Made by a program: the position numbers and the translations under genes
Origin: Patescibacteria group bacterium
GTDB taxonomy: Bacteria; Patescibacteriota; Patescibacteriia; XYB2-FULL-38-15
Length of the DNA: 64,000 nt
Assembly (NCBI GenBank): GCA_041737355.1
Contig: JBGSRW010000008.1
Location: forward strand, 24,466-88,465
Reading direction: 5' to 3'
Shown: positions 1-64,000 of the stretch, piece after piece
Position numbering within the stretch: position 1 is the first letter of the stretch
How the letters are laid out: the number at the start of each line of letters is the position of its first letter
Notes under the pieces: model-generated
What the model was told of the DNA's origin: nothing
The model's database searches: none
What the model saw: the letters and a program-made list of their open reading frames with translations, nothing else

Positions 1-234
1 AAAAAGTTTGCCGGCCTAGCATTAAAAATTTTTGTTTACCGTATTCAAAAATATATCGGAGCCTACTCGGCAGTCCTCGGCAAAACTGACGGGGTAGTTT
101 TTACCGGCGGAATAGGGGAGCGGAACCAAACGGTGAGAAATTTAATCGTTAAAAATTTAAAAATTCCTAGTAAGCCAAAAATCTTGGCAATTCCGACCAA
201 CGAGGAATTGATGATCGCGAGAAAAATAAAATAA
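1..234 (+). CDS. ackA: Acetate/propionate kinase, C-terminal fragment (5' end outside window)
   Basis: Frame 1 translation ...VVFTGGIGERNQTVRNLIV...ILAIPTNEELMIARKIK* matches the conserved ASKHA-family C-terminus of acetate kinases (IPTNEELMIA). Stop TAA at 232-234. Confidence 0.55.
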   Translation, partial: KKFAGLALKIFVYRIQKYIGAYSAVLGKTDGVVFTGGIGERNQTVRNLIVKNLKIPSKPKILAIPTNEELMIARKIK

Positions 235-237
235 AAA

Positions 238-1866
238 ATGATTAAAAATTTGCTGAACGGAGAATCTAAAACAATTACCGGGGCTGCTCTTCTTTTGGGA
301 GCAGCTTCTTTGGCGTCCCGTTTTTTGGGAGTTATCCGCGACAGGGTTCTGGCCGGACAATTCGGGGCGGGCGATACTCTCGATGTTTATTACGCCGCCT
401 TCCGTATCCCTGATTTTATTTTCAATCTCCTGATTTTGGGCGCTCTCTCGGCCGGCTTCATTCCAATTTTTACCGCGGCGCTTTCTTCAGCGAAAGAGAG
501 GGGGGATAATTTTGGCAAGGCGTGGGATATCGTGAGCGGACTGATAAACATAATGGGCATTCTTTTAATTTTTCTTTGCGGTTTGTTTATCGTTTTAAGC
601 CCTTTTATTGTTCCGGTTATCACTCCTGGTTTTGGCGCGGAAAAAATGGCACTGACCGTGACAATGACCCAGATCATGATGCTTAGTCCGCTTTTTTTGG
701 GTTTGAGCAATATTTTCGGCGGAGTTCTCCAATCCTTCAAAAGATTTTTTATTTATTCCCTGGCTCCTATTTTTTATAATCTCGGTATTATTCTCGGAGC
801 TTTATTTTTTACCAAATGGTGGGGAATTTGCGGTTTGGCGGTCGGGGTAATTCTTGGGGCGATCGCCCATATGCTGATCCAGCTACCGGCTGTTGTTTCC
901 CTGGGTTACCGTTACCGGTGGATTTTCAATCTTGCCGACCAGAATGTCCGGCAAATCGGCCGGCTTATGATTCCCCGGACTCTCGGTCTGGCCGTTTCTC
1001 AAGTCAATCTGGTGGTGATGACAGTTATTGCCTCGACTCTTGTTCCGGGAAGTCTCGCCGTTTTTAATCTTGCCAACAATCTCCAATATTTTCCGATCGG
1101 AATCATCGGTATTTCTTTTGCCGTCGCCGCTTTTCCGGTTTTGGGGGAATGCGCGGCCGGCGGGCGAAAAGAGGAAATGGTTAAAAATTTTTCCCACTCC
1201 GTCCGGCAGATTTTGTTTTTTATCGTTCCAGCCGCTGTTCTGCTTTTGGTCTTGCGTGCCCAAATTGTTCGCGTTATTTTTGGATCGGGTGAATTTGATT
1301 GGGAGGATACGATTTTGACCGCCGATACTTTGGCTTTTTTTGTTACGAGTTTGTTTGCCCAAGCCCTGGTTCCGCTTCTTGCCAGATTTTTTTACGCGTT
1401 GCAAGATACTAAAACGCCCTTTTTTATTGGTTTATTTTCAGCCGTAGTTAATGTTTTTTTAGCAATATATATGGCCGAAAGATGGGGCGTGATCGGCCTG
1501 GCCGCGGCTTTTTCGGCTTCCAGTATTTTAAATTTTTGTCTTCTTTGGATTTTGCTGCGGGTAAAGTTCGGTTCGCTTGATGAGAAAAGGATTCTCGGTT
1601 CGGCATTTAAAATCAGCGTGGCCGCGGTTCTGATGGCGTTCAGTATCCAGGGCATGAAAGCCGCTCTCGCGCCATTCGTTGATATGCAGACTTTTTTGGG
1701 TATTTTTGGTCAAGGTTTGGGAGCCGGCTTGGTTGGCCTTATTGTTTTCGTTATTTCCGGATTTCTCCTCGGTTCAAGGGAAATGTTCGCGGTCCGCGAC
1801 GCGGTGAAGTACAAATTATTCAAAATAAAAAGGCCGATTATTAATGATGAGGAGGGGCAAAGGTAA
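238..1866 (+). CDS. murJ: Lipid II flippase MurJ (MviN family)
   Basis: 542 aa multi-TM protein. N-terminus AALLLGAASLASRFLGVIRDRVLAGQFGAG...YYAAFRIPDF is the MurJ/MviN signature. Confidence 0.85.
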   Translation: MIKNLLNGESKTITGAALLLGAASLASRFLGVIRDRVLAGQFGAGDTLDVYYAAFRIPDFIFNLLILGALSAGFIPIFTAALSSAKERGDNFGKAWDIVSGLINIMGILLIFLCGLFIVLSPFIVPVITPGFGAEKMALTVTMTQIMMLSPLFLGLSNIFGGVLQSFKRFFIYSLAPIFYNLGIILGALFFTKWWGICGLAVGVILGAIAHMLIQLPAVVSLGYRYRWIFNLADQNVRQIGRLMIPRTLGLAVSQVNLVVMTVIASTLVPGSLAVFNLANNLQYFPIGIIGISFAVAAFPVLGECAAGGRKEEMVKNFSHSVRQILFFIVPAAVLLLVLRAQIVRVIFGSGEFDWEDTILTADTLAFFVTSLFAQALVPLLARFFYALQDTKTPFFIGLFSAVVNVFLAIYMAERWGVIGLAAAFSASSILNFCLLWILLRVKFGSLDEKRILGSAFKISVAAVLMAFSIQGMKAALAPFVDMQTFLGIFGQGLGAGLVGLIVFVISGFLLGSREMFAVRDAVKYKLFKIKRPIINDEEGQR

Positions 1867-3644
1867 TGCGGGAAAAAATTAGAAATTTTTGTATTATTGC
1901 TCATATTGATCACGGAAAGTCGACTTTAGCCGACCGTCTTTTGGAATTTACCGGAACGGTAGCTAGGCGGGATATGAAAGATCAAATGCTTGACATGATG
2001 GATCTTGAACGCGAAAGGGGAATTACCATCAAGCTTCAGCCGGTGCGCATGGATTACAAAGAACATATTTTAAATTTAATTGATACGCCAGGACACGTCG
2101 ATTTCAACTATGAAGTCTCTAGGTCACTTGCCGCCGTGGAAGGCGCGCTTCTTTTGGTTGATGCGACGCAAGGTGTCCAGGCCCAGACGCTCGGTAATTT
2201 ATATTTGGCACTGGAACAGAATCTAACAATCATTCCGGTAGTCAATAAAATTGATCTTAAAAATGCCGAAGTGGAAAAAACCGTCCAGGAAATTACCGCC
2301 CTGATCGGCTGCAAAAAGGAGGAGGTAATTTTGGCTTCGGGGAAAAGCGGGGCCGGAGTTCCGGAAATTTTGGAAGCAGTTGTTAATAAAGTTCCTTCGC
2401 CAAAAGGAGAAATAAGTAAACCGCTGAGGGCGTTGATTTTCGATTCAAAGTACGACGACTACAAGGGAGTCGTCGCTTATGTCAGAGTTGTGGACGGCGA
2501 AGTAAAAAGGGGGGATAAAATATATTTGGCGGCCACCAAAATCGAAAGCGAAGTTTTAGAGGTTGGATATTTTAAACCAAAGTTTGTTCCGGCCGGAAAA
2601 TTATCAGCCGGGGAAATCGGTTATATTGTGACCGGGCTCAAGGAAATAGAAAGATGCCGGGTCGGCGATACTATAACGGTTCACGATCCGGATCTGACAG
2701 TCCAAAGTTTACCGGGGTATAAAGAAGTTAAACCGATGGTTTTTGCCGGAATTTTTTGCAAGGAAGGGGACGATTTTCCGAAACTGCGCGAAGCAATTTT
2801 AAAATTAAAATTGAACGATGCGGCTCTGACTTTTGAAACCGAGCAGTCCAAGGCGCTCGGCTTCGGTTTTCGCTGCGGTCTTTTGGGTTTGTTGCATCTT
2901 GAAATTGTGGAAGAGCGTCTGCGGCGAGAACATAATCTTGACGTGATTGTTACCGTGCCGTCGGTAGCGTACCGTATTACCAACAATAAGGGAGAAGTGT
3001 TGATTATTAAAAGTCCGTCGGAATTGCCCGACATGAGCCATATCAAATTGATCGAAGAGCCGTGGATTAAAATTGATGTGGTTTCTCCGAGCACCTACAT
3101 CGGCGGTATCATGCAAATGGTGCAGGAAAAGAGGGGAGTATATATCGACACGGAATATTTGGATGCCGACCGGGTTATCTTGCATTATGAAATTCCTCTC
3201 TCGGCAATTCTTGTGGATTTTTACGATAAATTAAAAAGTGTGAGCTCCGGCTATGCTTCATTGAATTACGAATTTTTCGGATATAGGGAGGCCGATGTTT
3301 TGAAAATGGATATTTTGGTGGCGACCGAACCGGTTGAGGCGCTCGCGACAATCGTCTACCGCGACACGGCCCAGGATGTCGGGCGGAGAATTGTCCAGTC
3401 TTTAAAAAAAGTTTTGCCGCGCCAGATGTTTGAAGTTAAAATCCAGGCGGCGCTTGGCGGGAAAATTGTCGCCTCGGAACACTTGCCGGCGATGAAAAAG
3501 GATGTGACAGCCAAGCTTTATGGGGGAGATGTAACAAGAAAGAATAAATTGCTTGAAAAACAGAAAAAGGGCAAGAAAAAGATGAAAGCGTTGGGCAAAG
3601 TTGACATTCCACCTGAGGCATTTTTAGCGGTTCTGAAGAAATAG
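1866..3644 (+). CDS. lepA: Elongation factor 4 (LepA)
   Basis: N-terminus IRNFCIIAHIDHGKSTLADRLL with GTPase motifs, 592 aa, LepA-specific C-terminal domain. TAATG overlap with the murJ stop. Confidence 0.95.
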   Translation: MREKIRNFCIIAHIDHGKSTLADRLLEFTGTVARRDMKDQMLDMMDLERERGITIKLQPVRMDYKEHILNLIDTPGHVDFNYEVSRSLAAVEGALLLVDATQGVQAQTLGNLYLALEQNLTIIPVVNKIDLKNAEVEKTVQEITALIGCKKEEVILASGKSGAGVPEILEAVVNKVPSPKGEISKPLRALIFDSKYDDYKGVVAYVRVVDGEVKRGDKIYLAATKIESEVLEVGYFKPKFVPAGKLSAGEIGYIVTGLKEIERCRVGDTITVHDPDLTVQSLPGYKEVKPMVFAGIFCKEGDDFPKLREAILKLKLNDAALTFETEQSKALGFGFRCGLLGLLHLEIVEERLRREHNLDVIVTVPSVAYRITNNKGEVLIIKSPSELPDMSHIKLIEEPWIKIDVVSPSTYIGGIMQMVQEKRGVYIDTEYLDADRVILHYEIPLSAILVDFYDKLKSVSSGYASLNYEFFGYREADVLKMDILVATEPVEALATIVYRDTAQDVGRRIVQSLKKVLPRQMFEVKIQAALGGKIVASEHLPAMKKDVTAKLYGGDVTRKNKLLEKQKKGKKKMKALGKVDIPPEAFLAVLKK

Positions 3645-3766
3645 ACTTAAAAGTTTAAAAGAGAAAAATCACCTGAGAATGGTGATTTTTTGTTTATTTA
3701 TGACAATTTATTTTGGCTAAAATAAGCCAAAAGATAGGATTATTTTAGAAATAGTGTCAAAAGCCC

Positions 3767-3795
3767 TTGACAAAATCTAAGATACGTGTTATACT
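3767..3795 (+). promoter_or_regulatory. Sigma70-type promoter, TTGACA-17-TATACT
   Basis: TTGACA at 3767-3772, 17-nt spacer, TATACT at 3790-3795. Lies in an AT-rich stretch directly upstream of the high-GC island. Confidence 0.5.
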
Positions 3796-3859
3796 TACTT
3801 GTTAAGCTGAAATAGGCTTAAAATAAAAAAAGTGCTTGTCGTGTCAAGTTCTTTACAAA

Positions 3860-4044
3860 GTGCCAGAGAAATTTGGAGGAGGAAGTCTTCGCGGACCATT
3901 TATTGGTAACCGCGTGACTCGGTGTTCGGTTGAGTTAAAGCTCGGTTTTCCCGTTTGGGACTACTAAGATTCAACTCGCCAAAACGCCATTGCTGTTCCA
4001 ATGCTAATTGGAGCGGCGCGCTCACCTCCAAATTCCTCTGGCAC
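3860..4044 (+). other. About 185-nt stem-closed structured element (candidate cis-regulatory leader or small RNA) upstream of ORF 4131
   Basis: GTGCCAGAGAAATTTGGAGG (3860-3879) is reverse-complementary to CCTCCAAATTCCTCTGGCAC (4025-4044) with one mismatch over 20 bp. Internal local hairpins are present (CGCGGACC...GGTAACCGCG). No ORF on either strand. Lies between the promoter at 3767 and the RBS at 4117. Confidence 0.3.
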
Positions 4045-4130
4045 ATCTCCGTGAAAAATCGGAGGGCCAAAGGTCAGACTGTGGATGTTCCCGGTCTGAT
4101 TTTAGTAAACGCAAATAAGGAGGTTTTCTG

Positions 4131-5384
4131 ATGGAGAACGGCAGCAAGGAGATTGTGGTTGGCAAGGAGCCGACGGCTACGGCCGAGGCGTTCCTCGAGC
4201 CGCCGAGCGAGGACGACGAGTGGTTGCTCCTGGATTTCAATCCGGCGGCGACCGAGTCCGCGCCGGCCGTGCCCGAGACGCCGAAGCCCAAGCCGCCGCG
4301 CGTCTGCGCGATCTGCCAGCACCCCTCCGGGAATTCGGTGGGCAAGATCAAGCGCGGGCGGATCGCCGAGGTCGAGCACGAAGGGATGAAGCTGCTCACG
4401 CTCGAACCAATCTGCGAACCGTGCGGCGAGAAGTTGCCGCCCGAGGAGCGGAAGAGGCTCTTCAAGGCGGGGTACCTCATCTCCCTGATCGGCGAGAAGA
4501 ACCGCGAGATGCGCGAGTTCGAGGCGGCCAAGGCCTACTGGGCTGCGGTCTTCGCCGGTACGGCAGAGCGGATGCCCGAGGCTCGCAAGACGCCCGAGGA
4601 GATGCTCTCCTGCGGGGTGCCCGGCTGCCCCCGCTGTCACGATCAGGTCGGCCACAAGGTCGGCCACTTCGTGGCGATGACGATCGGCGGCATGCCGACG
4701 CTTCTCGGGGTCTGCTCCTTCCAGGCCGCGGCCTTGGCACAGTGCGGGGTCGAAAAGAAGGGCATCGTCGTGACGACGAAGTTCTCCGTGGCCGCCCCGA
4801 TCGTCGAGGCGGAGAACGCCAGGCTCCAGGCCTTCGAGAAGGCCAAGAGTTTCTGGCTCGCCGTGGCCGAAGGCGAGGCGGCGGTCGAGGCGCGGGCCGA
4901 GAAGACCGAGCGCGGCGACATCTACCGCTGCGGCGTCCCCGGCTGCAAGTGCCGGGAGCACGGCGACCGGCCGGTCGACTACTTCGTGGTCTTGGACGGC
5001 CAGCCCGAGATGCCCATCGCGGGTGTCTGCCGATACCAGTATGCGGCGCTCCGGACCTCCGGGGTGAAGATCTTCGCCGCGAACAACAACGACGGGATGG
5101 GCCTCGCGCGGTGCGCCAAGCACCGCAACTGGCTCCTCGGCCAGGCCAAGAGGGCCATCCGCGACGTCCGGAGGCCGGACGGAATCGGCGGCGGTCTCTC
5201 CCGTTTCCGCTCGCCCGAAGAACAGGCGCGGATCCGCGAGGAGAAGCGCCGGACGTTCGAGGAGCGCGAGGCCAAGCGCCGCTCCCGGCAACTCGAGCGG
5301 GCCAAGGCCTCCTCCAGCAAGGCCGGCTGCGGCAAGAAGGCCAGCAGCAAGAAGGGCGGCAAGGGCGGCGGCAAGAAGCACTAG
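4131..5384 (+). CDS. Hypothetical high-GC Cys-rich protein with N-terminal zinc ribbon, two tandem CxxxxCxxC...C modules and a Lys/Arg-rich C-terminal tail
   Basis: RBS AAGGAGG at 4117-4123, 7 nt before the ATG. High GC with GC-rich third codon positions. Zinc ribbon CAICQHP...CEPCGEK. Duplicated module CGVPGCPRCHDQ...GVCSFQAAAL and CGVPGCKCREHG...GVCRYQYAAL. Tail KKASSKKGGKGGGKKH. Antisense and alternate-frame ORFs are Arg/Pro-rich artefacts. Confidence 0.6.
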   Translation: MENGSKEIVVGKEPTATAEAFLEPPSEDDEWLLLDFNPAATESAPAVPETPKPKPPRVCAICQHPSGNSVGKIKRGRIAEVEHEGMKLLTLEPICEPCGEKLPPEERKRLFKAGYLISLIGEKNREMREFEAAKAYWAAVFAGTAERMPEARKTPEEMLSCGVPGCPRCHDQVGHKVGHFVAMTIGGMPTLLGVCSFQAAALAQCGVEKKGIVVTTKFSVAAPIVEAENARLQAFEKAKSFWLAVAEGEAAVEARAEKTERGDIYRCGVPGCKCREHGDRPVDYFVVLDGQPEMPIAGVCRYQYAALRTSGVKIFAANNNDGMGLARCAKHRNWLLGQAKRAIRDVRRPDGIGGGLSRFRSPEEQARIREEKRRTFEEREAKRRSRQLERAKASSSKAGCGKKASSKKGGKGGGKKH

Positions 5385-5407
5385 CTGGCCGGCCGCTCTC
5401 CCACCAA

Positions 5408-5542
5408 TTTGTTCTTTTCTTGGAGCAAGTAGTCTGTGCAATGCAGACACTGTTCGTCAATCACTCTAAGGTGAACGGCGACAGGATCTTGCTCCAAGTC
5501 CTTTTCCTCCAAATCAGCGTAAGTTGGTCTGGAGAAAAGGGA
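5408..5542. repeat. Direct repeat copy 1 (135 bp), 24 nt after the stop of ORF 4131-5384
   Basis: Near-identical to 6107-6236 apart from a 5-nt indel. Contains a 10-bp inverted repeat TTGGAGCAAG...CTTGCTCCAA, an inner GTCTG/CAGAC hairpin and a second CCTTTTCCTCCA...TCTGGAGAAAAGG stem. Confidence 0.9.
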
Positions 5543-5597
5543 ATTAGCTCTTTGGCAATTTCGGCGCATAGCGCCGTAGAAAGAAAGGAGATAGTTG

Positions 5598-5930
5598 ATG
5601 GTTCAGGTTCTGATGCTGGCCCTGTTCAGCGTCGCCAAGCGCGACGAACGCGAGGCGAGCGACGAGGGCAGTGAGACCGACGCGGTCGAGCTGCCCGAGG
5701 ATTCGGTCAACTGGCGGGCGGTTCGTTGGCTGGGCGTCGCGAAGATGCCGCGCCGTCGGGGTGGTCGGGCGGCCAACCGTTGCCTTGCCGACATCCCGCC
5801 GCCACCGGTTCGTTTCTCGCGCGAAGGGTTTGACGGACTTCATTCGTGGAAGCGTCAGACTCCGGCCCGCCGTCAGTGGGCCAAGCATCTTCGGAAATCT
5901 TGGGGGCGCGGAAAGAAGGTGGAGGTATGA
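5598..5930 (+). CDS. Hypothetical high-GC small protein (110 aa)
   Basis: RBS AAAGGAG 6-7 nt before ATG 5598. High GC with GC-rich third codon positions in the 5' two-thirds. Stop overlaps the next start (ATGA), indicating translational coupling. No recognisable domain. Confidence 0.35.
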   Translation: MVQVLMLALFSVAKRDEREASDEGSETDAVELPEDSVNWRAVRWLGVAKMPRRRGGRAANRCLADIPPPPVRFSREGFDGLHSWKRQTPARRQWAKHLRKSWGRGKKVEV

Positions 5931-6106
5931 AGAAGGAGTGTCGCAAGAGCGTGCCGGAGGTCAAGACGGGAGAGGGTGTTTACATCCTCCGCGTCATGCC
6001 CCAGCCGTCCGTCTGCGCGCACGAGGCGGTCCGTCCCTCCACCCGGCCGATCATACGCTCCGCCATCAAGATCGTCGGCCAGCACGGCCGCGACTGTCTC
6101 CCATAG
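5927..6106 (+). CDS. Hypothetical high-GC small protein (59 aa), translationally coupled to ORF 5598
   Basis: GGAGG 6 nt before ATG 5927. ATGA start/stop overlap with the upstream ORF. Stop TAG at 6104-6106 is immediately followed by repeat copy 2. Confidence 0.35.
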   Translation: MKKECRKSVPEVKTGEGVYILRVMPQPSVCAHEAVRPSTRPIIRSAIKIVGQHGRDCLP

Positions 6107-6236
6107 TTTGTTCTTGGAGCAAGTAGTCTGTGCAATGCAGACACTGTTCGTCAATCACTCTAAGGTGAACGGCGACAGGATCTTGCTCCAAGTCCTTTTC
6201 CTCCAAATCAGCGTAAGTTGGTCTGGAGAAAAGGGA
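6107..6236. repeat. Direct repeat copy 2 (130 bp), starting the nucleotide after the stop of ORF 5927-6106
   Basis: Near-identical to 5408-5542. Both copies diverge from each other right after ...GGAGAAAAGGGA. Confidence 0.9.
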
Positions 6237-6286
6237 TTCCAAAATTTTTTAGCCATTTTTACGGCTAGTCAGATCCCACGCAAGGG

Positions 6287-6316
6287 CACCGCCAGTTGGC
6301 GGTGTTTTTGTTTTTA
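6287..6316 (+). terminator. Rho-independent terminator closing the high-GC island
   Basis: CACCGCCAGTTGGCGGTG hairpin (7-bp stem) followed by TTTTTGTTTTT. Confidence 0.6.
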
Positions 6317-6319
6317 AAA

Positions 6320-6330
6320 TGTGCTATAAT
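6320..6330 (+). promoter_or_regulatory. Extended -10 promoter TGTGCTATAAT
   Basis: TGnTATAAT with no obvious -35. The same TGTGCTATAAT 11-mer recurs at 8644, 17284 and 26870, with close variants at 10271 and 16112. Confidence 0.4.
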
Positions 6331-6360
6331 AGTCCAATATTTATTTTACGTAATGTTTTT

Positions 6361-6459
6361 ATGAAAAAGAAAAATTTGCAGAAAATAGTATGGATAATTG
6401 TCTCAGCTATTGTAGTTTTTTCCATGGTTGTCTGGACAATCGGGCCAATGCTGTATTAG
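6361..6459 (+). CDS. Possible 32-aa hydrophobic micro-protein (MKKKNLQKIVWIIVSAIVVFSMVVWTIGPMLY)
   Basis: ATG 30 nt downstream of the -10 at 6325-6330. KKK followed by a single TM-like helix. No Shine-Dalgarno. Below the ORF-track length cutoff. Confidence 0.2.
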   Translation: MKKKNLQKIVWIIVSAIVVFSMVVWTIGPMLY

Positions 6460-6489
6460 CCGCGGAGTTTGTAATTTGTTATTAAAAGT

Positions 6490-8220
6490 ATGAAGTGGAA
6501 AGTCGCCGAACCGATCAGCGAAGAATTCAGAAATAAATTTCCGGAGATCGATCCGGTTATTTTGCAATTACTCGCTAACCGTGGGGTAAAAACCCAGGAA
6601 CAGATTGATGAATTTCTGTATCCAGATTACGGGCCTGATATTCACGATCCGTTTTTATTTTTGGATATGGAAAAAGCGGTCGAGCGGGTTTTCCGGGCGG
6701 TGGAGAAAGGAGAAAAAATTACGGTTCATGGCGATTACGACGCCGACGGAGTTTGCTCGGCATTGATCGTAGTCAGTACGCTCGAAGCCATGGGTGCTAA
6801 AGCCGAGGTTTATCTGCCGCACCGCGAACTCGAAGGGTATGGACTGAATATGCAAACAGTTGAAGAGTTGGGGAAAAGAGGGACAAATCTTATTATTACA
6901 ACCGACTGCGGCATCAGTAATCGGGAAGAGATAAAAAGAGCGGTTGAACTTGGAATGGAAGTAATTGTCACCGACCATCATGCCGAGCCGCTTAATTTGC
7001 CCGAGGCAGCTTTGGCAATTATCAATCCCCATTTGGCGCGAGAAAAGTATCCTTTTAAGGAATTGTCCGGGGCGGGAGTAGCTTTCAAATTCGTTCAGGG
7101 GATTTTACATAAAATAAAAACAACGGCGCCAAAAATAGAATTCAGGGAAGACCCGGAGGGATTTGAAAAATGGCTTCTGGATCTTACGGCTATTGCCACG
7201 ATTGCCGACATCATGCCCCTCTTGGGCGAGAACCGGACGATCGTAAAATACGGCTTGATTGTCCTGAACAAAACCAAACGGCTGGGATTGAAAAAAATGA
7301 TTGATTCGCTGGGCTTGAACAAGGCAAAATTGCTTGACGCAAGAAACGTATCTTTTCAGATTAGTCCGCGGCTGAACGCGGCCGGCCGGATCGACCACGC
7401 CAACCAGGCCTATGAACTTTTAAAAACATCGGACGGGAACGAAGTTGATAAATTGGTCGCGGCCCTGAATAAAACCAACGAAGACAGGCAAGCGCTTTCC
7501 GAGCGCGTAACGGCCGAAGCCAAGGAGAAAATAGGAGAAGAGGTTGGCGAAAGAAAAGTTTTGTTCGCCGTGGGTAAGGGTTGGCCGATAGGTATTGTCG
7601 GATTGGTAGCCGGGAAAATAGCCGATAATTTATGGCGGCCGACTTTTATTATGGCAGAAAAAGAGGGGAACATTATGGGGTCGGGAAGGAGTATTCCGGA
7701 ATTTGATATTATGGAAGGGCTCAGGGAGGCGAAAGAATTTTTGTCACATTACGGCGGACACGCCGGAGCCTGCGGATTTACCCTGAAAAATAAAAAAGAT
7801 CTGAAGAGGTTTGAAAAGACCCTGGAGAAATTTGCTGAAAAAAAATTAGCCGGCTCGGAACTTGTCCCAAGCCTGAATATTGACTCGGAAGTTAAACTGG
7901 AAAAAATAAATTGGGAGCTTTTCGAGCTCTTGGAAAAATTTTCACCATTCGGGAAGGGGAATGAGCGGCCGAGATATTTGGGGAGGGGTTTGACGGTCGA
8001 AAGCTTTGAAGGGGTGGGAAATAATGGAAATCATTTACGCATAAATTTGAGCCACGAAAACGGCCAAAAGAAAAAATTTATAGGTTTTTGTTTTGGAAGC
8101 TGGTGCGAGAAATTAAAAGCGGGAGATAAAATTGATGTAGTTTTTGAAATTGATGTTAATGAATGGAACGGGAACAGGGAACTGCAGATGAAAATTATTG
8201 ATTTAAAACATAGCGAATAA
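6490..8220 (+). CDS. recJ: Single-stranded-DNA-specific exonuclease RecJ (DHH/DHHA1)
   Basis: Core GDYDADGVCS...TDHH with DHH and DHHA1 motifs, 576 aa. Confidence 0.9.
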   Translation: MKWKVAEPISEEFRNKFPEIDPVILQLLANRGVKTQEQIDEFLYPDYGPDIHDPFLFLDMEKAVERVFRAVEKGEKITVHGDYDADGVCSALIVVSTLEAMGAKAEVYLPHRELEGYGLNMQTVEELGKRGTNLIITTDCGISNREEIKRAVELGMEVIVTDHHAEPLNLPEAALAIINPHLAREKYPFKELSGAGVAFKFVQGILHKIKTTAPKIEFREDPEGFEKWLLDLTAIATIADIMPLLGENRTIVKYGLIVLNKTKRLGLKKMIDSLGLNKAKLLDARNVSFQISPRLNAAGRIDHANQAYELLKTSDGNEVDKLVAALNKTNEDRQALSERVTAEAKEKIGEEVGERKVLFAVGKGWPIGIVGLVAGKIADNLWRPTFIMAEKEGNIMGSGRSIPEFDIMEGLREAKEFLSHYGGHAGACGFTLKNKKDLKRFEKTLEKFAEKKLAGSELVPSLNIDSEVKLEKINWELFELLEKFSPFGKGNERPRYLGRGLTVESFEGVGNNGNHLRINLSHENGQKKKFIGFCFGSWCEKLKAGDKIDVVFEIDVNEWNGNRELQMKIIDLKHSE

Positions 8221-8226
8221 TTTTTT

Positions 8227-8637
8227 ATGGCACATAACAAGGTGCAAATTTATACCGACGGCGGGGCGCGGGGTAACCCCGGGCCGGCCGGAATCGGTGT
8301 CGTAATCTGGGATGGCAATAATTTGGTTGGAAGATATAAAAAATATTTGGGTGTGGCAACCAACAATCAGGCCGAATATAAGGCGGTAATTTTGGCGCTC
8401 GAGGAGGCGAAAAAAATCGGCGTTTCGGAATTGGAATTTTTTCTGGATAGTGAACTTGTCGTGAAACAGTTACGCCAGGAATACAAAGTTAAAGACAAGG
8501 AATTGGCGCCACTTTTTGTCCAGGCCTGGAATTTGGGTTTTAGTTTCAAAAAAATCACTTATACACATATCCCGCGGGAAAAAAATAAAGACGCGGATAA
8601 GTTAGTGAATGAGGCGATTGACGGCGGGACGCAATAG
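8227..8637 (+). CDS. rnhA: Ribonuclease HI
   Basis: YTDGGARGNPGPAGIG...NNQAEYKA...DSELVVKQ, 136 aa. Confidence 0.85.
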   Translation: MAHNKVQIYTDGGARGNPGPAGIGVVIWDGNNLVGRYKKYLGVATNNQAEYKAVILALEEAKKIGVSELEFFLDSELVVKQLRQEYKVKDKELAPLFVQAWNLGFSFKKITYTHIPREKNKDADKLVNEAIDGGTQ

Positions 8638-8643
8638 TTTTTT

Positions 8644-8654
8644 TGTGCTATAAT
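8644..8654 (+). promoter_or_regulatory. Extended -10 promoter TGTGCTATAAT; start codon 6 nt downstream suggests a leaderless mRNA
   Basis: TATAAT at 8649-8654, ATG at 8661. Confidence 0.4.
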
Positions 8655-8660
8655 ATAGCC

Positions 8661-10220
8661 ATGGAAAAGGCAAGAAAAATCCTTGGCAGCAAAATTTTTA
8701 AATTGGCGCTGATTTTATTTTTTGTATTTTTAATCGGCGCTTTTTTGTTAATTAGGGAAAAAGTAAATGAAGTCAGGGCCGGAGAAGACGATAATGTCGG
8801 AGGATGGGCATGGTCGGAAAATTTCGGCTGGTTTTCGGGAAATTGTTCAAATTTGGGATTGTGTCCGGACGATCCGCCACCGCCCTACAATTACGGATTA
8901 AACGTGGACAGCAGCGGAAATGTCACCGGATACCTTTGGTCGGAACATCTGGGATGGGTTCAGTTTGGCGGACTTTCGGGTATGCCCTCTCCTGGGCAGG
9001 CGTTGTTTGACAACGGGAGCGACCGGGTTTCCGGCTGGGCCAAGATTTTAGCTTTGGGTGACGACGGTTGGCTGAAACTCCGGGGTAATATAGCTGCCGC
9101 GGGAGGCGGCCCCTTAAGGCAATGCCTTGATTGCGACGACGTTCTGGACGGGGAAGGGAACCCGATAGATGTCGCTTGCCGGATTTGTTTCAAATCGGAA
9201 AATTACGGAGGGAGCGGAAACATTTGCAATAATTGTTCCGGGTGCGTCCGCGGAGCGGAGACTCAGTGCGGAAATTGTACCGATTGCAGCGTTTACGGGG
9301 TAGCTATTGACCGGCAGACCGGGAAAATGGTCGGATGGGCTTGGAATGGAAATTCTGATCCGGCCGCGGCCGTCGGAGCGGGGTGGGTAAATTTTTCTCC
9401 GACCGCCGGAGGGCTGGGTTTGGCCGCGCCATGGCTTGAAACGATATACGGAGAAATTTACGGTAAGCCATTCGTCCGGTCGCCCTCTGCGTTCGTGGAA
9501 GTACTCGGAAAATACAACGCGACTTACTGCGTCCTCACTACCAGACAGATAACCCATTTCACTAGTAAAGAAGGATGTCTTATCACGCCTTTTGAAAGTT
9601 TTGATTTTCCAAAAACAAGCAATCTTTACACCAATGTTTTCGGAAAAATTGATTTAGCCGGGATTTTAGCCGAAAAATATGGGACGGTGCAGAATATAAA
9701 CGACGAGTCGGGCATCCAGGATGTTTTAGCCGGAAAAGTTTATTTTCGCGACGGGGACTTAACAATTACCGGAAAAACTTTCAACAACGGAACTGGCGGC
9801 CAAAACGGCGCGGGTTTGATTGTGGTTAAGGGAAATTTGAATATTAACGGAGCTATCGCTTACCAAAATGCCGGAGTAACAAATTTGAAAAATTTGGCCT
9901 CGGTGGGATGGCTTGTCGTAAAACGCGATGACGGAACCGGTGGAAATATTATTATAAATCAGAACGTGGAAAATATGATCGGGGCATTTTACGCGGAAAA
10001 TGAGGTGACGACCGGAACCTCTGGCGACTGGCGGACCGATAAAGCATTAACGGTTCGTGGTTTGATTTTGGCCCATAAATTCAATTTTCAGCGTCTTTGG
10101 CAATCGGCAGCCCGCGGTTCGGAACAGATTGTATACGACGGACGGGTCTTGGCCAATACGCCTCCAGGGATGACGGATCTGATAAGAGCCTTACCGACTT
10201 GGCGGGAAGCGGCGCCATAA
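8661..10220 (+). CDS. Hypothetical signal-anchored surface/secreted protein with Trp/Gly-rich repeats, immediately upstream of the pilus genes
   Basis: N-terminal hydrophobic anchor KIFKLALILFFVFLIGAFLLI. Repeated motifs GGWAWSENFGWFSG, GYLWSEHLGWVQFGG, GWAKILALGDDGWLKLRG, GWAWNGNS...GAGWVNFS. Cys-rich mid region. ORF-track start 8643 (alternative start codon) replaced by ATG 8661. Confidence 0.7.
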   Translation: MEKARKILGSKIFKLALILFFVFLIGAFLLIREKVNEVRAGEDDNVGGWAWSENFGWFSGNCSNLGLCPDDPPPPYNYGLNVDSSGNVTGYLWSEHLGWVQFGGLSGMPSPGQALFDNGSDRVSGWAKILALGDDGWLKLRGNIAAAGGGPLRQCLDCDDVLDGEGNPIDVACRICFKSENYGGSGNICNNCSGCVRGAETQCGNCTDCSVYGVAIDRQTGKMVGWAWNGNSDPAAAVGAGWVNFSPTAGGLGLAAPWLETIYGEIYGKPFVRSPSAFVEVLGKYNATYCVLTTRQITHFTSKEGCLITPFESFDFPKTSNLYTNVFGKIDLAGILAEKYGTVQNINDESGIQDVLAGKVYFRDGDLTITGKTFNNGTGGQNGAGLIVVKGNLNINGAIAYQNAGVTNLKNLASVGWLVVKRDDGTGGNIIINQNVENMIGAFYAENEVTTGTSGDWRTDKALTVRGLILAHKFNFQRLWQSAARGSEQIVYDGRVLANTPPGMTDLIRALPTWREAAP

Positions 10221-10270
10221 AAAGTTCTGGGGATATTAATGCTTGCCAGAGTTGGTGGGCGGTCGGTTTT

Positions 10271-10281
10271 TGTGGTATAAT
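10271..10281 (+). promoter_or_regulatory. Extended -10 promoter TGTGGTATAAT upstream of pilM
   Basis: TGnTATAAT 34 nt upstream of ATG 10315. Confidence 0.4.
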
Positions 10282-10314
10282 ATTAAAAGTAAATTATCAA
10301 TAGTTAATCGATAT

Positions 10315-11400
10315 ATGCAAAAAAGTTATTTAGGCGTTGACCTCGGGGCAACCAGTATCAAAATCGTCGAATTGAAGGAAGAGGCCGGTCGGCCCAGGCT
10401 TCTTACTTACGGTTATACCGAACAGGCCGCCGGTTATCCGGAAAAAGAATTTACCGATACCCCAGAGAGATCAATCGATCTTATCAAACAGGTTTGCGTC
10501 AAAGCCAGAACCGTCTCGAAGCAAGCGGTTGCCGCACTTCCCTCCGCGTCCGTTTTCAGTTCGGTCATAAATATTCCGGCCGCGCCAGGCAAGGATTTGG
10601 CCGCCGCCGTGCAATGGGAGGCCAAAAAAATTATCCCACTGCCTCTTGAGGAAATGATTTTGGATTGGAAAATTTTAACTCCGGAAGGGGAGACGGCCGG
10701 GACCGCAGCGCCCGCTCCGGTAATACCTACGGTTCAGGCGTCCGCTCCGAAAACAACGCAAGTTTTGCTGACCGCCGCTGCAAAAACAATGGTCAAAAAG
10801 TATTTGGATATTTTTAAAGGTGCCGGGTTGAGCCTTGTCAGTCTTGAAACGGAAACGTTCGCCCTGATCAGATCTCTCGTCGGGATCGACAAGTCCACCG
10901 CGATTCTCGTGGATATGGGGGCGGCGAGTACGACTATTTCAATCGTTGAGAGCGGAATTCCATTTTTGAACCGTTCTTTGAATATCGGCGGACTGACAAT
11001 AACAAAAGAAATAGCGGCAAGTTTGGGTATCGATTTGAATCAGGCTGAACAGATGAAGTACGACGTCGGGATGGCGGGAGCGGGAACGGGCGGAGGAGGC
11101 GTACCAAAAATTATCGAGCGCGCCCTTTCGATGCTTTTGAACGAAATAAAATACTGTACCAATATTTATCAAAGCCAGGACAATACCAGGGGGCGCCGGA
11201 TAGAAAAAATCGTTTTGACCGGAGGAGCCGCCCTTTTGCCCGGTTTTCCGGACTATCTAGCCGGGGCGTTGAATACAAGAGTTTTTATAGGCAATCCCTG
11301 GGCAAGGGTTATTTACCCCGAGGAACTGAGACCAATTTTGGACCAGATCGGTCCTAAATTTTCCGTCGCAATCGGTTTGGCGATGAGGGAAATAGAGTAG
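10315..11400 (+). CDS. pilM: Type IV pilus assembly protein PilM (actin-like ATPase fold)
   Basis: MQKSYLGVDLGATSIKIVEL... is the PilM N-terminus. ORF-track start 10243 lies upstream of the promoter, so the start was reassigned to ATG 10315. Confidence 0.85.
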   Translation: MQKSYLGVDLGATSIKIVELKEEAGRPRLLTYGYTEQAAGYPEKEFTDTPERSIDLIKQVCVKARTVSKQAVAALPSASVFSSVINIPAAPGKDLAAAVQWEAKKIIPLPLEEMILDWKILTPEGETAGTAAPAPVIPTVQASAPKTTQVLLTAAAKTMVKKYLDIFKGAGLSLVSLETETFALIRSLVGIDKSTAILVDMGAASTTISIVESGIPFLNRSLNIGGLTITKEIAASLGIDLNQAEQMKYDVGMAGAGTGGGGVPKIIERALSMLLNEIKYCTNIYQSQDNTRGRRIEKIVLTGGAALLPGFPDYLAGALNTRVFIGNPWARVIYPEELRPILDQIGPKFSVAIGLAMREIE

Positions 11401-11435
11401 CCGATAATTCGAGGAAAATTAAAATTTTCGTTTTT

Positions 11436-12416
11436 ATGCCGAACGGCAATAAAAATAACGGAAAGAAGGAGATTGAATTGCTCCCGGCAGAATTCAGGAG
11501 GCCAGAAGAAAAAAAGAGACGGGAGGAAAGGCCGGAAGTGAAATTATTTATTCCTCCGGCGGAAGCTAAATCTCAAAGGGAAACCTTTACGGGGAGGTTT
11601 TTTGGTACAAGAGAAACGCCGAAGCCGGTTGAAAATAAAAATGTTCGTGAAGAAACGGATATGTCGGTCTTCAAAATGCAAAAAGAGCCGAGAAAACCCC
11701 TCCAGCCCCCACCGCCTCCGCCGCCGCCACGTTCGGTTCCGCCTCCGGTCGCTTTGCGCCAAGCTCCTCAGATAAAAAAAGAACCTCTCCCGCCGCCAAA
11801 ATTACCGCCGCAATCAGCCGGAAAAGGTATTGTTTCGTCTAAAAACAGAATGGGAGGGATTACCCTGATTCCCGAAGAAAAAACATCTCCCAAGGAAGCG
11901 GCGAGACCCAAGCAAAAAGTTATTCTTGCGGTAATGGTGATTATTTTGGTCGCCATTTTAGGCGGAGTTTTTGGAATATTGGCGTGGTATTCGGGAGCGG
12001 CAAAAAATGAGTTAGCAAAGATAGAAAAAGATGTCGCCGCGGTAGAACAACAAATCAAAAATTTGGATGAAGCCAAAAATCGCGCCCAGACATTACAAAA
12101 GCAATTTCAAATTGCCGAGAAACTTTTGAATAGCCATGTTTACTGGACCGGGGTTTATTCTTTTCTTGAAAAAAATACCATCCCGGAAGTCTATTTTAAA
12201 AATTTTGTCGGCGGAAGCGACGGGCAGATCAGTATGTCTGGGGTAGCGAAAAGTTACAAGGCGGTTGCCGGCCAGATAGTTTCTTTGCGCGAAGCGGAAA
12301 AAGTGGAAAAAGTTTCCATTACTAGCGCGTCGGCAAGTGTTTCTCCGACAGGGGAGACAGCCGAAGTAAATTTTGACGTCAAATTAAAATTAAATCCGGA
12401 GATATTTTTAAAATAA
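11436..12416 (+). CDS. pilN: PilN-like pilus assembly protein with a long Pro-rich cytoplasmic insertion
   Basis: N-terminal EIELLPAEFRR (PilN-type xxLLP PilM-binding motif), then about 160 aa of Pro/Lys-rich low complexity (PPPPPPPPRSVPPP), a single TM (VILAVMVIILVAILGGVFGILAW), a coiled coil and a periplasmic domain. Position between pilM and pilO supports the call. Confidence 0.6.
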   Translation: MPNGNKNNGKKEIELLPAEFRRPEEKKRREERPEVKLFIPPAEAKSQRETFTGRFFGTRETPKPVENKNVREETDMSVFKMQKEPRKPLQPPPPPPPPRSVPPPVALRQAPQIKKEPLPPPKLPPQSAGKGIVSSKNRMGGITLIPEEKTSPKEAARPKQKVILAVMVIILVAILGGVFGILAWYSGAAKNELAKIEKDVAAVEQQIKNLDEAKNRAQTLQKQFQIAEKLLNSHVYWTGVYSFLEKNTIPEVYFKNFVGGSDGQISMSGVAKSYKAVAGQIVSLREAEKVEKVSITSASASVSPTGETAEVNFDVKLKLNPEIFLK

Positions 12417-12419
12417 AAT

Positions 12420-13004
12420 ATGGCCGAAAAATCGGAAGTAAAAAAAGAAGAAAAATCCAAGGAAAAAACCTCCATCGTTCTTTTTATTTTTTTGGCAGTG
12501 GCGGTTTTCGCAGCTCTTTCATATTTTTTGGTTTGGCCTCAATACGAAAAATTTTCCCAGACTAAAAATAAAATTACGGCGGAAAAGGCTCGGCTTGATG
12601 ACCAAAAAGCAACGCTGGCAAATATAAATAAAATGATTGCCAATTACGAGGCGATCGGTCAGGCGAACCGGGAGAAACTGGCCTCGATGCTGCCGGAAAC
12701 GACAGACGAGCCGGGATTGTTTGTTCTTTTCGAAGCACTGGCAATAAAAAATAAAATGGCGCTTTTGGCCTTGGATATAAGCGAGAAGGACGTTTCGGCT
12801 GATTTAAAAAACTTAGGGGTGAAAGAGGTTAACATCGCCGCCAATCTGACGGGGGGAGGTTACGCCGACTTTAAAAATTTGCTTGCGGATTTGGAAACAA
12901 ATTTAAGGCTTATGGATATTACGGCAATAAATTATACCCCAGACCCTTCTTCGCTGACGCTCAACGTAAAAACTTACCGTCTGAATAATTCTCCGGCTAA
13001 ATAG
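12420..13004 (+). CDS. pilO: PilO-like pilus assembly protein
   Basis: N-terminal TM, coiled coil, C-terminal PilO-like domain. Operon position after pilN. Confidence 0.6.
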   Translation: MAEKSEVKKEEKSKEKTSIVLFIFLAVAVFAALSYFLVWPQYEKFSQTKNKITAEKARLDDQKATLANINKMIANYEAIGQANREKLASMLPETTDEPGLFVLFEALAIKNKMALLALDISEKDVSADLKNLGVKEVNIAANLTGGGYADFKNLLADLETNLRLMDITAINYTPDPSSLTLNVKTYRLNNSPAK

Positions 13005-13019
13005 ATTTAAGAGGCACAT

Positions 13020-13262
13020 ATGAATAAAAAAATTATTTATTTAGCGGGCTTAGCGTTAATTTTAGGAATTGGCGGCTATTTTTTATATAGCTTGCTTCTT
13101 CCGGGCGGAGATATTCCGGCGACCGGAACGGCTAAAAATTTTGAATTCAAGTTTAAAACAAAGATTTTTTCTGATCAGAAATTTTCTGATCTAAAAAATA
13201 ATATAAATTTACCGGTAAAAGCCGGCGAAAAAGGGAAGACTAACCCGTTCATGAAATTTTAG
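13020..13262 (+). CDS. Small membrane-anchored protein in the pilus operon (possible PilP-like)
   Basis: 80 aa, N-terminal TM (IIYLAGLALILGIGGYFLYSLL). Lies between pilO and pilB. Confidence 0.4.
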   Translation: MNKKIIYLAGLALILGIGGYFLYSLLLPGGDIPATGTAKNFEFKFKTKIFSDQKFSDLKNNINLPVKAGEKGKTNPFMKF

Positions 13263-13265
13263 TGT

Positions 13266-14999
13266 ATGGCAAGTCCGTTGCTCAATCTTCTGGTGGAAGA
13301 AAAATTTATAGAGAAGGACACGGCGCAGGCAATTGTTGAAGAGAGCCAGAAAACCGGAAAAAGCGTAGAATCAATCATCGAAGAATCCGGCGCCGTTGAA
13401 GAGGAAAAATTGGCCGAAACAAGGGGCCGGATTTTTAATTTGCCATACGCAAATCTTGTCGGCCGGGAAATAAAATTCGAAGACCTGAATATAATCCCGA
13501 AGGACGTAGCGGAAAATAACCAAGTAATATCTTTTGAACAAATCGACGGGGAAGTCAGTGTCGGCATAGTTGATCCTAAAAATATCTCCGCCATGGAGGC
13601 CTTGCAGTTTTTGGCCAAGGAAAAAAATTTTTCTATAAAATATTTCGCGATATCCCACACAAGTTTCAAGGATGCCGCCAAAAAATATGAAATTTTGAAA
13701 AAAGAGGTTGAAAAAGTTTTGGAAATTGCTAAAGAAAGATTTACGTCGGAGGAAAAGGCTATCGAAGAGGTTCCTTTGGGGCAGATTGAGGAAGTGATCA
13801 AAAAGGCGCCCGTTTCCAAGATGGTCGCGATGATAATGAAGTATGCTGTTGACAATAAGGCGTCGGATATTCACATAGAGCCGGGTTTTAAGGAATCCAG
13901 GGTTCGCTACAGGGTTGATGGTGTTTTGAAAGGGAGATTGGCTCTTCCGGCTTACATTCATGCCGCGGTTGTTGCGAGAATTAAAGTTTTGGCAAATTTG
14001 AAACTGGACGAAACAAGAATTCCCCAAGACGGGAGAATTCGTCAGGCAATCGGAGGGAGGAATGTCGATTTTCGTATTTCAACTCTTCCGTTGATGGATC
14101 AGGAAAAAGTCGTAATGAGGGTGCTCGAAACGGCAAGCCGGGCCGCTTCGCTCGAGAATCTCGGTTTCCGCGGTCGGGCGGTCGAAGTTATTTCGAGAGA
14201 GATAAAAAAACCGCACGGTCTATTGCTTGTGACCGGTCCGACCGGGTCGGGGAAGTCGACAACTCTTTATACGGCCTTAAGCATGGTTAACCGTGAGGGA
14301 ATAAATATAGTAACACTTGAAGATCCTATTGAATATTATATCGAGGGGGTCAACCAATCTCAGATAAGGCCGGAAATCGGTTTTACTTTCGCGGCCGGAC
14401 TCAGGGCGCTTTTGCGCCAGGATCCGAATATTATCATGGTCGGAGAAATCCGCGACAGTGAAACGGCTGAACTCGCGATTCACGCGGCATTAACAGGACA
14501 TTTAATTTTTTCGACTTTGCACACCAACGACGCGGCCGGAGCAATTCCCCGCCTGATTGATATGAAAGTAGAACCATTTTTGCTTTCCTCGACGCTCAAT
14601 GCCATTGTAGCCCAGCGTTTGGTAAGAAAAATTTGCCCTTACTGCAAAGAACAAATCGATGCGCCGGAGGAAGTCGTAGCTGATTTCAGGAAAGAATTGG
14701 TTACTGTGCCAAAAAGATTCGTGCCCAAGGATATAGACATAAGCAAAAAGATTTCTTTATGGCATGGAGTCGGCTGCGCCCGTTGCGGAAACGAGGGATA
14801 CAGCGGACGGGTTGTTATTTCCGAAGTTATTGAAGCAACCGAAAATTTGAGGCAAATCATCGCCACGGGTTTTAATATAAAAAGTCTTAATGAGGAAATG
14901 GAGCGGCAGGGAGTTATTTCCATGAAGCAGGACGGATATCTGAAAGTTCTCGAGGGTTTGACGACAATTGAAGAAGTGATGAGGGCAACCCAGGAATAG
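13266..14999 (+). CDS. pilB: Type IV pilus assembly ATPase PilB (GspE family)
   Basis: Walker A GPTGSGKSTTLY, GspE N-terminal domain, C-terminal tetracysteine CPYC...CARCG. 577 aa. Confidence 0.9.
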   Translation: MASPLLNLLVEEKFIEKDTAQAIVEESQKTGKSVESIIEESGAVEEEKLAETRGRIFNLPYANLVGREIKFEDLNIIPKDVAENNQVISFEQIDGEVSVGIVDPKNISAMEALQFLAKEKNFSIKYFAISHTSFKDAAKKYEILKKEVEKVLEIAKERFTSEEKAIEEVPLGQIEEVIKKAPVSKMVAMIMKYAVDNKASDIHIEPGFKESRVRYRVDGVLKGRLALPAYIHAAVVARIKVLANLKLDETRIPQDGRIRQAIGGRNVDFRISTLPLMDQEKVVMRVLETASRAASLENLGFRGRAVEVISREIKKPHGLLLVTGPTGSGKSTTLYTALSMVNREGINIVTLEDPIEYYIEGVNQSQIRPEIGFTFAAGLRALLRQDPNIIMVGEIRDSETAELAIHAALTGHLIFSTLHTNDAAGAIPRLIDMKVEPFLLSSTLNAIVAQRLVRKICPYCKEQIDAPEEVVADFRKELVTVPKRFVPKDIDISKKISLWHGVGCARCGNEGYSGRVVISEVIEATENLRQIIATGFNIKSLNEEMERQGVISMKQDGYLKVLEGLTTIEEVMRATQE

Positions 15000-15023
15000 T
15001 TTCCGGAAATTGGCGAAATTTTT

Positions 15024-16109
15024 ATGGCGATAGACATAAATTTGGACAAATATTTGGCGAAAATCCCTTTTTTTAACAGGATTCCGCCGAAAGATTTGGT
15101 TATTTTTTCTCGGCAGTTATCTGTTATGATTTCTGCCGATGTTCCGATTGTTCAGGCCCTCAAGGTTCTTGTCCGCCAAACGGCAAATAATAATTTGAAA
15201 ACGGTAGTGGCTAATCTTGCTGCGGACGTCGAGGGGGGCACAAAATTTTCCGCGGCACTTTCGCGTTATCCCGATACTTTCAGCGATTTTTTCATAAACA
15301 TCGTCCGTTCCGGGGAAACGACGGGAAAACTTGATGAAGTTTTGGACTATTTGGCTACCCAACAGGAAAGAGATTACGATTTATCAAGCAAAATAAAAGG
15401 CGCCATGATTTATCCGGCGTTTATTTTATTTGGGCTTATTGCCGTCGGGACGGTGATGATGATTTTTGTTATCCCTAAATTAACCGATATTTTAAAGGAA
15501 ACGGGAGCGACATTGCCTCTCTCGACGAGAATTTTGATTGGAACTTCCGATATTATGAAAAATTACTGGTGGGCGCTTCTGATCGGTTTGGTAGCTTTTG
15601 TCGGCGGATTAAGATATCTAATTGCCCTGCCCTTGGGCAGGAAATATTGGGACACCATGAAATTAAAGCTTCCGATTTTCGGCCAGCTTTTTAAGAGAAT
15701 TTACATGGTCCGTTTTACGCGCGGACTTTCAACCCTCTTGACCGGAGGGGTGGAAATTGTCGGCAGTTTGAAAATAGCCGGAGCAATTGTTGGCAATGCT
15801 GTTTACCAAGATTTGATTTTACAGACTGTCCGCGAGGTGGAAGACGGCAATCCGATAACTACAGTTTTTGCAAAAAGCAAAGAAATTCCCGTGATGGTAA
15901 CCCAAATGCTCGGCATCGGCGAGCAGACAGGCAAAATCGACGCTATTTTGGCCCGCCTGACGGATTTTTACACCCGCGAAATAGAAAACATGGTCAGAAA
16001 TTTAACGACGATCATGGAACCGCTGATCATGCTTTTCATGGGCGTGGCGGTCGGCATCATGGTTGCGGCGATTATTTTGCCGATGTACAATCTGGCATCG
16101 CAATTTTAG
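15024..16109 (+). CDS. pilC: Type IV pilus platform protein PilC (GspF family)
   Basis: Two GspF repeats, three TM segments, 361 aa. Immediately downstream of pilB. Confidence 0.9.
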   Translation: MAIDINLDKYLAKIPFFNRIPPKDLVIFSRQLSVMISADVPIVQALKVLVRQTANNNLKTVVANLAADVEGGTKFSAALSRYPDTFSDFFINIVRSGETTGKLDEVLDYLATQQERDYDLSSKIKGAMIYPAFILFGLIAVGTVMMIFVIPKLTDILKETGATLPLSTRILIGTSDIMKNYWWALLIGLVAFVGGLRYLIALPLGRKYWDTMKLKLPIFGQLFKRIYMVRFTRGLSTLLTGGVEIVGSLKIAGAIVGNAVYQDLILQTVREVEDGNPITTVFAKSKEIPVMVTQMLGIGEQTGKIDAILARLTDFYTREIENMVRNLTTIMEPLIMLFMGVAVGIMVAAIILPMYNLASQF

Positions 16110-16111
16110 AC

Positions 16112-16121
16112 GTGCTATAAT
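16112..16121 (+). promoter_or_regulatory. Extended -10 promoter (GTGCTATAAT) upstream of pilin gene 1
   Basis: TGcTATAAT about 84 nt upstream of ATG 16205. Strong RBS AAAGGAGGTGA precedes the gene. Confidence 0.4.
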
Positions 16122-16188
16122 TTATAAATGTGGATAATTGAATATTTAAATCCTATGCTCGTGACTTAGAAGCTTAAAGCCGCGAGCC

Positions 16189-16368
16189 GAAAGGAGGTGA
16201 AAGAATGTTTAAAAATAAAAAAGGTTTCACTTTGATCGAATTGTTGGTGGTTATCGCCATCATCGGTCTTCTCTCGACTTTGGCGGTCGTTGCCTTGAGC
16301 AGCGCCAGAACCAAAGCCAGAGACGCGAAAAGAACTGCCGACATGAAGCAGGTTCAGACAGCCATGGA
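16189..16368 (+). repeat. 180-bp direct repeat copy 1: RBS plus first ~55 codons of pilin gene 1
   Basis: Near-identical to 16740-16919 (a few mismatches). Covers the SD, signal peptide and conserved N-terminal helix. Confidence 0.85.
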
Positions 16369-16648
16369 GCTCTATTATAATACTAATAGCGCTTATCCTT
16401 CATGCGCCGCCGGTACATTGGTTTCGGCTTGCGCCGCCTTAGCACCTGATTACTTGCCGGGCGTTTTGACCCTGAAAGATCCGGGTGGAGTTGCCGGTGC
16501 TTGCGCCGATCCGGCAGCAGCGAAATGTAACTACGCCTTTGGTACTGCCGCAGCGAACGAAGGCTATAGAATTACTTTCTGGCTTGAAGGAGCGACCGGA
16601 GATTTGGCTGCCGGAGCCCACAGAGTTACGGCTATGGGAATCCAGTAA
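16205..16648 (+). CDS. pilA: Type IV major pilin (prepilin, class III signal)
   Basis: MFKNKKGFTLIELLVVIAIIGLLSTLAVVALS is the canonical G|FTLIE prepilin cleavage and N-methylation motif. 147 aa. Confidence 0.85.
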   Translation: MFKNKKGFTLIELLVVIAIIGLLSTLAVVALSSARTKARDAKRTADMKQVQTAMELYYNTNSAYPSCAAGTLVSACAALAPDYLPGVLTLKDPGGVAGACADPAAAKCNYAFGTAAANEGYRITFWLEGATGDLAAGAHRVTAMGIQ

Positions 16649-16674
16649 ATTTTGTCTCGAAATTTCGAGAAAAA

Positions 16675-16700
16675 CTCCCCGCGAGGGGAGTTTTTGTTTT
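16675..16700 (+). terminator. Rho-independent terminator after pilin gene 1
   Basis: CTCCCCGCGAGGGGAG hairpin followed by TTTTTGTTTT. Preceded by the palindrome TCTCGAAATTTCGAGA (16655-16670). Confidence 0.7.
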
Positions 16701-16714
16701 GGGACATTTTGTAG

Positions 16715-16720
16715 TATAAT
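16715..16720 (+). promoter_or_regulatory. -10 element TATAAT upstream of pilin gene 2
   Basis: TTGTAGTATAAT about 35 nt upstream of ATG 16756. Duplicated RBS AAAGGAGGTGA. Confidence 0.35.
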
Positions 16721-16739
16721 TAATTTAATATACCAAAAA

Positions 16740-16919
16740 GAAAGGAGGTGAAAGAATGTTTAAAAATAAAAAAGGTTTCACTTTGATCGAATTGTTGGTG
16801 GTTATCGCCATCATCGGTCTTCTCTCGACTTTGGCGGTCGTTGCCTTGAGCAGCGCGAGAACCAAAGCCAGAGATTCAAAACGCGTGGCCGACATGAAGC
16901 AGGTTCAGACAGCCATGGA
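16740..16919 (+). repeat. 180-bp direct repeat copy 2 (5' part of pilin gene 2)
   Basis: See 16189-16368. Confidence 0.85.
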
Positions 16920-17217
16920 AATGGTTTTCAGCGAAGCCAACAGCTACGCCTTGGCTGGATGCACAACGGCCGGTAATAAGGTCAGCCTCTGCACCACGCC
17001 GCTCTCAACTTATTTGCCGAACGTCGCCAATCTTAAGGATCCGAAGGGGTTAAGCGCTTGCGCCGTAGCTTGTGATGGAACAATCACCGCGGCCTGCGAT
17101 TACTCGGTTAAAACCGTGCCGACTGCAAGTACTTACGAGTTTTGTTTCTATTTGGAAACAGCTACGGGCGATTTAGCGGCCGGAGCCCATAAAGTTACGC
17201 CAGCTGGGATTCAATAG
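16756..17217 (+). CDS. pilA: Type IV major pilin paralog 2
   Basis: N-terminal 50 aa identical to pilin 1. Divergent central and C-terminal domain with a conserved end ...TGDLAAGAHKVT. 153 aa. Confidence 0.85.
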   Translation: MFKNKKGFTLIELLVVIAIIGLLSTLAVVALSSARTKARDSKRVADMKQVQTAMEMVFSEANSYALAGCTTAGNKVSLCTTPLSTYLPNVANLKDPKGLSACAVACDGTITAACDYSVKTVPTASTYEFCFYLETATGDLAAGAHKVTPAGIQ

Positions 17218-17244
17218 CCGAATTTTTGATGCATCAAAACAAAA

Positions 17245-17275
17245 GCCCTTTTATCAGGGTTTTTGTTTTTTTTAT
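17245..17275 (+). terminator. Rho-independent terminator after pilin gene 2
   Basis: GCCCT-TTTATC-AGGGT stem extended by A/U pairs, then TTTTTGTTTTTTTT. Confidence 0.5.
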
Positions 17276-17283
17276 AAGGTTTT

Positions 17284-17294
17284 TGTGCTATAAT
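17284..17294 (+). promoter_or_regulatory. Extended -10 promoter TGTGCTATAAT upstream of pilD
   Basis: TGnTATAAT 145 nt upstream of pilD ATG 17439. Confidence 0.45.
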
Positions 17295-17305
17295 TTAATA
17301 ATATG

Positions 17306-17437
17306 CCCCGTTAGAAGTCTTTGACGGAAAAATTTTTTAATAAAATTTTTCCTTGTGGCAGAACGGGGATTATACACGAATTTTTTCTTTTTTAAAAGAC
17401 GCAAATAAACATTTAAAATTATAAACTTCTAACGGGG
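17306..17437 (+). promoter_or_regulatory. pilD 5' leader with three mutually exclusive pairing elements (candidate translational attenuator/riboregulator)
   Basis: CCCCGTTAGAAGT (17306-17318) is the perfect reverse complement of ACTTCTAACGGGG (17425-17437), which abuts the start codon and contains the only SD-like GGGG. A middle decoy AACGGGG sits at 17362-17368. The 5' element can pair with either downstream copy. Confidence 0.35.
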
Positions 17438-17438
17438 T

Positions 17439-18224
17439 ATGGCGCTAATTATCGTCTTTATTTTTGGCTTAGTCATCGGAAGTTTTTTGAATGTCGTAAT
17501 CTGGAGACTGCATACGGGGGAATCGGCTCTAAAAGGCCGCTCTTATTGTCCGAAATGCAAGCACCGCTTGGATTTTTTTGATTTATTTCCGGTCATGAGT
17601 TTTGTAATCCAGGGAGGAAAGTGCCGTTATTGCCGCGAGTCAATTTCCTGGCAATATCCGTTTGTTGAATTGGCTACGGCCGCGCTTTTTGTCATGGCTT
17701 ATGTAATTTCCGATTTTTCCGCCGAAGGAGGATTGGTCTTGGGTAGGCAACTTTTAATTCTGCTGAAGTATTGGTTTGTTGTCTCCGCGATGATTATAGT
17801 TTTTGTTTATGACGCTAAACATTATTTGATTTTGGACAAAGTAATCTATCCCGCGGCAGCCGTCGCGTTTTTTGCCAGTCCGCTTCTTTCGGGAGACGTT
17901 TGGTGGCGGGGAATTCCGGACGGTCTTTTAGCGGCGGCGATCGGCGGCGGATTTTTTCTTTTTCAATATGCCGTGTCAAAAGGAAAATGGATTGGCGGAG
18001 GGGACGTAAAATTGGGATTTTTGATGGGTTTATTTTTAGGTGTTAAGGGTTTGCTTGTGGCTTTCTTTTTTTCTTATTGCCTCGGGGCCGTCGTCGGGCT
18101 TGGTCTTGTCGCGGCCGGCAGAAAAAACATGAAAGGCCAGCTTCCTTTCGGGACTTTTTTGGCCGCCGGAACCCTTATCGCTTTATTTTGGGCCGAACCG
18201 ATCTTGAAATGGTATTTAAATTAA
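17439..18224 (+). CDS. pilD: Prepilin peptidase / N-methyltransferase PilD (A24 family)
   Basis: N-terminal tetracysteine CPKCKHRLDFFDLFPV...GKCRYCRESISWQYP, multiple TMs, 261 aa. Confidence 0.9.
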   Translation: MALIIVFIFGLVIGSFLNVVIWRLHTGESALKGRSYCPKCKHRLDFFDLFPVMSFVIQGGKCRYCRESISWQYPFVELATAALFVMAYVISDFSAEGGLVLGRQLLILLKYWFVVSAMIIVFVYDAKHYLILDKVIYPAAAVAFFASPLLSGDVWWRGIPDGLLAAAIGGGFFLFQYAVSKGKWIGGGDVKLGFLMGLFLGVKGLLVAFFFSYCLGAVVGLGLVAAGRKNMKGQLPFGTFLAAGTLIALFWAEPILKWYLN

Positions 18225-18225
18225 A

Positions 18226-18741
18226 ATGAAAAAAGGTTTTACAATAATAGAGCTCCTGGTTGCCCTGGGTGTTTTTGTTGTCGTGACGGCCATGGTCGTT
18301 GCAAATTTCCGGGCCGGCGGCCGGAGCGACGAACTCCGAATCGCCGCCGAGACACTTATTTCCAACCTGAGAAAAGCCCAGAATATGTCCTTAGCCGGCC
18401 AGCTCACGAACGGCGTCAGCCCGCCAGGCGGTTACGGAGTTTATTTCAAATTGTCCGATGCCGATCGATATATTATTTTTTCGGACCTTGACGGAGATTT
18501 GGGATATACCGCGGGCGAAGCTCTTTTAGACGGAACAATAATTTTGCCAAAAGATATCAGAATTTCAAATATCCAGCCGGCAGCCGTCTCAAGTGCAATT
18601 TTTAAACCGCCAAAACCGGTTATTTATATCAATGGGGGAATTTCCGAGGCGACTCTTTCAGTGACCTTACAGCATAATTTGAGTGGCAAGACGCGGACTG
18701 TCACGGTTAAGAGAATTTCGGGACAAATCGGAACCGAATAA
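18226..18741 (+). CDS. Minor pilin / pseudopilin (prepilin-type N-terminus)
   Basis: MKKGFTIIELLVALGVFVVVTAMVVANF is a class III signal. Confidence 0.7.
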   Translation: MKKGFTIIELLVALGVFVVVTAMVVANFRAGGRSDELRIAAETLISNLRKAQNMSLAGQLTNGVSPPGGYGVYFKLSDADRYIIFSDLDGDLGYTAGEALLDGTIILPKDIRISNIQPAAVSSAIFKPPKPVIYINGGISEATLSVTLQHNLSGKTRTVTVKRISGQIGTE

Positions 18742-18747
18742 TTTTTT

Positions 18748-19350
18748 ATGGATTTTAATTATAAAAATTTAAAGTCTGAGACGGGTCAAAGCTTGGTGGA
18801 AATGATTATTGCCATCGCGATTATTTTAACCGGCTTGATCGGCGCGATTGCCTTGACTATCTCAAATTTAAGCGGATCGGCGGAAGCCGGAACCATGGTT
18901 GTCGCGACAAATTTGGCAAAAGAGGGGATCGAGGTGGCAAGAAATATCAGGGACGCGAATTGGTTAAAAAATTTGGCATGGGACAACGGTTTGTCTTCGG
19001 GCGCGGATTACACGGCAATAGCGGTTTTCAATCCGGCGACAAAACAATGGGGCCTCGATTTTTTACCAAACAGTATTTCCGACGCGGCGGCGAAACTTTA
19101 TCTTTCGGCGGATAATTTATATCTTCAAAACTCAACTCCGCCGGTAGGAAATCAGACGATTTATTCCAGAATTTTGACGTTCGGCCAAATTTGTTTTAAT
19201 ACATCAACTAAAACTGAAACTGTAAGCGACAGTCCTTGTGGAGGGGGAGAAAATAAAATCGGTATAAGAATAAAGGCCGATGTGGCTTGGATTTTGAGCG
19301 GGAAGTCGAGGAGTCTGACGGTTGAAGATAAAATTTACAACTGGCGGTAA
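18748..19350 (+). CDS. Minor pilin (PilV-like, prepilin-type N-terminus)
   Basis: GQSLVEMIIAIAIILTGLIGAIAL is a prepilin cleavage/methylation domain. Confidence 0.65.
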   Translation: MDFNYKNLKSETGQSLVEMIIAIAIILTGLIGAIALTISNLSGSAEAGTMVVATNLAKEGIEVARNIRDANWLKNLAWDNGLSSGADYTAIAVFNPATKQWGLDFLPNSISDAAAKLYLSADNLYLQNSTPPVGNQTIYSRILTFGQICFNTSTKTETVSDSPCGGGENKIGIRIKADVAWILSGKSRSLTVEDKIYNWR

Positions 19351-19351
19351 T

Positions 19352-19924
19352 ATGAATAAAAAGGGATTTACCTTGGTAGAAATGATGGTAGTTCTGGCAA
19401 TTTTTTCGGTTGCCACGGTTGTGGTTGTCGATATTTTTATGATGGCGTCGCGCGCCGAACGCCGGACTTTGGCTATTCAAAAAATCCAGTCCGACGCGCG
19501 TTATTCGCTAGAAGCCATGGCGCGGGAAATCAGGATGGACATGATTGATTACGATTATTACAACGGAACAATAAATGAAGTGCCAAGCGGAACTTTGGCT
19601 TTGCGCGACCAGGACGACAACCAGATAATTTTCAAAAAAAGCAATGGGAATTGTCCGATCGGTACGACGAATTGCCTGGTTGTTTCTTTGGATGGTACAA
19701 ACTGGGAAAGCATCACTGCCCCGGGAATTGATGTGCTTGATCTAAAATTTTATATTGATCCGACGGTTGATCCATTTAAACCTAACGCCGGTTTTACTTA
19801 CGATTCGGATAATCATCCCAGAGTAACGATTGTTCTTGTGTCAAAAGGCGTCGGCGGGCGTCCGGACGAGCAGCAGACAGTATATTTGCAGACGACCGTT
19901 TCAAATAGAATTTATAGAAGATAA
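19352..19924 (+). CDS. Minor pilin (PilW-like, prepilin-type N-terminus)
   Basis: MNKKGFTLVEMMVVLAIFSVATVVVV. Start reassigned to ATG 19352, just after the upstream stop. Confidence 0.65.
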   Translation: MNKKGFTLVEMMVVLAIFSVATVVVVDIFMMASRAERRTLAIQKIQSDARYSLEAMAREIRMDMIDYDYYNGTINEVPSGTLALRDQDDNQIIFKKSNGNCPIGTTNCLVVSLDGTNWESITAPGIDVLDLKFYIDPTVDPFKPNAGFTYDSDNHPRVTIVLVSKGVGGRPDEQQTVYLQTTVSNRIYRR

Positions 19925-19930
19925 AAAGCA

Positions 19931-20791
19931 ATGAGAAAAAAAAGATTTAAAAAACAAACGGGCAACGTACTTCTTTTGTCTTTACTCGTCATGGCGGGGA
20001 TTATGACGGCCGGGCTTGGCATTGGTGCGATTATTATAAATGAAATAAGGCAGGCGCGGAATATTGATTTTTCGGCTCTGGCCTATTACGCCGCCGAGTC
20101 GGGAGTCGAACAGGCGCTATACAAACTTCGGAAAGAGGAAGCGCTCCTAAATTGTCCGGCCGGAGTTTGCGGTGGGAACGGTTTTTGCACTACGGGAAAC
20201 CAGGAGCCGTGCTTGAAGAATAGCGAAAATTTGAGTAATCAATCCTCTTGGACAAGAGCCGTAACCGATAAGGAATGGCAAATTTATGGTAAAATCAAAA
20301 AAGACGAAACGCTCCAGGTAGATCTTTACGATCCGGAAGGAACCTCGGCGGCCGGAGTTGAATCGGTCAAGATCCAGTGGACACCGCAATGCGTCCCGCC
20401 GGCCGTTTCAACGATCGAGATTTCCTACATTGCCTGGAATCCGGCAACCGGTTGGTCGCAAGATACGGAAAAGAAATTCAAATATTCCGCCTTGGCAAGC
20501 CCGGTGATTAATAACGGTTTCAGCAACGTTAAATCTTACCGGATGAGAATTAAATCGCTTTACTGCGATATCAGTAATTTGATAGTCACTGCCTGGGGAA
20601 ACGACAATGCCAACGTACCACAGGTACAGATTCCGGCGAGGATTGTTTTGAATTCAACCGGACAGTACAGCAATCTCCGCCAGGCGATTAAAATGACTAT
20701 GCCGCGGAAATCGCCGATGTCGGGATTGTACGACTATGTTTTATTCAGTGAGTGTTCTTTGGTTAAAGGCGAGGCGGCAACTTGTCCGTAA
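19931..20791 (+). CDS. PilX-like minor pilin / pilus-associated protein
   Basis: N-terminal hydrophobic segment QTGNVLLLSLLVMAGIMTAGLGIGAIIINEIRQAR resembles the PilX N-terminal domain. Cys-rich periplasmic part. 286 aa. Confidence 0.6.
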   Translation: MRKKRFKKQTGNVLLLSLLVMAGIMTAGLGIGAIIINEIRQARNIDFSALAYYAAESGVEQALYKLRKEEALLNCPAGVCGGNGFCTTGNQEPCLKNSENLSNQSSWTRAVTDKEWQIYGKIKKDETLQVDLYDPEGTSAAGVESVKIQWTPQCVPPAVSTIEISYIAWNPATGWSQDTEKKFKYSALASPVINNGFSNVKSYRMRIKSLYCDISNLIVTAWGNDNANVPQVQIPARIVLNSTGQYSNLRQAIKMTMPRKSPMSGLYDYVLFSECSLVKGEAATCP

Positions 20792-20796
20792 AAATT

Positions 20797-22872
20797 ATGA
20801 ACAAAGAAGAAGCTAAAAAAAGAATAGAAAAATTAAAAGCGGAAATAGATCACCACCGCTATCTTTATCATGTCCTGGACCGTCAGGAGATTTCCGACGC
20901 GGCGTTGGATTCCTTAAAGCACGAATTGTATAAACTGGAGCAGGAATTTCCCGAATTTATAACTTCCGATTCGCCGACCCAAAGAGTCGGAGGCGAACCA
21001 TTGCCGGAATTTAAAAAATGGCAGCATGGAACGCCGATGCTTTCGATCGAGGATGTTTTTAGCGAAGAAGAATTGCTCGACTGGAAAAATCGGATTCAAA
21101 AATTAACACCGAACGAAGAATTCAATTATTACGCGGAAATAAAAATGGACGGCCTGGCCATGTCTTTGGTTTATGAAAAAGGTTACTTGAAAGTCGGTGC
21201 GACGCGGGGAGACGGGAAGACGGGGGAGGATGTGACTAATAATTTGAAAACAATTGAGGCGATTCCCTTGCAGCTTAGAATTCCTGAAGAAAAGGAAATC
21301 GACGAATTTATAAGAAAATTTGGCAAAGACGGTCTGGACGAGAAAAAATTACGCCAGTCTCTTAAAAAATTGCCGGAAAGAGTCGAAGCGCGCGGCGAGG
21401 CTTTCATGACTAAAAAAGTTTTTGACGGATTGAACAAGGCGCAGGAGGCATCCGGTCTTCCGGTTTTTGCCAATCCCCGTAACGCGGCGGCTGGCAGCAT
21501 AAGGCAGCTCGATTCAAAAATTACCGCCAGCCGGAAACTCGATTTTTACGGCTATGCGCTTTTGACTGATTTTGGTCAGACGACTCATGAGCAAATCCAC
21601 GAAATTTTGAAGTTAATTGGCATTAAAGTTAATCCCCTTAACCGATCTTGCAAAAACCTTGATGAAGTCCTGGCTTATCATGAAGAAATCGGCAAAAAGC
21701 GGCCGCATCTCCCGTATTGGACCGACGGGGTGGTTGTGAATATCAATAAAATTAAAACTTTGGAAAAACTGGGCGTAGTCGGCAAAACGCCGCGCGGCAT
21801 GATCGCTTTTAAGTTTCCCCCGGAGCAGGCGACAACAATTGTCCGCGAAGTGGTTTGGCAGGTCGGGCGGACCGGAGCCGTGACGCCGGTTGCGGTTATG
21901 GATCCGGTTTTTATTGCCGGAACGACCGTAACACATTCGACGCTACATAACATGGATGAAATTGAACGGCTCGGCTTGAAAGTAGGGGACACGGTGATTA
22001 TTGAAAAGGCCGGCGATGTGATTCCAAAAGTGGTAAAAGTTCTGCCCAATCTCAGGACCGGAAAGGAAAAGAAAATCAGCCCGCCTGCGGCTTGTCCGCG
22101 TTGCGAAACAAAACTGGTCCATGAAGACGGCGAGGTGGCGATTTATTGTCCTAACAAAAAATGTTTTGCCCGTTCAATGCGGCAGATCAGATATTTCGTT
22201 TCCAAAAAAGCTTTTAACATAGATGGACTGGGTAATAAAATTGTTGAGCGGTTTTTGGACGAAGGATTGATCCGCGACGCGGCCGACATTTTTGAACTGG
22301 AAGCTGGCGATATTTTGCCGCTGGAGAGGTTCGCGGAAAAGTCGGCGGCTAATTTAATCGAAGCGATTGAAAAAAGCAAAAAAATTCCCCTGAGCCGTTT
22401 TATTTTTTCTTTGGGGATACGCCATGTCGGCGAAGAAACCGCGGTTGATCTGGCCAATTATTTCGGCAGTTTGGAAAAGCTCGAAAACGCAAATCTTGAA
22501 ACGCTCCAGGCCGTGCCAAATATCGGCGGAGTAATGGCCGAAAGTATTTTGGAATGGTTCTGCGACAAAGGTAATGAAGATTTTTTAGAGAGATTGCTAA
22601 AACATGTTTCTATTATCAAGCCCGTCGCTACCAAAAAAATTTGGCAGGGCTTGAAATTTGTTCTGACCGGAAGTCTGGAGAGCCTGACCCGCGACCAGGC
22701 CAAAGAAAAAATAAAGATGATGGGCGGCGATGTGGTAAGCTCGGTATCGCGCGAAACCGATTATGTCGTAGCCGGCAGCGATCCGGGGTCAAAATACGAT
22801 TACGCGCAGCGGCTCGGAGTGAAAATAATTGATGAAAAAGAATTTCTAAAAATGCTGGAAAAGGCTGGTTAA
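20797..22872 (+). CDS. ligA: NAD-dependent DNA ligase LigA
   Basis: Adenylation motif KMDGLA, OB fold, Zn finger CPRCETKLVHEDGEVAIYCPN, HhH and BRCT domains. ORF-track start 20782 (alternative start codon) replaced by ATG 20797. Confidence 0.9.
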   Translation: MNKEEAKKRIEKLKAEIDHHRYLYHVLDRQEISDAALDSLKHELYKLEQEFPEFITSDSPTQRVGGEPLPEFKKWQHGTPMLSIEDVFSEEELLDWKNRIQKLTPNEEFNYYAEIKMDGLAMSLVYEKGYLKVGATRGDGKTGEDVTNNLKTIEAIPLQLRIPEEKEIDEFIRKFGKDGLDEKKLRQSLKKLPERVEARGEAFMTKKVFDGLNKAQEASGLPVFANPRNAAAGSIRQLDSKITASRKLDFYGYALLTDFGQTTHEQIHEILKLIGIKVNPLNRSCKNLDEVLAYHEEIGKKRPHLPYWTDGVVVNINKIKTLEKLGVVGKTPRGMIAFKFPPEQATTIVREVVWQVGRTGAVTPVAVMDPVFIAGTTVTHSTLHNMDEIERLGLKVGDTVIIEKAGDVIPKVVKVLPNLRTGKEKKISPPAACPRCETKLVHEDGEVAIYCPNKKCFARSMRQIRYFVSKKAFNIDGLGNKIVERFLDEGLIRDAADIFELEAGDILPLERFAEKSAANLIEAIEKSKKIPLSRFIFSLGIRHVGEETAVDLANYFGSLEKLENANLETLQAVPNIGGVMAESILEWFCDKGNEDFLERLLKHVSIIKPVATKKIWQGLKFVLTGSLESLTRDQAKEKIKMMGGDVVSSVSRETDYVVAGSDPGSKYDYAQRLGVKIIDEKEFLKMLEKAG

Positions 22873-22888
22873 TTAACAATGACGGTAG

Positions 22889-22894
22889 TATAAT
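22889..22894 (+). promoter_or_regulatory. -10 TATAAT (TAGTATAAT) 8 nt upstream of the gatC ATG; possible leaderless start
   Basis: TATAAT at 22889-22894, ATG at 22903. Confidence 0.3.
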
Positions 22895-22902
22895 AAGCCA
22901 AT

Positions 22903-23196
22903 ATGAAGTTAGCCAAACAAGAAGTCGAACATATTGCAAAATTGGCGAGGCTGGAGTTGACGGAAAAGGAAAAGGAGAAATTTGCTATTCAGCTTTCTTC
23001 CATTTTAGGTTATGTCCAAAATTTGCAAAAAGTAGATTTGAGCAAGGCGGAGCCCACAGCGCAGGTAACCGGACTCCAAAGTGTCAGCCGGCCGGATGAG
23101 GTTAAAAAATGCGATGAGGAAACAATGAAAAAATTGGTTGAAGCCGCGCCCGAGCGAATTGATAATTTGGTCAAAGTAAAAGCGGTTTTTGAATAA
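22903..23196 (+). CDS. gatC: Asp/Glu-tRNA amidotransferase subunit C
   Basis: 97 aa. MKLAKQEVEHIAKLARLELTEKEKEKF is typical of GatC. Confidence 0.85.
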   Translation: MKLAKQEVEHIAKLARLELTEKEKEKFAIQLSSILGYVQNLQKVDLSKAEPTAQVTGLQSVSRPDEVKKCDEETMKKLVEAAPERIDNLVKVKAVFE

Positions 23197-23197
23197 T

Positions 23198-24595
23198 ATG
23201 AAATTGAATGAACTTACAATTAAAGAAGCGCACGAAGGATTGTTGAAGAAAAAATTTACTTCGGTTGAATTGACTGAGGCCTGTTTAGTCGAGATAAAAA
23301 AGCTGAATAAAAAGCTCAACGTTTTTGTTACTGTTACCGAATATGAGGCGATTGAAGCGGCCAAAGCGGTTGATAAAAAAATCGCAAAAGGCGGAAAGAT
23401 AGGAATTCTGGAAGGCATTCCCGCGGCGATCAAAGACAATATTTTGGTCAGAGATATCCGTTGTACGGCGGCCTCAAGGATTTTAGAAAACTATGTCGCT
23501 CCATACGATGCCACGGTTATAGAAAAATTAAAATCGGCCGGGGCAATAATTTTGGGGAAAACCAATCTGGACGAATTTGCCATGGGCGGCTCGACGGAAA
23601 ATTCGTATTTCGGTCCGACAAAAAATCCGCATGATCCGGCGTGCGTTTCCGGCGGATCCTCCGGCGGTTCGGCCGCGGCAGTGGCAGCCAATATGTGCAT
23701 TTGGGCGCTTGGCTCGGACACCGGCGGTTCGGTCCGAGAGCCGGCGTCTTTTTGCGGAGTGACCGGCATGAAGCCGACTTACGGCGCTGTTTCCCGCTAC
23801 GGCCTGATGGCCATGGCTTCGAGTTTGGACCAAATCGGGCCGATTACGAAAAACGCGGAGGACGCGGAGATTATTTTTGAGGCAATCCGGGGCAAGGACA
23901 AGATGGATTCCACAACGGTTGAAAGGGAAATAAAGAAAAATAACAAGATATTAAAAATCGGCTTGCCGAAAGAATATTTTGCCGAAGGGCTGGACAGCAA
24001 AGTGGAAAAGAAAATCAGGGAAGCGGTGGCAAAACTTGAAGGAGTCGGAATAAAAATTCAGGAAGTAAGCTTACCGCACACCGAATATTCGCTGGCGGTT
24101 TATTACTTGATTATGCCGGCCGAGGTTTCCTCAAATCTCGCGCGCTACGACGGGGTAAGATACGGCTACAGCACCAAAAAATCAAAAACACTTCTGGAAA
24201 ATTATTTGAAAAGCCGGGCCGAAGGTTTTGGCGACGAAGCGAAGCGCAGAATCATGCTTGGGACTTACGCCCTTTCGGCCGGATATTATGACGCATATTA
24301 TTTGCAGGCACAAAAGATGCGGACCTTGATTCGGCAGGATTTCGAAAAAGTTTTCAAGGAAGTTGATTGCCTTATCACTCCGACCGCGCCGACAACCGCT
24401 TTCAAAATCGGAGAAAAAATCAATGATCCGCTGACAATGTATCTTGCCGATATTTATACTGTTTCCGCCAATGTTGCCGGAGTCCCGGCCATTTCCGTTC
24501 CCTGCGGCTTAGCCAATAAAATGCCGGTCGGTTTGCAGATTATGGCGTCGTGGTTTAACGAAGAAAAATTATTCCAAGCAGCTAAATTAATTTAA
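23198..24595 (+). CDS. gatA: Asp/Glu-tRNA amidotransferase subunit A (amidase)
   Basis: Amidase signature GGSSGGSAAAVAA and catalytic Ser-cisSer-Lys context. 465 aa. Confidence 0.9.
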   Translation: MKLNELTIKEAHEGLLKKKFTSVELTEACLVEIKKLNKKLNVFVTVTEYEAIEAAKAVDKKIAKGGKIGILEGIPAAIKDNILVRDIRCTAASRILENYVAPYDATVIEKLKSAGAIILGKTNLDEFAMGGSTENSYFGPTKNPHDPACVSGGSSGGSAAAVAANMCIWALGSDTGGSVREPASFCGVTGMKPTYGAVSRYGLMAMASSLDQIGPITKNAEDAEIIFEAIRGKDKMDSTTVEREIKKNNKILKIGLPKEYFAEGLDSKVEKKIREAVAKLEGVGIKIQEVSLPHTEYSLAVYYLIMPAEVSSNLARYDGVRYGYSTKKSKTLLENYLKSRAEGFGDEAKRRIMLGTYALSAGYYDAYYLQAQKMRTLIRQDFEKVFKEVDCLITPTAPTTAFKIGEKINDPLTMYLADIYTVSANVAGVPAISVPCGLANKMPVGLQIMASWFNEEKLFQAAKLI

Positions 24596-24599
24596 AAAT

Positions 24600-25187
24600 A
24601 TGCTTAAACCAGCAAGTTTTAAAAAAGGAAAAACAACCAGCCAATATACGCCAAAAAAATCAAAGGCAGACAAGATAACGGCCGGACATACGCCGCGCGT
24701 TGCCCCGAGCTGGTATGAGGCAGAAGTGAAAAAGAAAAAAACGATCCGGCAATGTTCGCGCTGCGGGGCGGTTTATCTTGATAATCATTGGCACACCATT
24801 CCCGATTTTGCGAAAATTTACGCAATGTCTTTGCTCAAAAAAGAAATCATTAAGGAACTATGTGCCGAGTGCAAGTGGGTTGTCGGAGGCAAGAACAAAA
24901 CCGGCTGGGAAGGGGAGTTGATTTTGGAAAATTTGGTTTCCGAAGAAAAAAGTGAAATTTTAAATCTGGCCAGAAATGTTGGGATCCGCGCTACTTTGCG
25001 CGATCCGGAAGACCAAATTATAAAAATTGAAGATACGGGTGATAAAGTCAGGATTACCACCACGGAGAATCAACTGGCAGTCTCGATCGGCAAGCAAATT
25101 GCGAGCGCTTTCAAGGGTGGGAAGTTGGAAATTATTTGGTCCGACGAAGACGCGCCGGCAAGAGTCAGATGGATGAGAAAAAAATAA
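24600..25187 (+). CDS. Hypothetical zinc-ribbon protein (CxxC...CxxC), possibly NMD3-like fold
   Basis: CSRCGAVYLDNHWH...CAECKWVVGG followed by a beta-rich C-terminal domain. No confident family assignment. Confidence 0.5.
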   Translation: MLKPASFKKGKTTSQYTPKKSKADKITAGHTPRVAPSWYEAEVKKKKTIRQCSRCGAVYLDNHWHTIPDFAKIYAMSLLKKEIIKELCAECKWVVGGKNKTGWEGELILENLVSEEKSEILNLARNVGIRATLRDPEDQIIKIEDTGDKVRITTTENQLAVSIGKQIASAFKGGKLEIIWSDEDAPARVRWMRKK

Positions 25188-25188
25188 A

Positions 25189-25650
25189 ATGGACATAACG
25201 CTTCAATTTAATATTATTACGCTTCTGAAGACGATCGCCGTCGTTGTTGTCGCCGGTATTTTTATTTTTTTTATTTATCGCGGATACAAAGCGATTACAA
25301 TTTTTTTTAAAAGCAAGGAGTATAATCTCGATAAAAAGGGGATTGGGAAAAGGTGGCAGGAGATAGAGGCAATGCTCGGGCAGCCCGGCGAGATGAATTA
25401 TAAATTGGCGGTGATGGAAGCGGACAAACTCCTGGATTTTGTTTTGAAATCAATGTCCATGTCGGGGGGCGATATGGGGCAGAGAATCAGGTTTGCCAGT
25501 TTTAAATATAGACGGCTTAGAAAAGTTTGGTGGGCGCATCTTTTACGGAACCAACTTGTTCATGAAGCGACTTTTTCTCTGAATCACGGTACGGCAAAAA
25601 AAGCGATAAAAACTTTTGAGACGGCTCTTCGGGAGCTGGGTGCGCTATAA
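25189..25650 (+). CDS. Hypothetical membrane protein
   Basis: N-terminal TM (LLKTIAVVVVAGIFIFFIY), 153 aa. Confidence 0.5.
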   Translation: MDITLQFNIITLLKTIAVVVVAGIFIFFIYRGYKAITIFFKSKEYNLDKKGIGKRWQEIEAMLGQPGEMNYKLAVMEADKLLDFVLKSMSMSGGDMGQRIRFASFKYRRLRKVWWAHLLRNQLVHEATFSLNHGTAKKAIKTFETALRELGAL

Positions 25651-25740
25651 AATTATATTATTAGATTTTGAGCAATCTCTGTGAAGTTGAGGTTGCATTT
25701 TTTTGGGTTCGTTGCAATATAAAATGATGGAGGAAGGAGA

Positions 25741-26808
25741 ATGCGAATGCCAAAGGGTAGAAGGCCGCACACTGTGCTTTGCGCTAACCGGCGAGCCGGC
25801 TGGCGCTTTGAACAATGGTCGGAGTTGGACCAGTGGAGCCTCGAGGCCGGCATCAGAACATATGCCCTATCAGAGATCGAAGAGCTCGATCCCGTCATCG
25901 CGAATTTCGATGACGAGACGCTGCTTCTCCTGATTTACGGCGGGGACGGAACCCTGCTTCAGATTATGAACAGCTTGCTCCGGCGCAAACGGCGCAAGGG
26001 CAAGCCAAAGCCGAAAATGCCGATCATTGTGCCCGTCGGAGGAGGCACGATGAAACGCCTGCCGCGCTGGGCGCTTTGGAACGGCACGCCGGCTGAAAAT
26101 GCCATGACAGCCCTTGAACTTTTCGAGGGCAAGCGTCTGCCGTACCTGCCTCTTCCCTTGCTAAAAGTGGAGTGGGGTGGGCAATGCTACTTCGCGGTCA
26201 CTCTCATGGCTGGAGCCTTGGTTCGTATCATGCAGGAGTACTCGCGTTTCAAGACAACGCCGGCAATTGCCGGACTTTTTTCCGCCGGAGCCTTGGCCGC
26301 CGCGGCCTTTGACAGGCCAAAGTTTTTCACCAGACTCTACGGGCAAATCCGGGCCAAGGTGACCTCCGACGGAGAGGTTCTCGGGACCGAACGGTTCATT
26401 GTCGTGATTCGTGACGTTCTCGAGGAATTGATTTTCTCGATCAAACCGTACAAGGGAATCTGCGCGCCGGGCCAGTCCTTCTCTCTGGCCTACGCCATCG
26501 ACTACCACGAGGTGGCGCGAAAGTTTCCTTGGATTGTTGCGGGAGCGGTTCCCGGCAACGACCCCCGGTATTTCAATCGGCCGGCAAGTTTAACCGTAAT
26601 CGAGCCGCACGAGGAGATTCCCTTTACGCTCGACGGCGAATACTTTACGGCCAAGCCGGGCGAGACCATCAAGGTTTCCCAGGGGCCGGAAGTAAGAGTT
26701 GCCGTTAACCCGTTCGTTCATCTGACTCTTCTGAAACGGTTTTTGAATCGCGGCAGAAGCTTGAAGGAGGTCGTGAGTTACATTTTTCCTACGCCGAGAA
26801 AGAACTAG
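25741..26808 (+). CDS. Lipid kinase, diacylglycerol-kinase catalytic domain family (YegS/DgkB-like), high GC
   Basis: Signature LLLIYGGDGTLLQIMNSL (GGDGT motif of DAGK_cat). RBS GGAGGAAGGAG. GC much higher than flanking genes. Confidence 0.7.
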   Translation: MRMPKGRRPHTVLCANRRAGWRFEQWSELDQWSLEAGIRTYALSEIEELDPVIANFDDETLLLLIYGGDGTLLQIMNSLLRRKRRKGKPKPKMPIIVPVGGGTMKRLPRWALWNGTPAENAMTALELFEGKRLPYLPLPLLKVEWGGQCYFAVTLMAGALVRIMQEYSRFKTTPAIAGLFSAGALAAAAFDRPKFFTRLYGQIRAKVTSDGEVLGTERFIVVIRDVLEELIFSIKPYKGICAPGQSFSLAYAIDYHEVARKFPWIVAGAVPGNDPRYFNRPASLTVIEPHEEIPFTLDGEYFTAKPGETIKVSQGPEVRVAVNPFVHLTLLKRFLNRGRSLKEVVSYIFPTPRKN

Positions 26809-26823
26809 GCGTGAGGCCGTATA

Positions 26824-26851
26824 AGCGGATTTGAGGAATCCGCTTTTTTTA
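26824..26851 (+). terminator. Rho-independent terminator after the lipid kinase gene
   Basis: AGCGGATT-TGAGG-AATCCGCT 8-bp stem followed by TTTTTTT. Confidence 0.7.
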
Positions 26852-26869
26852 TTCCTTGCTGTTGTTTTT

Positions 26870-26880
26870 TGTGCTATAAT
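26870..26880 (+). promoter_or_regulatory. Extended -10 promoter TGTGCTATAAT upstream of the two-gene operon 26919-30329
   Basis: TGnTATAAT about 40 nt upstream of ATG 26919. Confidence 0.45.
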
Positions 26881-26918
26881 ATAAATGGATATCTTTATGG
26901 TGATATTATCCGATTTTT

Positions 26919-28322
26919 ATGATCACTATTGATTTTAGTTATTTTGAAACGCTTGGAGCCATGTCGCCCCTCGCGATAATGTGGAGGCTTTTTGCTGACG
27001 GAGGATGGGTAATTGTTTTGTGGGTTTTTGTAGGGGGGTTTTGGGCTATTTTTGTAAACTGGCGGCAGTCTCTTTACGGGGCTAAACGCCGTTTTGTTTA
27101 TTTAGCGGTTGATATTCCCAAAACGTCGGAGGACGAGCCCAGTCAATCTCCTCGTGCTGTAGAAAATATTTTTTCTCATCTAGACGGGGCACATGGCACG
27201 GATACTCTCTGGGAGAAGTACTGGGAGGGAAAGACTCAGGATATTTTTAGTTTGGAAATAGTCAGCATTGAAGGCTACATCCAATTTGTTATCCGCACCC
27301 GCGATAAATATCGCGATTTGGTTGAAGCGGCAATCTATGCGCAATATCCAAACGCGGAAATTACCGAGGTCGTTGACTACACCCAATTCGCGCCTAAAAA
27401 ATTTCCCGATCCGGAATGGGAACTTTTCGGTACCGAGTGGATCAACGTAAAACCCGAGGCTTATCCGCTCCGCACTTACCATGACTTTGAAGATCCGGCG
27501 ACCAAGGAATTCAAAGATCCTCTTGCCGCCATGCTTGAAACCATGTCAAAGATGGGCAAGGGTGAACAAATTTGGTTTCAGATAATTATTACGCCGATCA
27601 GTCAGAAAGAATGGAGTCAAAAGGGAGAAAAATTAGTAAAAAAATTAATCGGCTCCAAAGTCGAATCCAAAAAAACCTGGATGAACACGATTGTTGATTT
27701 GCCGGTTAAAGTTGCCGACACGGCCTTGAACCAGATTTTAAGCAGCGAGGAGGGGGTCAAGAAAAAAGAAGATAAAAAGGAAGCATCTTTGATGCAATAT
27801 CTTTCACCGGGTGATAAAATTATGGTGGAGGAAATTGAAAATAAGATTTCCAAGATTGGTTTTAAGACCAAGATAAGAATGATCTATCTTGCGAAGAAGG
27901 AAATTTTTAAAAAAACACGCGCCGCCCATCCGATGATTGGCGCAATGAAACAGCTCAACACTCTCGACGGCCAAAGCTTGAAACCGGAGTATAAGAAAGT
28001 CGGGACATCTGCTCATTATATCTTGGTTAATAAACGGGTTCAGTGGAAGCAAAACAAAATTTTAAGGGCTTATAAGGGGCGGAGCAACTGGCAGGGTCTG
28101 GGTAAGGGGTTTGTTTTGAATATCGAAGAGCTGGCGACCTTGTGGCACTTCCCGGCGGCCTGGATCAAGGCGCCGTCGGTTAAAACGGTTGAGAGTAAAC
28201 GCGGCGTGCCGCCGGTCAATCTTCCGCTTGAACAACCTAGTTTTATGAAACCGATGACTGAGGTAGAACAGGAGCCCAAGGGAAAACCGGAAGAAGTACC
28301 GCCAGAGCTGCCGGTTGTTTAA
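26919..28322 (+). CDS. Hypothetical membrane-anchored protein, partner of the coupling-protein-like ATPase
   Basis: N-terminal TM hairpin (LAIMWRLFADGGWVIVLWVFVGGFWAIFVNW), about 400-aa Lys/Glu-rich soluble domain, no recognisable motif. 10-nt gap to the next gene suggests an operon. Confidence 0.6.
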   Translation: MITIDFSYFETLGAMSPLAIMWRLFADGGWVIVLWVFVGGFWAIFVNWRQSLYGAKRRFVYLAVDIPKTSEDEPSQSPRAVENIFSHLDGAHGTDTLWEKYWEGKTQDIFSLEIVSIEGYIQFVIRTRDKYRDLVEAAIYAQYPNAEITEVVDYTQFAPKKFPDPEWELFGTEWINVKPEAYPLRTYHDFEDPATKEFKDPLAAMLETMSKMGKGEQIWFQIIITPISQKEWSQKGEKLVKKLIGSKVESKKTWMNTIVDLPVKVADTALNQILSSEEGVKKKEDKKEASLMQYLSPGDKIMVEEIENKISKIGFKTKIRMIYLAKKEIFKKTRAAHPMIGAMKQLNTLDGQSLKPEYKKVGTSAHYILVNKRVQWKQNKILRAYKGRSNWQGLGKGFVLNIEELATLWHFPAAWIKAPSVKTVESKRGVPPVNLPLEQPSFMKPMTEVEQEPKGKPEEVPPELPVV

Positions 28323-28331
28323 AAATACAAT

Positions 28332-30329
28332 ATGAGTCATGAGGAAATAGCACTTTTTGCCGAAACAAATTTCCGCGGTGAGCGGAAGCGTTTCGGTATA
28401 AAGACCGACGACCGCCGCCGGCACGTTTATATTATTGGTAAAACCGGTATGGGAAAATCAACCATGCTGGAGAATTTTATTATTTCCGATATCAGAGCGG
28501 GGCACGGCGTCGGCGTGGTTGATCCGCACGGCGATTTGGCTGAGAAAATTTTGGATTTTATTCCTCCGAACAGGGTGAACGACGTGGTTTATTTTAATCC
28601 GGCAGATCTCGATTGGCCGATTGCTTTTAATATTTTGGAGTCAATCGACCCGAGATATAAGCATCTTGTCGCCTCCGGCATGATGGGAGTCTTCAAAAAA
28701 ATCTGGCCCGATGTCTGGTCGGCCAGAATGGAATATATTTTGAATAATACGATTCTCGCGCTTTTGGATTGTCCGGGGTCAACAATGCTCGGGATTAACA
28801 GAATGTTGGCTGACAAAGATTACCGGAAGAAAGTCATTCTTAAATTAAAAGATCCGGTGGTCAAAGCTTTTTGGGTTGATGAGTTTGCCAAATACAACGA
28901 GCGGTTTGCTACCGAAGCCATCGCTCCAATCCAAAATAAGGTTGGCCAATTCCTCTCGGCATCCATTGTCAGAAATATTGTCGGTCAGGTGAAGTCAACG
29001 ATTGACATGCGCGAGATCATGGATAACCAGAAAATTTTTATAATGAATCTTGCGAAAGGAAGAATTGGTGAAGATGCGAGCGCTCTGTTGGGTAATATGC
29101 TTGTTACAAGACTGCAGCTTGCGGCCATGGCACGGGTCGATGTTCCGGAACCGAAGAGAAAAGATTTCTATCTCTACGTTGATGAATTTCAAAATTTTGC
29201 CACTATAAGTTTTGCCAATATTTTATCTGAGGCGAGAAAATACCGCCTGAATCTTATTTTAGCCCATCAATATATTGAACAGCTGGCTGAAGAAGTCGCC
29301 GCTGCCGTTTTCGGAAACGTCGGCACGATTGCTTCTTTTAGGGTCGGGGCGGCCGACGCTGAAGTTTTGGAAAAAGAATTCTCCCCGACTTTCACGGCCG
29401 AAGACCTGGTAAACCTCACAAAATATGATATGTATTTAAAATTGATGATTGACGGCGTGTCTTCATCGCCGTTCTCTGCTATAGGCTTGCCTCCGGTAAT
29501 CGGTTCGACCGGCAACAGGGATAAAGTGATCAGGGTTTCCCGGGAGAGATACGCCAAACCCAAAGAAATTGTTGAAGAAAAAATTATCCGCTGGAGCGGG
29601 GTGCAGATTGCCGGGGAAGAAGAAAAATCAGACGAAGAGATTGAAGCGGAAATTAAAAAATCCATTGGAGAACAAAAAAAGACGGCAGGGGAATTAATGG
29701 AAAAAAGAACAGAAAAAGGAAGTCATGAAGTGTCCGGAGCCGAACTGGAGGCGCGGGCGATTACCGCCCGTGAGGCGATTCTTGAACGGAATAAAGTCCA
29801 AGCTGTTGATTTTCTAAGCCATTTGGAAGAAAAAAAAGAACCGGCCCCTCCGCAAATAATAGTTGAGCCTGCCCCCGTATTTATCCGTCCAACCAATAAA
29901 GTTGATATTAAGCTCGAGCTTAAAAATGAGGTGACTCCGCCAAAAGAGGAACCAAAAAGAGAACCGGCGCCAATCGTGGAAAAAGAAGTGAAGTCATCGC
30001 CGGTCCAAGTGCTTCCGAAAAAAATAGAAGAACCAAAAACTGCCGTCGTCGCACCGGCGGTTATTCCACAATCAAAAACAACGCAAGCGCCGGCCGCCGG
30101 GCAAAATAAGAAAACCCGCGAAGAACTTTTTCCTTACGAAATTAAATGTTCCGCCTGCGGCAAGCCGGACAGGGTTTCCTTCAACCCCGATCCCAACAGA
30201 CCGGTCTACTGTAAGGATTGTCTGAAAATAGAAAGAGAAAAAGAGAGGCTGGCCAAGAAGAATAAAAACGGACCGGGCGGACCGCCAAAAAAGACGGAAG
30301 AAAAATCAGTGGATAATATAAAAGTATAA
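28332..30329 (+). CDS. Type IV secretion coupling-protein-like ATPase (VirD4/TraD/TrwB family) lacking an N-terminal TM domain, with a C-terminal zinc ribbon
   Basis: HVYIIGKTGMGKSTMLENFI...GVGVVDPHGD (Walker A plus TrwB-type context). Walker B YLYVDEFQNF about 240 aa downstream, consistent with an all-alpha insertion. RKYRLNLILAHQYIEQL motif. C-terminal Glu/Lys-rich region, then CSACGKPDRVSFNPDPNRPVYCKDCL. Confidence 0.6.
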   Translation: MSHEEIALFAETNFRGERKRFGIKTDDRRRHVYIIGKTGMGKSTMLENFIISDIRAGHGVGVVDPHGDLAEKILDFIPPNRVNDVVYFNPADLDWPIAFNILESIDPRYKHLVASGMMGVFKKIWPDVWSARMEYILNNTILALLDCPGSTMLGINRMLADKDYRKKVILKLKDPVVKAFWVDEFAKYNERFATEAIAPIQNKVGQFLSASIVRNIVGQVKSTIDMREIMDNQKIFIMNLAKGRIGEDASALLGNMLVTRLQLAAMARVDVPEPKRKDFYLYVDEFQNFATISFANILSEARKYRLNLILAHQYIEQLAEEVAAAVFGNVGTIASFRVGAADAEVLEKEFSPTFTAEDLVNLTKYDMYLKLMIDGVSSSPFSAIGLPPVIGSTGNRDKVIRVSRERYAKPKEIVEEKIIRWSGVQIAGEEEKSDEEIEAEIKKSIGEQKKTAGELMEKRTEKGSHEVSGAELEARAITAREAILERNKVQAVDFLSHLEEKKEPAPPQIIVEPAPVFIRPTNKVDIKLELKNEVTPPKEEPKREPAPIVEKEVKSSPVQVLPKKIEEPKTAVVAPAVIPQSKTTQAPAAGQNKKTREELFPYEIKCSACGKPDRVSFNPDPNRPVYCKDCLKIEREKERLAKKNKNGPGGPPKKTEEKSVDNIKV

Positions 30330-30330
30330 A

Positions 30331-30358
30331 AACAAGCCCTTGAAGGGCTTGTTTTTAT
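30331..30358 (+). terminator. Rho-independent terminator
   Basis: AACAAGCCC-TTGAA-GGGCTTGTT hairpin followed by TTT. Confidence 0.7.
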
Positions 30359-30376
30359 GTGGTAGGATAGGCTGAT

Positions 30377-30928
30377 ATGAATATCGGAAAACCAAAATTA
30401 TTGCTTCATGTTTGCTGCGGAGTTTGCGGATCGTGGGTTATAAAAAAACTTTCCCGCGATTTCGAAACCTGCCTTTATTTTTTTAATCCGAATATCCATC
30501 CCGAAGAAGAGTATAGGCGGAGGCTTGACGCGGTAAAAAGGGTAGCCGACGAAATTGGCGCGGAATTGGTTTTGGGGAAATACCAGCCCGACGGATGGCT
30601 TACCTTGGTGCGCGGCCGGGAAGCCGACCCGGAAGGCGGTGAGCGCTGCGAAATGTGTTTTGGCCTTCGCCTCGGCGAGGCGGCAAAATATGCCAAAGAA
30701 CACGGTTTTGAATATTTTGCCTCAACATTGACGGTCGGGAGAAATAAAAAGGCATCAGTGATAAATCCGCTGGGTGAAAAATGGGCAAAACAGTTCGGTC
30801 TCACGTTCTTGGCGGAAGATTTCAAAAAACGCGGCGGGCAGGAAAAGACGCACGAAGAATCGCACCGCCTTAATTTATACCGTCAAAATTATTGCGGCTG
30901 TCTCTACTCAATGAGAAAAGGTGCTTGA
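30377..30928 (+). CDS. queH: Epoxyqueuosine reductase QueH (DUF208)
   Basis: LLLHVCCGVCGS N-terminal motif and C-terminal YRQNYCGCLYS. 183 aa. Confidence 0.8.
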   Translation: MNIGKPKLLLHVCCGVCGSWVIKKLSRDFETCLYFFNPNIHPEEEYRRRLDAVKRVADEIGAELVLGKYQPDGWLTLVRGREADPEGGERCEMCFGLRLGEAAKYAKEHGFEYFASTLTVGRNKKASVINPLGEKWAKQFGLTFLAEDFKKRGGQEKTHEESHRLNLYRQNYCGCLYSMRKGA

Positions 30929-30953
30929 CAAAATAAATTTTTTAATATAAAAC
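30925..30953 (+). promoter_or_regulatory. TTGACA-type promoter (CTTGACAAAAT...TATAAA) overlapping the queH stop
   Basis: TTGACA at 30925-30930; TATAAA or TAAAAC at 15-17 nt spacing. Followed by RBS GGAGGAGGGAG. Confidence 0.35.
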
Positions 30954-30971
30954 TCTTCGGAGGAGGGAGAA

Positions 30972-31271
30972 ATGTGGGACGAGGATATTACCGACGAAAA
31001 GTCGGTACGTTGGAAGGATTCCAAAAACGCCGAAATTTTCGGCAGCGATCAGGAACCGTTTCCAGTCGCAAGGGTGCGGGAAGATGAATGCGTTCCCGTC
31101 TGTACTTGCGCCGGCAGGGGCGGCAGTTTATTCAACGGCGGACATAGTCCGCGTTGTGAAATCCGGACGAAAAAAGTCGTGGGGACTTTCGTAACGGTTT
31201 TGATGAACGGCCGGCACCGGTCGTTTCCCGAGGAATTGTTTGAAGTCGCGCCCAGACCGTGGGGGAAATAG
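30972..31271 (+). CDS. Hypothetical small Cys-containing protein (99 aa), stand-alone unit
   Basis: Own promoter, strong RBS and terminator. ECVPVCTCAG...SPRCE. Higher GC than the backbone. Confidence 0.5.
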   Translation: MWDEDITDEKSVRWKDSKNAEIFGSDQEPFPVARVREDECVPVCTCAGRGGSLFNGGHSPRCEIRTKKVVGTFVTVLMNGRHRSFPEELFEVAPRPWGK

Positions 31272-31276
31272 TTTTC

Positions 31277-31306
31277 GCGATGGCTTAAGCGCCGTCGCTT
31301 TTTTTA
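31277..31306 (+). terminator. Rho-independent terminator
   Basis: GCGATGGC-TTAAGC-GCCGTCGC (with one G-U pair) followed by TTTTTTT. Confidence 0.6.
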
Positions 31307-31344
31307 TTTACAAACAAAAGAATTTATTGTAAGATTAGATAAAT

Positions 31345-32406
31345 ATGAAAGAAAAAAAAGGAAAAGTAATAGTTGCTATGTCGGGCGGAGTTGATTCCTC
31401 GGTCGCGGCCGCACTTTTGAAAAAACAAGGGTTTGACGTTGTCGGAATTTTTATGCGGTTTTGGGCGGCGCCGGACGAGGAAGCTTCCGAAGCCACAAAC
31501 AAATGTTGTTCTCTGGAGGCATATAATGATGCGCGGCGGGTGGCGAATAAACTCGGCATTCCGCTTTATACGTTGAACATGAAAGTCCCGTTCAAGAAAT
31601 TGGTTGTCGATTATTTTTTAAAAGAATACCAGGCAGGCCGAACGCCGAATCCTTGTGTGGAATGCAATAGGTTTATAAAATTAGGCGAACTATTGCGCAA
31701 GGCAAAGGCGCTAGGCGCGGATTATGTTGCTACCGGACATTACGCAAAAGTCCGCGGCAAAAAATTGTTGAAAGGAAGAGACCGGGAAAAAGATCAGTCA
31801 TATTTTTTGTATACTTTGACGCAAGATAAACTGAAACATATTCTTTTTCCGGTAGGGGATTATGTGAAACCAAAAGTAAGGCAAATAGCAAAAAATTTCG
31901 GTTTGCCGGTCCACGCCAAAAAAGATAGCCAGGAAGTTTGCTTTGTCGGAGCGAGTTTAAAAAATTTCTTGAAAAAATATTTGAAGGTTAAGAGTGGAAA
32001 AATTTTGGAGACGGCAACTGGTAAAGTTCTTGGTGATCATGATGGACTTCCGTTTTACACAATCGGCCAGAGAAAAGGATTGAAGCTTGGCGGCGGGCCG
32101 TGGTATGTGGTTAGTATGGATAGGAAGCGGAACGCGCTTTTTGTTGGCCGTGACGAAAGGAAGCTGTTGGTAAAAGAACTAACAACTGGAAAAGTGAATT
32201 GGATCGCGGGCGGGGAGCCCAAGCTGCCGCTTCGCGTGAAAGTGAAAATTAGGTACAAACATAAAGAAGCGCCGTGCGTAATCAAAAAAATAAAAAATAA
32301 TTATAAAATAATTTTTAGCAAACCGCAGAGAGCCGTCACGCCCGGCCAGTCGGCTGTATTTTATCGCGGCGACGAGGTACTCGGCGGGGGAATTATAAAG
32401 GGTTAA
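31345..32406 (+). CDS. mnmA: tRNA 2-thiouridine(34) synthase MnmA
   Basis: PP-loop VIVAMSGGVDSSVAA, catalytic Cys residues, 353 aa. Confidence 0.9.
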   Translation: MKEKKGKVIVAMSGGVDSSVAAALLKKQGFDVVGIFMRFWAAPDEEASEATNKCCSLEAYNDARRVANKLGIPLYTLNMKVPFKKLVVDYFLKEYQAGRTPNPCVECNRFIKLGELLRKAKALGADYVATGHYAKVRGKKLLKGRDREKDQSYFLYTLTQDKLKHILFPVGDYVKPKVRQIAKNFGLPVHAKKDSQEVCFVGASLKNFLKKYLKVKSGKILETATGKVLGDHDGLPFYTIGQRKGLKLGGGPWYVVSMDRKRNALFVGRDERKLLVKELTTGKVNWIAGGEPKLPLRVKVKIRYKHKEAPCVIKKIKNNYKIIFSKPQRAVTPGQSAVFYRGDEVLGGGIIKG

Positions 32407-32486
32407 AACCCTGTGTTATCTGCGCTCGTTCGGAAATGGAATTAATATTTCATTTCCCTCGCTCGCTTGATAATAAAATAAAATCT

Positions 32487-34232
32487 ATGACAGCTTCAGA
32501 ACTTAGAAAAAAATATCTGGATTTTTTTAAAGAAAAGAAGCACTCCGTGCTGCCTTCGGCACCTTTGATTCCGGAAAACGATCCGACTGTTTTATTTACT
32601 ACCGCCGGTATGCATCCCTTGGTCCCGTTTTTACTCGGCGAAAAACATCCGGCAGGCAAACGTTTGGCGAGCGTGCAGAAATGCATTCGCACCGGCGATA
32701 TTGATGAGGTTGGAGACAATTGGCATTTAACCTTTTTTGAAATGCTTGGTAACTGGTCGCTTGGCGATTATTTTAAAGAAGAGGCAATTAAATGGAGTTG
32801 GGAGTTTTTAACCGATAAAAAATGGCTTGGGCTTGATCAGAAAAATTTGGCAGTTTCGGTTTTTGCCGGAGACGAAGACGCTCCTTTCGATAATGAAGCG
32901 TACGACCTTTGGCGCGATTTGGGTATTTCCGAAGGGAGAATCGCCAAATTGGGGAAGGAAGATAATTGGTGGGGACCGGCCGGAAAAACCGGGCCGTGCG
33001 GGCCGGATACGGAAATGTTTTATTGGGCAGGCGTTGGCGAAGCTCCGAAGAATTTTGATCCGCAAAATAAAAATTGGGTGGAGATATGGAACGATGTTTT
33101 TATGCAATACAACAAAACCGCCGAAGGAAAATACGAACCGCTGGCTCAGAAGAATATTGATACCGGGATGGGGCTTGAGCGGACAATCGCGGTTTTAGGA
33201 GGTAAAAAAAATATTTACGAAACTGAAATTTTAGCGCCGCTTGTGGCCGAAATTAGAAGAATGGCCGGAGGGGGCGGGGAAGAAAAATCAATCAGAATTC
33301 TTGCCGATCATGTCCGGGCGGCAACTTTTGTGCTTGGCGATCCGATCGGAGTCGTTCCATCAAATATCGGTCAGGGGTACATTTTGCGCCGGTTTATCCG
33401 CCGGGCAATCCGCCATGCCAAAAAACTCGGAATCGACACTAAAGAAAATGTAGCCGTGCCTTTAGCCGAGATAGTGATTGATCTTTACAAGGATGATTAT
33501 CCAGAATTGGCGGAGAAAAAAGATAAAATTTTAAATGAACTGCAGAAAGAAGAGGATAAATTTGATAAAACTCTGGAAAAAGGGCTTAAAGAATTCGAGA
33601 GGTTAGAAAAAATTACCGGCAAAGATGCCTTTAATCTTTTTACCACTTATGGTTTCCCCCTGGAGTTAACAACGGAATTAGCAAAAGATAAGGGCGTGCA
33701 AGTTGATGTTAAAGAGTTTGAAGAAGAATTTAAGAAGCATCAGGAACTTTCGCGTACCGCTTCGGCCGGACAATTCAAGGGAGGTCTGGCTGATTCGTCG
33801 GATGAAGTGAAACGGCTGCATACGGCAGCGCACTTAATGCTCGCGGCCTTGCGTAAAGTTTTAGGCGATCATGTGGAGCAGAGAGGCAGTAACATTACGG
33901 CCGAACGGCTGCGCTTTGATTTTTCCCATCCGCAAAAAATGACGCCGGAAGAAATTAAAAAAGTTGAAGATTTGGTCAATGAGCAAATAAAAAATAATGT
34001 CCCGATTGTTTGTGAAGTCACGACTGTCGATGAGGCCAAGAAAAAAGGCGCGATGGGAATTTTTGGAAATAAGTATGGCGAAAAAGTGAAGGTTTATTCG
34101 GCTGGAGATTTCAGCAAAGAAATCTGCGGCGGGCCGCATGCCAATAGTACCGGGGAGTTGGGGCAATTCAAAGTTATCAAGGAAGAGGCCTCAAGCGCCG
34201 GAATAAGGAGAATTAAAGCCATTTTGTCATAA
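32487..34232 (+). CDS. alaS: Alanyl-tRNA synthetase, short form (catalytic, tRNA-recognition and editing domains; no C-Ala domain)
   Basis: FTTAGMHPLVP...VQKCIRTGDIDEVGDNWHLTFFEMLGNWSLGDYFK catalytic core. Editing motif HTAAHLMLAAL...RLRFDFSH. Ends about 280 aa short of canonical AlaRS. Start taken as ATG 32487 (MTASELRKKYLDFF). Confidence 0.85.
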   Translation: MTASELRKKYLDFFKEKKHSVLPSAPLIPENDPTVLFTTAGMHPLVPFLLGEKHPAGKRLASVQKCIRTGDIDEVGDNWHLTFFEMLGNWSLGDYFKEEAIKWSWEFLTDKKWLGLDQKNLAVSVFAGDEDAPFDNEAYDLWRDLGISEGRIAKLGKEDNWWGPAGKTGPCGPDTEMFYWAGVGEAPKNFDPQNKNWVEIWNDVFMQYNKTAEGKYEPLAQKNIDTGMGLERTIAVLGGKKNIYETEILAPLVAEIRRMAGGGGEEKSIRILADHVRAATFVLGDPIGVVPSNIGQGYILRRFIRRAIRHAKKLGIDTKENVAVPLAEIVIDLYKDDYPELAEKKDKILNELQKEEDKFDKTLEKGLKEFERLEKITGKDAFNLFTTYGFPLELTTELAKDKGVQVDVKEFEEEFKKHQELSRTASAGQFKGGLADSSDEVKRLHTAAHLMLAALRKVLGDHVEQRGSNITAERLRFDFSHPQKMTPEEIKKVEDLVNEQIKNNVPIVCEVTTVDEAKKKGAMGIFGNKYGEKVKVYSAGDFSKEICGGPHANSTGELGQFKVIKEEASSAGIRRIKAILS

Positions 34233-34281
34233 GGCGTTGGGGGAGTATTTGACATTAAATTGGATATCCACTAAAATAAGC

Positions 34282-34310
34282 TTGACACCTTTTAAGGGAG
34301 ATAATATAAT
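34282..34310 (+). promoter_or_regulatory. Canonical sigma70 promoter TTGACA-17-TATAAT upstream of infA
   Basis: TTGACA 34282-34287, 17-nt spacer, TATAAT 34305-34310. About 185-nt leader with GC hairpins (GACGGCG-CT-CGCCGTC, CCGCC-TCA-GGCGG). Confidence 0.55.
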
Positions 34311-34496
34311 AGTTTCAGCGGTAAAACAACTGAATTTTTTGGAACTGGGGACTCGAAAAGAGGATTCCGGGTTCTGCGGTTTTTGTTTTAGTTATCAAAG
34401 ATAAAGAGTATCAAACTCTGTGTTGACGGCGCTCGCCGTCCGCCTCAGGCGGATCTCGCTCGCTTGTCAATAAAATTAAAAAAAGCAAACCGCCTT

Positions 34497-34721
34497 ATGG
34501 TTCAAGACAAAAGTAAGGAGTTTATCGAAGTTACCGGCCAGGTTGAGGAACTTTTGCCGGCTGCCACTTTTAAAATTAAATTGGACGACGGCCACGTGAT
34601 TTTGGGGCATCTTTCGGGAAAGATGAGATTGCACAAAATCAGGCTTCTTCCCGGAGATAAAGTGAAAGTGGAGATGACCCCGTACGACTTAACCAAGGGA
34701 AGGGTTGTTTACAGATTTTAA
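34497..34721 (+). CDS. infA: Translation initiation factor IF-1
   Basis: [63 protein letters not shown] is the S1-like IF-1 fold. Confidence 0.9.
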
Positions 34722-34728
34722 TAAAATT

Positions 34729-34842
34729 ATGAAAGTCAGAGCTTCAGTCAAAAAAATTTGCCCAGCTTGTAAGATTGTTAAACGCGGAAAGCGCATTTTT
34801 GTAATTTGTAAAACCCCTAAACATAAGCAACGACAAGGTTAA
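34729..34842 (+). CDS. rpmJ: 50S ribosomal protein L36
   Basis: [37 protein letters not shown], 37 aa, Zn-ribbon CxxC...C..H. Below the ORF-track length cutoff. Confidence 0.85.
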
Positions 34843-34853
34843 TTATCATACTT

Positions 34854-35246
34854 ATGGTTGTAAGAATAGCGGGATTAATTATCCCTCCGAACAAAAGAAT
34901 AGAAATTGCCCTGGCCTACCTTTACGGGATTGGTCCGTCTCAGGCAAAGAAAATTTTAGCTTCAGCCAAAATAAACCCTGATACGAGAACACAGGCCCTG
35001 ACCGAAGATGAGGTCGGGAAACTGAGAGAAATTATAGAAAAAAATTATAAGGTAGAGGGAGATTTAAAAAGAGATGTTTTTAGCAATATAAAACGGTTGA
35101 AAGAAATCGGATCATATCGGGGCATGAGACACGCCCGCAGCCTTCCGGTCCGCGGCCAGCGTACGAAAACTAATTCACGGACAGTCCGTGGCAACGTCAG
35201 AAGAACAATGGGCAGCGGCAGAAAACCGGCCGGACAAAAAACATAA
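34854..35246 (+). CDS. rpsM: 30S ribosomal protein S13
   Basis: [24 protein letters not shown]...[23 protein letters not shown]. Confidence 0.9.
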
Positions 35247-35256
35247 TTTATAATTT

Positions 35257-35730
35257 ATGACAGACGAACAAGTAAAAAATAATGAAGCGGTGAACACCGA
35301 GGAAAAAAAAGCCTCAGGCAAGGCCGAAACCGCCGAAACAAAAGTCAAGACCGCCAAACCAAGAAAGAAAAAAGTCGTCAGACATGTTCCGATCGGCAGG
35401 GCTTATATTCAGGCAACATACAATAACACTATAGTTACTTTAACCGATCAAAACGGCAATGTGCTCAGCTGGTCGAGTTCCGGAATGTGCGGGTTTAAGG
35501 GACCGAAAAAATCCACCCCATATGCTTCTGGCATTGTGGTTAAAGACGCGGCCGATAAGGTTATTGATTACGGGCTTAAGGAACTAATTGTTTTCGTTAA
35601 AGGCGTCGGCCAGGGCCGGGAAGCGGCTGTAAGAGCTTTGAACGCCAACGGGTTCAATATTTTATCCATTAAAGATATGACTCCGATACCGCATAACGGT
35701 TGTCGGTCTCCTAAACCTAGGAGAGTATAA
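35257..35730 (+). CDS. rpsK: 30S ribosomal protein S11 with N-terminal Lys/Glu-rich extension
   Basis: [30 protein letters not shown] core. About 40-aa N-terminal extension. Confidence 0.9.
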
Positions 35731-35737
35731 CAGAAAT

Positions 35738-36367
35738 ATGGCAAGAAATTTAAAAGCAAGATGCGCAAGATGCCGTAGGGAGGGAGAAAAGCTCTTTTTG
35801 AAGGGTGAGCGTTGCTATATGACAAAATGCGGCGCTGTCCGCCGGCCATTTCCTCCGGGAATGCATGGACCTAAGGGAAAAATCAGGTTAACCGGTTACG
35901 GAATACAGCTCCGGGAAAAACAAAAGGCGAAACAAATTTACGGAATTCTGGAAAGACAATTCAGAAATTATTTTGATAAATCAAGTAAAAAGACCGGCGA
36001 TACGAGCGAATTTTTGCTTCAGCTTTTGGAGATGAGGCTTGATAACACTGTTTATCGCTTGGGTTTTGGAAAATCGCGCCAGCAGGCCAGACAGCTTGTC
36101 AACCACGGCCTTTTCTTTGTAAACGGAAAAAAGGTTTCAATTCCTGCTTATCAGGTTAAGGTTGGCGATATAATCTCAATAAAGCCGAGCGCGGCCAACA
36201 AGAAAGTTTTTCAGAATTTGCCGCAAACTCTTCAAAAATACGAAGCTCCCATCTGGCTTTCCTTGGATACCACCAAGCTTGAGGGCAAGGTTGTCCGCAA
36301 GCCGACCAAGGAAGACGTTAAAACTCAATTTGATATCAAAGTGATCATTGAATTTTATTCTCGCTAA
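35738..36367 (+). CDS. rpsD: 30S ribosomal protein S4
   Basis: CRRCRREGEKLFLKGERC...RLDNTVYRLGF, 209 aa. Confidence 0.9.
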   Translation: MARNLKARCARCRREGEKLFLKGERCYMTKCGAVRRPFPPGMHGPKGKIRLTGYGIQLREKQKAKQIYGILERQFRNYFDKSSKKTGDTSEFLLQLLEMRLDNTVYRLGFGKSRQQARQLVNHGLFFVNGKKVSIPAYQVKVGDIISIKPSAANKKVFQNLPQTLQKYEAPIWLSLDTTKLEGKVVRKPTKEDVKTQFDIKVIIEFYSR

Positions 36368-36397
36368 TAAATTAAAAGAGTTTTTAAAAATTTTATT

Positions 36398-37216
36398 ATG
36401 GAGCCAATCATTTTACCCTCCAAAATAGAAATCAAAAAGGGAAAACTTCCGAACGAAGCGGTTGTTACTGTTGAACCGTGTTATTACGGTTACGGAACAA
36501 CTTTGGGCAACGCTCTCAGGCGCGTTATTATTTCCAGTTTGCCTGGAGCGGCAGCAACAGCGGTTAAAATCAAAGGGGTCCAGCATGAGTTTTCCACTAT
36601 TCCGCACGTCAAAGAAGACGTGATAGAAGTTCTTCTCAACTTGAAACAATTGAGAATGAAAGTCTATTCGACGGAGCCAGTAAGATTGGTTCTTAAAGCC
36701 AAGGGGGAAAAAGAAGTTACGGCCAAGGATATAGAAGATTCGGCCGACGTGGAGATAATCAATAAAGATCTGCACATCGCCGAAATGACAAGCAAAAACG
36801 CCGATCTGGAAATGGAAATTTTTGTAAGCCAGGGCCGCGGATATGTTCCGGTAGAGGCCAGAGAAAAGGAAAAATTGGAGCTTGGGGCGATTGCTATCGA
36901 TTCCATTTTTACTCCGATCAAAAATATCGGCTATAAGGTTGAGAATGTCCGCGTTGGCGATATAACAAACTACGACAAATTAACTTTGAATATTGAAACG
37001 GACGGAACTATTGCGCCGGAGGAAGCCTTGGAACAGGGGGTCAAGCTCTTAACCGATCATTTCAATCTTTTTCTTGGCAAGCCCGCGGCGGAAGAGGAAT
37101 CGGTTAAAGAGGAAACCGCCGAGGAGACTGAGCCGGCTGAAGAAAAAGAAGAGAAAGCGGATGACGCCGGAGAAAAGGCTAAGAAAAAAAGAGGAAGGCC
37201 AAAAAAGGCAAAATAG
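36398..37216 (+). CDS. rpoA: RNA polymerase alpha subunit, N-terminal domain only, with acidic tail ending in an AT-hook (no alpha-CTD)
   Basis: Alpha-NTD (VTVEPCYYGYGTTLGNALRRVIISSLPGAA...) through about aa 228. Then KPAAEEESVKEETAEETEPAEEKEEKADDAGEKAKKKRGRPKKAK. No helix-hairpin-helix CTD. Alpha-operon context (rpsD-rpoA-rplQ). Confidence 0.85.
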   Translation: MEPIILPSKIEIKKGKLPNEAVVTVEPCYYGYGTTLGNALRRVIISSLPGAAATAVKIKGVQHEFSTIPHVKEDVIEVLLNLKQLRMKVYSTEPVRLVLKAKGEKEVTAKDIEDSADVEIINKDLHIAEMTSKNADLEMEIFVSQGRGYVPVEAREKEKLELGAIAIDSIFTPIKNIGYKVENVRVGDITNYDKLTLNIETDGTIAPEEALEQGVKLLTDHFNLFLGKPAAEEESVKEETAEETEPAEEKEEKADDAGEKAKKKRGRPKKAK

Positions 37217-37239
37217 TCCCCGGTACGTAACTAAACCTT

Positions 37240-37590
37240 ATGAGACACAGAAAAAAAGGAAAAACTTTAGACAGGAAAGTCGGACCGCGCAAGGCATTGC
37301 TCAGGAACCTGGCGGTCAGCTTGATTTTGTATGAAAAAATACAAACAACTAAGGCAAAAGCTAAAACGATAAAACCGATCGTAGAAAGATTAATCACCAA
37401 GGGAAAGGTTAATACGCTTGTGGCGAGACGTAATCTTTTGAAATATTTGTACAAGGAGGCTGCCGTGAAAAAGATTCTTGAAGATATCGGACCCAGGTAT
37501 AAAGATAGAAAAGGCGGTTATACGAGAATTTTAAATCTTGGCCGGCGAGCGGGGGACGCGGCGGAAATTGTCCAAATTGAATTAGTGTAA
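37240..37590 (+). CDS. rplQ: 50S ribosomal protein L17
   Basis: MRHRKKGKTLDRKVGPRKALLRNLAVSL, 116 aa. Confidence 0.9.
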   Translation: MRHRKKGKTLDRKVGPRKALLRNLAVSLILYEKIQTTKAKAKTIKPIVERLITKGKVNTLVARRNLLKYLYKEAAVKKILEDIGPRYKDRKGGYTRILNLGRRAGDAAEIVQIELV

Positions 37591-37594
37591 ATTT

Positions 37595-37960
37595 ATGCCG
37601 AAAGCAACAATAAAAAGACAAACCCATACGATAGACGCGTCCGAGTTTACTCTCGGCAGATTGGCGGCAAAAGTCGCCCTACTTTTGCGTGGTAAGGGAA
37701 GGGCTTCTTTCCGTTTTGATCTTGATCAGGGAGACTTTGTCAATGTTATTAACGCCGCAAAAGTAAAATTTACGGGAAAAAAGTTTGTCCAGAAAAAATA
37801 TTTTTGGCATACATTTTATCCGGGCGGAGTAAAACAGCCTACCTTGAAAGAACTTTTTGAAAAAAGTCCGAAAAGAGTTATCTGGAAAGCGGTTTGGGGC
37901 ATGATTCCGAAGAACAGAACGCGAGAGAAAATAATCAAGAGGTTAAAAATCACTGAATAG
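37595..37960 (+). CDS. rplM: 50S ribosomal protein L13
   Basis: LGRLAAKVALLLRGK...VWGMIPKN, 121 aa. Confidence 0.9.
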   Translation: MPKATIKRQTHTIDASEFTLGRLAAKVALLLRGKGRASFRFDLDQGDFVNVINAAKVKFTGKKFVQKKYFWHTFYPGGVKQPTLKELFEKSPKRVIWKAVWGMIPKNRTREKIIKRLKITE

Positions 37961-37967
37961 ATAAAAT

Positions 37968-38519
37968 ATGACAGCGGAAACTAAAAAACCAAAAAAGACA
38001 ATAAAGGCGGTAAAAGCGGTAAAACCGGCGAAGAAAGCCGTGAAGAAAAAAATAATTCCGGCTAAAGCGGAAGTGGTTGAAGAAAAAGAAATAATACTTG
38101 AAGAAGAAAAAATGACCGAAGAAAAAAAATCTGGATATCTTTACGCGGTCGGCAGGAGAAAACAGGCGATTGCCACCGTTAAACTTCATAAAAATGGTAA
38201 GGGCAAAATAACCGTTAACGGAAAATTTTATACAGAATATTTCCCGACAGACGATTTAGAGCAGATTGTTTCCGCGCCTCTGAAATCGGTAGGCCAGGCA
38301 GATAAAGTCGATATTGAAGCAAAAGTTTTATCCGGCGGTAAGCACGGCCAAGCCGAAGCGGTCCGTTTGGGAATTTCCAGAGCTTTGGTGCTTCTAAACA
38401 TTAATTTTAAAAAAAATTTGAGAAAAGCCGGATTTTTGACCCGCGATCCGAGATCCAAAGAAAGAAAGAAACCGGGTTTAAAGAAGGCAAGGCGGGCGCC
38501 ACAATGGCAGAAACGTTAA
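37968..38519 (+). CDS. rpsI: 30S ribosomal protein S9 with about 55-aa Lys/Glu-rich N-terminal extension
   Basis: C-terminal GGKHGQAEAVRLGISRALV...RDPRSKERKKPGLKKARRAPQWQKR. Confidence 0.85.
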   Translation: MTAETKKPKKTIKAVKAVKPAKKAVKKKIIPAKAEVVEEKEIILEEEKMTEEKKSGYLYAVGRRKQAIATVKLHKNGKGKITVNGKFYTEYFPTDDLEQIVSAPLKSVGQADKVDIEAKVLSGGKHGQAEAVRLGISRALVLLNINFKKNLRKAGFLTRDPRSKERKKPGLKKARRAPQWQKR

Positions 38520-38541
38520 AGAAAAAAATGCTATAATAAAA

Positions 38542-38565
38542 GGGACGTTAATCCGTCCCTTTTTC
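38542..38565 (+). terminator. Hairpin plus T-run after rpsI, immediately before the queA start
   Basis: GGGACG-TTAATC-CGTCCC followed by TTTTT. ATG of queA 3 nt downstream, so partial readthrough is likely. Confidence 0.5.
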
Positions 38566-38567
38566 GT

Positions 38568-39584
38568 ATGAAGCTATCCGAATTTGATTTTAATCTCCCG
38601 AAAAATTTGATTGCCCAAAAACCGGCCTCGCCGCGCGATGCCTGCCGGCTCATGGTGCTTGACCGTGAAAGGGAAACTATCCGGCACGATCGGTTTTATA
38701 ATCTCGGGAAATATTTGCAGCAAGGCGATGTTCTAGTTTTAAATAATTCCAAGGTTCTGCCGGCAAGATTATTGGGTAAAAAAGCGACGGGCGGCAAGGT
38801 GGAAATATTACTCCTGAAACAAGTTTCGTCGGCCACGTGGCAGTGTTTGGTCGGTTTTGTGCCGATAACTAAACAGGTTGGTTTGAAAATAAAGTTTAGC
38901 GGAAAATTAAGCGGTGAAATTATCAAAAGAGCAGGGGATACGGCCGTTATTAAATTTAATTTGAGCGGTACGAAATTAATGGAGAAAATTTTTGAAATCG
39001 GCCAGCCGCCGACCCCGCCGTATATAAAACGATTGGCTAAAAGTGCGGAATATCAAACTGTTTACGCGGAAAAGTTAGGATCGGTTGCCGCGCCAACCGC
39101 TGGAATGCATTTTACGAAACCCTTGATGAATCAATTAAAAAAGATGGGTGTGCAGATCGAATATATAACACTCCATGTCGGACTTGGCACTTTTCAACCG
39201 GTGAAAGAGGAAGATATTACGAAACACAAAATTCATAGCGAATATTTTGAACTAGATAAAAAAACCGCCGAGCGGCTGAACGAGGCCAAGCGCGCCGGCC
39301 GACGGATTATTGCCTGCGGAACAACTACAGTGCGGGTTTTGGAATCGAGCGTTCGCAGCGGAAAATTACGCGCCAAAAGCGGTGAAACAAGTATCTTCAT
39401 TTACCCCGGCTACAAATTAAAAGTCATCGACGCTTTAATTACAAATTTTCACGTGCCAAAATCAACGCTCATCATGCTCGTCGCCGCTTTCGCCGGAAAG
39501 AAATTCGTTGATTGTGCTTACCAAACCGCCATTAAGAAAAAATATAGATTCTATTCCTTCGGCGATTCAATGCTAATTTTATAA
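38568..39584 (+). CDS. queA: S-adenosylmethionine:tRNA ribosyltransferase-isomerase QueA
   Basis: MKLSEFDFNLPKNLIAQKPASPRDACRLMVL...VLNNSKVLPARL, 338 aa. Confidence 0.9.
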   Translation: MKLSEFDFNLPKNLIAQKPASPRDACRLMVLDRERETIRHDRFYNLGKYLQQGDVLVLNNSKVLPARLLGKKATGGKVEILLLKQVSSATWQCLVGFVPITKQVGLKIKFSGKLSGEIIKRAGDTAVIKFNLSGTKLMEKIFEIGQPPTPPYIKRLAKSAEYQTVYAEKLGSVAAPTAGMHFTKPLMNQLKKMGVQIEYITLHVGLGTFQPVKEEDITKHKIHSEYFELDKKTAERLNEAKRAGRRIIACGTTTVRVLESSVRSGKLRAKSGETSIFIYPGYKLKVIDALITNFHVPKSTLIMLVAAFAGKKFVDCAYQTAIKKKYRFYSFGDSMLIL

Positions 39585-39585
39585 A

Positions 39586-39614
39586 TTGACTAATACGCAG
39601 AAATAGTTCTAAAT
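39586..39614 (+). promoter_or_regulatory. Possible promoter TTGACT-17-CTAAAT upstream of small high-GC ORF
   Basis: TTGACT at 39586-39591. Weak -10. RBS GAAGGAGGG 6 nt before ATG 39636. Confidence 0.3.
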
Positions 39615-39635
39615 AAAACTAGAAGGAGGGTAGCT

Positions 39636-39821
39636 ATGGCAGAAGAAAATAGCGGGAAACCGCGGGATGATCGAAGTGATCGCGACCGTGATGTTCCAGG
39701 AATGCCCAAGGGATGGCGGCCCGGAGACCTGATCGTGATTCCGCTTGGACCTGAAGACGAATTTCCTGAGAGCAGGATGGATTTCTCTCTCCCGTTCTGG
39801 GTGGGAACGCCCGTGGAGTAG
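39636..39821 (+). CDS. Hypothetical high-GC small protein (61 aa)
   Basis: Strong SD, high GC, followed by terminator. MAEENSGKPRDDRSDRDRD... Confidence 0.4.
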   Translation: MAEENSGKPRDDRSDRDRDVPGMPKGWRPGDLIVIPLGPEDEFPESRMDFSLPFWVGTPVE

Positions 39822-39856
39822 CTCGGCCCAATCTCCACTACTGCTTGTGCCATCAT

Positions 39857-39887
39857 CGGCGCCGAGCTCCGCTCGCGCCGTTTTTTT
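39857..39887 (+). terminator. GC-rich hairpin plus T7 terminator
   Basis: GGCGCCGAGC-TCC-GCTCGCGCC followed by TTTTTTT. Confidence 0.5.
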
Positions 39888-39947
39888 ATCCATTGATTTT
39901 TTATATTAGTATGGTAAGGTAAATCGATTTCCTAAAGGAGGGAGGGA

Positions 39948-40814
39948 ATGCAAAAAAAGGAGATGTCTCCTGAAAGTGTGAGCGAGTGCGCTCGTCTGAC
40001 TGAAGCGGAACTGGCCAACTTGGGCGTTGTCCTTTCCGCCTACCGTTCTTTCCGAGGCGACCGGCGTCGACATATCGCCTACGTCACGATGCCGATCACG
40101 ACCGGCCGGCGGTTGCGCGACATCCTGACAACGCGCCACGCGAAGAGCGCCGCAGAACTTGCGGCCAAAATCGGCAGAGAGGCCTTTTTTGACCTCGTGA
40201 TCAGACCAAACATCGCGGAGGGAATTGCTTTTGCCGACAGAGTCGCAGCAAGGGATTCACTGCTTTGCGTTGCGCCTTCGGTGTTCAGTGCCAGGTGCTG
40301 GCAATGGTCGCAGGATGCCTACATGTCCCTTTGGTACCGCGTTCTGGGAGAAATGGCCGGAGCGCATTATCTCATGGACGGCTGGGAATACTCCGTCGGC
40401 GGCGTGAAAGAAGCGATGTTTTCCATGGCCATGCAGTGGCGCATCTTCCGGCGCTACAACATCCACAAGATGGCGCAGGCCTGGGGTCTAGAGAATTTTC
40501 ATCCCGGCATGAGCCCGCAAGCGGAAATAGCCGAGCTTGAGCGCATGTGGAGCATCCGCCTTTACGACGAACAGGGCAAGGAACTTCGCATCGATCAAAT
40601 CCTGGCGATGGTTGTTCGCGCAATCAAGGAGCTGGCAAAAAACGGCTTGCCGTACGAGGATCTGCTCGGCCCCGCCCGGAACCTGAAGGGGATGCCCATA
40701 CTGTCACCGCTTATCGGCGGCGGCAACCGGTATGACGAGCCGTTTGTTCCGGAAGTGACGGATGCGTACGTGATGGCGGCAGATGAGCTCGTGGCATTCG
40801 AGGCCGCCCATTAA
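39948..40814 (+). CDS. Hypothetical high-GC protein (288 aa), unknown function
   Basis: RBS AAAGGAGGGAGGG. Very high GC. Alternate frames are Arg-rich artefacts. No recognised motif (YVTMPITTGRR...). Confidence 0.6.
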   Translation: MQKKEMSPESVSECARLTEAELANLGVVLSAYRSFRGDRRRHIAYVTMPITTGRRLRDILTTRHAKSAAELAAKIGREAFFDLVIRPNIAEGIAFADRVAARDSLLCVAPSVFSARCWQWSQDAYMSLWYRVLGEMAGAHYLMDGWEYSVGGVKEAMFSMAMQWRIFRRYNIHKMAQAWGLENFHPGMSPQAEIAELERMWSIRLYDEQGKELRIDQILAMVVRAIKELAKNGLPYEDLLGPARNLKGMPILSPLIGGGNRYDEPFVPEVTDAYVMAADELVAFEAAH

Positions 40815-40919
40815 CGCGGCAGGAGTCGCTCATAGTCGAGATAACGACGCGGACAGCAGTTTGCGTCGTTCTTTTTATTGATTTTTTCTATAAATCGCGG
40901 TAAAATTGGATAATTACTT

Positions 40920-42401
40920 ATGGCGTATGAACCCGGAAAAATAGCGAAAAATACGATATACCTGACGATTGCCACAGTCGGACAGAAAGTCCTGGCTTTT
41001 TTGTATTTTATAATGATTGCTCGCCTCGCCGGAGTTGAAGGCACGGGCAAGTATTTTTTCGTTGTTTCCTTTACGACGATTTTTTCTATTTTTGTAGATC
41101 TCGGACTATCCTCGGTTCTCATTCGTGAAACAGCCAAAAACAGGGAAGTGGCCGGAAAATATTTGGGAAATATCTTAGGGGCTAAATTGATTCTTGGCGT
41201 TTTTACTTATCTGGCGGTTGTTTTGACAATCAATATAATGGACTATCCGTCAGCGACTAAATTGATGGTTTATCTTTCCGGTATCGTTATGTTATTAGAT
41301 TCGTTTAATGTAACTTTTTACGCCATTTTCCGCGGCCGGCAGAATTTGCGTTACGAATCGGTCGGAGTTGTCGCGAGTGAAGCTTTAATTATAATTTTCG
41401 GCGCCGCGAGTTTATTTCTTCACGCGCCTTTATATTTTTTGCTTCTTGCCCTGATGTCGGGAAGCATTTTTAATTTCTGTTTTTCTCTGATTTTACTTTT
41501 TAAAAAAACCGACGTCCGGCCACATTTTTCTTGGGATAAAAGTATTTTGATGACGTTGTTTAAAATCGCTTATCCCTTCGCCTTGGCCGGTCTCTTCGTG
41601 AAAATTTATTCTTATCTCGATTCGGTGCTGCTTTCAAAAATGGTTGGCGACACGGCGGTCGGTTTTTGGAGCGTGGCTTATAAACTCACTTATTCTTTTC
41701 AATTTATCCCTATGGCTTTTGCCGCGGCGATGTTCCCGGCTATGAGCGCCTATTTTTGCTACGACAAAAGCCGGCTGAAACAGACTTTCGAGCGGGCGAC
41801 TTTTTATCTGGCTCTTTTGGCTGTTCCTATCGCTTTTGGGATTTTTTCCCTGGCAAGACCGATCGTTCTGACTCTTTACGGATCAGATTACCTATCTTCG
41901 GTTTTACCGCTCCGGGTTGCCGTTTTTACCGTAATTTTTATCTTTTTGAATTATCCGGTGGGCTCGCTCCTTAACGCCTGCGACAGGCAAATGACGAACA
42001 CTCTGATCATGGGGGCGAGCATGGTCTTGAATATTATTTTGAATCTTGTTCTGATTCCGCGTTTAAGTTTTGTCGGGGCGGCAGTTTCCACTCTTGTTTC
42101 CCATTCGTTTCTCTATATTTTGGGGATGATTTTTGCCAATAAGATTGTGGTTTACGGGAAAAGTTTTATTTTTGGATCGTTGGCTAAAATAATTTTTTCA
42201 GCCAGTTTGATGAGCGCATTAATTATATTTTTGAATAAATTTATTTCTTTCTGGTTTTTGGTTCCAATTGGCGGGGCGGTTTACTTCGGATTTCTTTATA
42301 TTTTGCGGGGTATTAGTAAAGAAGATTTCTCGGGAATTTTAAAGTCTTTGAAGAAAAAGCCGGCCGCGGAAATGATCGAAGGAGAAAAGGAAAAAGTATG
42401 A
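40920..42401 (+). CDS. Polysaccharide/oligosaccharide flippase (Wzx/MOP superfamily)
   Basis: 493 aa, 12-14 TMs. N-terminus NTIYLTIATVGQKVLAFLYFIMIARLAGVEGTGKYFF is typical of Wzx/RfbX. Confidence 0.75.
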   Translation: MAYEPGKIAKNTIYLTIATVGQKVLAFLYFIMIARLAGVEGTGKYFFVVSFTTIFSIFVDLGLSSVLIRETAKNREVAGKYLGNILGAKLILGVFTYLAVVLTINIMDYPSATKLMVYLSGIVMLLDSFNVTFYAIFRGRQNLRYESVGVVASEALIIIFGAASLFLHAPLYFLLLALMSGSIFNFCFSLILLFKKTDVRPHFSWDKSILMTLFKIAYPFALAGLFVKIYSYLDSVLLSKMVGDTAVGFWSVAYKLTYSFQFIPMAFAAAMFPAMSAYFCYDKSRLKQTFERATFYLALLAVPIAFGIFSLARPIVLTLYGSDYLSSVLPLRVAVFTVIFIFLNYPVGSLLNACDRQMTNTLIMGASMVLNIILNLVLIPRLSFVGAAVSTLVSHSFLYILGMIFANKIVVYGKSFIFGSLAKIIFSASLMSALIIFLNKFISFWFLVPIGGAVYFGFLYILRGISKEDFSGILKSLKKKPAAEMIEGEKEKV

Positions 42402-43528
42402 AAAAATTATTAATTGCGACAATAGAATTCCCGCCGCAAAGAGGGGGTGTGGCAAATTACTTGGCTGGATTAGCTGGGGCGCTGCCGTGCGATAAAGTGG
42501 CGGTTTTAGCGCCCAAAGCGGTTGGTGTTGAACAATCCGACAATGCCAGGCCTTATAAAATTTATAGAAAAAATTTGATAAGCCGTTTGCCATTTATTTG
42601 GCCAAGATGGTTGCCGTTATTTTTTCATCTTTGGCGGACAGCGCGCCGTGAAAAAGTTGAAGCGATTTTTGCCGGACAGGTTTTGCCTGTCGGCACGGCA
42701 GCGTATTTGCTCAATAAGATTTTTGTTTTGCGATATTTTATTTCCTGTCACGGTATGGATATTTTAACCGCCGCCGGGTCGCCACGCAAGAAAAAGTTGA
42801 TGAATAAAATTTTTGAACAAGCATCGGGTATCATAGCGAACAGTGAATTTACAAAAAAAGAACTTATAAAAATAGGTATTCCGGAAAATAAAATCACGAT
42901 TATCTATCCCTGTCCCGGCGAAGAAGAGGGGATTGGCCAAGAAAAAGTTGAGGAAATTAGAAAAAAACTTGGTTTAGCCGATAAAAAAATAATCCTTACC
43001 GTCGGCCGGCTTGTGGCGAGAAAGGGGCACGACAGACTAATCGAGGCGATACCGCAAATTTTGGCGCGCGTACCAAACGTGATTTACGTTATAATCGGCG
43101 ATGGTCCGGAACGGGAAAGGTTGCAAGCCATAAGTTCCAAATTACAAATTGAAAATAATATTTTATTTACCGGAGAAATTTCAGAAGCTAAAAAGACGGC
43201 GTTTTATCAGCTCTGTGACGTTTTTGCCATGATTCCTCGCCAGATCGGACAGGACGTGGAAGGTTTTGGTACGGTCTATCTAGAAGCAAACCATTTTGGC
43301 AAACCGGTTATTGCCGGCCGAAGCGGCGGCGTAGCCGAAGCGGTACTTAATGGAGTTACGGGATTAGTTGTTGATCCGGAAAATACAGATCAGGTTGTCG
43401 AAGCAGTTATTAAATTATTGATAGATAAAGAATTGGCTAATAAATTTGGAGAACAGGGAAAAACAAGGATTGAAAAAGAATTTAATTGGAAAACACAGAC
43501 AGCAAAATTGGAAAAGCTGATTGGTTAA
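42398..43528 (+). CDS. Glycosyltransferase family 4
   Basis: LTVGRLVARKGHDRLIEA...GDGPERERL and E-x7-E context. 376 aa. 4-nt overlap with the flippase gene. Confidence 0.8.
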   Translation: MKKLLIATIEFPPQRGGVANYLAGLAGALPCDKVAVLAPKAVGVEQSDNARPYKIYRKNLISRLPFIWPRWLPLFFHLWRTARREKVEAIFAGQVLPVGTAAYLLNKIFVLRYFISCHGMDILTAAGSPRKKKLMNKIFEQASGIIANSEFTKKELIKIGIPENKITIIYPCPGEEEGIGQEKVEEIRKKLGLADKKIILTVGRLVARKGHDRLIEAIPQILARVPNVIYVIIGDGPERERLQAISSKLQIENNILFTGEISEAKKTAFYQLCDVFAMIPRQIGQDVEGFGTVYLEANHFGKPVIAGRSGGVAEAVLNGVTGLVVDPENTDQVVEAVIKLLIDKELANKFGEQGKTRIEKEFNWKTQTAKLEKLIG

Positions 43529-43545
43529 TTAGTAATTAAATAAAA

Positions 43546-43580
43546 TAAAAAACCTCCCTGCGTTTGGGAGATTTTTTATT
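43546..43580. terminator. Bidirectional terminator between convergent genes
   Basis: A-run, CTCCC-TGCGTTT-GGGAG, T-run. Functional orientation on both strands. Confidence 0.5.
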
Positions 43581-43587
43581 TATAAAG

Positions 43588-44540
43588 TTAGCCTTTGATA
43601 ATCAGGAAGGCAACGTAAGCAATATAGATAAAAATAAAGAGCACGCCCTGCCATCGTTCAAGCAGCTTTTTTTTGCCAATAAACATAAAAGCAAAGAGAG
43701 CTAAACTTGCAGCGATGGTCATGAGAATATCGATATTGTTGCTTATACTGAAAGGAAGAGGCCGGATAATCGAGCTTACTCCAAGAATCAGAAAAATATT
43801 AAAAATATTTGAACCGACAATATTTCCGACCGCGATGTCGGCATTCTTTTTGTAAGCGGCGACTGCCGAGGTGGCCAGTTCCGGAAGCGAGGTCCCAGCC
43901 GCGACAATTGTCAGGCCGATTAACGATTCGCTGACGCCTAATGAGATTGCAAGCTGTACTGCGCCATCAACAATCCATTTTCCTCCTAAGACTAGACATG
44001 TTACACCAAGCCCAATAAGCAATAACGATTTTTGAATCGATATTTCTTTTATTGGCACCTCTTCTTCGTCGCCGCCCTTGGATATGCCGTAAATATACCA
44101 CATGAAAATAGCGAAGAATGCCAAAAGCATCAGGCCGTCGATTCTCGTTATGGCTGATGAATTAGCGTGATCTATCAGGGCGTCGTTGGCCATAAGGCCG
44201 ATAGTAATTGCCGCCAGGAGGGAAAGGGGAATTTCTTTCCAAACGGTATTTTTTTGACGGCGAGGGGAAAGATAATAGCCGAAATGCCGAGAATTAGGAA
44301 GATATTAAAAATGTTGCTGCCCAGGATGTTACCGATGGCGATGTCCGTCCGTCCCTGGGCGCTCGCGAAAATATTAACGACCATTTCCGGAGCTGAAGTC
44401 CCGAAAGCGACAATTGTTAGGCCGATCACAATAACTGGAATTTTTAATTTTTTAGCTAGAGACGAGGCTCCGTCAACCAGCCAATCCGCGCCCCTGATCA
44501 GGATTCCGAAACCGACAATAAAAAGCAGATAAGTGAGCAT
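43588..44540 (-). pseudogene. Na+/Ca2+ exchanger (CaCA/YrbG family) split by a frameshift
   Basis: ORF 44175-44540 encodes the alpha-1 repeat half (GTSAPEMVVNIFA...GNILGSNIFNIFLILG). ORF 43588-44193 encodes the alpha-2 half (GTSLPELATSAVAA...GNIVGSNIFNIFLILG). They lie in different frames and overlap near an A7 homopolymer around 44252-44258. Confidence 0.55.
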
Positions 44541-44555
44541 AGTTAAGATTATTTA

Positions 44556-45503
44556 TTATTTCTTTTTAGCAAAATAAATATCCGCTTCAATCATTTTATC
44601 ATCCTTGAAAAAATGATGTGTGAAATAAACATTTCCTTCGTTGTCGGTTGAAGCTTCTCCCGCCAGGGGGGAGAACATCAATTCAGGCTTTTGCCATTCT
44701 CCGTTATTTTTTTTCGATCTCCATATTCCGTAGTCTCTTGTAATCCAAAGTTCGCTGTTGTCGGGGCTTAGGGCCGGATAACCGTCATCTCTTTCGGTAT
44801 TAACAGCCGAGACATTGGCGGGCTCTTGCCATTCTCCGTTTACTTTTTTTGACATCCAAATATCCCTGCCCCCCTTTCCACCGGCCTTGTTATCCGCGTG
44901 AAAATATAATTCCTGGCCGTCGCTTGATATATGTAACTCTCCCGTTTTGTATTCTTCGGTTTTTAGTTCTTCGTCGGCAATCCTCCAGTTTTGCCATTTC
45001 CCGTTAATATAATCAGCTTTGAACCAATGAATTCCCTCGTACCCCTCTCTAACGGTGCAAAAATACATTAGGTCATTTTGGACAAATTCACAGCCGTCCC
45101 CGTTTGCCTTATTGGCTTTTTGCAAAAGCACTCTTTCTGGTTTTTGCCACTCTCCATTGATTTTTTTTGCAAAATAGATTCCGGTTACGTTATCCGAAAC
45201 TTGTTTTTCGACAGGAACTCTTACGTCCGGAGTGAAAAAGAAATAAAGCGTTTGGCCGTCCGGCATAATAAAAGCTGAATCCTCGGCACCAGCCGTATTG
45301 ACCGGTGAGGGAAGGGGAGCGGGATCTTCGTAATCCGCAGAGAGCGACTTTACCGGAGCGGCGTCGGTTTTGGGAGTCATTTTGACCGCTTCGACGGGAA
45401 TTTTACTTTCTCGGGTTGGCAATTCGGTTGGCGTTTGTTCACATCCGGCGCCAAGAGCGGCGACGCTGATTATCGCGGCGCAAAGCGATAAGAGTTTATT
45501 CAT
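44556..45503 (-). CDS. Lipoprotein with TolB-like (PD40) beta-propeller repeats
   Basis: Lipobox MNKLLSLCAAIISVAALGAGC. Repeated GEWQKP/NGKWQNW/NGEWQEP blades. Start taken at the MNKLL methionine. Confidence 0.6.
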   Translation of the reverse strand: MNKLLSLCAAIISVAALGAGCEQTPTELPTRESKIPVEAVKMTPKTDAAPVKSLSADYEDPAPLPSPVNTAGAEDSAFIMPDGQTLYFFFTPDVRVPVEKQVSDNVTGIYFAKKINGEWQKPERVLLQKANKANGDGCEFVQNDLMYFCTVREGYEGIHWFKADYINGKWQNWRIADEELKTEEYKTGELHISSDGQELYFHADNKAGGKGGRDIWMSKKVNGEWQEPANVSAVNTERDDGYPALSPDNSELWITRDYGIWRSKKNNGEWQKPELMFSPLAGEASTDNEGNVYFTHHFFKDDKMIEADIYFAKKK

Positions 45504-45963
45504 TTTTTGATTTTTCGTATTTATATTTAAATTTATTGAATTCTTCTTCATATGCATCGTCGCTGATTTTTTTAAAACCGGCTCGCTCGTGGGAAACAAT
45601 TGACGGGCGGTTTTTTCTATCGATGGTAGCTATTAATGTGTTTAACCCCTCTTTGCTCATCAGCGCTTCGTAGAATTTTGGCACCAGCTCCTTACCGCGG
45701 TGTTTCGGGTCAATGACAATATGGGTAACATTTTGTTCATCTTCGGTATCGTAAACGCCAACAATGCCAAGTTTTTCTCCATCCTCGCCGATAACCGTGT
45801 GGTACTTCTGGTTTTTGCAGTTTTCCTGGCCAAGAGCAATCCAGCCATCTTCTCCTTCGAGAGTTTTAAAATAGTCCGCATCGAAATCAGCCAGTTCTTC
45901 AACTTTTATTTCTTTTTTTTCTTGCATTTCTATCGTCGGTCCGTTTGCTTCAGGATTTGTCAT
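45496..45963 (-). CDS. GNAT-family N-acetyltransferase (weak)
   Basis: HIVIDPKHRGKELVPKFYEAL...NRPSIVSHERAGFK resembles GNAT motifs A and B. 155 aa. Confidence 0.5.
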   Translation of the reverse strand: MTNPEANGPTIEMQEKKEIKVEELADFDADYFKTLEGEDGWIALGQENCKNQKYHTVIGEDGEKLGIVGVYDTEDEQNVTHIVIDPKHRGKELVPKFYEALMSKEGLNTLIATIDRKNRPSIVSHERAGFKKISDDAYEEEFNKFKYKYEKSKNE

Positions 45964-45964
45964 A

Positions 45965-46345
45965 TTATTTGATTTTTAGAAATGACTTAACTTTGGCGAA
46001 TAGAAGGGGATAGGTTTTCTTAATTCGCGGAGCGGACAAGACCTTCTTGATTGATACAGCGGTTCCTTTTGGAATGATGACGTTTTTTGGGAATTGGTCG
46101 CTGGTAAAATCAATTTCTTTACCGTTTGGCAGGCGATTCCAGAAGTGGGACATAAACGGCCGTTTTCTGATGACGGCGTAAAGGATTTTTCCGCCAAGTA
46201 ATTTTTGGACAACCGCAGAGGTTACCCGGCATTGGTCGGCGGCAGGATTTTTAGGATTAAACCTTCCGGTCCAGGAAGTTTCTTTGCCCCAAGAGGCCCG
46301 AAGCGCCAGACCAAGTTTTTTTTGATTTATTTTTCCAGAAGCCAT
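45965..46345 (-). CDS. YunG-like hypothetical protein
   Basis: ASWGKETSWTGRFNPKNPAADQCRVTSAVVQKLLGG resembles the Bacillus YunG family (AWSxETS...NPxxGQCxVT). Confidence 0.4.
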   Translation of the reverse strand: MASGKINQKKLGLALRASWGKETSWTGRFNPKNPAADQCRVTSAVVQKLLGGKILYAVIRKRPFMSHFWNRLPNGKEIDFTSDQFPKNVIIPKGTAVSIKKVLSAPRIKKTYPLLFAKVKSFLKIK

Positions 46346-46381
46346 TTAAAAATATAATTAATTGACCTTTAAATTTAAATT

Positions 46382-46390
46382 TGCTATAGT
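46382..46390 (+). promoter_or_regulatory. Extended -10 TGCTATAGT upstream of GC-rich noncoding element
   Basis: TGnTATAGT. Lies in the divergent intergenic region. Confidence 0.35.
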
Positions 46391-46396
46391 TTAATC

Positions 46397-46652
46397 AACT
46401 TGGAGCAGTCAGACTGGCAAGGGCTGCTCGCGCGCCGCGAAGCATGTTTCGGGCGCCAAGTTCTGCTAACCACCAGTTGCGGGGCTAAGTAGCGACGAGC
46501 GAAAAGCCTGCAATACCGCCCGCAGCGACCCGCTGAACCTCGCGGATCGCGAGCCGAGCATCCCTGCGCACCATGGGTAAAGTCCGACGTCACGTCGACG
46601 CGGTACCGTGGCTGAGCGCGAACTAATGCTCACTGGTGGTTTATTTTTTTTG
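46397..46652 (+). ncRNA. Candidate stand-alone structured ncRNA (about 255 nt, about 60% GC), identity unresolved
   Basis: No ORF. GC-rich island in an AT-rich genome. Long-range inverted repeat ACCACCAG (46470s) / CTGGTGGT (46634-46642). Local hairpins GAGCAG...CTGCTC and CGACG-TCA-CGTCG. Ends in GGTGGTTTATTTTTTTT. Upstream -10, and a separate promoter for the next gene follows. Confidence 0.3.
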
Positions 46653-46670
46653 GCTTAATTAAAATTTTTA

Positions 46671-46679
46671 TGTTATGAT
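46671..46679 (+). promoter_or_regulatory. Extended -10 TGTTATGAT upstream of the helicase-nuclease gene
   Basis: TGnTATGAT 43 nt before ATG 46722. Confidence 0.35.
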
Positions 46680-46721
46680 TTCTTAAAGAATTTTAGCAAA
46701 AATCAGGCTAAAAAGCAATTT

Positions 46722-49640
46722 ATGGCCGAGGATTTGTTGAAGGATTTAAACCAGGCGCAAAAGGAGGCGGTATCCCATGAAGAGGGGCCGCTTTTGATTG
46801 TGGCCGGCGCGGGGACAGGGAAAACAACCGTCATCACGCGGCGGCTGGCTTTTTTGATTTTGGAAAAGAAAATAAAGCCGGACGAAGTATTGGCACTCAC
46901 TTTTACGGAAAAGGCGGCCGGAGAAATGGAAGAGCGGGCCGACCAGCTTTTGCCTTACGGTTATGTTGATCTCTGGATTTCAACTTTTCATTCTTTTTGC
47001 GAGCGGATTTTAAAAGACCACGCGATCGAGATCGGTTTGCCGGGTGATTTTAAATTATTAAACCAGACCGGGCAATGGTTGCTCGTGCGCCAGAATCTGG
47101 AAAGGTTCAATCTTGATTATTACCGGCCGCTCGGCAATCCGACAAAATTTATCCATACCCTACTGAAACATTTTAGTCGGGCCAAGGATGAAGAGATCTG
47201 GCCGGAAAATTATCTTGATTACGCGGAAAATTTAAAACTTAATAAAGACAGCGCAATTGCCGAAGACAAAGACCGCCTCCTTGAAGTTGCGAGCGCCTAT
47301 CACGCTTACCAGCAATTGCTTTTGGAAAATAATGCCTTGGATTTTGGCGACCTGATAAATTATACCTTAAAACTTTTTCGTACCCGGCCGGCTATTTTGG
47401 AAAAATACCGGCAAAAGTTTAAGTATATTTTGGTCGACGAATTTCAGGATACCAATTGGGCGCAGTACGAGCTGATTAAAATGCTTGCCGCGCCCAAGAA
47501 CAATTTAACCGTGGTGGGCGACGACGATCAGTCGATTTATAAATTCCGTGGCGCCTCTATTTCCAATATTTTGCAATTTAAAAACGATTATCCGGATTGC
47601 CGAGAAATTATTATCACCGACAATTATCGCAACAAACAGAATATTCTCGATCTGGCTTATAAATTTATCAAACAAAATAACCCCAACCGGCTTGAGGCAA
47701 AATTGGGAATTGTAAAAAAGCTTGAGGCGAAGAGAGGGGGGGAGGGAATTGTTGAACATCTTCACGCCAAGACGGCCGACCAGGAGGCACGTACCGTTGC
47801 CGAAAAGATTTTGGAACTTAAAAAATCCGATAATTCTATAGGCTGGCAGGATTTTGCTATTTTGGTCCGGGCGAATAATCAGGCCGAAGCTTTCATGCAA
47901 GTTCTTGATCAATACGGAATTCCGTATCACTTTCTGGCTTCAGCCGGGCTTTATTCCAAGCCGGTGATTCTGGACATCATCGCTTATTTGAAAATGCTGG
48001 ATAATTATCACGAATCGACCGCGCTTTACAGAATTTTAAATATGCCGCTCGTCGATCTGCCTTATGACGATATTGTCGCCCTGAATTATTCTGTACGAAA
48101 AAAGAATTGGTCGCTGTATGAGGCGATGAAAAACGCCGCGGTGGTCGGAGTTTCCGGGGAAAGTTTGCGGAAAATCAATAAACTTCTCGGATTTGTTGAA
48201 CGGCATACGGGAATTGTCCGCGAACACGGCGTGAGTAAAGTGGTTTTCAAGTTTTTGGAGGATTTTAATTATTTGGCCAGTTTGACTAAAAAAGCGGAAA
48301 AAGACGATTTACGGGCGGTGGAAAAAATAAGTTATATCAATCAATTTTTAAAAAAGATAGATGACTTCGAACGGGTAAATACAGATAAATCCGTTAAAAA
48401 TTTTATTCTTGAACTTGAGATGGCGCTTGAATCCGGAGAGGAGGGATCACTGGCTTCGGAATTCGACGAGGGACCTGAAACCGTAAAAATCCTGACGGTT
48501 CACGGGGCAAAGGGTCTGGAATTCAAATATGTTTTTATTGTTAATCTAGTGGACCTTCGTTTTCCGTCTACCGACCGGAAAGAGCCGATAGAATTGCCGA
48601 ACGCCCTGGTAAAAGAAGTCTTGCCCGAGGGTGATATTCATCTTGAGGAAGAGCGTAGATTATTTTATGTCGCCGTGACTCGTGCTAAGGATGGAATATT
48701 TTTTACTTCGGCGGCCGATTACGGCGGCCAGCGGAAAAAGAAATTGTCCCGCTTCCTGGTCGAGCTTGGATTTGTCGCGCCGGAAATAAAAAATCCGACC
48801 GGCAATGTTTATTTCGACGAGGATACTGCCGTAAAGACAGAGGGCGTGGTCAAAAAAAGAATCTGGATTCCAAGCAAGTTCAGCTTTACCCAGCTTAAGG
48901 CGTTTGAAACCTGTCCGCTGCAATACAAATTCGCCCACGTGTTGGTCGTGCCGACGCGCGGTAAGTTTACTTTCAGTTTTGGGAAAACCATGCACGGGAC
49001 CTTGCAGAAATTTTTCGACCAGATAATTAAAAAAACAAATCATCAGCAGACAAGCTTGTTCGGAGAAGTTCCGGCGGAAGAAACAAACGGGTTATCGGTT
49101 GAAAGTCTTATTAAGCTTTACGATGAAAGCTGGATCGGCGATTGGTATGAAAGCAAAAGCCACGAAGAGGAATATAGGAAACTTGGCCGGGACAAACTCA
49201 AGGAATTTTATAAAATTCACGAAGGCAAATGGCCAAAAACAAAATTCCTAGAAAAGGGATTTAATCTTAAGATAGGGGATTACACGGTGCGTGGCGTGAT
49301 TGACCGGATTGACGAGATTCCCGGCGGCGTAGAAATTGTTGATTATAAAACTGGCAGCGTGCCCAAGGACGAAAAATTTTTGGATAAAGACCAGCTTTTG
49401 ATTTATCAGGCCGCAGCGAGCGAAGTATTGGGCGAAAAGCCGGCTCTTTTGAGTTATTATTATCTTGGAGCAAATCAAAAAATGTCTTTTATCGGCACGG
49501 ATGAGGAAGTCGGGGAAATAAAAGAAAAAATAATTGAAACTATCGAGGAAATTAAAAAAAGCGATTTTTCTCCCAAGCCGAGCTTGTTCAGCTGCAAGAA
49601 TTGCGATTTTAAGGATATTTGCGAACATCGAATCCTCTAA
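46722..49640 (+). CDS. UvrD/PcrA-family helicase fused to a C-terminal RecB/Cas4-like PD-(D/E)xK nuclease with 4-Cys cluster (AddA-like)
   Basis: Helicase motifs GAGTGKT, DEFQDT, QNYRS. C-terminal domain has FETCPLQYKF...GVIDRIDEI...DYKTG...QLLIYQ...CKNCDFKDIC. 972 aa. Confidence 0.8.
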   Translation: MAEDLLKDLNQAQKEAVSHEEGPLLIVAGAGTGKTTVITRRLAFLILEKKIKPDEVLALTFTEKAAGEMEERADQLLPYGYVDLWISTFHSFCERILKDHAIEIGLPGDFKLLNQTGQWLLVRQNLERFNLDYYRPLGNPTKFIHTLLKHFSRAKDEEIWPENYLDYAENLKLNKDSAIAEDKDRLLEVASAYHAYQQLLLENNALDFGDLINYTLKLFRTRPAILEKYRQKFKYILVDEFQDTNWAQYELIKMLAAPKNNLTVVGDDDQSIYKFRGASISNILQFKNDYPDCREIIITDNYRNKQNILDLAYKFIKQNNPNRLEAKLGIVKKLEAKRGGEGIVEHLHAKTADQEARTVAEKILELKKSDNSIGWQDFAILVRANNQAEAFMQVLDQYGIPYHFLASAGLYSKPVILDIIAYLKMLDNYHESTALYRILNMPLVDLPYDDIVALNYSVRKKNWSLYEAMKNAAVVGVSGESLRKINKLLGFVERHTGIVREHGVSKVVFKFLEDFNYLASLTKKAEKDDLRAVEKISYINQFLKKIDDFERVNTDKSVKNFILELEMALESGEEGSLASEFDEGPETVKILTVHGAKGLEFKYVFIVNLVDLRFPSTDRKEPIELPNALVKEVLPEGDIHLEEERRLFYVAVTRAKDGIFFTSAADYGGQRKKKLSRFLVELGFVAPEIKNPTGNVYFDEDTAVKTEGVVKKRIWIPSKFSFTQLKAFETCPLQYKFAHVLVVPTRGKFTFSFGKTMHGTLQKFFDQIIKKTNHQQTSLFGEVPAEETNGLSVESLIKLYDESWIGDWYESKSHEEEYRKLGRDKLKEFYKIHEGKWPKTKFLEKGFNLKIGDYTVRGVIDRIDEIPGGVEIVDYKTGSVPKDEKFLDKDQLLIYQAAASEVLGEKPALLSYYYLGANQKMSFIGTDEEVGEIKEKIIETIEEIKKSDFSPKPSLFSCKNCDFKDICEHRIL

Positions 49641-49646
49641 AACAAT

Positions 49647-49943
49647 ATGTCATTCACTCCGCTCAGAAGTATTTTAGCCCAGAACGTCCGCGAGGCGGGA
49701 ATCGGCCACCAGGTTTTAGCCGCCCGGATAATTGAAACATTCAATCAAATTATTGAAGAAACTTTCGGATTGGGATTTTCAAAAAAAGCCAAGGCCATGT
49801 CTTTGCGCAGCAAGACTTTGGCTGTTAGTTGTCTTTCCTCGGTTATTGCTCAGGAAATCTATCTGAAACGCAATAAAATTATCAGGGAGTTGAACCGGCG
49901 GGTCGGCGGGGAAGCAGTAGAGGCGCTAAAATTTAAGATGTAG
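49647..49943 (+). CDS. DUF721/DciA-like small protein
   Basis: 98 aa. LAARIIETFNQ...KTLAVSCLSSVIAQEIYLKRNKIIRELN pattern resembles DciA. Immediately downstream of the helicase gene. Confidence 0.4.
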   Translation: MSFTPLRSILAQNVREAGIGHQVLAARIIETFNQIIEETFGLGFSKKAKAMSLRSKTLAVSCLSSVIAQEIYLKRNKIIRELNRRVGGEAVEALKFKM

Positions 49944-49948
49944 AAAGG

Positions 49949-49977
49949 GTTGACAAAGAGTCAAAAATATGTTAGAT
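49949..49977 (+). promoter_or_regulatory. Sigma70-type promoter TTGACA-17-TAGATT (with TGT extension)
   Basis: TTGACA at 49949-49954, TAGATT at 49972-49977. Confidence 0.45.
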
Positions 49978-50096
49978 TTATATAAGGCATAATTAAGTGC
50001 CAAAAAGTCTTTTTTAACTTAAAATAACACTAATTGTCACGCCGGCTCGATCTTCGCTATAAGCGATTTTCAGGCCAAAATGTGACTTATAAAATT

Positions 50097-50432
50097 ATGA
50101 GAGAAGGAATGGGAACGTCTGAACGAGTAAGGGAGCAGATGGGCTTGCCTAAAGACGCCGAAGAAACGGTTAAAATGTTAAGGGAGGCGTTTGAGGGCCC
50201 AGAGTCGAAACGAGAGCAAAGAGTCCAAATTTTGAAAGAACAAATTGACAATTTACTGGAATCGGCTTTTGATACGAATTCCGGTTTGAATGATGGACAG
50301 AGAAATAGTCTCAAAACGACAGCGAAAGAGTTGCAAGATCAGCTGGATGGCGAAGAGCAAAAATGGAATGATCTCAAAAATCAACTTACGGAAATAGGGT
50401 GGTTTGGAGAAGAAGGGCACACTCTTCACTAA
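50097..50432 (+). CDS. Hypothetical acidic coiled-coil protein (111 aa)
   Basis: Start taken at MREGMGTSERV. Higher GC. Followed by bidirectional terminator. Confidence 0.45.
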   Translation: MREGMGTSERVREQMGLPKDAEETVKMLREAFEGPESKREQRVQILKEQIDNLLESAFDTNSGLNDGQRNSLKTTAKELQDQLDGEEQKWNDLKNQLTEIGWFGEEGHTLH

Positions 50433-50440
50433 AAGAATTT

Positions 50441-50484
50441 AAAAAAAGAGAGGCGTTTGTCTTACGGGACAGGCGCCTCTTTTG
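50441..50484. terminator. Bidirectional rho-independent terminator between convergent genes
   Basis: AAAAAAA-AGAGGCG-18 nt loop-CGCCTCT-TTTG. A T7 run on the minus strand serves gene 50503-50931. Confidence 0.6.
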
Positions 50485-50502
50485 TTGCGCTATTTCTACC
50501 TC

Positions 50503-50931
50503 CTAATGTACTTCTTGCCGCAGGAAAATTCGAAGTTTTTCGTCGCACAGGACGAAATGAAGACGTTCTCTTTCACCTTCGGCTGCGATATCGATGCAGT
50601 TGACGGCCTCTTCCCTGAGGTCAGTCCAGAGTTTTTCTTCGTGTCCGGGACTCGGCGTCAGGCCGAGGAAAAACCATTTCCGTTTGATCTCCTTCACTTT
50701 GTCGACGTTGCAGACGATTGTCGTGCCGTCGGCCAGCCAGAGGGTCACGAGAAAACCCTCGAACCAATCGAGCGGAAAGATTTCACCGTCTCGTTCGAGG
50801 CGGACGATGAGTTCTTTGATTGCGCCGCCGGTGCGAACAGAAAACATCAATCTATCGATGAGTTTCCCGCCGATCCATTCGGCTCTCTTTTGAGGGAGGG
50901 TTTTCTGCCCTTTGAAGATATTTCGGCTCAT
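50503..50931 (-). CDS. Hypothetical high-GC protein (142 aa), minus strand
   Basis: RBS AAGGAGG 6 nt upstream of the start. High GC. Own promoter and terminator. No recognised motif. Confidence 0.55.
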   Translation of the reverse strand: MSRNIFKGQKTLPQKRAEWIGGKLIDRLMFSVRTGGAIKELIVRLERDGEIFPLDWFEGFLVTLWLADGTTIVCNVDKVKEIKRKWFFLGLTPSPGHEEKLWTDLREEAVNCIDIAAEGERERLHFVLCDEKLRIFLRQEVH

Positions 50932-50985
50932 CGCACACCTCCTTGCGGTGGGCGCGATGCGTATTTCCTGGCTGAAGATTCCCCC

Positions 50986-50999
50986 TTGACTTCAGTCAA
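50986..50999. promoter_or_regulatory. Operator-like inverted repeat TTGACT-TC-AGTCAA in the leader of gene 50503-50931
   Basis: Perfect 6-bp arms with a 2-nt spacer. Lies between the promoter at 51030-51051 and the RBS. Confidence 0.3.
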
Positions 51000-51029
51000 A
51001 GCCACACGCTTCGCAGCCGTTTACCTTAT

Positions 51030-51051
51030 ATTATATCAAAGATTTTGTCAA
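51030..51051 (-). promoter_or_regulatory. Promoter on minus strand: CTTGACAAAATCT followed by TGATATAAT
   Basis: Extended -10 TGaTATAAT (51030-51038). The TTGACA at 51046-51051 is only 10 nt upstream, too close for a standard -35, so it may instead be a shared binding motif. The same 13-mer CTTGACAAAATCT is present at 3766-3778. Confidence 0.4.
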
Positions 51052-51086
51052 GAGATGAGGTGCGATTTGCGGAAATAGCTTTATTT

Positions 51087-51095
51087 TGCTATACT
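51087..51095 (+). promoter_or_regulatory. Extended -10 TGCTATACT upstream of membrane protein gene
   Basis: TGnTATACT about 35 nt upstream of ATG 51129. Confidence 0.35.
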
Positions 51096-51128
51096 TTTTA
51101 TGAAATATAACTGTAAACTTAAGGCTTT

Positions 51129-51509
51129 ATGACCCTAAGGCAATATTTGATTTTAATGACAATCAGCGCCATTTTTTGCTGGGCTATCTGGATTTTCGTT
51201 CTTTTCACCATCGATCCGACAACAGCCGGGGTTTTGGGCTTTAGCTTCTTCTATCTTAGTTTATTTTTATCGCTCGCCGGGACGATGTCCGTTTTGGGGC
51301 TGATTTTCCGGATGAAATTCGGAAAAGATGAAGCTGTTTTCCGGACGGTGACAACCTCTTTCCGCCAAGCAACAATGCTCAGTCTTTTGCTAATCGGCGG
51401 ATTGTTTTTGAAGAGTAAAAATCTTCTGGCCTGGTGGAATATAATTCTTTTGGTTTTAGCCCTGACTATCCTGGAGATGTTTTTTGTCTCATACCAAAAA
51501 AGGAAATAA
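51129..51509 (+). CDS. Hypothetical integral membrane protein (4 TM)
   Basis: 126 aa, hydrophobic. Confidence 0.5.
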   Translation: MTLRQYLILMTISAIFCWAIWIFVLFTIDPTTAGVLGFSFFYLSLFLSLAGTMSVLGLIFRMKFGKDEAVFRTVTTSFRQATMLSLLLIGGLFLKSKNLLAWWNIILLVLALTILEMFFVSYQKRK

Positions 51510-51529
51510 TTTATTTTAAATAAGTTAAA

Positions 51530-52786
51530 ATGCTACAATCAAAACTTTTTTATAAAACGTCGAAAGAAATTTCTGGGGAAGAAAAAAGCGCGAACGCCCA
51601 GCTTCTGGTTCGGGCCGGGTTTGTTGATAAATTGATGGCCGGAGCCTATACATATCTGCCGCTCGGGCTTAGGGTTTTGGATAAAATAAAAAAAATTATC
51701 CGCGAGGAAATGAACGCTATCGGCGGTCAAGAGATTTTAATGCCGGCGCTTACTCCTAAGGAAAATTGGATGAAGACGGGACGCTGGGAGGGGATCGATG
51801 TTCTCTTCAGATTCAAAGGGGCGGGAGACAAGGAGTATGCCCTGGGTTCAACTCATGAAGAAATAGTTACGCCTCTTGTTAAAAAAATGATAAATTCCTA
51901 CAAAGATTTGCCGGTGGCTGTTTATCAGATTCAGGATAAATTTAGGGACGAGCCGAGAGCTAAATCCGGTTTACTTCGCGGGCGGGAATTCTCCATGAAA
52001 GATCTTTACAGTTTCCATTCCGACGAGGCCGATCTCGATGTTTATTACGAAAAAGTAAAAGAATCATATCTCAGAATTTTTAAACGCTGCAATCTTGACG
52101 CCATCGTTACCGAGGCTTCGGGAGGAACTTTTTCAAAATATTCTCACGAGTTCCAGATTTTGACGGAAAGCGGTGAAGATATTATTTTTTATTGTAAAAA
52201 ATGCTTCTACGCCCAAAACAGGGAAGTCGCCGAGTACAAAAAAGGAGACAATTGTCCGAAATGTGGCGGTGAAATGGATGAGGGCAAGGCTATAGAAATA
52301 GGAAATATTTTTAAATTGAAAACAAAATTTTCCGAAGCCTTTGATTTGAATTTTTTGGATAAAGAAGGTAAAAAAAGGTTGGCAATCATGGGTTGTTATG
52401 GCATAGGGCCGAGCCGGGTGATGGGCAGTATTGTGGAGGTTTCACATGACGACAGGGGAATTATTTGGCCGGAAGAGATAGCCCCTTTTGACGTTCACCT
52501 CATTGCCCTTTATGGCAAAAATGAGAAAAGCAACGGGGAGATAAGAAAGCAGGCAGAAAGACTTTTTGAGTCTTTACAAAAAGAGGGTTTTGACGTATTA
52601 TATGATGATCGCGAAGAAGTAAGCGCCGGGGTAAAATTCGGCGAAGCCGACCTTTTCGGCATTCCGTTGAGGCTTGTAATAAGCGAAAAAACCTTGTCCG
52701 CGGAAAGCGTTGAACTGAAGAAAAGATCCGGTCTTGAGCCGGAAATAGTAAAGCTAAGTCAGATTATAAAGAAAATAAAAAAATAA
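51530..52786 (+). CDS. proS: Prolyl-tRNA synthetase, short form lacking the INS editing domain
   Basis: LLVRAGFVDKLMAGAYTYLPLGLRVLDKIKKIIREEMNAIGGQEILMPAL...YQIQDKFRDEPRAKSGLLRGREFSMKDLYSFH matches bacterial ProRS motifs 1 and 2. About 40-aa CxxC...CxxC insert replaces INS. 418 aa. Confidence 0.85.
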   Translation: MLQSKLFYKTSKEISGEEKSANAQLLVRAGFVDKLMAGAYTYLPLGLRVLDKIKKIIREEMNAIGGQEILMPALTPKENWMKTGRWEGIDVLFRFKGAGDKEYALGSTHEEIVTPLVKKMINSYKDLPVAVYQIQDKFRDEPRAKSGLLRGREFSMKDLYSFHSDEADLDVYYEKVKESYLRIFKRCNLDAIVTEASGGTFSKYSHEFQILTESGEDIIFYCKKCFYAQNREVAEYKKGDNCPKCGGEMDEGKAIEIGNIFKLKTKFSEAFDLNFLDKEGKKRLAIMGCYGIGPSRVMGSIVEVSHDDRGIIWPEEIAPFDVHLIALYGKNEKSNGEIRKQAERLFESLQKEGFDVLYDDREEVSAGVKFGEADLFGIPLRLVISEKTLSAESVELKKRSGLEPEIVKLSQIIKKIKK

Positions 52787-52787
52787 C

Positions 52788-53843
52788 ATGTTTAACAAGC
52801 TGCTGGGCCGGTTTTCCCGCGATTTAGGGATAGATCTCGGTACGGCCAATACAAAGGTATATGTTAAAGACAAGGGTATCGTCATCAACGAACCCTCGGT
52901 TGTCGCGGTGAATACCCGGACCGGACAGATTTTGGCGATAGGCGAAGACGCAAAGAAAATGTTGGGAAAAACTCCTCCCCATATTGTCGCTTCGCGTCCG
53001 ATTGTTGATGGTATTATTTCCGATTTTGAAGTAACGGAAAAAATGCTCAAATATTTTATAGACAAAGTTCATCAGGATGGATTTACAATTTTGCCGCGTC
53101 CTCGGGTGGCGATCGGCATACCGCTTGACATTACCGAAGTTGAGAGAAAAGCGGTTGAAGATGCGGCTCTTTCCGCCGGCGCCCGTGAAGTTTTTCTGAT
53201 TGAAAAATCAATGGCCTCGGCAATCGGCGCAAGGTTACCAATAGCCGATGCCATAGGCAATATTATTATTGATATTGGGGAGGGAACTACGGAAATAGCG
53301 ATTATAGCTCTTTCGGGAGTTGTTACCTGGAAAACCTTGAGAATCGCCGGCGAGGAAATGAACAAAAATATTATTCAATATGGCCGGGACGTTTTTAGCC
53401 TGCTTCTGGGGGAGAAGATGGCCGAAGAAATTAAAATTAAAATTGGTTCAGCTTCGGAGCTCAAGGAACCAATGGCGACGGAAATGCGCGGAAGAGATCT
53501 GATAACCGGTTTACCGAAATCAGTAACCGTGAACGATCATCAAATTAGGGATGCTCTCGGTCGGTCGACCAAGCAAATTATTGATGGAATCAAAGCGACC
53601 CTGGAAGTAACTCCGCCTGAACTTTTAGCCGATATTTTTGAAAGAGGTATGGTTCTGACCGGCGGAGGAGCTTTGCTTCGCGGAATTGACCAGGCCATCA
53701 CCCGGGCAACCGGTATCCCGGTCAGGATTGCCGACGATCCGGTAACTTGTACCGTGCGGGGGACCGGTCTACTTTTAGAAAATTTGCCCCTGTTGCAAGA
53801 GATCGCCATCCCTTCAACCCAAGAAGAGGGAAAGAGAAGGTAG
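52788..53843 (+). CDS. mreB: Rod shape-determining protein MreB
   Basis: DLGIDLGTANTKVYV... actin fold, 351 aa. Confidence 0.9.
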   Translation: MFNKLLGRFSRDLGIDLGTANTKVYVKDKGIVINEPSVVAVNTRTGQILAIGEDAKKMLGKTPPHIVASRPIVDGIISDFEVTEKMLKYFIDKVHQDGFTILPRPRVAIGIPLDITEVERKAVEDAALSAGAREVFLIEKSMASAIGARLPIADAIGNIIIDIGEGTTEIAIIALSGVVTWKTLRIAGEEMNKNIIQYGRDVFSLLLGEKMAEEIKIKIGSASELKEPMATEMRGRDLITGLPKSVTVNDHQIRDALGRSTKQIIDGIKATLEVTPPELLADIFERGMVLTGGGALLRGIDQAITRATGIPVRIADDPVTCTVRGTGLLLENLPLLQEIAIPSTQEEGKRR

Positions 53844-53912
53844 TTTTACATATTTAATTTTTTTACGCAGTTGTCTAATATCTTTGATTATTAGGTTTTT
53901 TTATTTATAAGT

Positions 53913-54707
53913 ATGCGGTGGAAAATTCCAAAATCTGGTTTAATCGTCTTGCTTTTTTTAGTGAGTATTTTAATTCTGTATTACAGCGGAATACTTGTTC
54001 CCGCAGAGAATTTGGCGATAAAAATATTGAGCCCCGTGGGTGGTATTTTTTACCGTTTTGGACAAAAAGTGGAGTCTTTATGGACGCCTCGTATTTCGGA
54101 AGAAGATTACGCCAAGCTTGAATCGGAGAGAAACAAACTTACGGCAAAAAATGTAGAACTGCAATTTCTAAGCCAAGAGAACGAAGAATTGAGAAAAGCT
54201 CTGGCTTTTTCCAAGGAAAACCAAAATAAATTCCTTATAGCCGATATAATCGGGAGGGATCCTCTCTCTGCGGGTTATTTTGTTCTGAATATAGGTCGGG
54301 ACAACGGAGTGCTGGAAAATTATCCAGTTGTTTCGCCGGAGGGAATATTGGTCGGTAAGATTGTCAAGGCCGAAGCGTCCGTTTCCGTTTTTTTGGTTCC
54401 TACGGATATGAATTTTCAAACCGCCGCCACGATTCTCGGCAAATCAAAAAGGGGAACCTCTGGGCTGGTTAAGGGGGAAAAGGGGTTGGGTATAAGCATG
54501 GAGTTTATTCCTCAGGATGAATCAGTAGAAAAGGGAGACATTGTCGCTACCTCAGGCATAGAGCTTAACATGCCGAAAGGGCTTGTTATTGGGCAAGTCG
54601 CCGACGTCCAGAAAGAGGCCAGAGATATTTTTGGCAGAGCAACGATTAGCCCGATGCTTACTTACAATAATCTGAGCATTGTGATGGTTATAGTTCCGCA
54701 GCAATAA
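53913..54707 (+). CDS. mreC: Rod shape-determining protein MreC
   Basis: N-terminal TM, coiled coil (NKLTAKNVELQFLSQENEELRKAL), beta-domain. Operon position. Confidence 0.75.
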   Translation: MRWKIPKSGLIVLLFLVSILILYYSGILVPAENLAIKILSPVGGIFYRFGQKVESLWTPRISEEDYAKLESERNKLTAKNVELQFLSQENEELRKALAFSKENQNKFLIADIIGRDPLSAGYFVLNIGRDNGVLENYPVVSPEGILVGKIVKAEASVSVFLVPTDMNFQTAATILGKSKRGTSGLVKGEKGLGISMEFIPQDESVEKGDIVATSGIELNMPKGLVIGQVADVQKEARDIFGRATISPMLTYNNLSIVMVIVPQQ

Positions 54708-54716
54708 TATTTTTTT

Positions 54717-55265
54717 ATGCCAAGAATGGAAAGATTAGAACATTTTTTAAGAATTTTGTGGAACGCCCTTGGCGTTATTTTTTTTGGGATAATGCAGGCG
54801 GGGTTTTTGCAAGCCTTGCCTTGGCCGTTCGACTATTTGAATATAGTTTTTCTAGCGGGTGTTTTTATAACTTTTGCCATAGGATATAGCCAAGGTTTAT
54901 GGTTCGCCTTTTTTTGCGGTCTAGCTATGGATTTTTTTTCCTATCTGCCTTTCGGTACAATGACGCTGTTACAGGTACTCTCGGTTATCGCCATCAATTT
55001 TATGTTCATTAATTTTTTTACGAACCGTTCGTTGTACTCTTTGATTTTTCTTGGTTTTTTGGGAAATATAATCTATATAATCGGTTTGCTGACGTTTAAC
55101 TTTATTTTTTTCGTTTTGAATTTGAATAACAATTTGGATAAATTTTTACTATGGCCAAATTTGGCGGGACTGATGTGGCAAATTTTATTCAGCGTTATTG
55201 TTTTGGGAATATCCTTTTTCGTTTTTAGTTTTTTTGGTAAAAAAATAAAAAAAATCTTCTACTAA
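54717..55265 (+). CDS. mreD: MreD-like membrane protein
   Basis: 182 aa polytopic membrane protein between mreC and the PBP2 gene. Confidence 0.5.
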   Translation: MPRMERLEHFLRILWNALGVIFFGIMQAGFLQALPWPFDYLNIVFLAGVFITFAIGYSQGLWFAFFCGLAMDFFSYLPFGTMTLLQVLSVIAINFMFINFFTNRSLYSLIFLGFLGNIIYIIGLLTFNFIFFVLNLNNNLDKFLLWPNLAGLMWQILFSVIVLGISFFVFSFFGKKIKKIFY

Positions 55266-55281
55266 AATATCACTGGGGAAT

Positions 55282-57261
55282 ATGGATATATTTAAGAAAA
55301 AAAATATAAAAAATTACGGAGACCCGTTCGTGATACAGGATGTTTCCGGAAACGGTTTGCGTCTCGGGGACGACAGAAATTTGGATTGGGTTGAGGACAA
55401 TATGGAATTTGGCAGCGCCGAAAAGGAAACGGGGGGAGGAATCGAGGGGCGCCAAACCAAGGAGTTTTTAGGTTTAGCCCTGAGTGCTAAACGACTGATG
55501 TTTTTTCTACTTTTTATAATTGGAGTGCTCGCAATTTTATTGGGCAAGGCGGCCTACCTGCAGATTGTCAGAGGGGGATATTATAAGGATATTGCCGAAG
55601 GAAACAGGATCAGAACAATACCAATCGGCGCTGAACGAGGTATTATTTATGATAAAAATATGAAGCCGCTCGTTTATAACGTTCCGACTTTTTCGTTATA
55701 TCTGATTCCCAGTGATTTTCCTAAAAAGGAAACCGATCGTCTATCGGCGGTTGGCCGTTTGGCTGAAGTAATAAAAATCGATCCAGTGGAAATTGAAAAA
55801 GTTTTGTCGGAAGCTTCCCCGTACTCGTACGCCCCGGTTTTACTCAGAGAAAATATCGATTACGAAGAAGCAATCAGACTTAAAATTGAAAGTTCGCTCT
55901 TGTCCGGCGTCGATCTGAAACTCGAAAGCAGGCGTGAATATCTGAAGGGTGACAACGACAGTGTCAAAAGTTTATCCCATATTCTTGGCTATGTCGGAAA
56001 AATTAGTGACAAGGAACTCGAAGAACGGAAAGATTATAGTTCGACTGATTCCGTAGGCAAAACCGGCCTGGAACTATTTTATGAAGATTTATTGAGAGGA
56101 AAAATTGGTAAAAAACAGATAGAAGTCGACGCCCTCGGAAAGGAAAAGAGTGTTATTGCCAAAGAAGATCCAGTTGCCGGAAAAAATATAATTTTGACAA
56201 TCGACGCTGATTTGCAGAAAAAGACCGAAGAAATTTTGGTCCGCCATCTCGTGAGCTGGAAGAAAACGCGCGGAGCCATGATTGTTATGAATCCGCAGAA
56301 CGGAAAAATTCTATCCATGGTCAGTTTGCCGGCGTTTGATAATAATCTTTTCGCCAGAGGCATTTCTTTGAAAGATTATGAGTCCCTGATAAACAATCCG
56401 GACAATCCTTTGTTCAACAGAGCGGTAATGGGTGAATATCCATCCGGCTCAACCATAAAACCGGTAATCGCTTCCGCCGCCCTAGAAGAGGGAATTATAA
56501 AAAAAAGCACCTCATTTTTGAGCACTGGCGGCCTTCGGGTTTCTAGCTGGTTTTTCCCGGACTGGAAGGCCGGGGGGCACAGTTGGACAAATGTTACCCG
56601 GGCTATTGCCGAATCAGTTAATACTTTTTTCTACATCATTGGTGGCGGTTATGAGGATTTTCAGGGTCTTGGCGTGGAAAAAATCGTTGAATACGCCAGA
56701 CTGTTCGGTTTCGGCGGAAAGTTGGGAATAGACTTACCAAGCGAAGCGGAAGGTTTTTTGCCGAGCAAGGAATGGAAAGAAAAAACAAAGGGTGAGCAAT
56801 GGTATATCGGCGATACTTACCATTTAGCCATCGGCCAGGGAGATCTTACTGTTACCCCTCTTCAAATTTGTGCTGCCACGGCGGTTTTTGCAAACGAAGG
56901 AACTCTCCATGAGCCTCATTTTTTTGACGCGGTTGAATTGGCGGATGTTCCGGAAAAAGATTATTCGATCAGAAAAGATTTTATCAAAAAAGATAATATC
57001 GATATCGTGCGGGCGGGGATGCGTCAGACGGTTGTTTCGGGAAGCGCCCAGAAATTGCTTGATTTGCCGGTTACTTCCGCCGCAAAAACCGGTACGGCCC
57101 AGTGGCAGACGGATAAGCCGCCTCATGCCTGGTTTACCGCTTTTGCCCCCTTTGAAAACCCCGAAGTTGTAGTTACGGTCCTGGTTGAGGAGGGGGAAGA
57201 GGGGAGCCGCGTGTCGCTTGATGTGGCCCATGAATTTTTACAATGGTATTTCAGCCGGTGA
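55282..57261 (+). CDS. mrdA: Penicillin-binding protein 2 (elongasome transpeptidase)
   Basis: Dimerisation domain plus transpeptidase motifs SGSTIKP (SxxK), SWF, KTGTAQ (KTG). 659 aa. Confidence 0.85.
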   Translation: MDIFKKKNIKNYGDPFVIQDVSGNGLRLGDDRNLDWVEDNMEFGSAEKETGGGIEGRQTKEFLGLALSAKRLMFFLLFIIGVLAILLGKAAYLQIVRGGYYKDIAEGNRIRTIPIGAERGIIYDKNMKPLVYNVPTFSLYLIPSDFPKKETDRLSAVGRLAEVIKIDPVEIEKVLSEASPYSYAPVLLRENIDYEEAIRLKIESSLLSGVDLKLESRREYLKGDNDSVKSLSHILGYVGKISDKELEERKDYSSTDSVGKTGLELFYEDLLRGKIGKKQIEVDALGKEKSVIAKEDPVAGKNIILTIDADLQKKTEEILVRHLVSWKKTRGAMIVMNPQNGKILSMVSLPAFDNNLFARGISLKDYESLINNPDNPLFNRAVMGEYPSGSTIKPVIASAALEEGIIKKSTSFLSTGGLRVSSWFFPDWKAGGHSWTNVTRAIAESVNTFFYIIGGGYEDFQGLGVEKIVEYARLFGFGGKLGIDLPSEAEGFLPSKEWKEKTKGEQWYIGDTYHLAIGQGDLTVTPLQICAATAVFANEGTLHEPHFFDAVELADVPEKDYSIRKDFIKKDNIDIVRAGMRQTVVSGSAQKLLDLPVTSAAKTGTAQWQTDKPPHAWFTAFAPFENPEVVVTVLVEEGEEGSRVSLDVAHEFLQWYFSR

Positions 57262-57346
57262 AACGCTTGCCTAGATTTTTTAAATAGTTTATACTTACCA
57301 ATATTAAAACCTAAGGGGGTCCCTTTTTCGGGATTAAAAGCAAACT

Positions 57347-57811
57347 ATGCAAGATCAAAAAATGTACGTTTCTAAGGAAGGTTTGGAAAAGTTTAAACAG
57401 GAACTGAGCGAATTAATAAATGTTAAGCGCGGAGAAATTATTGAACGTATTGAGAGAGCCAAAGAATTAGGAGATCTTTCGGAAAACGCCGAATATTCGG
57501 CGGCCAAAGACGAGCAGGCTTTCACAGAGGGAAGAATCATCGAGTTGCAGGAAATGGTTTCCAAAGCGGAAATTATCAACGGTGGTGGCAGGATAGACAA
57601 TGTCCACGTCGGTTCAAAAGTAAAAGTGAAAAGCGACGGAACCGAAGCGGAGTATGAAATTGTCGGCGTTGCTGAAGCGGACCCACTGACCGGAAAAATT
57701 TCCAACGAATCTCCCCTCGGCCGGGCATTCCTTGGCCGTAAGGTAGGGGACAAAGTGCAGATTCAGATTCCCAAGGGAATGGTTGTTTATACGATTTTAG
57801 AAATAAAATAA
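57347..57811 (+). CDS. greA: Transcription elongation factor GreA
   Basis: N-terminal coiled coil with DLSENAEYSAAKDEQ, C-terminal FKBP-like domain. 154 aa. Confidence 0.9.
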   Translation: MQDQKMYVSKEGLEKFKQELSELINVKRGEIIERIERAKELGDLSENAEYSAAKDEQAFTEGRIIELQEMVSKAEIINGGGRIDNVHVGSKVKVKSDGTEAEYEIVGVAEADPLTGKISNESPLGRAFLGRKVGDKVQIQIPKGMVVYTILEIK

Positions 57812-57827
57812 GAGTAACGAATAATTT

Positions 57828-57854
57828 GCCAGGCCGTAAGGCCTGGCTTTTGTT
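57828..57854 (+). terminator. Rho-independent terminator after greA
   Basis: GCCAGGCC-GTAA-GGCCTGGC followed by TTTTGTT. Confidence 0.75.
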
Positions 57855-57858
57855 ATAC

Positions 57859-57887
57859 TTGACAAAAAGGCGTAAATGTTTTAAGTT
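57859..57887 (+). promoter_or_regulatory. TTGACA-17-TAAGTT promoter (CTTGACAAAAA) upstream of high-GC ORF
   Basis: TTGACA at 57859-57864. RBS GGAAGGGAAAAG precedes ATG 57931. Confidence 0.4.
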
Positions 57888-57930
57888 ATAAAATCCTCAA
57901 TTTCGAGGAAAAGAAGTAGGAAGGGAAAAG

Positions 57931-58257
57931 ATGGGACCGGAAATTGCGATCCAGTTGGCCTTGCGCCAGAAGCTGGCAGCTTTCGGCATCAGGAACCACG
58001 TCGAGCCGGAGGTGATTCCGAACGCTTTGAATGCGGTTCGACTTCTGGGTCACAGCCAGATTCTTGTCTTGGGTAGCTGTAGCGCGTCTTCTCCATGGTC
58101 AAAGACCACGGATGAGCCGATCGTGGCTCTGACTTGCAGGATGATCACGGACATGCAGCTCAAGGGAGAGAGGATCGAAATCACAACCACGCCCGACACG
58201 TCCGAGGAACGCGAGAAGACTGGCTTCCGCCGGATCGACCTGCGCCTCAAGAAGTAG
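57931..58257 (+). CDS. Hypothetical high-GC protein (108 aa)
   Basis: Own promoter, RBS and terminator. High GC. No recognised motif. Confidence 0.5.
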   Translation: MGPEIAIQLALRQKLAAFGIRNHVEPEVIPNALNAVRLLGHSQILVLGSCSASSPWSKTTDEPIVALTCRMITDMQLKGERIEITTTPDTSEEREKTGFRRIDLRLKK

Positions 58258-58287
58258 ACGGCCCGCGCGCCGCTTTCCCGGAAACCC

Positions 58288-58316
58288 GACACAGACCACA
58301 AATCGGTGTCTTTTTT
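58288..58316 (+). terminator. Weak hairpin plus T6 terminator
   Basis: GACAC-13 nt loop-GTGTC followed by TTTTTT. Confidence 0.45.
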
Positions 58317-58382
58317 ATTTTGACATTAATTTATTTTTAAGTTAAAATTAAGGCAACAAATTACTTTAAAACCAAATAAAAT

Positions 58383-59855
58383 ATGGAAAAATCAACCGAC
58401 GAACGGCAAGCCAGATTGGAAAAATTAAAAGAAATTAAGGGCCAGAAAGTCAATCCTTATCCTTCGGCCGGCAAGAGAACCCATACGGTTGCCGAAGCTT
58501 TGGGCGATTTCGATAAACTGGTCGAAAAAAAGAAGACTGTTTCCCTTGTTGGACGCCTGAAAAGCGTCCGGCTTCATGGCGGATTGGCTTTTGCCAATCT
58601 GGAAGACGAAAGTGGGACAATCCAGGTAATGTTGAAAAAAGACGCGGTCGGCGATAAGGTTTATAATTTTTTTGAGAATCTCGTCGACATGGGCGATTTT
58701 ATTCTGGTCAAAGGCACGCTTTTTATTACTAAAACCGGGGAAAAAACGGTTGTTGTTGAATCGCTGAAGCTACTAACCAAAACTCTGGCGCCGCTGCCCG
58801 AGAAATGGCACGGCCTTTCCGACGTCGAGGTCCGTTACCGCCAGCGATATTTGGATTTGATAGCCAACCCCAGCGTCCGAGAGATTTTCAAAAAACGCAG
58901 CCTTATTGTCAAAACCATCCGGGAATTTTTTGAGAAAGAAGGGTTTATGGAGGTGGAAACTCCGATACTCCAGCCGATTCCCGGCGGAGCCACGGCCAGG
59001 CCATTTATAACACATCATAACGCCCTTGATTCGGATTTCTATCTCCGCATTGCCCCAGAACTTTATTTGAAGCGTCTGGTTGCCGGCGGATTCGAAGGAG
59101 TTTACGAAATTGCCAGATGTTTCAGAAATGAAGGAATTGATTGGTCGCATAACCCGGAATTTACCCAGATCGAACTTTATAAAGCTTATGCCGATTACAA
59201 CGACTTGATGAAAATGATGGAAAAATTTTTCGTTCACCTCATGAAAAAAATAAGCGACGGAGAAATGAAGGTGGCATACGAAAAAATGTCGATTGATTTT
59301 ACTCCGCCGTACGAGAGGATTTCTTTCCGGGATATTTTAATGAAGCTCGGCAATTGCGATATTGAAAAATATCCTGACCGCGAGAGTATTGCGAAAAAGG
59401 CGCGGGAGCTTGGTCTTGATATTTTGCCGTCCGACGACCGAGGAAAAATTATTGACGAAATTTTTAAAAAGATTGTCCGGCCAAAAATTATCAATCCTAT
59501 TTTTGTAATCAACCATCCGATTGAACTTTCGCCCTTGGCCAAAAAAATTCCGGAAGATCCGCGCTATACGGAAAGGTTTCAAATTCTTGTGGCCGGCACG
59601 GAATTGGCTAATGCTTTTTCCGAGCTTAACGATCCTTTAGACCAGCGCGAGAGATTCGTTGCCCAACAGCAAATGCGCGAGGCCGGAGACGCTGAAGCCA
59701 TGCGAATCGACGAGGATTTTATCACGGCGCTTGAACACGGGATGCCTCCAACCGCCGGACTCGGTATGGGAATAGACAGATTGACCGCGCTTTTGACCAA
59801 TTCGCATAATATTAAAGAAGTTATTTTATTTCCAACTCTTAAGCCGGAAAAATAA
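58383..59855 (+). CDS. lysS: Lysyl-tRNA synthetase (class II)
   Basis: OB anticodon-binding domain plus class II motifs (FRNEG, GGLGMGIDRL). 490 aa. Confidence 0.9.
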   Translation: MEKSTDERQARLEKLKEIKGQKVNPYPSAGKRTHTVAEALGDFDKLVEKKKTVSLVGRLKSVRLHGGLAFANLEDESGTIQVMLKKDAVGDKVYNFFENLVDMGDFILVKGTLFITKTGEKTVVVESLKLLTKTLAPLPEKWHGLSDVEVRYRQRYLDLIANPSVREIFKKRSLIVKTIREFFEKEGFMEVETPILQPIPGGATARPFITHHNALDSDFYLRIAPELYLKRLVAGGFEGVYEIARCFRNEGIDWSHNPEFTQIELYKAYADYNDLMKMMEKFFVHLMKKISDGEMKVAYEKMSIDFTPPYERISFRDILMKLGNCDIEKYPDRESIAKKARELGLDILPSDDRGKIIDEIFKKIVRPKIINPIFVINHPIELSPLAKKIPEDPRYTERFQILVAGTELANAFSELNDPLDQRERFVAQQQMREAGDAEAMRIDEDFITALEHGMPPTAGLGMGIDRLTALLTNSHNIKEVILFPTLKPEK

Positions 59856-59857
59856 TT

Positions 59858-60733
59858 ATGATAGACAGAGAAACATCGTTTGCCGAGTCTGAGGCGAGAG
59901 AACAATTTATAGCCGATCGCTTTCTGCGCGCCGGCCTGGATATTCGTTCTTATCCCGATTTATTTGACAGGTTCAATCGTTTACACGGTCCGGAGTCGCG
60001 TCATTTTGAAGATGCGGCGCAAATGGCGGAAATTATCGACGCGATTTGGCCCGAGCTCGAGGCCGAACTTCCTTTCAAATTAGACAAAGAAAAACTTTTG
60101 CAGGCGACTCTTTTGCATGATGTTGGCAAATCAGGACCGAACGAAGCTTCACCCGAAGAACAAGAACTGGTTATCTCGCTTTTTAATCCAAATCATTACT
60201 CGAAAATCAAGGAGTCCGGAAGACGGATAGAACAAATGACGGTAATTGATGTTCTAAAGGAATCGGACCTCGATTTGTCTTTGCAGGTTAGGATTGCCAA
60301 TTATTTGAAACAATTGGATATTAATTTCGAAACGGAAAAAATGATCGATCTTTGGCGGCGCCATGCCGATTGGACATTTGATGTATTGTCGCAAGTTAAT
60401 GATGAGAGAATAACAAAAGAACTTATTGCCGCTGCCGCATCGCACCACATTCTAGATGGTAAAAATCCCGCTCAGCTTAACCCGGAGAATATTCCCGGAG
60501 AAGCAAAGACACTCGAGATTGCCGAGTCCTATGAGATTCTAACAGTTGTTGATAAATTTCAGGCATTTGTAGCGAGGAGTGGTTTATCCCACGTTGAATC
60601 CGTAGTTGTTTTGCGTAAGATAGTTGATCAGCAAAAGCTGCCAGATAAAGTAAAAAGTGATTACAGGGCCATTATAGGTGTTATCGAACGATCAGGGGAT
60701 AAACTACGGAATATTTTAAGAGGACAGCCATGA
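59858..60733 (+). CDS. HD-domain phosphohydrolase-like protein
   Basis: LLHDVGK and ASHH motifs. 291 aa. Confidence 0.55.
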   Translation: MIDRETSFAESEAREQFIADRFLRAGLDIRSYPDLFDRFNRLHGPESRHFEDAAQMAEIIDAIWPELEAELPFKLDKEKLLQATLLHDVGKSGPNEASPEEQELVISLFNPNHYSKIKESGRRIEQMTVIDVLKESDLDLSLQVRIANYLKQLDINFETEKMIDLWRRHADWTFDVLSQVNDERITKELIAAAASHHILDGKNPAQLNPENIPGEAKTLEIAESYEILTVVDKFQAFVARSGLSHVESVVVLRKIVDQQKLPDKVKSDYRAIIGVIERSGDKLRNILRGQP

Positions 60734-61128
60734 AAAAAGTAATGGTTTTTGGCACGTTTGCGATTTTGCACCCAGGCCATCTTTATTTTTTTAATCAGGC
60801 GAAAAAACACGGAGACTATTTAATCGCGGTGATAGGGAGAGACTCAACCGTAGAAAAGATAAAAGGCGCTAAACCAAAGATGGACGAGAATGCCCGCCGT
60901 CAAATGGTTGAGGCTTTAAAAATTATTAATAAGGCAGTTCTCGGGGATAAAAAAGATTGGTATAAATTAATTGTAAAATATAAACCAGATATAATTTGTC
61001 TAGGGTATGATCAGACTGAGCCGGAAAATTTTCGAGAAGAGCTAGGGAAGAGGGGAGTGGCGGCAAAGGTTATAAGGCTGAAAGATTATCAGCCAAAAAA
61101 ATATAAATCATCGAAAATTTTAAAATAA
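60730..61128 (+). CDS. Cytidylyltransferase-like nucleotidyltransferase (HxGH family, RibL/PPAT-like)
   Basis: VMVFGTFAILHPGHLYFF is the (T/H)xGH nucleotidyltransferase motif. 132 aa. ATGA overlap with the upstream gene. Confidence 0.55.
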   Translation: MKKVMVFGTFAILHPGHLYFFNQAKKHGDYLIAVIGRDSTVEKIKGAKPKMDENARRQMVEALKIINKAVLGDKKDWYKLIVKYKPDIICLGYDQTEPENFREELGKRGVAAKVIRLKDYQPKKYKSSKILK

Positions 61129-61136
61129 AATAATTT

Positions 61137-62426
61137 ATGATGGACATAAAATTTATCCGGGAAAACGCAGAATTAATTAAGGAGGTTGCAAAAAATAAAA
61201 ATAGCAAGGTCGATATTGGCAAATTGCTGGCGGTTGACGATAAGCGCCGTAGTCTGATTTCCGAAGTAGAAAATCTTAAAGCGGATTTGAATAAAAGATC
61301 GAAAACCAAACCTGGTCCGGAGGAAATTTCCGCACTGAAAGAGTTAAGTACCAAAATAAAAGAGCTGGACGCCGAGCTTGTCGGGGTGGAAAAAGAATAC
61401 CGAGATTTGATGTTTTTGGTGCCGAATATTTATTCAAAGGATACTCCGGTCGGCGCCGACGAAACCGCCAATAAAGAAATTTCCCGCTGGGGCAAGCCGC
61501 CAAAGTTTGATTTTGCGCCGAAAGACCACATTGCTCTCGGTAAAGAGTTGGATATTTTTGATCTTGAGGCAGGGGCTAAAACTTCCGGCTACCGCGGCTA
61601 TTATCTGAAAAACGAGGCCGTGCTGCTTCATTTTGCCGTTTTATGGCACGCAATCAATAAAATGAAGGAAAAGGGCTTTACTTTGATGTTAACCCCGACT
61701 TTACTTCGCGAATTTGCGCTGGAAGGAAGCGGACATTTTCCGGAGGGCAAGGATGAGATATACCAGATTGGAAATCCTGGACGGCTGGCCGATGGAAGCG
61801 CCAAGGAACAAATGTTTTTAGGCGGAACATCGGAGCCGTCATTACTCGCTTATTTTGCCGACAAAACTCTAAAAGAAGAGGATCTCCCGGCAAAAGTTTG
61901 TGGATTTTCACAATGTTACCGTTCGGAAATCGGCAGTTACGGCAAAGATACGAAAGGACTTTACCGCATCCACGAATTTATGAAAGTTGAACAGGTAGTT
62001 TTGTGTAAAAACGATCTCATTGAATCGAATAAATGGCTCGAAACTTTCAGGGAAATCGCCGAAGAGGTTTTGCAGGATTTGGAACTTCCTTATCGGGTAA
62101 TTCAGCTTTGTACCGGCGATATGGGTACGGGAAAATATAAAATGTACGATCTGGAAACGTACATGCCATCAATGGCGTCAAAGAATTTTTACGGTGAGAC
62201 ACATTCGGATTCTAATTTAACCGACTGGCAGGCGCGTCGGATGAACATTAAATACAAAACTAAAGAAGGGAAAACAGAGTTTGTTTACACCCTGAACAAT
62301 ACGGTTATTGCTTCGCCAAGAATTTTAATTGCCATTTTGGAAAATTATCAGCAAAAAGACGGCAGCGTAAAAATTCCAAAAGTTTTGCAAAAATATTGCG
62401 GAGTGAAGGTTATCAAGAAAAAATAA
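61137..62426 (+). CDS. serS: Seryl-tRNA synthetase
   Basis: N-terminal coiled-coil arm plus class II core. 429 aa. Confidence 0.9.
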   Translation: MMDIKFIRENAELIKEVAKNKNSKVDIGKLLAVDDKRRSLISEVENLKADLNKRSKTKPGPEEISALKELSTKIKELDAELVGVEKEYRDLMFLVPNIYSKDTPVGADETANKEISRWGKPPKFDFAPKDHIALGKELDIFDLEAGAKTSGYRGYYLKNEAVLLHFAVLWHAINKMKEKGFTLMLTPTLLREFALEGSGHFPEGKDEIYQIGNPGRLADGSAKEQMFLGGTSEPSLLAYFADKTLKEEDLPAKVCGFSQCYRSEIGSYGKDTKGLYRIHEFMKVEQVVLCKNDLIESNKWLETFREIAEEVLQDLELPYRVIQLCTGDMGTGKYKMYDLETYMPSMASKNFYGETHSDSNLTDWQARRMNIKYKTKEGKTEFVYTLNNTVIASPRILIAILENYQQKDGSVKIPKVLQKYCGVKVIKKK

Positions 62427-62434
62427 AATAAATT

Positions 62435-63562
62435 ATGAAAACGTGGGTTGAAGTCAGCCGGGAGGCTTTGAATTATAATTTGGACCAGTTTAGAAAATTG
62501 GTTGGTGTAAAACCTAAAATCATGGGCGTGGTCAAGGCTAACGCCTATGGGCACGGCCTCACCGAAGTGGCTGGCGTTATTTCGGACCAAATTGATTGGT
62601 TTGGGGTTGACTCTTTGCCGGAAGCCTTAAAATTGCGCGAAATTGGCATTAAAAAGCCAATTTTAATTTTGGGTTATTCCGAACTTGCTGATTTACGGGA
62701 AGCAGTAAAAAATAACATCAGTTTGACGGTTTATAACAAAGAAACAATCGAACGGCTGGGGAGGATCCAAATACAAAATCCCAATTTAAATCCCAAGATT
62801 CATATCAAGGTGGAAACCGGCACATCAAGGCAGGGTGTTCCGGAGTCAGAAATTTTAGATTTTATAAAATACGTAAAGGGTTATCCGTCAATAGAAATTC
62901 AAGGACTCTCCACTCACTACGCAAACATTGAGGATACGACCGATTCGAGTTTTGCCATGATGCAGCTTGAAACTTTTTCCCGCGTGATGGAAATTTTTAA
63001 AAAAGAAGGCGTGGAGCTGCTCCGGCACACGGCCTGTTCAGCGGCAACAATTTTATTTCCCGAAACTCATTTTGATATGGTCCGGCTCGGGATCAGTATG
63101 TATGGGCTCTGGTCTTCCAAAGAAGCGCAAGCCGTGGCGAAAAATAAAGGAATTGATTTTGATCTTAAGCCGGTTTTGACTTGGAAAACGATTGTAGCCC
63201 AAATAAAAAACGTAAAAGCGGGCACTCCAATAGGCTACGGCCTGACCGAGCGTACGAGCAGGGATTCGAAAATAGGCATTTTGCCAATAGGTTATTACGA
63301 CGGATATGACAGAAAACTTTCGGGCGTCGGAAATATTCTGATCCGCGGCAGGCGTTGCAAAATTTTGGGTAGAGTCTGCATGAATATGGTTATAGTTGAC
63401 CTGACCGACTTGGAAAAAGTTGAATTGGAAGACGAAGCCGTTTTACTCGGTCGGCAGGGGAGGGAAGGAATAAGCGCTGAAGAGTTAGCCCAAAAAATTG
63501 GGACAATTAATTACGAGATTGCTACAAGAATTAACCCATTAACTCCGAGAATTGCCGAATAG
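62435..63562 (+). CDS. alr: Alanine racemase
   Basis: PLP-binding VVKANAYGHG. 375 aa. Confidence 0.85.
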   Translation: MKTWVEVSREALNYNLDQFRKLVGVKPKIMGVVKANAYGHGLTEVAGVISDQIDWFGVDSLPEALKLREIGIKKPILILGYSELADLREAVKNNISLTVYNKETIERLGRIQIQNPNLNPKIHIKVETGTSRQGVPESEILDFIKYVKGYPSIEIQGLSTHYANIEDTTDSSFAMMQLETFSRVMEIFKKEGVELLRHTACSAATILFPETHFDMVRLGISMYGLWSSKEAQAVAKNKGIDFDLKPVLTWKTIVAQIKNVKAGTPIGYGLTERTSRDSKIGILPIGYYDGYDRKLSGVGNILIRGRRCKILGRVCMNMVIVDLTDLEKVELEDEAVLLGRQGREGISAEELAQKIGTINYEIATRINPLTPRIAE

Positions 63563-63606
63563 CCAGAGATGGGTGCCTCTATATTTTACGACGTATAATC
63601 TATCTT

Positions 63607-64000
63607 ATGAGGAGGATCAAGGACTACCATCGGAAAAAATACAATAATCCTTTTTTTCAAAGACGCTCCGGTCGTGGATATAATTTTCGTTTAGCTAAAA
63701 GGTCAATATCGTGGCGGGGAAAATTTATTTTTATTTTTTTGCTGGCTGTTTTGGGCGGTGGAATATATTTTATCTTTTACTCTCCATACTTTTCTATAAA
63801 TAAAATTGAAGTATTGGGAACAGAAAGGATAAAATCAGAAGATGTGAGAAGCACCGTTGAGGAACATCTATCCAAACAGAGGTTCTTGTTTTTTTTGCAA
63901 AGGAATATCTTTATTTTTGACGAAAATTCAGCTGGAGAAAATATCAACGATAAATATGTTCTCAAATCATGGAAGATAGACAAGAGACTGCCCGGGACAC
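63607..64000 (+). CDS. ftsQ: Cell division protein FtsQ/DivIB-like, 5' partial (continues beyond window)
   Basis: RBS GAGGAGG overlapping the ATG at 63607. Basic N-terminus, TM (FIFIFLLAVLGGGIYFIF), POTRA-like IEVLGTERIKSEDVRSTVEEHL...WKIDKRLPGT. No stop before the window end. Confidence 0.55.
   Translation, partial: MRRIKDYHRKKYNNPFFQRRSGRGYNFRLAKRSISWRGKFIFIFLLAVLGGGIYFIFYSPYFSINKIEVLGTERIKSEDVRSTVEEHLSKQRFLFFLQRNIFIFDENSAGENINDKYVLKSWKIDKRLPGT

Follow-up and report, generated by a model that had tools for sequence, protein, structure and literature searches.

Tandem type IV pilin genes with a shared 5' module, apparently homogenised by gene conversion, and divergent heads in a Patescibacteria genome

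Two complete type IV pilin genes, pilA1 and pilA2, lie in tandem in a type IV pilus cluster of a Patescibacteria group bacterium. The genes begin with a nearly identical 180-nucleotide module and encode two very different heads. The preferred reading, with a probability of roughly 0.75, is that they are two old, complete, and separately terminated paralogues whose 5' module is kept alike by gene conversion, and which present two head surfaces from one machine. The analysis covers a 64-kb stretch of contig JBGSRW010000008.1, referred to here as the window, and the corresponding loci of relatives. The locus is a tidy, fairly ordinary two-pilin locus and not a case of cassette-type antigenic variation.

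In CPR/Patescibacteria, host attachment and DNA uptake are predicted to depend mainly on type IV pili. To our knowledge, almost nothing is known of the major pilin subunits of this group outside the Saccharibacteria. The locus leaves the present understanding of pilus biology unchanged. It shows a Parcubacteria-like lineage that keeps two very different heads on one identical filament-core helix, the identity apparently being maintained by gene conversion, and it illustrates neatly, on a small scale, concerted evolution that stops at a domain boundary. It carries the testable prediction that one machine builds mosaic or alternative filaments.

The pilin genes and their products

Using the open reading frames (ORFs) and Pfam matches, pilA1 and pilA2 were placed between pilC and pilD in a complete pilMNO-pilB-pilC-pilD-minor-pilin cluster (Table 1). 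The genes for the prepilin peptidase, the extension ATPase, and the platform protein are adjacent to the pilins, which is the setting of type IV pilins. Gene order in the minor-pilin region (18226..20791) is identical in all relatives compared. This is the one type IV pilus cluster seen; no second pilB or pilT was found in the rest of the 64-kb window. PilA1 and PilA2 are predicted to be major pilins from their small size, their position directly after pilC, and their place in the slot where relatives have a single pilin.

Table 1. Features of the pilin locus and its cluster, with positions in the window.
Feature	Position	Strand	Evidence
pilM, alignment complex	10243-11400	+	Pfam PilM_2 E 4e-42
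pilN-like, alignment complex	11436-12416	+	Pfam PilN E 2e-4
pilO-like, alignment complex	12420-13004	+	Pfam PilO E 1e-4
pilB, extension ATPase	13266..14999	+	Pfam T2SSE E 9e-127, MshEN
pilC, platform protein	15024..16109	+	Pfam T2SSF E 3e-58, two repeats
pilA1 promoter-like site, CTGGCA-18-TATAAT with TG extension	16092..16121	+	Consensus scan, 10/12 matches; activity inferred
5' module copy 1: RBS, 7-residue leader peptide, mature residues 1-48 (most of helix alpha1)	16189..16368	+	Direct repeat
pilA1, type IV pilin, A1 type, 147 aa	16205..16648	+	ORF, Pfam N_methyl, orthologues 73-100% identity, AF2
Paralogue-difference patch inside module, CDS 102-132, codons 34-44	16306..16336 (pilA1), 16857-16887 (pilA2)	+	All 9 module mismatches
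PilA1 C-terminal family motif (ATGDLAAGAHRVTAMGIQ), last beta-strands	16592..16645	+	Consensus of 65 homologues; AF2 strands at residues 137-142
Intrinsic terminator after pilA1, core hairpin 16670-16695 then T-run	16654..16705	+	dG -25.6 kcal/mol, z -4.8; conserved in L005
pilA2 -10-like box, TATAAT	16715..16720	+	Read from sequence; activity inferred
5' module copy 2	16740..16919	+	Direct repeat, 95% identical to copy 1
pilA2, type IV pilin, A2 type, 153 aa	16756..17217	+	ORF, Pfam N_methyl, orthologues P0021 93%/P0022 80%, AF2
PilA2 C-terminal family motif (ATGDLAAGAHKVTPAGIQ)	17161..17214	+	Protein alignment, homologue consensus, AF2
Intrinsic terminator after pilA2	17236..17269	+	Terminator scan; dG -16.3 kcal/mol, z -3.6
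pilD, prepilin peptidase / N-methyltransferase	17439..18224	+	Pfam A24_N_bact E 1e-31, Peptidase_A24 E 3e-13
Minor pilin genes	18226-18741 (GspH-like), 18748-19350, 19322-19924	+	N_methyl matches
286-aa ORF after minor pilin genes	19931-20791	+	Same gene order as relatives

Both ORFs encode full-length prepilins with a Pfam N_methyl match above the cut-off (E about 1e-9). The two proteins begin with MFKNKKG followed by FTLIELLVVIAIIGLL, a class III signal peptide composed of a short basic leader that ends in Gly, Phe at +1, Glu at +5, and a hydrophobic alpha1N. The AF2 models have pLDDT values of 90.6 (PilA1) and 87.4 (PilA2). Each contains a helix at residues 10-61 followed by strands, which is the lollipop fold of a long N-terminal helix on a C-terminal beta-sheet head. 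In a Foldseek search of the PDB, the best matches were pilins, namely PAK pilin, XcpG, and C. difficile PilA1; the statistics are weak (E 0.005-0.9, TM 0.42-0.51), and the matches count as support only.

pilA1 and pilA2 are each equipped with a separate RBS, leader peptide, -10-like box, and strong terminator. The pilA2 box was missed by the two-hexamer scan because of its weak -35. The Rfam search of positions 15900-17700 gave nothing above threshold. L005, an independent JGI metagenome assembly with a PilC that is 92% identical, matches the window in its A1 and A2 order, its terminator, and its -10 boxes. The pilA1 promoter-like element TGCTATAAT and the context of the pilA2 box, GTATAATTAATT, are both kept there.

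Homogenisation of the 5' module

The two copies of the module are direct repeats, 551 nucleotides apart from start to start. Each consists of 16 nucleotides upstream of the ATG (GAAAGGAGGTGAAAGA, the Shine-Dalgarno region) and the first 164 nucleotides of the CDS. The original prediction of a shared 180-bp module with RBS, signal peptide, and N-terminal helix holds, with the correction that the copies are not identical but match at 171 of 180 positions (95%). They are exact over the first 117 nucleotides. One of the nine mismatches is at CDS 102 and the other eight are at CDS 120-132. An exact 36-nucleotide piece of the module occurs twice in the window, while shuffled sequences give an expectation of 0. 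At the protein level, PilA1 and PilA2 agree at every one of residues 1-40 and at 52 of the first 55. The difference patch is missing in L005, where the paralogues are identical at 180 of 180 positions over the same tract.

Synonymous sites follow the same pattern. Over codons 1-55, dS between the paralogues is 0.18 in the window and 0.03 in L005, while dS between the orthologues of the two genomes is 0.30-0.33. Paralogues within a genome are therefore closer than orthologues between genomes, synonymous sites included, as is characteristic of concerted evolution. Against single-pilin genomes that encode a nearly identical protein in this region, dS is 0.74-1.58, and the synonymous contrast between the within-genome and the single-pilin-genome comparisons is significant (Fisher p = 8e-9). 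The tract is bounded, and its limits in L005 coincide with those in the window (16 nucleotides upstream of the ATG and codon 55). The orthologue dS of the module is also below that of the core (p about 0.02-0.03). Extra constraint on the 5' region, or its exchange between strains, may contribute to the low dS of the module.

Informative sites were sorted into genome-specific and type-specific sites. The module has seven genome-specific sites and one type-specific site. The core has 2 and 77, respectively, plus 2 cross sites, and the C-terminus has 0 and 7. The contrast between regions gives a Fisher p of 5e-8.

By these comparisons, the 5' module is shown to be under concerted evolution, presumably by repeated intragenomic gene conversion between the direct copies, with drift between genomes. 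Tandem pairs of exactly this kind were found in two genomes, the window and L005, and the conclusion draws on this one genome comparison together with the unrelated analogues L041 and L037. The limit of the conversion tract, at roughly codon 55, lies near the end of alpha1, and past it the heads are too divergent (about 45% identity at the amino acid level, with saturated dS) to pair. A limited literature search returned no directly relevant paper on concerted evolution of pilin paralogues.

Divergence of the heads

PilA1 and PilA2 are 63% identical overall. The heads, defined here as residue 56 onward, are about 45-49% identical (tblastn E 3e-16 to 5e-18), and a Cys, YLP, and LKDP are among the positions conserved between them. 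The central region is divergent, but it is not unrelated as the original prediction had it. Between the paralogues, dS of the core is saturated and dN is 0.76. The heads are under purifying selection, with dN/dS of about 0.1. As judged from the alignments, the heads are shown to be two stable, distinct orthologous lineages that have apparently undergone almost no exchange with each other. The proposal of recombination-driven variation is therefore retained only in part. Recombination does act at the locus, where it homogenises the constant 5' module, but the 77 type-specific sites of the core show that the middle is not shuffled.

The C-terminal peptide TGDLAAGAH(R/K)VT is common to both pilins, in agreement with the original prediction for the last 12 or so codons. 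The agreement does not extend to the DNA. Over codons 130-147, the paralogues differ at 15 of 54 nucleotides, with changes at almost every synonymous site, saturated dS, and a dN of 0.12. The motif is the consensus of the 65 homologues. A shared 3' DNA module is ruled out by the changed synonymous sites and by this family-wide occurrence. The TGDLAAGAH motif is shown by the homologue alignment to be a family-wide structural signature, apparently held by selection at the protein level, rather than a recombination anchor peculiar to the two genes.

Possible filaments built from two pilins

Given the same leader and alpha1 in PilA1 and PilA2, shared processing, loading, and core packing are expected. 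PilD would process both pilins, the one PilC/PilB machine would load them, and they would pack alike in the filament core. With shared processing and packing, two head surfaces could therefore be displayed from one machine.

The closest analogue is the PilE1/PilE2 pair of S. sanguinis, which has identical N-termini and forms a 4:3 stochastic heteropolymer (PMC6497953, PMC10628169). In both cases one pil locus holds two genes for known or predicted major pilins, which share a single machinery. The leader and alpha1N do not differ between the two proteins, the differences being limited to the globular head, and assembly of either pilin by itself is plausible. The near-identical heads of the S. 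sanguinis pair are not found here. The overall identity of PilE1 and PilE2 is about 80%, with an 8-aa loop as the main difference, unlike the strongly diverged heads of PilA1 and PilA2. Co-assembly is demonstrated for S. sanguinis and is suggested here by analogy. Concerted evolution of the 5' end is documented here by cross-genome comparison, and no such analysis was found in PMC6497953 or PMC10628169.

By this analogy, mixed (heteropolymeric) PilA1/PilA2 filaments would be the most likely form, with two homopolymers as the alternative. The heads are far more divergent than those of PilE1 and PilE2, so distinct filaments or a specialised role for one of the two pilins would be as plausible as a heteropolymer when head sequence is considered.

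Two distinct filaments built by one machine are possible, with the odds somewhat against them. PilA1 and PilA2 would then be alternative subunits of separate homopolymers with different roles (for example, DNA uptake and host-cell attachment), perhaps differentially transcribed from their own promoters, and gene conversion of the 5' end would be unchanged. The -10-like box and terminator of each gene fit this arrangement, as do the low identity of the heads and the homopolymers still formed by S. sanguinis single mutants. In Thermus thermophilus, wide pili made of PilA4 serve transformation and narrow pili made of PilA5 serve twitching (PMC7203116). The Saccharibacteria member TM7x, also of the CPR, has two distinct pili with separate loci and assembly ATPases, and its pili mediate host binding (PMC11623550). 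Both organisms resemble the present case in having two major pilins per cell, there with different heads and functions. The separate loci and ATPases of TM7x are unlike the arrangement in the window, and neither paper describes adjacent genes with a DNA-identical 5' module (PMC7203116, PMC11623550), whereas pilA1 and pilA2 are adjacent and share RBS, leader, and alpha1. The identical leader and alpha1 also offer the machinery no obvious means of sorting the subunits.

Legionella pneumophila likewise has two related predicted major pilins in one locus. Its pilA1 and pilA2 are adjacent and conserved in the genus, and only PilA2 behaves as a major pilin; the abstract of the study mentions no shared 5' DNA module (PMC13170364).

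Pilin content of relatives and possible recombination between the copies

Relatives contain the A1 type only, an A2-like type only, or both. Among those with a PilC 90-94% identical, the slot between pilC and pilD holds an A2-like pilin in L008 and an A1 pilin in L012, L016, L001, and L002. The original prediction had been made dependent on variation between strains, and such variation is present at the population level in the differing slot content of these close relatives. Under the preferred reading of two old paralogues, the conserved module and flanks would probably permit a head to be lost or replaced through homologous recombination, which is proposed as the cause of the three states.

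A more active form of this process would be switching through the direct repeats. RecA-mediated pop-out would remove the head of pilA1, so that one pilin gene, pilA2, remained, or unequal exchange would occur, giving heritable switching inside populations with re-acquisition by transformation. The repeats, at 95-100% identity, have sufficient length for homologous recombination, slot content varies at high PilC identity, and single-gene relatives of either type exist. Ancient differential loss explains the single-gene states equally, and the tandem state has persisted since the split of the window and L005 (core dS 0.7-0.9). No deletion junction or hybrid was seen. A metagenome scan with the clade-invariant 32-nucleotide start of the module matched the L005 contig and one L008-type single-pilin locus, with no extra tandem strains or deletion junctions among the matches. 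Switching of this kind is considered unlikely.

It is similarly improbable that the module, the C-terminal motif, and the pilC/pilD flanks together form a portable recombination anchor, with which competent CPR bacteria would swap, add, or drop heads across strains in a host-range switching system. If this were so, heads would be exchanged via the very pili they encode, tandem pairs would be standing intermediates, and the head type would set the host cell or surface bound by the episymbiont.

Antigenic variation and absence of recombination as unlikely readings

In the pilE/pilS system of Neisseria, gene conversion takes place among pilin-related sequences that have a conserved N-terminal region followed by a variable C-terminal region. 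A system of this type, in which one copy is expressed and receives variable segments by gene conversion from the other, serving as donor cassette, or from silent cassettes elsewhere, is very unlikely here. The conserved-variable-conserved layout is superficially alike and gene conversion does operate at the locus. However, both genes are complete, with RBS, ATG, leader peptide, and terminators, and it is the constant part that is homogenised while the variable parts are unexchanged. The head sites include few that are genome-specific or cross, there are no mosaic heads, and the low dN/dS of the heads speaks against diversifying selection. The family-wide motif accounts for the conserved 3' end. 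A search for further silent pilin cassettes had been suggested, and tblastn located no silent cassettes or 5'-truncated head fragments within the 64-kb window. No G4 motif, such as the G-quadruplex-forming initiator beside the Neisseria expression locus, lies near the pilins; the sole match of the regex scan in the window is at 11068, inside pilM. A conserved-variable-conserved pilin layout need not mean antigenic-variation cassettes.

In an invertible segment of the Moraxella type (Piv), alternative 3' parts of a pilin gene lie in opposite orientations between inverted repeats, beside an invertase gene. This arrangement was considered and rejected. The two module copies are direct, no inverted copy is present in the 64-kb window, and no recombinase domain was found in the scanned ORFs, which comprise those of the cluster and those of at least 220 aa elsewhere in the window.

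It is barely credible that no recombination is involved and that the 5' identity stems from purifying selection on the leader, alpha1, and translation start, or from an assembly artefact joining the alleles of two strains: alpha1 is indeed the most conserved part of the pilins (24 invariant columns among 65 homologues), but nearly identical module proteins of single-pilin genomes differ at most synonymous sites, the tandem pair and its orthologous spacer are present in two independent, diverged assemblies, and the unique spacer (16649-16739) is impossible from a mis-join at the repeat. Selection alone is also at odds with the other tandem CPR pilins (L015, L039, L053, L062, and L006), which are without long identical tracts. 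L015, an outgroup, has both pilin types with a 5' end that is not homogenised, in keeping with an old paralogy.

Recurrence of the shared-start design

Concerted evolution of bacterial paralogues is familiar from the tuf genes and rRNA operons, in which likeness within a genome exceeds that between orthologues, synonymous sites are homogenised, and the tract is bounded. In the pilin locus, by contrast, conversion is confined to the first third of the gene and ends where one structural domain of the protein gives way to the next.

The design of a shared start and divergent heads recurs, on sequence grounds independently, in L041 and L037. In L041, at least 60 nucleotides of upstream sequence and 121 nucleotides of CDS are about 98% identical between the copies, and the heads are 39% identical. 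L037 shows the same design.

The Tandem Major Pilin Genes

The window contains a complete type IV pilus cluster in which pilC is followed by two adjacent major pilin genes, pilA1 and pilA2 (see the table). Their products are 63% identical overall. No further major-pilin gene was found elsewhere in the 64-kb window, and no second pilB or pilT among its remaining large ORFs.

Each gene begins with a 5’ module spanning the RBS, leader peptide, and most of alpha1. The predicted 180-nucleotide repeat was recovered, with 171 of 180 positions identical. Identity is exact over the first 117 nucleotides (16 of Shine-Dalgarno region and 101 of coding sequence); one of the nine mismatches lies at CDS position 102 and eight lie at positions 120–132. 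Within the window, a 36-nucleotide segment of the module has two exact occurrences (none in shuffled sequence), and the module is not present in inverted orientation. The conversion tract, codons 1–55, encodes the leader peptide and mature residues 1–48, nearly all of alpha1. Confidence is high for both AF2 models (pLDDT 90.6 for PilA1 and 87.4 for PilA2), which place in each pilin a single helix at residues 10–61 and a small beta head; among PDB structures they match pilins and pseudopilins best, with weak statistical support.

The central regions were described in the original prediction as unrelated. The heads, however, match each other at 45–49% identity (E values of 3e-16 to 5e-18) and share cysteines and the YLP and LKDP motifs. 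The head dN/dS is about 0.1, and the heads are old and held by purifying selection. The shared C-terminal end noted there is present as a peptide but not as a DNA module. In codons 130–147, 15 of 54 nucleotides differ and nearly all synonymous sites are changed between the paralogues (Sd 10.7/14.3), with a dN of 0.12. The motif, whose consensus among 65 diverse homologues is LEGxTGxLxAGAHxxTPxGIQ, is therefore a family signature; in both AF2 models it makes up the final beta-strands of the head.

Both copies have the same strong RBS, start codon, and leader peptide, and each lies between an upstream −10-like box and a terminator made of a hairpin and a T-run (∆G −25.6 kcal/mol, z −4.8 for pilA1; ∆G −16.3 kcal/mol, z −3.6 for pilA2). 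Neither copy has the appearance of a silent cassette. No additional silent pilin cassette, a possibility raised earlier, and no head fragment was found elsewhere in the 64-kb window, and the window scan placed no G4 motif near the pilins. The original prediction thus holds in part: cassette-style pilin variation is not supported, but recombination itself is real, as is strain-level variation of the pilC–pilD slot.

Pilin Types Among Relatives

Every PilC relative among species-representative genomes belongs to a Patescibacteria/CPR MAG, and the nearest with a name are Falkowbacteria, Komeilibacteria, and Kerfeldbacteria; the automatic labels of some records are plainly wrong. PilA1 orthologues form a graded series of 73–100% identity and PilA2 has its own (P0021, 93%; P0022, 80%; P0024, 71%), which defines two distinct pilin types across the clade. 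Among the pilC-anchored loci, the slot holds a single A1-type gene in L001 (a closed 886-kb genome), L002–L004, L011, L012, and L016, a single A2-like gene in L008, L009, L013, and L092, an A2-type gene with a 183-aa pilin in L006 and L007, and A2-like and A1-like genes in L015. The window arrangement, A1 and A2, is found in L005, an independent 149.6-kb contig from JGI. Pilin type is at odds with PilC phylogeny: the PilC of A2-like L008 is 90–93% identical to those of four A1-type genomes. The window and L005 group together, their PilC being 92% identical. A DUF6886-like gene (186 aa) lies between pilB and pilC in L008-type relatives and is absent from the window.

Concerted Evolution of the Module

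The tandem pair of L005 permits direct comparison of paralogues with orthologues. Its two modules are identical at 180 of 180 positions, with both boundaries as in the window. For module codons 1–55, dS is 0.18 between paralogues in the window, 0.03 between those in L005, and 0.30–0.33 between orthologues. It reaches 0.74–1.58 between window genes and single-pilin genomes with a near-identical peptide; synonymous sites are therefore not frozen by protein-level constraint, and module identity within a genome needs a DNA-level process. Genome-specific and type-specific sites number 7 and 1 in the module, 2 and 77 in the core, and 0 and 7 at the C-terminus (module versus core, Fisher p = 5e-8).

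The spacer, post-pilA1 terminator, and both −10 boxes are orthologous between the window and L005, and core dS between orthologues is 0.74–0.93. The tandem pair is thus older than the split of the two lineages, and the module must have been homogenised after it, in both. This amounts to concerted evolution by gene conversion. The window difference patch at codons 34–44 resembles other A2-like genes, such as L015_a, which suggests several conversion events with differing tracts.

L005 has two insertions that the window lacks: one of 104 nucleotides with two GC-rich hairpins (CAGTCACAACCCCGATCGGGTTGTGAC ...) in the pilA1–pilA2 spacer, and one, a 35-nucleotide hairpin, following the pilA2 terminator. 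Both are candidates for small mobile or repeat elements.

In a survey of about 90 pilC-anchored CPR loci, many with 2–3 pilins after pilC, L041 and L037 likewise combine divergent heads with long 5’ tracts that are nearly identical. In L041, from another pilin subfamily, identity is about 98% over at least 60 upstream nucleotides plus 121 nucleotides of CDS and 39% in the heads. L037 has three such copies, one broken by a run of N. Such tracts are absent from L015, L039, L053, L062, and L006; the design is therefore recurrent, not obligatory. In L023, a further independent CPR locus whose paralogues have long near-identical 5’ tracts, a near-whole-gene pilin duplicate lies on either side of a third pilin.

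Domain-bounded gene conversion acts on the RBS–leader–alpha1 segment of two complete paralogous pilin genes. Because leader and alpha1 are identical, PilD processing, loading, and filament-core packing would be expected to be equal for both pilins, and a single machine could then show two surfaces. Mixed filaments are favoured by analogy with Streptococcus sanguinis PilE1/PilE2, two major pilins that likewise have identical N-termini and form a 4:3 stochastic heteropolymer, each alone being sufficient (PMC6497953, PMC10628169). With heads 45% identical, and with Thermus PilA4/PilA5 (PMC7203116) and TM7x, whose two pili have separate machineries (PMC11623550), as precedents, it is nearly as likely that each pilin forms its own homopolymer with a distinct role. 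Recombination between the direct repeats might also delete the pilA1 head, and the conserved flanks might allow alleles to be replaced, which fits the patchy spread of pilin types, but no junction was observed. The locus is of a known design, in which a type IV pilus locus encodes two major pilins with the same N-terminus; demonstrable concerted evolution of its alpha1-coding module, in a CPR bacterium, is what it adds.

Other Features of the Window

A conserved leader of about 140 nucleotides precedes pilD. Its 18-bp closing stem (ATATGCCCCGTTAGAAGTC ... AACTTCTAACGGGGTATG) encloses an A/U-rich hairpin and would occlude the Shine-Dalgarno sequence and start codon of pilD; the 5’ arm holds a three-codon mini-ORF (ATG CCC CGT TAG). 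The leader has no Rfam match, and no compensatory pairs because the stem arms are nearly invariant. A possible role is translational control of the prepilin peptidase.

A Cys- and Gly-rich ORF (525 aa), with a hydrophobic segment at its N-terminus and without a Pfam match, lies immediately upstream of pilM and could encode a pilus-associated surface protein. Between lepA and a recJ-like gene is an island of 61–70% GC (genome, about 45%) with long ORFs in several frames, one of 417 aa without a Pfam match, and a perfect 126-nucleotide direct repeat. A foreign insertion, a mobile element, and an assembly chimera are all candidate explanations. Farther on, two ORFs without Pfam matches precede one for a type IV coupling protein of the VirD4/TrwB kind, whose C-terminus carries a treble-clef zinc finger; the protein may belong to the T4SS described in Patescibacteria (PMC12102498).

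Coordinates of features in the window and in related loci
Feature	Sequence	Position	Strand
lepA	window	1866-3644	
GC-rich island	window	4001-6000 (roughly 3700-6240)	
417-aa ORF	window	4131-5384	
126-nt repeat	window	5417-5542, 6111-6236	
recJ-like	window	6490-8220	
525-aa ORF	window	8643-10220	
pilM	window	10243-11400	+
pilN-like	window	11436-12416	+
pilO-like	window	12420-13004	+
pilB	window	13266-14999	+
pilC	window	15024-16109	+
5’ module, copies 1 and 2	window	16189-16368, 16740-16919	
pilA1 (147 aa)	window	16205-16648	+
pilA2 (153 aa)	window	16756-17217	+
pilD leader	window	17296-17445	
pilD	window	17439-18224	+
Minor pilins	window	18226-20791	+
ORFs before coupling protein	window	25741-26808, 26919-28322	
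Coupling protein	window	28332-30329	
pilD leader	L005	6579-6726	
pilD leader	L012	5779-5928	
pilD leader	L006	5863-6012	
pilD leader	L007	2082-2231	
104-nt insertion	L005	~5876-5979	
35-nt insertion	L005	~6500-6535	
DUF6886-like	L008	4221-4781	
DUF6886-like	L009	3090-3650	
DUF6886-like	L092	6648-7208	-
Pilins with 5’ tracts	L041	1655-4022	
Pilins with 5’ tracts	L037	5484-6830	
Pilin duplicate	L023	5330-7263

Follow-up and report, generated by a model that had tools for sequence, protein, structure and literature searches.

The pilD locus of the window (the whole 64-kb stretch of DNA that was analysed) raises the question of what kind of sequence lies between the promoter and the start codon of this prepilin peptidase gene. 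An initial annotation had read it as a regulatory leader in which an anti-Shine–Dalgarno (anti-SD) element, an SD-holding element and a decoy SD form mutually exclusive pairings. The motifs which it had described are exact: CCCCGTTAGAAGT (17306–17318) and ACTTCTAACGGGG (17425–17437) are perfect reverse complements with no other exact copies in the window, a third motif AACGGGG is present between them, and the promoter TGTGCTATAAT (17284–17294) and the pilD ATG (17439–17441) are as it had given them. The repeat extends to 16 nt if the flanking ATG/TAT and one G.U pair are counted (17303–17318 with 17425–17440). AACGGGG is under-represented in the window (six matches against 13.5 expected), and three of the six fall within the 132-nt segment, which sits inside a conserved type IV pilus operon. 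The parts of the locus are as follows.

17236–17277, + strand: intrinsic terminator of the second pilin gene, stem 17236–17249/17256–17269 and then a T run
17284–17294, + strand: extended -10 promoter TGTGCTATAAT, TATAAT at 17289–17294, 8 nt upstream of the ATG at 17303
17302–17305, + strand: left copy of the TATG target-site duplication, ATG at 17303–17305
17303–17314, + strand: micro-ORF ATG CCC CGT TAG, made of the left start codon and the 5′ repeat
17306–17437, + strand: MITE-like element of 132 bp, in sense orientation relative to pilD
17306–17318, + strand: 5′ terminal inverted repeat CCCCGTTAGAAGT, 13 bp, the former "anti-SD"
17326–17352, + strand: subterminal A/T hairpin GGAAAAATTTT-ttaat-AAAATTTTTCC, a hallmark of the family, 17–20 nt from a terminus
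17362–17368, + strand: internal AACGGGG, a conserved internal repeat of the terminal core that can pair with 17306–17312, the former "decoy SD"
17425–17437, + strand: 3′ terminal inverted repeat ACTTCTAACGGGG, 13 bp, the former "SD-holding" arm
17438–17441, + strand: right copy of the TATG target-site duplication, its ATG (17439–17441) being the present pilD start codon
17439–18224, + strand: pilD, prepilin peptidase of 261 aa with the domains A24_N_bact and Peptidase_A24

The terminator at 17236–17277 separates pilD from the pilin transcript, and the same hairpin occurs at the orthologous locus L005. Hereafter, W denotes the window's own pilD locus and L-numbers denote orthologous pilD loci elsewhere.

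The segment upstream of pilD belongs to a dispersed MITE-like family

The arrangement is not a product of chance, as the same termini recur at at least 120 loci in 74 mostly Patescibacteria genomes, on elements of ~130 nt. Most copies are 116–145 nt long and the variants range from 45 to 280 nt; hairpin-only short versions of 45–110 nt also occur. Direct flanking repeats of at least 4 bp and of varied sequence were found around ~104 of 129 copies (~80%), and the target duplications include TGAA, TATG, TGGA, TAAA, TTGA, TATA and CTTG. The family consensus lengthens the terminal stem to ~17 bp, as compared with the perfect 13 bp of the window copy. Because exact termini were the search criterion, their invariance in the sample is partly by construction; in the variant copies both arms are altered together. 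One MAG contains at least 11 copies, and CAYXYS01 has two copies that are 100% identical and lie at two different genes with different flanks. When the 64-kb window was searched by nhmmer with the family profile, the pilD copy was detected on the + strand (E = 5.4e-20) and there was no second significant match. The family therefore has the features of MITEs, namely a small non-coding body, terminal inverted repeats, 4-bp duplications, dispersed copies, and empty and filled orthologous sites. Sequence comparison thus identifies 17306–17437 as a copy of a non-autonomous, MITE-like transposable element family that has spread through Patescibacteria, and not as the pilD-specific regulatory leader that had been proposed.

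The interior of the element is conserved in plan more than in sequence. A perfect hairpin of at least 9 bp was present in 65 of 84 copies, as against 5 of 840 shuffles, and was built from 52 different stem sequences. AACGGGG with at most one mismatch followed the hairpin at a fixed offset in 37 of 77 copies, the figure for shuffled 7-mers being 4.6 of 77. The orientation counts were 44, 24 and 11, with the hairpin module toward the promoter in 44 copies and toward the gene in 24; these counts reject a strict sense orientation. Since the hairpin faces either side, the family cannot depend on an RNA domain that works in one orientation only. An orientation-specific internal promoter was also looked for, and just weak, non-conserved -10-like hexamers were seen.

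ORFs that begin at the left start codon terminate at varied positions and in varied frames, and no ORF is conserved in the family. The micro-ORF ATG CCC CGT TAG occurs in 26 of 27 TATG-type copies, and is not general, the TGAA-type copies having upstream ORFs of 7–44 codons with varied ends. At L002 a T>C change loses the micro-ORF stop and gives an ORF of 24 codons, so the peptide itself is not conserved. A conserved leader peptide was rejected because the length and frame of the upstream ORF vary, and a stop positioned for coupling to the main start is not general either (gaps of 4 to 137 nt, with two overlaps).

A transposase-bearing partner was searched for in the 120 loci of 8 kb each, and neither terminus pairs 0.3–8 kb apart nor a recurring transposase-like ORF was found. 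The terminal repeats and the duplications are the features that suggest mobilization by a DDE enzyme. The search of IMG/VR for viral carriage gave no matches to the element. In the searchable literature the terminus sequence was not found in such a context (one incidental 12-mer match was in a mouse paper), and no description of MITEs in Patescibacteria/CPR was found there.

Several other identities were considered and rejected. A DNA uptake sequence does not fit, because the window holds only the two arms of one element. Integron attC sites need arrays in the same orientation, promoterless cassettes and no target duplication, whereas here a single copy with 4-bp duplications was found. The IS200/IS605 palindromes (PATE) and REP/RAYT elements are without terminal repeats or duplications and use a fixed tetra- or pentanucleotide target, unlike the perfect repeats and variable 4-bp duplications of this family. 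The a1/a2 stem of a retron was rejected because the 4-bp duplications vary, the copies are dispersed singly and the neighbour genes are unrelated.

Filled and empty sites at orthologous pilD loci

Among the 12 pilD loci compared, the element is present between TATG repeats at five (W, L005, L002, L130 and L132) and absent from seven (L006, L007, L131 and L208–L211). The empty loci consist of TGnTATAAT, 8–9 nt, ATG and pilD with nothing between; these clean sites read TATAAT-N8-ATGgcg with a single TATG or NATG. The TGnTATAAT, the 8–9 nt spacing and the ATG are common to all 12 loci, filled and empty. With a -10 box 8–9 nt from the start, inside the 6–9 nt expected of leaderless genes, and no 5′ UTR or SD, pilD has the marks of an ancestrally leaderless gene, and as the empty loci are leaderless, the element must have landed on the start codon. 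The comparison of sites thus shows that the W insertion went into a TATG containing the start codon of pilD, which was then leaderless. As a result this codon was duplicated; the left copy now lies next to the promoter, and the right one opens the ORF. Judged from the orthologous sites, the left ATG (17303–17305) marks where the leaderless gene originally began.

At each of the five filled loci TGnTATAAT-N8-ATG is unbroken, so that both the former promoter and the left ATG persist; the element is hence most probably part of the transcript, as a 5′ UTR, and the 5′ end of the transcript is likely at the left ATG at 17303. The three-motif arrangement which the initial annotation expected in orthologous leaders is retained in each of the five that carry the segment, but the whole segment is missing from the other seven loci. 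Identity among the filled loci is 43–67% at pilD third codon positions and 76–87% in the element. This high identity of the element could reflect a slowly evolving source copy and not selection in place; unrelated family copies have a median best-match identity of ~80%. Only two groups, {W, L005, L002, L006, L007} and {L002, L005}, were solid in the NJ tree computed for PilD, and the support was too weak for counting gains and losses of the element.

The family is mostly placed at start codons of genes with leaderless signatures

The position on a start codon is not peculiar to pilD. An ORF of at least 60 aa begins at offset -1 or +1 from the element edge in 84 of 129 copies, and the codon at the insertion point of the reconstructed empty sites is ATG in 76, GTG in 4 and TTG in 4, with an in-frame stop at a median of 4 codons upstream. 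The genes at the element edge, essential ones among them, include L11, S18, TopA, ClpB, SecF and RNase H, and the insertions leave them intact. They encode full-length housekeeping products, the L11 profile beginning at residue 8, the Toprim domain of TopA at residue 2 and the other four being complete. Upstream of the start codons that were hit, -10 boxes peak at 6–9 nt and SD-like 4-mers are essentially absent. SD sequences are little used in the window (25 of 97 long ORFs, as compared with 15 of 91 internal controls), and SD-independent initiation appears to be the usual mode in the W organism. The GGGG is 0–1 nt from the pilD ATG and thus too close for an SD role; this, together with an ancestral gene that had no leader and the rarity of SD-like motifs in the organism, speaks against its earlier reading as an SD.

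A wider reading of this placement, which we put forward tentatively and regard as rather doubtful, is that the family is either targeted to start codons or survives only there, that its terminal stem acts as a portable initiation cassette, and that the pilD copy is old and exapted. Translation starts would then be equated with the transcription starts of leaderless genes. The downstream gene, in many cases an essential one, would be expressed either by ribosomes from the duplicated ancestral start, which could melt or cross the stem base by coupling or shunting, or after a cut in the stem that again yields a leaderless mRNA. The pilD copy would have been kept by selection in some lineages and precisely excised in others.

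Predicted RNA folds and a proposed effect on pilD

Folding of the RNA 17295–17460 recovered the long-range stem (-42.1 kcal/mol, z = -4.8; none of 200 shuffles as good), which is predicted to bury the pilD AUG, and the consensus fold of the pilD leaders contains 17 pairs in it. The 5′ domain of the element also folds stably (-23 kcal/mol, z = -4.6). In the models the 5′ arm has two mutually exclusive pairings, one with the internal AACGGGG and one with the 3′ arm, and the alternative fold of W is just 3.9 kcal/mol above the MFE. For the A and U of the pilD AUG, the predicted probability of being unpaired within the complete 5′ UTR is 0.04–0.16. When the first 25 nt were held single-stranded, the value predicted for the A increased to 0.47–0.98, and in W the U and G remained low at 0.27 and 0.11, respectively. 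A transcript beginning 55 nt upstream is predicted to leave the AUG about as open as a single-stranded 5′ arm does in four of five orthologs.

The mutually exclusive pairings of the initial annotation are thus predicted for the 5′ arm, but no compensatory change was found in either of them. The long stem showed no compensatory pairs in the five filled pilD leaders and an uncompensated mismatch in three of them, which, by the criteria that the initial annotation had set, counts against a selected switch. The pairing between the 5′ arm and the internal AACGGGG likewise showed no compensatory pairs in the five orthologs and a covariation score not above shuffles. These scores come from five orthologs that are too invariant to give the covariation analysis power, and from a family sample in which the termini are invariant by construction. 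All five orthologs keep the local pairing unchanged, and within the ACGGGG cores changes occur in the 3′ arm alone; L002 has an additional uncompensated change at the periphery of its 5′ arm. A search of the window against Rfam gave no match at the gathering threshold, and the best permissive matches (E ≥ 0.2) were unrelated. Nothing in the window leader points to a ligand, temperature or small RNA as input.

We consider it likely that the locus is best explained by a MITE that landed on the start codon of a leaderless pilD and is transcribed as a 5′ UTR, where it masks the AUG until its 5′ arm is engaged elsewhere. The old promoter would still fire at the left ATG and make the whole element the pilD 5′ UTR. 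At equilibrium the terminal repeats would form a 13–17-bp stem that buries the pilD AUG, and translation would then require removal of the 5′ arm. A 70S ribosome may load on the retained 5′-terminal AUG, read AUG-CCC-CGU-UAG and melt the stem; or local pairing with the internal AACGGGG during transcription may keep the 5′ arm occupied. The mask would be relieved by either the ribosome or the rival pairing, and both routes would expose ACUUCUAACGGGG-U-AUG to initiation without an SD. The overall outcome is probably not a ligand or temperature switch but a damping of pilD expression, which would be coupled to initiation at the ancestral start. Against this mechanism stands the fact that neither RNA pairing is backed by covariation.

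Alternative explanations

The stem of the transcribed element may instead be cut, by RNase III followed by trimming with RNase J or by another double-strand-specific or stem-base-specific nuclease, so that the mRNA would again be leaderless, with its 5′ end 0–2 nt from the start codon. Such processing would explain the start codon within -1 to +1 nt of the element edge, the tolerance of either orientation, the survival of essential genes inside operons and the absence of SD, and the ~17-bp terminal stem of the family consensus is in its favour. In Neisseria, Correia elements in mRNAs are substrates of RNase III. RNase III and RNase J belong to the small set of ribonucleases that at least 90% of CPR genomes retain (PMC12641178). 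However, a 13–17-bp stem is short for RNase III, and the three uncompensated mismatches suggest that the stem is not strongly maintained at pilD. We hold processing to be unlikely. We regard as quite unlikely that the element is a neutral passenger from whose 3′ part pilD is transcribed, with the 5′ arm outside the mRNA and the complementarity without an RNA role. A promoter-like site TTTAAA-17-TAAAAT (hexamer at 17414–17419) does end 19 nt before the ATG, weak -10-like hexamers are enriched 17–21 nt from the 3′ end across the family, and the predicted opening of the AUG in the transcript that starts 55 nt upstream would suit it. Yet the five filled loci, despite deep divergence, have all kept the upstream promoter with its spacing and the left ATG, whereas the putative internal -10 differs among them (TAAAAT, TTAAAT and AAAAAT). 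If orientation-specific, such a promoter fits poorly with the 24 copies in the opposite orientation, and it leaves the start codon abutting the element unexplained.

In place of a transposon, host-encoded palindromic regulatory sites, REP-like or attC-like, which are spread by recombination or bound by a conserved host protein, would agree with the lack of a transposase partner among the 120 8-kb loci and with the existence of the 45–110-nt hairpin-only versions; the core GTTAGAA/TTCTAAC also bears a loose resemblance to integron attC core sites. This is very improbable in view of the variable 4-bp direct repeats around ~80% of copies, the clean empty sites at pilD, the identical copies at two loci of one genome, and the single copies dispersed beside unrelated genes without cassette arrays, with one copy in 64 kb. 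The sensing switch of the initial annotation, a dedicated pilD thermometer, riboswitch or small RNA target built from anti-SD, SD and decoy SD, draws on the two near-isoenergetic folds in W, on the arrangement retained in five orthologs and on an element (76–87%) more conserved than pilD third positions. But the same three motifs stand before unrelated genes in 74 genomes and are lacking in seven of 12 orthologs, and there is no covariation, SD geometry, Rfam family or conserved pocket-like internal loop, which together leave it the least probable of the explanations, with hardly a chance of being correct and largely refuted by the criteria of the initial annotation itself.

Significance

An apparently riboswitch-like pilD leader is thus explained as a copy of a mobile-element family at a gene that was ancestrally leaderless. 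A single 13-nt terminus defines this repeat family across the candidate phyla radiation, and no account of it turned up in the searchable literature. For organisms whose ribosomes are reduced, the copies offer a natural experiment on translation starts that have no SD and lie beside or within a stable stem. They are also relevant to the question whether transposons of bacteria can be directed to the starts of transcription or translation. Furthermore, gene callers will take the elements for long structured 5′ UTRs and misplace the starts of genes at the element edge, because a GTG is rebuilt from the last G of the element.

Comparison with known systems

The Correia elements of Neisseria (CREE/NEMIS) and the similar MITEs RUP and ERIC are ~100–150 bp long and have terminal inverted repeats and short target duplications. 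Correia-type MITEs have many copies beside genes, are co-transcribed with them, form a long mRNA hairpin from their repeats and can alter the expression of the neighbour. The family at pilD resembles Correia elements in size, terminal inverted repeats, short duplications and its many gene-adjacent copies, but differs in its termini (13–17 bp, CCCCGTTAGAAGT), in a varied 4-bp duplication (TGAA, TATG, TGGA and others) instead of TA, and in its phylum. About two thirds of its copies lie exactly on a start codon that is rebuilt by the duplication or by the terminal G, a placement which to our knowledge has not been described for Correia elements. The Rickettsia palindromic elements (RPE), also ~100–150 bp, palindromic and mobile in a reduced genome, are inserted in frame inside ORFs and translated. 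Like these, the present family touches essential genes without destroying them, but its element lies outside the ORF, at the first codon, with a length that is not divisible by 3.

In the RNA phage MS2 and in erm leader peptides, a buried start codon is unmasked by a ribosome on an upstream short ORF, and in T4 gene 38 the initiation region is bridged by a hairpin whose stem base brings upstream signals beside the start codon. The modelled pilD leader is similar to the coupling in MS2 and erm in having a start codon within a stem whose other arm would be covered by a ribosome on a short upstream ORF. In contrast to these and to T4 gene 38, the architecture here comes ready-made with a transposable element and recurs at dozens of unrelated genes, and unlike in erm leaders the upstream ORF is a side effect of the start-codon duplication, without a conserved leader peptide. 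Bypassing elements (T4 gene 60 and the byps of Magnusiomyces mitochondria, the latter being mobile) are of 27–55 nt, lie inside ORFs and have a stem-loop with matching take-off and landing codons. Insertion, stem-loop, matching flanking codons and tolerance in essential genes are shared with them, whereas the present element is ~130 nt long and at the initiation codon, and nothing shows hopping. Lastly, piggyBac and IS1380-type transposons have short termini starting with CC(C), 4–5-bp target duplications and a capacity for precise excision. The target of the present family is not TTAA and the likeness is to be taken as a lead; precise excision of the piggyBac type would fit the patchy pattern of filled and empty pilD sites.

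Insertion at the pilD start codon

In the patescibacterial host, the locus reads pilB, pilC, two pilins, pilD and minor pilins, which is a type IV pilus operon, and the PilD homologues bear source names of the same group. The leader of pilD is organised as follows.

Features of the pilD leader (positions in the window)
17236-17277: terminator of the second pilin gene
17284-17294: extended -10 box TGTGCTATAAT
17302-17305 and 17438-17441: two copies of the TATG duplicate, bracketing the segment
17303-17305: left ATG, 8 nt after TGTGCTATAAT
17306-17318: 5' terminal repeat CCCCGTTAGAAGT
17326-17352: A/T hairpin, 11 bp
17362-17368: internal AACGGGG; an A/T-rich stretch lies downstream, before the 3' arm
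17425-17437: 3' terminal repeat ACTTCTAACGGGG, followed by T and the pilD ATG
17439: pilD start ATG, opening a 261-aa prepilin peptidase

The initial annotation had described the complementary 13-mers and the additional AACGGGG accurately, at their exact coordinates. The 13-mers are perfect reverse complements with no further exact copy in 64 kb, their pairing extends to 16-17 pairs once the flanking ATG/TAT is included, and the folded leader RNA contains this long-range stem (z = -4.8). The word AACGGGG is otherwise under-represented in the window, and three of its six occurrences fall in the segment.

For the closest PilD relatives, the orthologous loci were fetched and the pilin-pilD spacers compared. 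A segment of 130-132 nt occupied the identical position in five filled loci (the window's own, W, and L005, L002, L130 and L132) and was wholly absent from seven empty ones (L006, L007, L131 and L208-L211). The empty sites read TGnTATAAT, 8-9 nt, ATG and pilD, as in ggTATAATttatcaatATGgcgtta of L007, with a single TATG as against two around the segment in the window. This layout indicates that pilD is, by its sequence, an ancestrally leaderless gene. Because of the perfect 13-bp terminal inverted repeats, the 4-bp direct duplication and the clean empty sites, the segment is very probably a MITE-like transposon insertion into the pilD start codon. Its distribution is uneven: L130 carries it and L131 does not, though the two PilD proteins share 80% identity, and the filled W, L002 and L005 cluster with the empty L006 and L007 in the PilD tree. 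Such mixing among close relatives implies that it was either lost precisely several times or gained repeatedly at this one site, the tree being too weak for event counts. Precise losses could stem from transposase-mediated excision or from slippage of one 4-bp repeat onto the other across the hairpin.

The tandem pilin genes upstream (16205-16648 and 16756-17217) are 95% identical in their 5' 180 nt (16189-16368 versus 16740-16919), a stretch containing the SD together with the signal and N-methylation region, and have diverged in the remainder. The pilin promoter region (16112-16132; GTGCTATAAT, 8 nt, ATG) echoes the pilD promoter (17285-17305) with 86% identity over 21 nt. The pilin ORF begins about 75 nt beyond the promoter-linked ATG, with a strong AGGAGG, and a leaderless 13-codon mini-ORF (ATG at 16128) may precede it. 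Within the segment, the minus strand of 17369-17396 carries a promoter-like TTTAAA, 16 nt, TATAAT (10 of 12 positions matching), from which antisense transcription would run towards the pilin gene; its TATAAT, the complement of ATTATA at 17369-17374, is present in three of the five pilD-linked copies.

A repeat family of Patescibacteria

One genome per species was scanned with the pattern CCCCGTNAGAAGT, 90-120 nt, ACTTCTNACGGGG. Among the matches listed, at least 120 loci from 74 assemblies matched both termini, with up to 11 or more copies per MAG, and the hosts were nearly all labelled Patescibacteria (Nealson-, Staskawicz-, Uhr-, Kaiser-, Wildermuth-, Taylor- and Jorgensenbacteria, Kazan and 'Saccharibacteria'). 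About 104 of 129 copies are flanked by direct repeats, varied in sequence and no shorter than 4 bp. With relaxed termini, additional copies 45-280 nt long were recovered, their two arms altered in concert. Two copies at different genes within one genome were 100% identical, indicating recent movement. The internal sequence varies between copies. In 65 of 84 copies (5 of 840 shuffles), a perfect A/T-rich hairpin, 9 bp or longer, lies 17-20 nt from a terminus; its stems have 52 different sequences, and therefore the structure is conserved, not the sequence. In 37 of 77 copies, versus 4.6 expected, an internal AACGGGG (at most one mismatch) stands at a constant distance after the hairpin. Since the termini and the internal AACGGGG recur across the family, all three motifs on which the initial annotation was built are family features. 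A family profile search of the window returned exactly one copy, in sense orientation relative to pilD.

An Rfam search gave no family match, no copy was found in IMG/VR viral contigs, and the 120 loci listed contained neither an autonomous partner nor a recurring transposase ORF. In the literature searched, we found neither the terminus sequence in such a context nor a description of MITEs in Patescibacteria.

A number of the host assemblies carry other labels, namely Gammaproteobacteria (automated TPA bins), Omnitrophota, Opitutia and Planctomycetota (L024, L036, L055, L073, L075, L077, L082 and others; L078 and L101; L108; L126). These are probably mislabelled or mis-binned contigs of Patescibacteria (CPR); alternatively, they may reflect horizontal spread. 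Tandem, nested and internally palindromic versions (L074 5085-5442, L126 4381-4520, L043 1325-1454 and L015 543-1376) include a head-to-tail array of three, one element nested in another and a copy with an internal CCCCGTTAGAAAT/ATTTCTAACGGGG hairpin, and the L015 copy is carried in a 704-bp duplication. The copy at L087 3650-3810, at a start codon, has a longer imperfect flanking duplication of about 12 nt (GAAGAAATTAA / GAAAGAAATTAA) instead of the usual 4 bp. The apparently identical 102-nt copies at L064 2863-2964 and L065 2147-2248 are one locus on overlapping contigs of a single assembly; as their reverse-complementary flanks show, they represent assembly redundancy and not transposition.

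Placement on start codons

In 84 of 129 copies, an ORF of 60 aa or more starts at offset +1 or -1 from the element edge. Offset +1 corresponds to the duplication T|ATG and offset -1 to TGAA or TGGA, where GTG is rebuilt from the last G of the element. Reconstruction of the empty sites placed ATG at the point of insertion in 76 cases, GTG in 4 and TTG in 4, and the in-frame stop upstream lay a median of 4 codons away. The genes so hit encode diverse, full-length proteins, many of them essential, including L11, S18, topoisomerase I (Toprim domain from residue 2), ClpB, SecF, ATP synthase gamma, MreB and RNase H. The rpsR start is occupied in L062 and L105 and the clpB start in L037, L061, L110 and L111, the latter in two registers (TATG and TGAA), implying that insertions occurred independently and used the same start codon at least twice. 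SD-like motifs are essentially absent upstream of the hit starts, and -10 boxes are most frequent at a distance of 6-9 nt, a leaderless geometry; SD use is low across the whole window. Orientation relative to the gene is biased, not strict, the hairpin module being promoter-proximal in 44 copies, gene-proximal in 24, at both ends in 11 and absent in 5.

This placement could arise by targeting, via the melted transcription start of leaderless promoters, towards which the evidence leans in that the sole identical, young pair has both copies at start codons. It could also reflect survival of viable insertions, as promoter-to-start geometry and ORF are both preserved only if the duplication copies the start codon.

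About a dozen other copies lie on TTGA|CA, with the -35 hexamer rebuilt on one side. Those at L012, L031, L035, L045, L050, L052, L057, L060, L072, L074 and L104 sit exactly at the upstream edge of -35-like hexamers, with a duplication of TTGA or CTTG then C(A), one side reading TTGACA. ORFs of 73-766 aa that enter the element terminate at the terminus TAG (CCC CGT TAG; L084, L093, L104, L009, L030, L040, L095, L123 and L127), and some genes therefore owe the stop codon at their 3' end to the element. In L086 (about 6150-6200) and L023 (about 2630-2680), a tRNA 3' end (GGTTCGA...CCA-like) precedes the hit start codon by 0-5 nt, which hints at tRNA processing generating leaderless mRNAs in these genomes.

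Constraint and possible function of the pilD copy

The five pilD-linked copies are 76-87% identical and alike along their entire length, and other family members resemble W either weakly over the whole length (about 70%) or only in the 5' 30-70 nt, which points to one origin at the pilD site. They are better conserved than the neighbouring coding DNA (pilD in filled loci: 64-82% overall, 43-67% at third positions), suggesting that the element is under constraint. The similarity may instead derive from a slowly evolving source copy rather than selection in place, as the best-match identity of unrelated family copies also has a median of about 80%.

The extended -10 box, its 8-nt spacing and the left ATG are intact in all five filled loci, despite the low third-position identity of pilD. 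The old promoter would still fire at 17303; the element would then be transcribed as the pilD 5' UTR, and the terminal stem would bury the pilD AUG. In the predicted fold, P(unpaired) of the A and U of this AUG was 0.04-0.16 in all five orthologs. When the first 25 nt were held open, mimicking a ribosome on the 5'-terminal AUG-CCC-CGU-UAG, that of the A rose to 0.47-0.98; in W, the U and G stayed low (0.27 and 0.11). A rival local pairing of the 5' arm with the internal AACGGGG (domain -23 kcal/mol, z = -4.6; alternative fold of W 3.9 kcal/mol above the MFE) is invariant across the five orthologs. The mask could thus be opened by initiation at the retained ancestral start or by the internal repeat, through kinetic capture of the 5' arm, and the start then used by SD-independent initiation. 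We favour this masked start tentatively, at somewhat below even chances, because of the predicted AUG burial, its opening on 5' release and the competing local pairing. As rivals, the terminal stem may be cleaved, regenerating a leaderless mRNA, or an internal promoter may lie within the element.

The initial annotation had read the motifs as an anti-SD, an SD and a decoy forming a pilD switch. Its alternative pairings masking the start codon hold as predictions, conserved wherever the element is present. A dedicated pilD switch is not supported, the motifs being family features and 7 of 12 orthologs lacking the element; nor is SD sequestration, as there is no SD geometry. The orthologous leaders showed no covariation, the long stem having three uncompensated mismatches among the five (two in the 3' arm). 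A riboswitch, thermometer or SD-sequestering leader was rejected on these grounds and for want of an Rfam family.

Relation to known elements

The association with start codons of essential genes is the main interest of the element. Nearest in behaviour are the Correia elements of Neisseria, also bacterial MITEs, from which the present family differs in its terminus sequence, its host phylum, its variable 4-bp duplication and, most importantly, its precise, gene-sparing placement on start codons.

What the first reader, a model, noticed from the sequence alone, without database searches (positions are those of the whole stretch)
26870..30358. Stand-alone operon: membrane-anchored unknown protein plus TM-less VirD4/TrwB-like coupling ATPase with a C-terminal zinc ribbon
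The ATPase has the TrwB-type Walker A context (IIGKTGMGKST...VVDPHGD), an insertion of about 240 aa before Walker B (DEFQNF) and the RKYR...AHQ motif. It lacks the N-terminal TM anchor that coupling proteins normally carry. Instead a separate 467-aa membrane-anchored protein is encoded immediately upstream (10-nt gap). The ATPase ends with a Glu/Lys-rich linker and CSACGKPDRVSFNPDPNRPVYCKDCL. No VirB4, VirB6 or relaxase is in the window, so this may be a split, minimal DNA/protein translocation motor, possibly cooperating with the nearby type IV pilus DNA-uptake machinery.
Basis: partly seen in the sequence, partly recalled or inferred. Interest (0 to 1): 0.6.

Follow-up and report, generated by a model that had tools for sequence, protein, structure and literature searches.

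The report
Split type IV coupling ATPase of Patescibacteria
Two adjacent genes encode the membrane-anchored front half and the ATP-driven motor half of a conjugation-type "coupling protein" that other organisms make as one chain; this split form is a highly conserved chromosomal gene pair of the ultrasmall Patescibacteria, and what it moves is still unknown.

Summary
Two co-directional ORFs, 26919-28322 (467 aa) and 28332-30329 (665 aa), lie 9 nt apart between two terminator-like hairpins.

- **Gene B** is a TM-less TrwB/VirD4-type ATPase. It passes the Pfam cut-offs for PF10412, PF02534 and PF12696. Its best structural match is TrwB (TM 0.62-0.65). It ends in a disordered linker and a CxxC-x17-CxxC zinc ribbon.
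- **Gene A** is Pfam DUF8128 (PF26449), with one N-terminal TM helix and a cytoplasmic domain. Foldseek matches that domain only to the VirB4 ATPase TrwK of plasmid R388; no sequence test supports the link.
- **New here:** DUF8128 is the N-terminal domain of a class of long coupling proteins.
  - In 111 of 120 homologues of Bacillus phage G gp156, DUF8128 and the ATPase are fused in that order. These homologues include many Patescibacteria proteins.
  - In an Embleya plasmid and in Bacillus phages, the long protein sits beside VirB4-like, PrgI and Replic_Relax genes.
- **Conservation:** the split pair is adjacent in 68 of 78 assessable species genomes. The ATPase (68% identity) is more conserved than AlaRS (55%).
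- **Linkage:** the pair is not linked to type IV pili (1-2 of 80 loci) or to VirB4.

It is a split, exapted coupling protein. Its substrate and partner channel are unknown. I rate it a new variant of a known kind, of moderate interest.

The parts
26823..26845 (+). Terminator-like hairpin plus T-run that closes the preceding gene (DAGK-like ORF ending at 26808). It marks the 5' boundary of the two-gene unit.
   Evidence: 10-pair stem, T-run; sequence.
26872..26880 (+). Extended -10-like element TGCTATAAT, 39 nt upstream of the gene A start codon. A possible promoter.
   Evidence: Read directly. The consensus scan did not list it (no good -35), so this is only a lead.
26919..28322 (+). Gene A: DUF8128 (PF26449) protein, 467 aa. 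It has an N-terminal TM helix, a cytoplasmic alpha/beta domain and a disordered tail that ends in a conserved PPxxLP motif.
   Evidence: ORF. P0001, 100% identical, carries precomputed PF26449, which is named DUF8128. AF2 model: pLDDT 77.6, pTM 0.73. Foldseek: top 12 PDB hits are all TrwK/VirB4. Conserved motifs.
27000..27056 (+). Single predicted TM helix of gene A (residues about 28-46, GGWVIVLWVFVGGFWAIFV). It is followed by basic residues (R49, K55, R56, R57), so the large domain is inferred to be cytoplasmic.
   Evidence: Hydropathy. The GGW motif is conserved. Topology follows from the positive-inside rule and is an inference.
28332..29597 (+). Gene B, ATPase module (residues 1-422): TrwB/VirD4-type nucleotide-binding domain with an all-alpha domain. 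K42, D284/E285, R302/K303 and Q313 are invariant.
   Evidence: Pfam; PDB sequence hits; AF2 model; Foldseek TrwB E 1e-12, TMt 0.62-0.65; invariant columns.
29598..30134 (+). Gene B, Glu/Lys/Pro-rich linker (residues about 423-601). It is low-confidence or disordered and varies in length and sequence between species.
   Evidence: pLDDT mostly below 60. The alignment is mostly gaps or variable here.
30135..30227 (+). Gene B, C-terminal CxxC-x17-CxxC zinc ribbon (residues 602-632).
   Evidence: PF23477 zf_Tbcl_2 at E 1.4e-10; TIGR04272 at E 4.9e-10; pLDDT about 85. C606, C609 and C627 are at least 90% conserved. Zinc binding by this domain type was shown in M. mazei small proteins (PMC12704099).
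30326..30358 (.). Terminator-like 15-pair hairpin that overlaps the gene B stop codon. It marks the 3' boundary; the next gene (QueH) starts at 30377.
   Evidence: QueH identified.

Best explanation
The locus encodes a type IV coupling protein (T4CP) split into two polypeptides.

**Components**
- Gene A (DUF8128) is the N-terminal module. It has one TM helix that tethers it to the cytoplasmic membrane and a roughly 400-aa cytoplasmic domain. The predicted fold of that domain resembles the VirB4 ATPase TrwK, presumably its N-terminal half.
- Gene B is the motor, a TrwB/VirD4-type ATPase with an intact catalytic set. A long flexible linker carries a zinc ribbon.

**Shown here**
- The two proteins are homologous, in the same order, to the two halves of single-chain 'long' T4CPs of 725-995 aa.
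- In an Embleya (actinomycete) plasmid and in Bacillus phages, homologous long proteins sit in conjugation-type clusters.
- The split pair is a chromosomal, vertically inherited and very strongly conserved pair of Patescibacteria, unlinked to T4SS or pilus genes.

**Inferred**
- Gene A docks the gene B ring at the membrane one-to-one, as the fused proteins do in cis.
- The zinc ribbon on its tether captures a substrate or partner, possibly a nucleic acid.
- ATP hydrolysis hands the substrate to a separate membrane channel. Six single TM helices are unlikely to form one.
- The most likely partner is the chromosomal VirB4-type T4SS that most Patescibacteria encode elsewhere. That system lacks a recognisable coupling protein in its own cluster, and because relaxases are rare it has probably been re-used for something other than conjugation.

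**Confidence by layer**
- Molecular identity as a split long T4CP: about 0.85.
- Working with the Patescibacteria T4SS: about 0.45.
- Nature and direction of the substrate: unknown.
For: **Identity of gene B**
- Pfam PF10412, PF12696 and PF02534 all exceed their curated cut-offs.
- TrwB and DotL are the only significant solved relatives by sequence.
- Foldseek ranks TrwB best (E 1e-12, about 415 aligned columns, TMt 0.62-0.65), ahead of HerA, Cag-beta and DotL.

**Identity of gene A**
- Precomputed PF26449 = DUF8128.

**Fusion evidence**
- phrog_5156 (824 positions) matches gene A residues 105-332 at profile positions 74-294 (E 5e-17). It matches gene B residues 26-436 at positions 408-821 (E 1e-61).
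- hhalign of the DUF8128 profile against phage G gp156 gives probability 95.7%, E 9e-9. gp156 itself carries PF26449.
- 111 of 120 gp156 homologues contain both profiles co-linearly. The checked Patescibacteria fused proteins (for example P0416, P0420, P0426, P0447) have N-terminal TM helices.
- Two fused proteins, P0416 and P0420 (the latter from Berkelbacteria), are 57-61% identical to gene B and 31-32% to gene A.

**Conjugation context of distant long relatives**
- Embleya plasmid: PrgI, VirB4-like, 812-aa T4CP, Replic_Relax, NlpC/P60. Its N-terminal link to DUF8128 is weak (hhalign E 0.0019).
- Phage G: gp155 (VirB4-like) next to gp156.
- CP-51: gp91 next to a Replic_Relax protein. Its N-terminal half gave no significant DUF8128 match.

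**Co-conservation**
- DUF8128 lies directly upstream on the same strand in 68 of 80 species-level loci. Two more loci lack upstream DNA.
- The unlinked cases are two lineage-specific clades nested among the linked ones.

**Core-gene behaviour**
- Against the same 11 genomes the median identity is ATPase 68%, AlaRS 55%, MnmA 45%, DUF8128 40%.
- Neighbours are housekeeping genes.
- DUF8128 was not found in viral contigs.

**Literature**
- 5,713 VirD4-type T4CP homologues were found in 2,918 of 3,035 Patescibacteria genomes. Only 148 lie near virB4, and relaxases are rare. The authors say exaptation cannot be excluded (PMC12102498).
- The essential Saccharibacteria T4SS cluster lacks a recognisable coupling protein (PMC10633639).
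Against: - No T4SS component was found in the 64-kb window or in the flanks of 80 related loci. The flank check was phmmer-level only.
- T4CP homologues are reported in more genomes (96%) than VirB4 (80%). The t4cp homologue of S. epibionticum was not essential although the T4SS was. Both facts allow a T4SS-independent role.
  - My own inference softens the first point. Two copies per genome and about 80% per-gene detection would give 96% against 80% even if both were universal.
  - I did not test whether that S. epibionticum gene belongs to this subfamily.
- Physical contact between A and B is inferred from fusions and gene order. It was not modelled.
- The VirB4-like fold of DUF8128 rests on Foldseek alone (E 3e-5, but TM only about 0.33). 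Every sequence profile test against TrwK, TrsE, TrsD and two other VirB4-like proteins was negative.
- Nucleic-acid binding by the zinc ribbon is an assumption. Only zinc binding has been shown for the domain type.
Confidence: 0.6

Rival explanations
1. An autonomous nucleic-acid uptake motor. The membrane-tethered ATPase pulls DNA or RNA into the cell through ComEC or another importer, downstream of the type IV pilus.
For: - A complete T4P cluster (PilM, N, O, B, C, D and pilins, 10243-19924) lies about 7 kb upstream in this window, flanked by RecJ, RNase H and LigA.
- The motor carries a zinc ribbon on a flexible tether.
- Patescibacteria cannot make nucleotides. At least one is reported to feed on host RNA by an unresolved route (bioRxiv 10.64898/2026.06.21.733656).
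Against: - Linkage to T4P is not conserved. PilB, PilC and PilD occur in 2 of 80 related loci, PilM in 1, PilN and PilO in none.
- A comEC mutant of S. epibionticum is viable, and the essentiality of T4P and T4SS is not explained by ComEC (review PMC12857230).
- No known DNA-uptake system uses a VirD4-type ATPase (my own knowledge).
- No ComEC was seen next to the pair in any locus, though I made no specific search for it.
Confidence: 0.12
2. A housekeeping DNA pump unrelated to secretion. It would be an FtsK/SpoIIIE-like chromosome or nucleoid translocase at the membrane or septum of these very small cells.
For: - Conservation is extreme: the ATPase is 68% identical where AlaRS is 55%.
- The genomic context is always chromosomal and housekeeping: MnmA, AlaS, SecDF, DnaX, GyrBA.
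- T4CPs and FtsK belong to the same ATPase superfamily, and HerA ranks second in the fold search.
Against: - The FtsK_SpoIIIE Pfam match covers only the P-loop and is below cut-off (E 0.015, 15.2 bits against 24).
- There is no FtsK gamma domain.
- All non-Patescibacteria long relatives whose context I examined sit in conjugation-type clusters with a VirB4-like ATPase or a relaxase-like protein.
- I did not test whether these genomes also have FtsK.
Confidence: 0.1
3. Part of an anti-phage defence or mobile-element system, HerA-like or MADS-like.
For: - PADLOC mad8 matches the ATPase at E 2.9e-17, and HerA models match weakly.
- HerA defence complexes appear among the fold hits.
- Homologues occur in Bacillus phages and on plasmids.
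Against: - Near-universal, single-locus, vertically inherited distribution with housekeeping synteny, and conservation above that of a tRNA synthetase, is the opposite of defence-island behaviour.
- Gene A has no PADLOC hit, and no effector such as a nuclease or SIR2 protein lies adjacent.
- DUF8128 is absent from IMG/VR viral contigs at this similarity level.
Confidence: 0.03

Closest known systems
TrwB (plasmid R388) and VirD4-family type IV coupling proteins
   Same: - Same ATPase fold including the all-alpha domain: Foldseek E 1e-12, about 415 aligned columns, TMt 0.62-0.65.
- Walker A and B, the RK(Y/A)x arginine region and the glutamine align.
- Pfam PF10412, PF02534 and PF12696 are above their cut-offs.
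   Different: - Only 15-18% identity.
- No N-terminal TM domain in the ATPase chain. The anchor is a separate 467-aa DUF8128 protein with one TM helix and a large cytoplasmic domain that TrwB lacks.
- C-terminal linker plus zinc ribbon.
- No relaxase or T4SS genes nearby.
- Chromosomal core gene rather than a plasmid gene.
Long single-chain DUF8128-T4CP proteins
   Same: - Members examined:
  - Bacillus phage G gp156.
  - Fused Patescibacteria proteins such as P0420 and P0426.
  - More tentatively, the 812-aa T4CP of the Embleya plasmid NZ_CP108778.
- Both halves are homologous and co-linear with gene A followed by gene B.
- The checked Patescibacteria fused forms also start with a TM helix.
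   Different: - One polypeptide instead of two.
- No zinc ribbon: 1 of 120 has a CxxC...CxxC match, and that protein is the unfused one.
- The actinomycete and phage members sit next to VirB4-like, PrgI and Replic_Relax genes.
- They are far less conserved.
VirB4 (TrwK of R388)
   Same: - The top 12 Foldseek PDB hits of the DUF8128 model are all TrwK chains (E 3e-5 to 2e-3, probability 0.99-1.00).
- The overall plan is the same: a non-catalytic N-terminal domain followed by a TrwB-like ATPase of about 820 aa in total.
   Different: - No sequence-profile similarity was detected.
- TM-score is only about 0.33.
- The ATPase half is closer to TrwB than to the VirB4 C-terminal domain: VirB4 is absent from the top 50 fold hits and is the outgroup in the tree.
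TM-less coupling proteins of Gram-positive plasmids that rely on a separate membrane protein
   Same: From memory, not checked here: TraJ (Orf10) of pIP501 with TraI. The logic is the same: a soluble VirD4-type ATPase thought to be brought to the membrane by a neighbouring membrane protein.
   Different: Those are plasmid conjugation genes inside a T4SS operon with a relaxase. No relationship between their membrane partner and DUF8128 was tested.
Orphan VirD4-type T4CP homologues of Patescibacteria counted by Quinonero-Coronel et al. 2025 (PMC12102498)
   Same: - This is almost certainly the same gene set: 5,713 homologues in 2,918 of 3,035 genomes, 148 of them near virB4.
- About two per genome fits the split or orthologous-fused form plus a second fused paralogue seen here.
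   Different: - That paper reports counts and notes that exaptation cannot be excluded.
- The passages I read (the T4CP text and sections 7 and 12) do not mention the DUF8128 partner, the gene split, the zinc ribbon or the paralogue structure.
- No paper in the searched library mentions DUF8128 or PF26449.

Membership tests
VirD4/TrwB type IV coupling protein (T4CP) | P-loop nucleotide-binding domain with the TrwB-type Walker A, Walker B, arginine and glutamine motifs; family HMMs above their curated cut-offs | tested here: met
   PF10412 scores 44.4 bits (cut-off 20.5), PF12696 27.5 (22) and PF02534 23.1 (20.1). Motifs align to TrwB and are invariant across 30 homologues.
VirD4/TrwB type IV coupling protein (T4CP) | All-alpha domain inserted in the nucleotide-binding domain; overall TrwB fold | tested here: met
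   The AF2 model has an all-helical block at about residues 107-217. Foldseek aligns TrwBdeltaN70 over about 415 columns, TMt 0.62-0.65, rmsd about 4.8 A.
VirD4/TrwB type IV coupling protein (T4CP) | N-terminal transmembrane domain in the same polypeptide | tested here: not met
   The ATPase has no hydrophobic window above 1.6. The anchor is supplied by gene A in trans (TM at residues 28-46) and in cis in the fused homologues checked.
VirD4/TrwB type IV coupling protein (T4CP) | Genetic association with a T4SS (VirB4 and others) and a relaxase | tested here: not met
   None is present in the window or in the flanks of 80 related loci at phmmer level. The feature is met only in distant long relatives.
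VirD4/TrwB type IV coupling protein (T4CP) | Hexameric, substrate-stimulated ATPase that couples a substrate to a secretion channel | not testable with these tools
   Needs biochemistry or genetics.
DUF8128 (PF26449) | Match to the family HMM | tested here: met
   P0001, 100% identical to gene A, carries precomputed PF26449.1, and the name is given. The local Pfam copy lacks the model: 0 hits.
VirB4 (N-terminal domain) | Fold similarity of gene A to VirB4 | tested here: inconclusive
VirB4 (N-terminal domain) | Sequence-profile similarity to VirB4 or TrsD | tested here: not met
   hhalign against TrwK, TrsE, TrsD, phage G gp155 and the Embleya VirB4-like protein gave probability below 1% in every case. 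No CagE_TrbE_VirB Pfam hit appeared in 32 members.
HerA/FtsK translocases | Family HMMs and best structural match | tested here: not met
   DUF87 barely passes (24.1 against 23.2), while FtsK_SpoIIIE is below cut-off (15.2 against 24) and covers only the P-loop. The PDB profile search gives no HerA or FtsK hit at E<=0.1. HerA ranks below TrwB structurally (TMt 0.50-0.52 against 0.62-0.65).
CxxC-x17-CxxC zinc ribbon (PF23477 / TIGR04272) | Match above cut-off, with the four cysteines present | tested here: met
   PF23477 scores 41.2 bits (cut-off 27) and TIGR04272 39 (36). C606, C609 and C627 are at least 90% conserved, and C630 is present in the window sequence. Zinc binding itself was not tested for this protein.

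The most novel reading that the evidence does not exclude
The split DUF8128/T4CP motor with its zinc-ribbon tether may be the missing energy-coupling and substrate-selecting component of the essential, relaxase-less T4SS of Patescibacteria. It might run that machine to acquire host nucleic acid (RNA or DNA) or other host macromolecules rather than to export DNA. That would be a coupling protein re-used for parasitic feeding. It would explain why a conjugation-type ATPase is conserved more tightly than a tRNA synthetase across a whole bacterial radiation.
Probability: 0.12. Interest if true: 0.85.

Novelty: new variant of a known kind. Interest (0 to 1): 0.55.

Why it matters
Patescibacteria make up a large share of bacterial diversity and live as epibionts that must take nucleotides, lipids and amino acids from hosts. 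Their T4SS is essential for growth on the host, yet it has no known substrate, almost no relaxases and no coupling protein in its cluster.

This work shows three things.
- The orphan VirD4-like gene of these genomes is half of a conserved two-gene unit.
- Its partner, DUF8128, is the N-terminal domain of a previously undescribed class of long coupling proteins, shared with an actinomycete plasmid and Bacillus phages.
- The motor is among the most conserved proteins of the lineage.

That gives experimenters a concrete, small target: two genes, one zinc ribbon and a second paralogue to delete together. With it they can ask what the T4SS moves and in which direction. It also assigns a function class to a Pfam DUF with more than 3,000 50%-identity clusters. 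Finally, it points to phage-borne T4SS-like modules that have not been explained.

Tried and rejected
- **Linkage to the type IV pilus cluster.** Rejected. The T4P genes of the window recur near the pair in only 0-2 of 80 loci.
- **The unlinked ATPases as a separate paralogue family.** Rejected. They form two lineage-specific clades nested among linked orthologues.
- **DUF8128 as the 'TrsD' VirB4-N-terminal-like protein of PMC12102498.**
  - hhalign against pGO1 TrsD was negative.
  - Most TrsD homologues are reported near virB4, while T4CPs are not.
  - They are therefore probably different proteins.
- **Sequence-level homology of DUF8128 to VirB4.** Five hhalign tests and a Pfam scan of 32 members were negative. 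The VirB4 likeness is kept only as a fold-level lead.
- **Mobile-element or defence origin.**
  - No DUF8128 in viral contigs.
  - PADLOC hits only the generic ATPase.
  - Conservation and synteny argue against it.
- **Source record.** The exact-sequence look-up of the window's own contig failed, so the assembly was not identified. The nearest named relatives are Patescibacteria, Uhrbacteria and Magasanikbacteria MAGs.
- **RNA families.** Rfam found nothing in the window.
- **Fusions among close DUF8128 relatives.** None of the top 150 representatives exceeds 700 aa. Fusions were found only through PHROGs and phage G gp156.

Full report
**1. What is in the sequence**

Two co-directional ORFs occupy 26919-28322 (gene A, 467 aa) and 28332-30329 (gene B, 665 aa). 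Nine nucleotides separate them. A hairpin plus T-run at 26823-26845 follows the preceding gene, and a 15-pair hairpin at 30326-30358 overlaps the stop codon of gene B. The two genes therefore look like a self-contained transcription unit. An extended -10-like TGCTATAAT sits at 26872-26880. The consensus promoter scan did not score it.

Gene B has no hydrophobic segment. Gene A has exactly one, at residues about 28-46, followed by basic residues. By the positive-inside rule this places its large domain in the cytoplasm, which is an inference.

**2. Gene B is a TrwB/VirD4-type ATPase**

- Pfam TrwB_AAD_bind (44.4 bits against a cut-off of 20.5), TraG-D_C and T4SS-DNA_transf all pass their curated cut-offs. 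FtsK_SpoIIIE does not, and DUF87 passes only marginally.
- By sequence, alone or as a 30-member profile, the only significant solved relatives are the coupling proteins TrwB and DotL.
- An AlphaFold model (pLDDT 74 overall, 80-94 in the ATPase part) matches TrwB best. The match has E 1e-12, about 415 aligned columns, TM 0.62-0.65 on the TrwB length and rmsd about 4.8 A. HerA, Cag-beta and DotL follow, and VirB4 is not in the top 50.
- The roughly 240 residues between Walker A and Walker B are the normal TrwB all-alpha domain, not an insertion.
- K42, D284/E285, R302/K303 and Q313 are invariant in 30 homologues, so the enzyme is presumably active.
- After residue about 422 comes a low-confidence, variable Glu/Lys/Pro-rich linker. 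It is followed by a CxxC-x17-CxxC zinc ribbon (PF23477, TIGR04272). Zinc binding has been shown experimentally for this domain type in Methanosarcina small proteins, but no function is known (PMC12704099).

**3. Gene A is DUF8128, and DUF8128 is the N-terminal domain of a class of long coupling proteins**

The local Pfam copy gives no hit. The database entry identical to gene A carries PF26449, named DUF8128. No paper in the searched library mentions that name or accession.

The family has 3,161 representatives at 50% clustering. Its members share:
- a GGW-containing TM helix;
- the motifs AIYAQYPxAEI, GEQxWxQI and NxEELAxxxHFP;
- two PPxxLP motifs, one at the extreme C-terminus.

The decisive result came from PHROGs. 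A single 824-position family, phrog_5156, matches gene A (residues 105-332 to profile positions 74-294, E 5e-17). It also matches gene B (residues 26-436 to positions 408-821, E 1e-61). Further evidence followed.
- A member of this kind, Bacillus phage G gp156 (825 aa), matches the ATPase at 29% identity (E 2e-32). It matches the DUF8128 profile at hhalign probability 95.7% (E 9e-9).
- gp156 itself is annotated with PF26449.
- Of 120 homologues of gp156, 111 contain the DUF8128 profile followed directly by the ATPase profile in one chain of 725-995 aa.
- Many of these homologues are from Patescibacteria (Berkelbacteria, Falkowbacteria, Gottesmanbacteria and a MAG labelled Saccharibacteria). 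The checked ones start with a TM helix, like gene A.
- The zinc ribbon is found in only one of the 120, and that one is the unfused protein.

Gene order in the window (A then B) therefore equals domain order in the fused proteins. This is a classical Rosetta-stone argument that A and B act as one unit.

**4. Where the long relatives live**

- On an Embleya (Streptomycetaceae) plasmid, the 812-aa homologue lies in the series PrgI (VirB3-like), VirB4-like ATPase, long T4CP, Replic_Relax protein, NlpC/P60 hydrolase. This is a monoderm conjugation-type cluster. Its N-terminal half aligns only weakly to DUF8128 (hhalign E 0.0019, probability 14%).
- In phage G, gp156 follows a VirB4-like ATPase, gp155.
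- In phage CP-51, the 911-aa gp91 precedes a Replic_Relax 'replication initiation by nicking' protein. Its ATPase half is homologous, but its N-terminal half gave no significant DUF8128 match.
- Plasmid relatives of the ATPase occur in Streptomyces, Bacillus, haloarchaea and Sulfolobus.

A simple neighbour-joining tree (indicative only) places the split ATPases as a tight, short-branched clade inside the fused DUF8128-T4CPs.
- Their nearest relatives are fused proteins including Berkelbacteria and Gottesmanbacteria members (53-61% identity).
- Next comes a second fused Patescibacteria clade (43-45%).
- Then come the Sulfitobacter, Embleya and phage proteins, then TrwB and TrsK.
- The VirB4 C-terminal domains are the outgroup.

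The split, zinc-ribbon form is thus probably derived from a fused ancestor. One Berkelbacteria contig carries both fused paralogues in tandem with a small 173-aa gene between them. That fits the roughly two T4CP homologues per genome reported in the literature.

**5. Fold of DUF8128**

The AlphaFold model (pLDDT 77.6, pTM 0.73) gives as its top 12 PDB matches only chains of TrwK, the VirB4 ATPase of R388 (E 3e-5 to 2e-3, probability 0.99-1.00). DUF8128 has no P-loop, so the match is presumably to the VirB4 N-terminal domain. The tool gave no coordinates, so this is not confirmed.

**6. Conservation and context of the split pair**

A scan of one genome per species found at least 600 matches, of which 80 loci were kept. 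The named ones span Magasanik-, Uhr-, Kerfeld-, Buchanan-, Doudna-, Falkow-, Moranii-, Portnoy-, Nealson- and Liptonbacteria. Several MAG titles such as 'uncultured Gammaproteobacteria' are evidently placeholder names.
- DUF8128 lies directly upstream on the same strand in 68 loci. Two more loci lack upstream DNA, giving 68 of 78 assessable.
- The ten exceptions form two lineage-specific clades nested among linked orthologues, which indicates rearrangement rather than a separate family.
- Against the same 11 genomes the median identity of the ATPase domain is 68%. It is 55% for AlaRS, 45% for MnmA and 40% for DUF8128.
- Neighbours are housekeeping genes:
  - MnmA in 19 of 80 and AlaS in 17 of 80 downstream, as in the window.
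  - SecDF in 38 upstream.
  - A Sigma70_r4 + HARE-HTH protein directly upstream of DUF8128 in 44.
- DUF8128 was not found in IMG/VR viral contigs.
- The window's type IV pilus cluster (10243-19924) is not a conserved neighbour: 0-2 of 80 loci.
- No VirB4, relaxase or other T4SS gene was found in the window or in the flanks.

**7. Relation to the literature**

- Quinonero-Coronel et al. 2025 found VirB4 in 2,417 of 3,035 Patescibacteria genomes and 5,713 VirD4-type T4CP homologues in 2,918. Only 148 lie near virB4, and only 109 relaxases were found. They note that the S. epibionticum t4cp was not essential and that exaptation cannot be excluded.
- Wang et al. 2023 state that the essential Saccharibacteria T4SS cluster lacks recognisable coupling and relaxase proteins.
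- My own inference: one VirB4 and two T4CP copies per genome, with about 80% detection per gene in draft MAGs, would give about 80% and about 96% of genomes. The different prevalences therefore do not show independence. Paralogue redundancy could also hide essentiality.
- In what I read of these papers, none describes the DUF8128 partner, the split or the zinc ribbon.

**8. Most likely mechanism**

Shown: this is a split long T4CP homologue, membrane-anchored through gene A, with an intact ATPase and a tethered zinc ribbon. It is a chromosomal core gene pair.

Inferred:
- A recruits a ring of B to the membrane one-to-one.
- The tethered zinc ribbon captures a substrate or partner.
- ATP hydrolysis delivers that substrate to a separate channel, most plausibly the Patescibacteria T4SS encoded elsewhere.

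The substrate and its direction are unknown.

Rivals:
- a nucleic-acid uptake motor working with T4P and ComEC (linkage not conserved; comEC dispensable);
- an FtsK-like housekeeping DNA pump (no family-specific signal);
- a defence system (contradicted by the distribution).

**9. Verdict**

- The 'split coupling protein' reading is supported and made precise.
- The suggested pilus cooperation is not supported.
- The protein families are already in databases, and the orphan T4CPs have been counted.
- New here are the DUF8128 = T4CP N-terminal-domain link, the fission and zinc-ribbon variant, its exceptional conservation and the phage and plasmid relatives.
- I rate it a new variant of a known kind, of moderate interest.

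Noticed in passing
window 4100-6150: A GC-rich island (60-71% GC against about 45% elsewhere), with long overlapping ORFs on both strands. The most gene-like is 4131..5384 + (417 aa). It has three repeats of a Cys-rich motif (CGVPGC...GVC..Q.AAL) and a Lys/Arg-rich tail. It has no Pfam hit and no Rfam hit. It could be foreign DNA, an assembly chimera or an unusual gene.
   Followed up: partly
L020:5189-6481 and 43 other related loci (directly upstream of DUF8128): A protein of about 370-430 aa with Sigma70_r4 and HARE-HTH domains lies immediately upstream of DUF8128, on the same strand, in 44 of 80 related loci. At that position the window has a DAGK-like gene instead. It may be a third functional partner or merely syntenic.
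   Followed up: partly
L093:2432-8348 (Berkelbacteria contig); also L090:9519-12490 and L091:9651-12838: In L093 two fused DUF8128-T4CP paralogues (829 aa and 937 aa) lie in tandem with a 173-aa gene of no known family between them. Elsewhere the fused paralogues are likewise preceded by small unknown genes of 159 aa and 114 aa. This may point to a small conserved accessory subunit.
   Followed up: no
L086 (Bacillus phage G gp155-gp156) and L087 (phage CP-51 gp90-gp91); SPO1-like phages: Large Bacillus phages carry a VirB4-like ATPase and/or a Replic_Relax nicking protein next to a long T4CP-like protein. In phage G this protein (gp156) carries DUF8128. The result is a conjugation-like module inside virulent or jumbo phage genomes, annotated misleadingly as 'MsbA-like'. 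Its role in the phage is unknown.
   Followed up: partly
window 6490-22872: A complete type IV pilus cluster: PilM 10243, PilN 11436, PilO 12420, PilB 13266, PilC 15024, pilins at 16205, 16756, 18226 and 19322, and PilD 17439. It is flanked by DNA-processing genes: RecJ 6490, RNase H 8227, an unknown 525-aa ORF at 8643 and LigA 20782. That arrangement would suit a DNA-uptake locus. It is not a conserved neighbour of the studied pair.
   Followed up: partly
window 28221-28319 (gene A residues 435-467) and alignment A2: DUF8128 proteins of the split type end in a variable acidic stretch followed by a near-invariant PPxNLP(I/V/F) motif. This echoes an internal PPxxLP motif about 30 residues earlier. 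It is a candidate short docking peptide. The corresponding position in fused proteins is the junction with the ATPase.
   Followed up: no
L008:10090-10461 and similar loci: In the lineage where the ATPase is not next to DUF8128 (HIT, ATPase, MnmA context), a CxxC-x17-CxxC zinc ribbon is encoded as a separate small ORF downstream of the ATPase. The ribbon may therefore also work in trans.
   Followed up: no
L005, L006, L011, L014, L017 and other loci (record titles): Many MAG records that carry this Patescibacteria-type gene pair are titled 'uncultured Gammaproteobacteria', 'Bdellovibrionales', 'Planctomycetota' or 'Saccharibacteria'. In the ATPase tree they group with named Patescibacteria lineages, so the titles look like placeholders or mislabels.
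   Followed up: no
window 24600-25187: A 195-aa ORF between GatA and the DAGK-like gene contains CSRCG...CAECK cysteine pairs and gives a weak NMD3-like Pfam hint (E 0.0095, below cut-off). It may be a small zinc-ribbon protein of unknown role.
   Followed up: no
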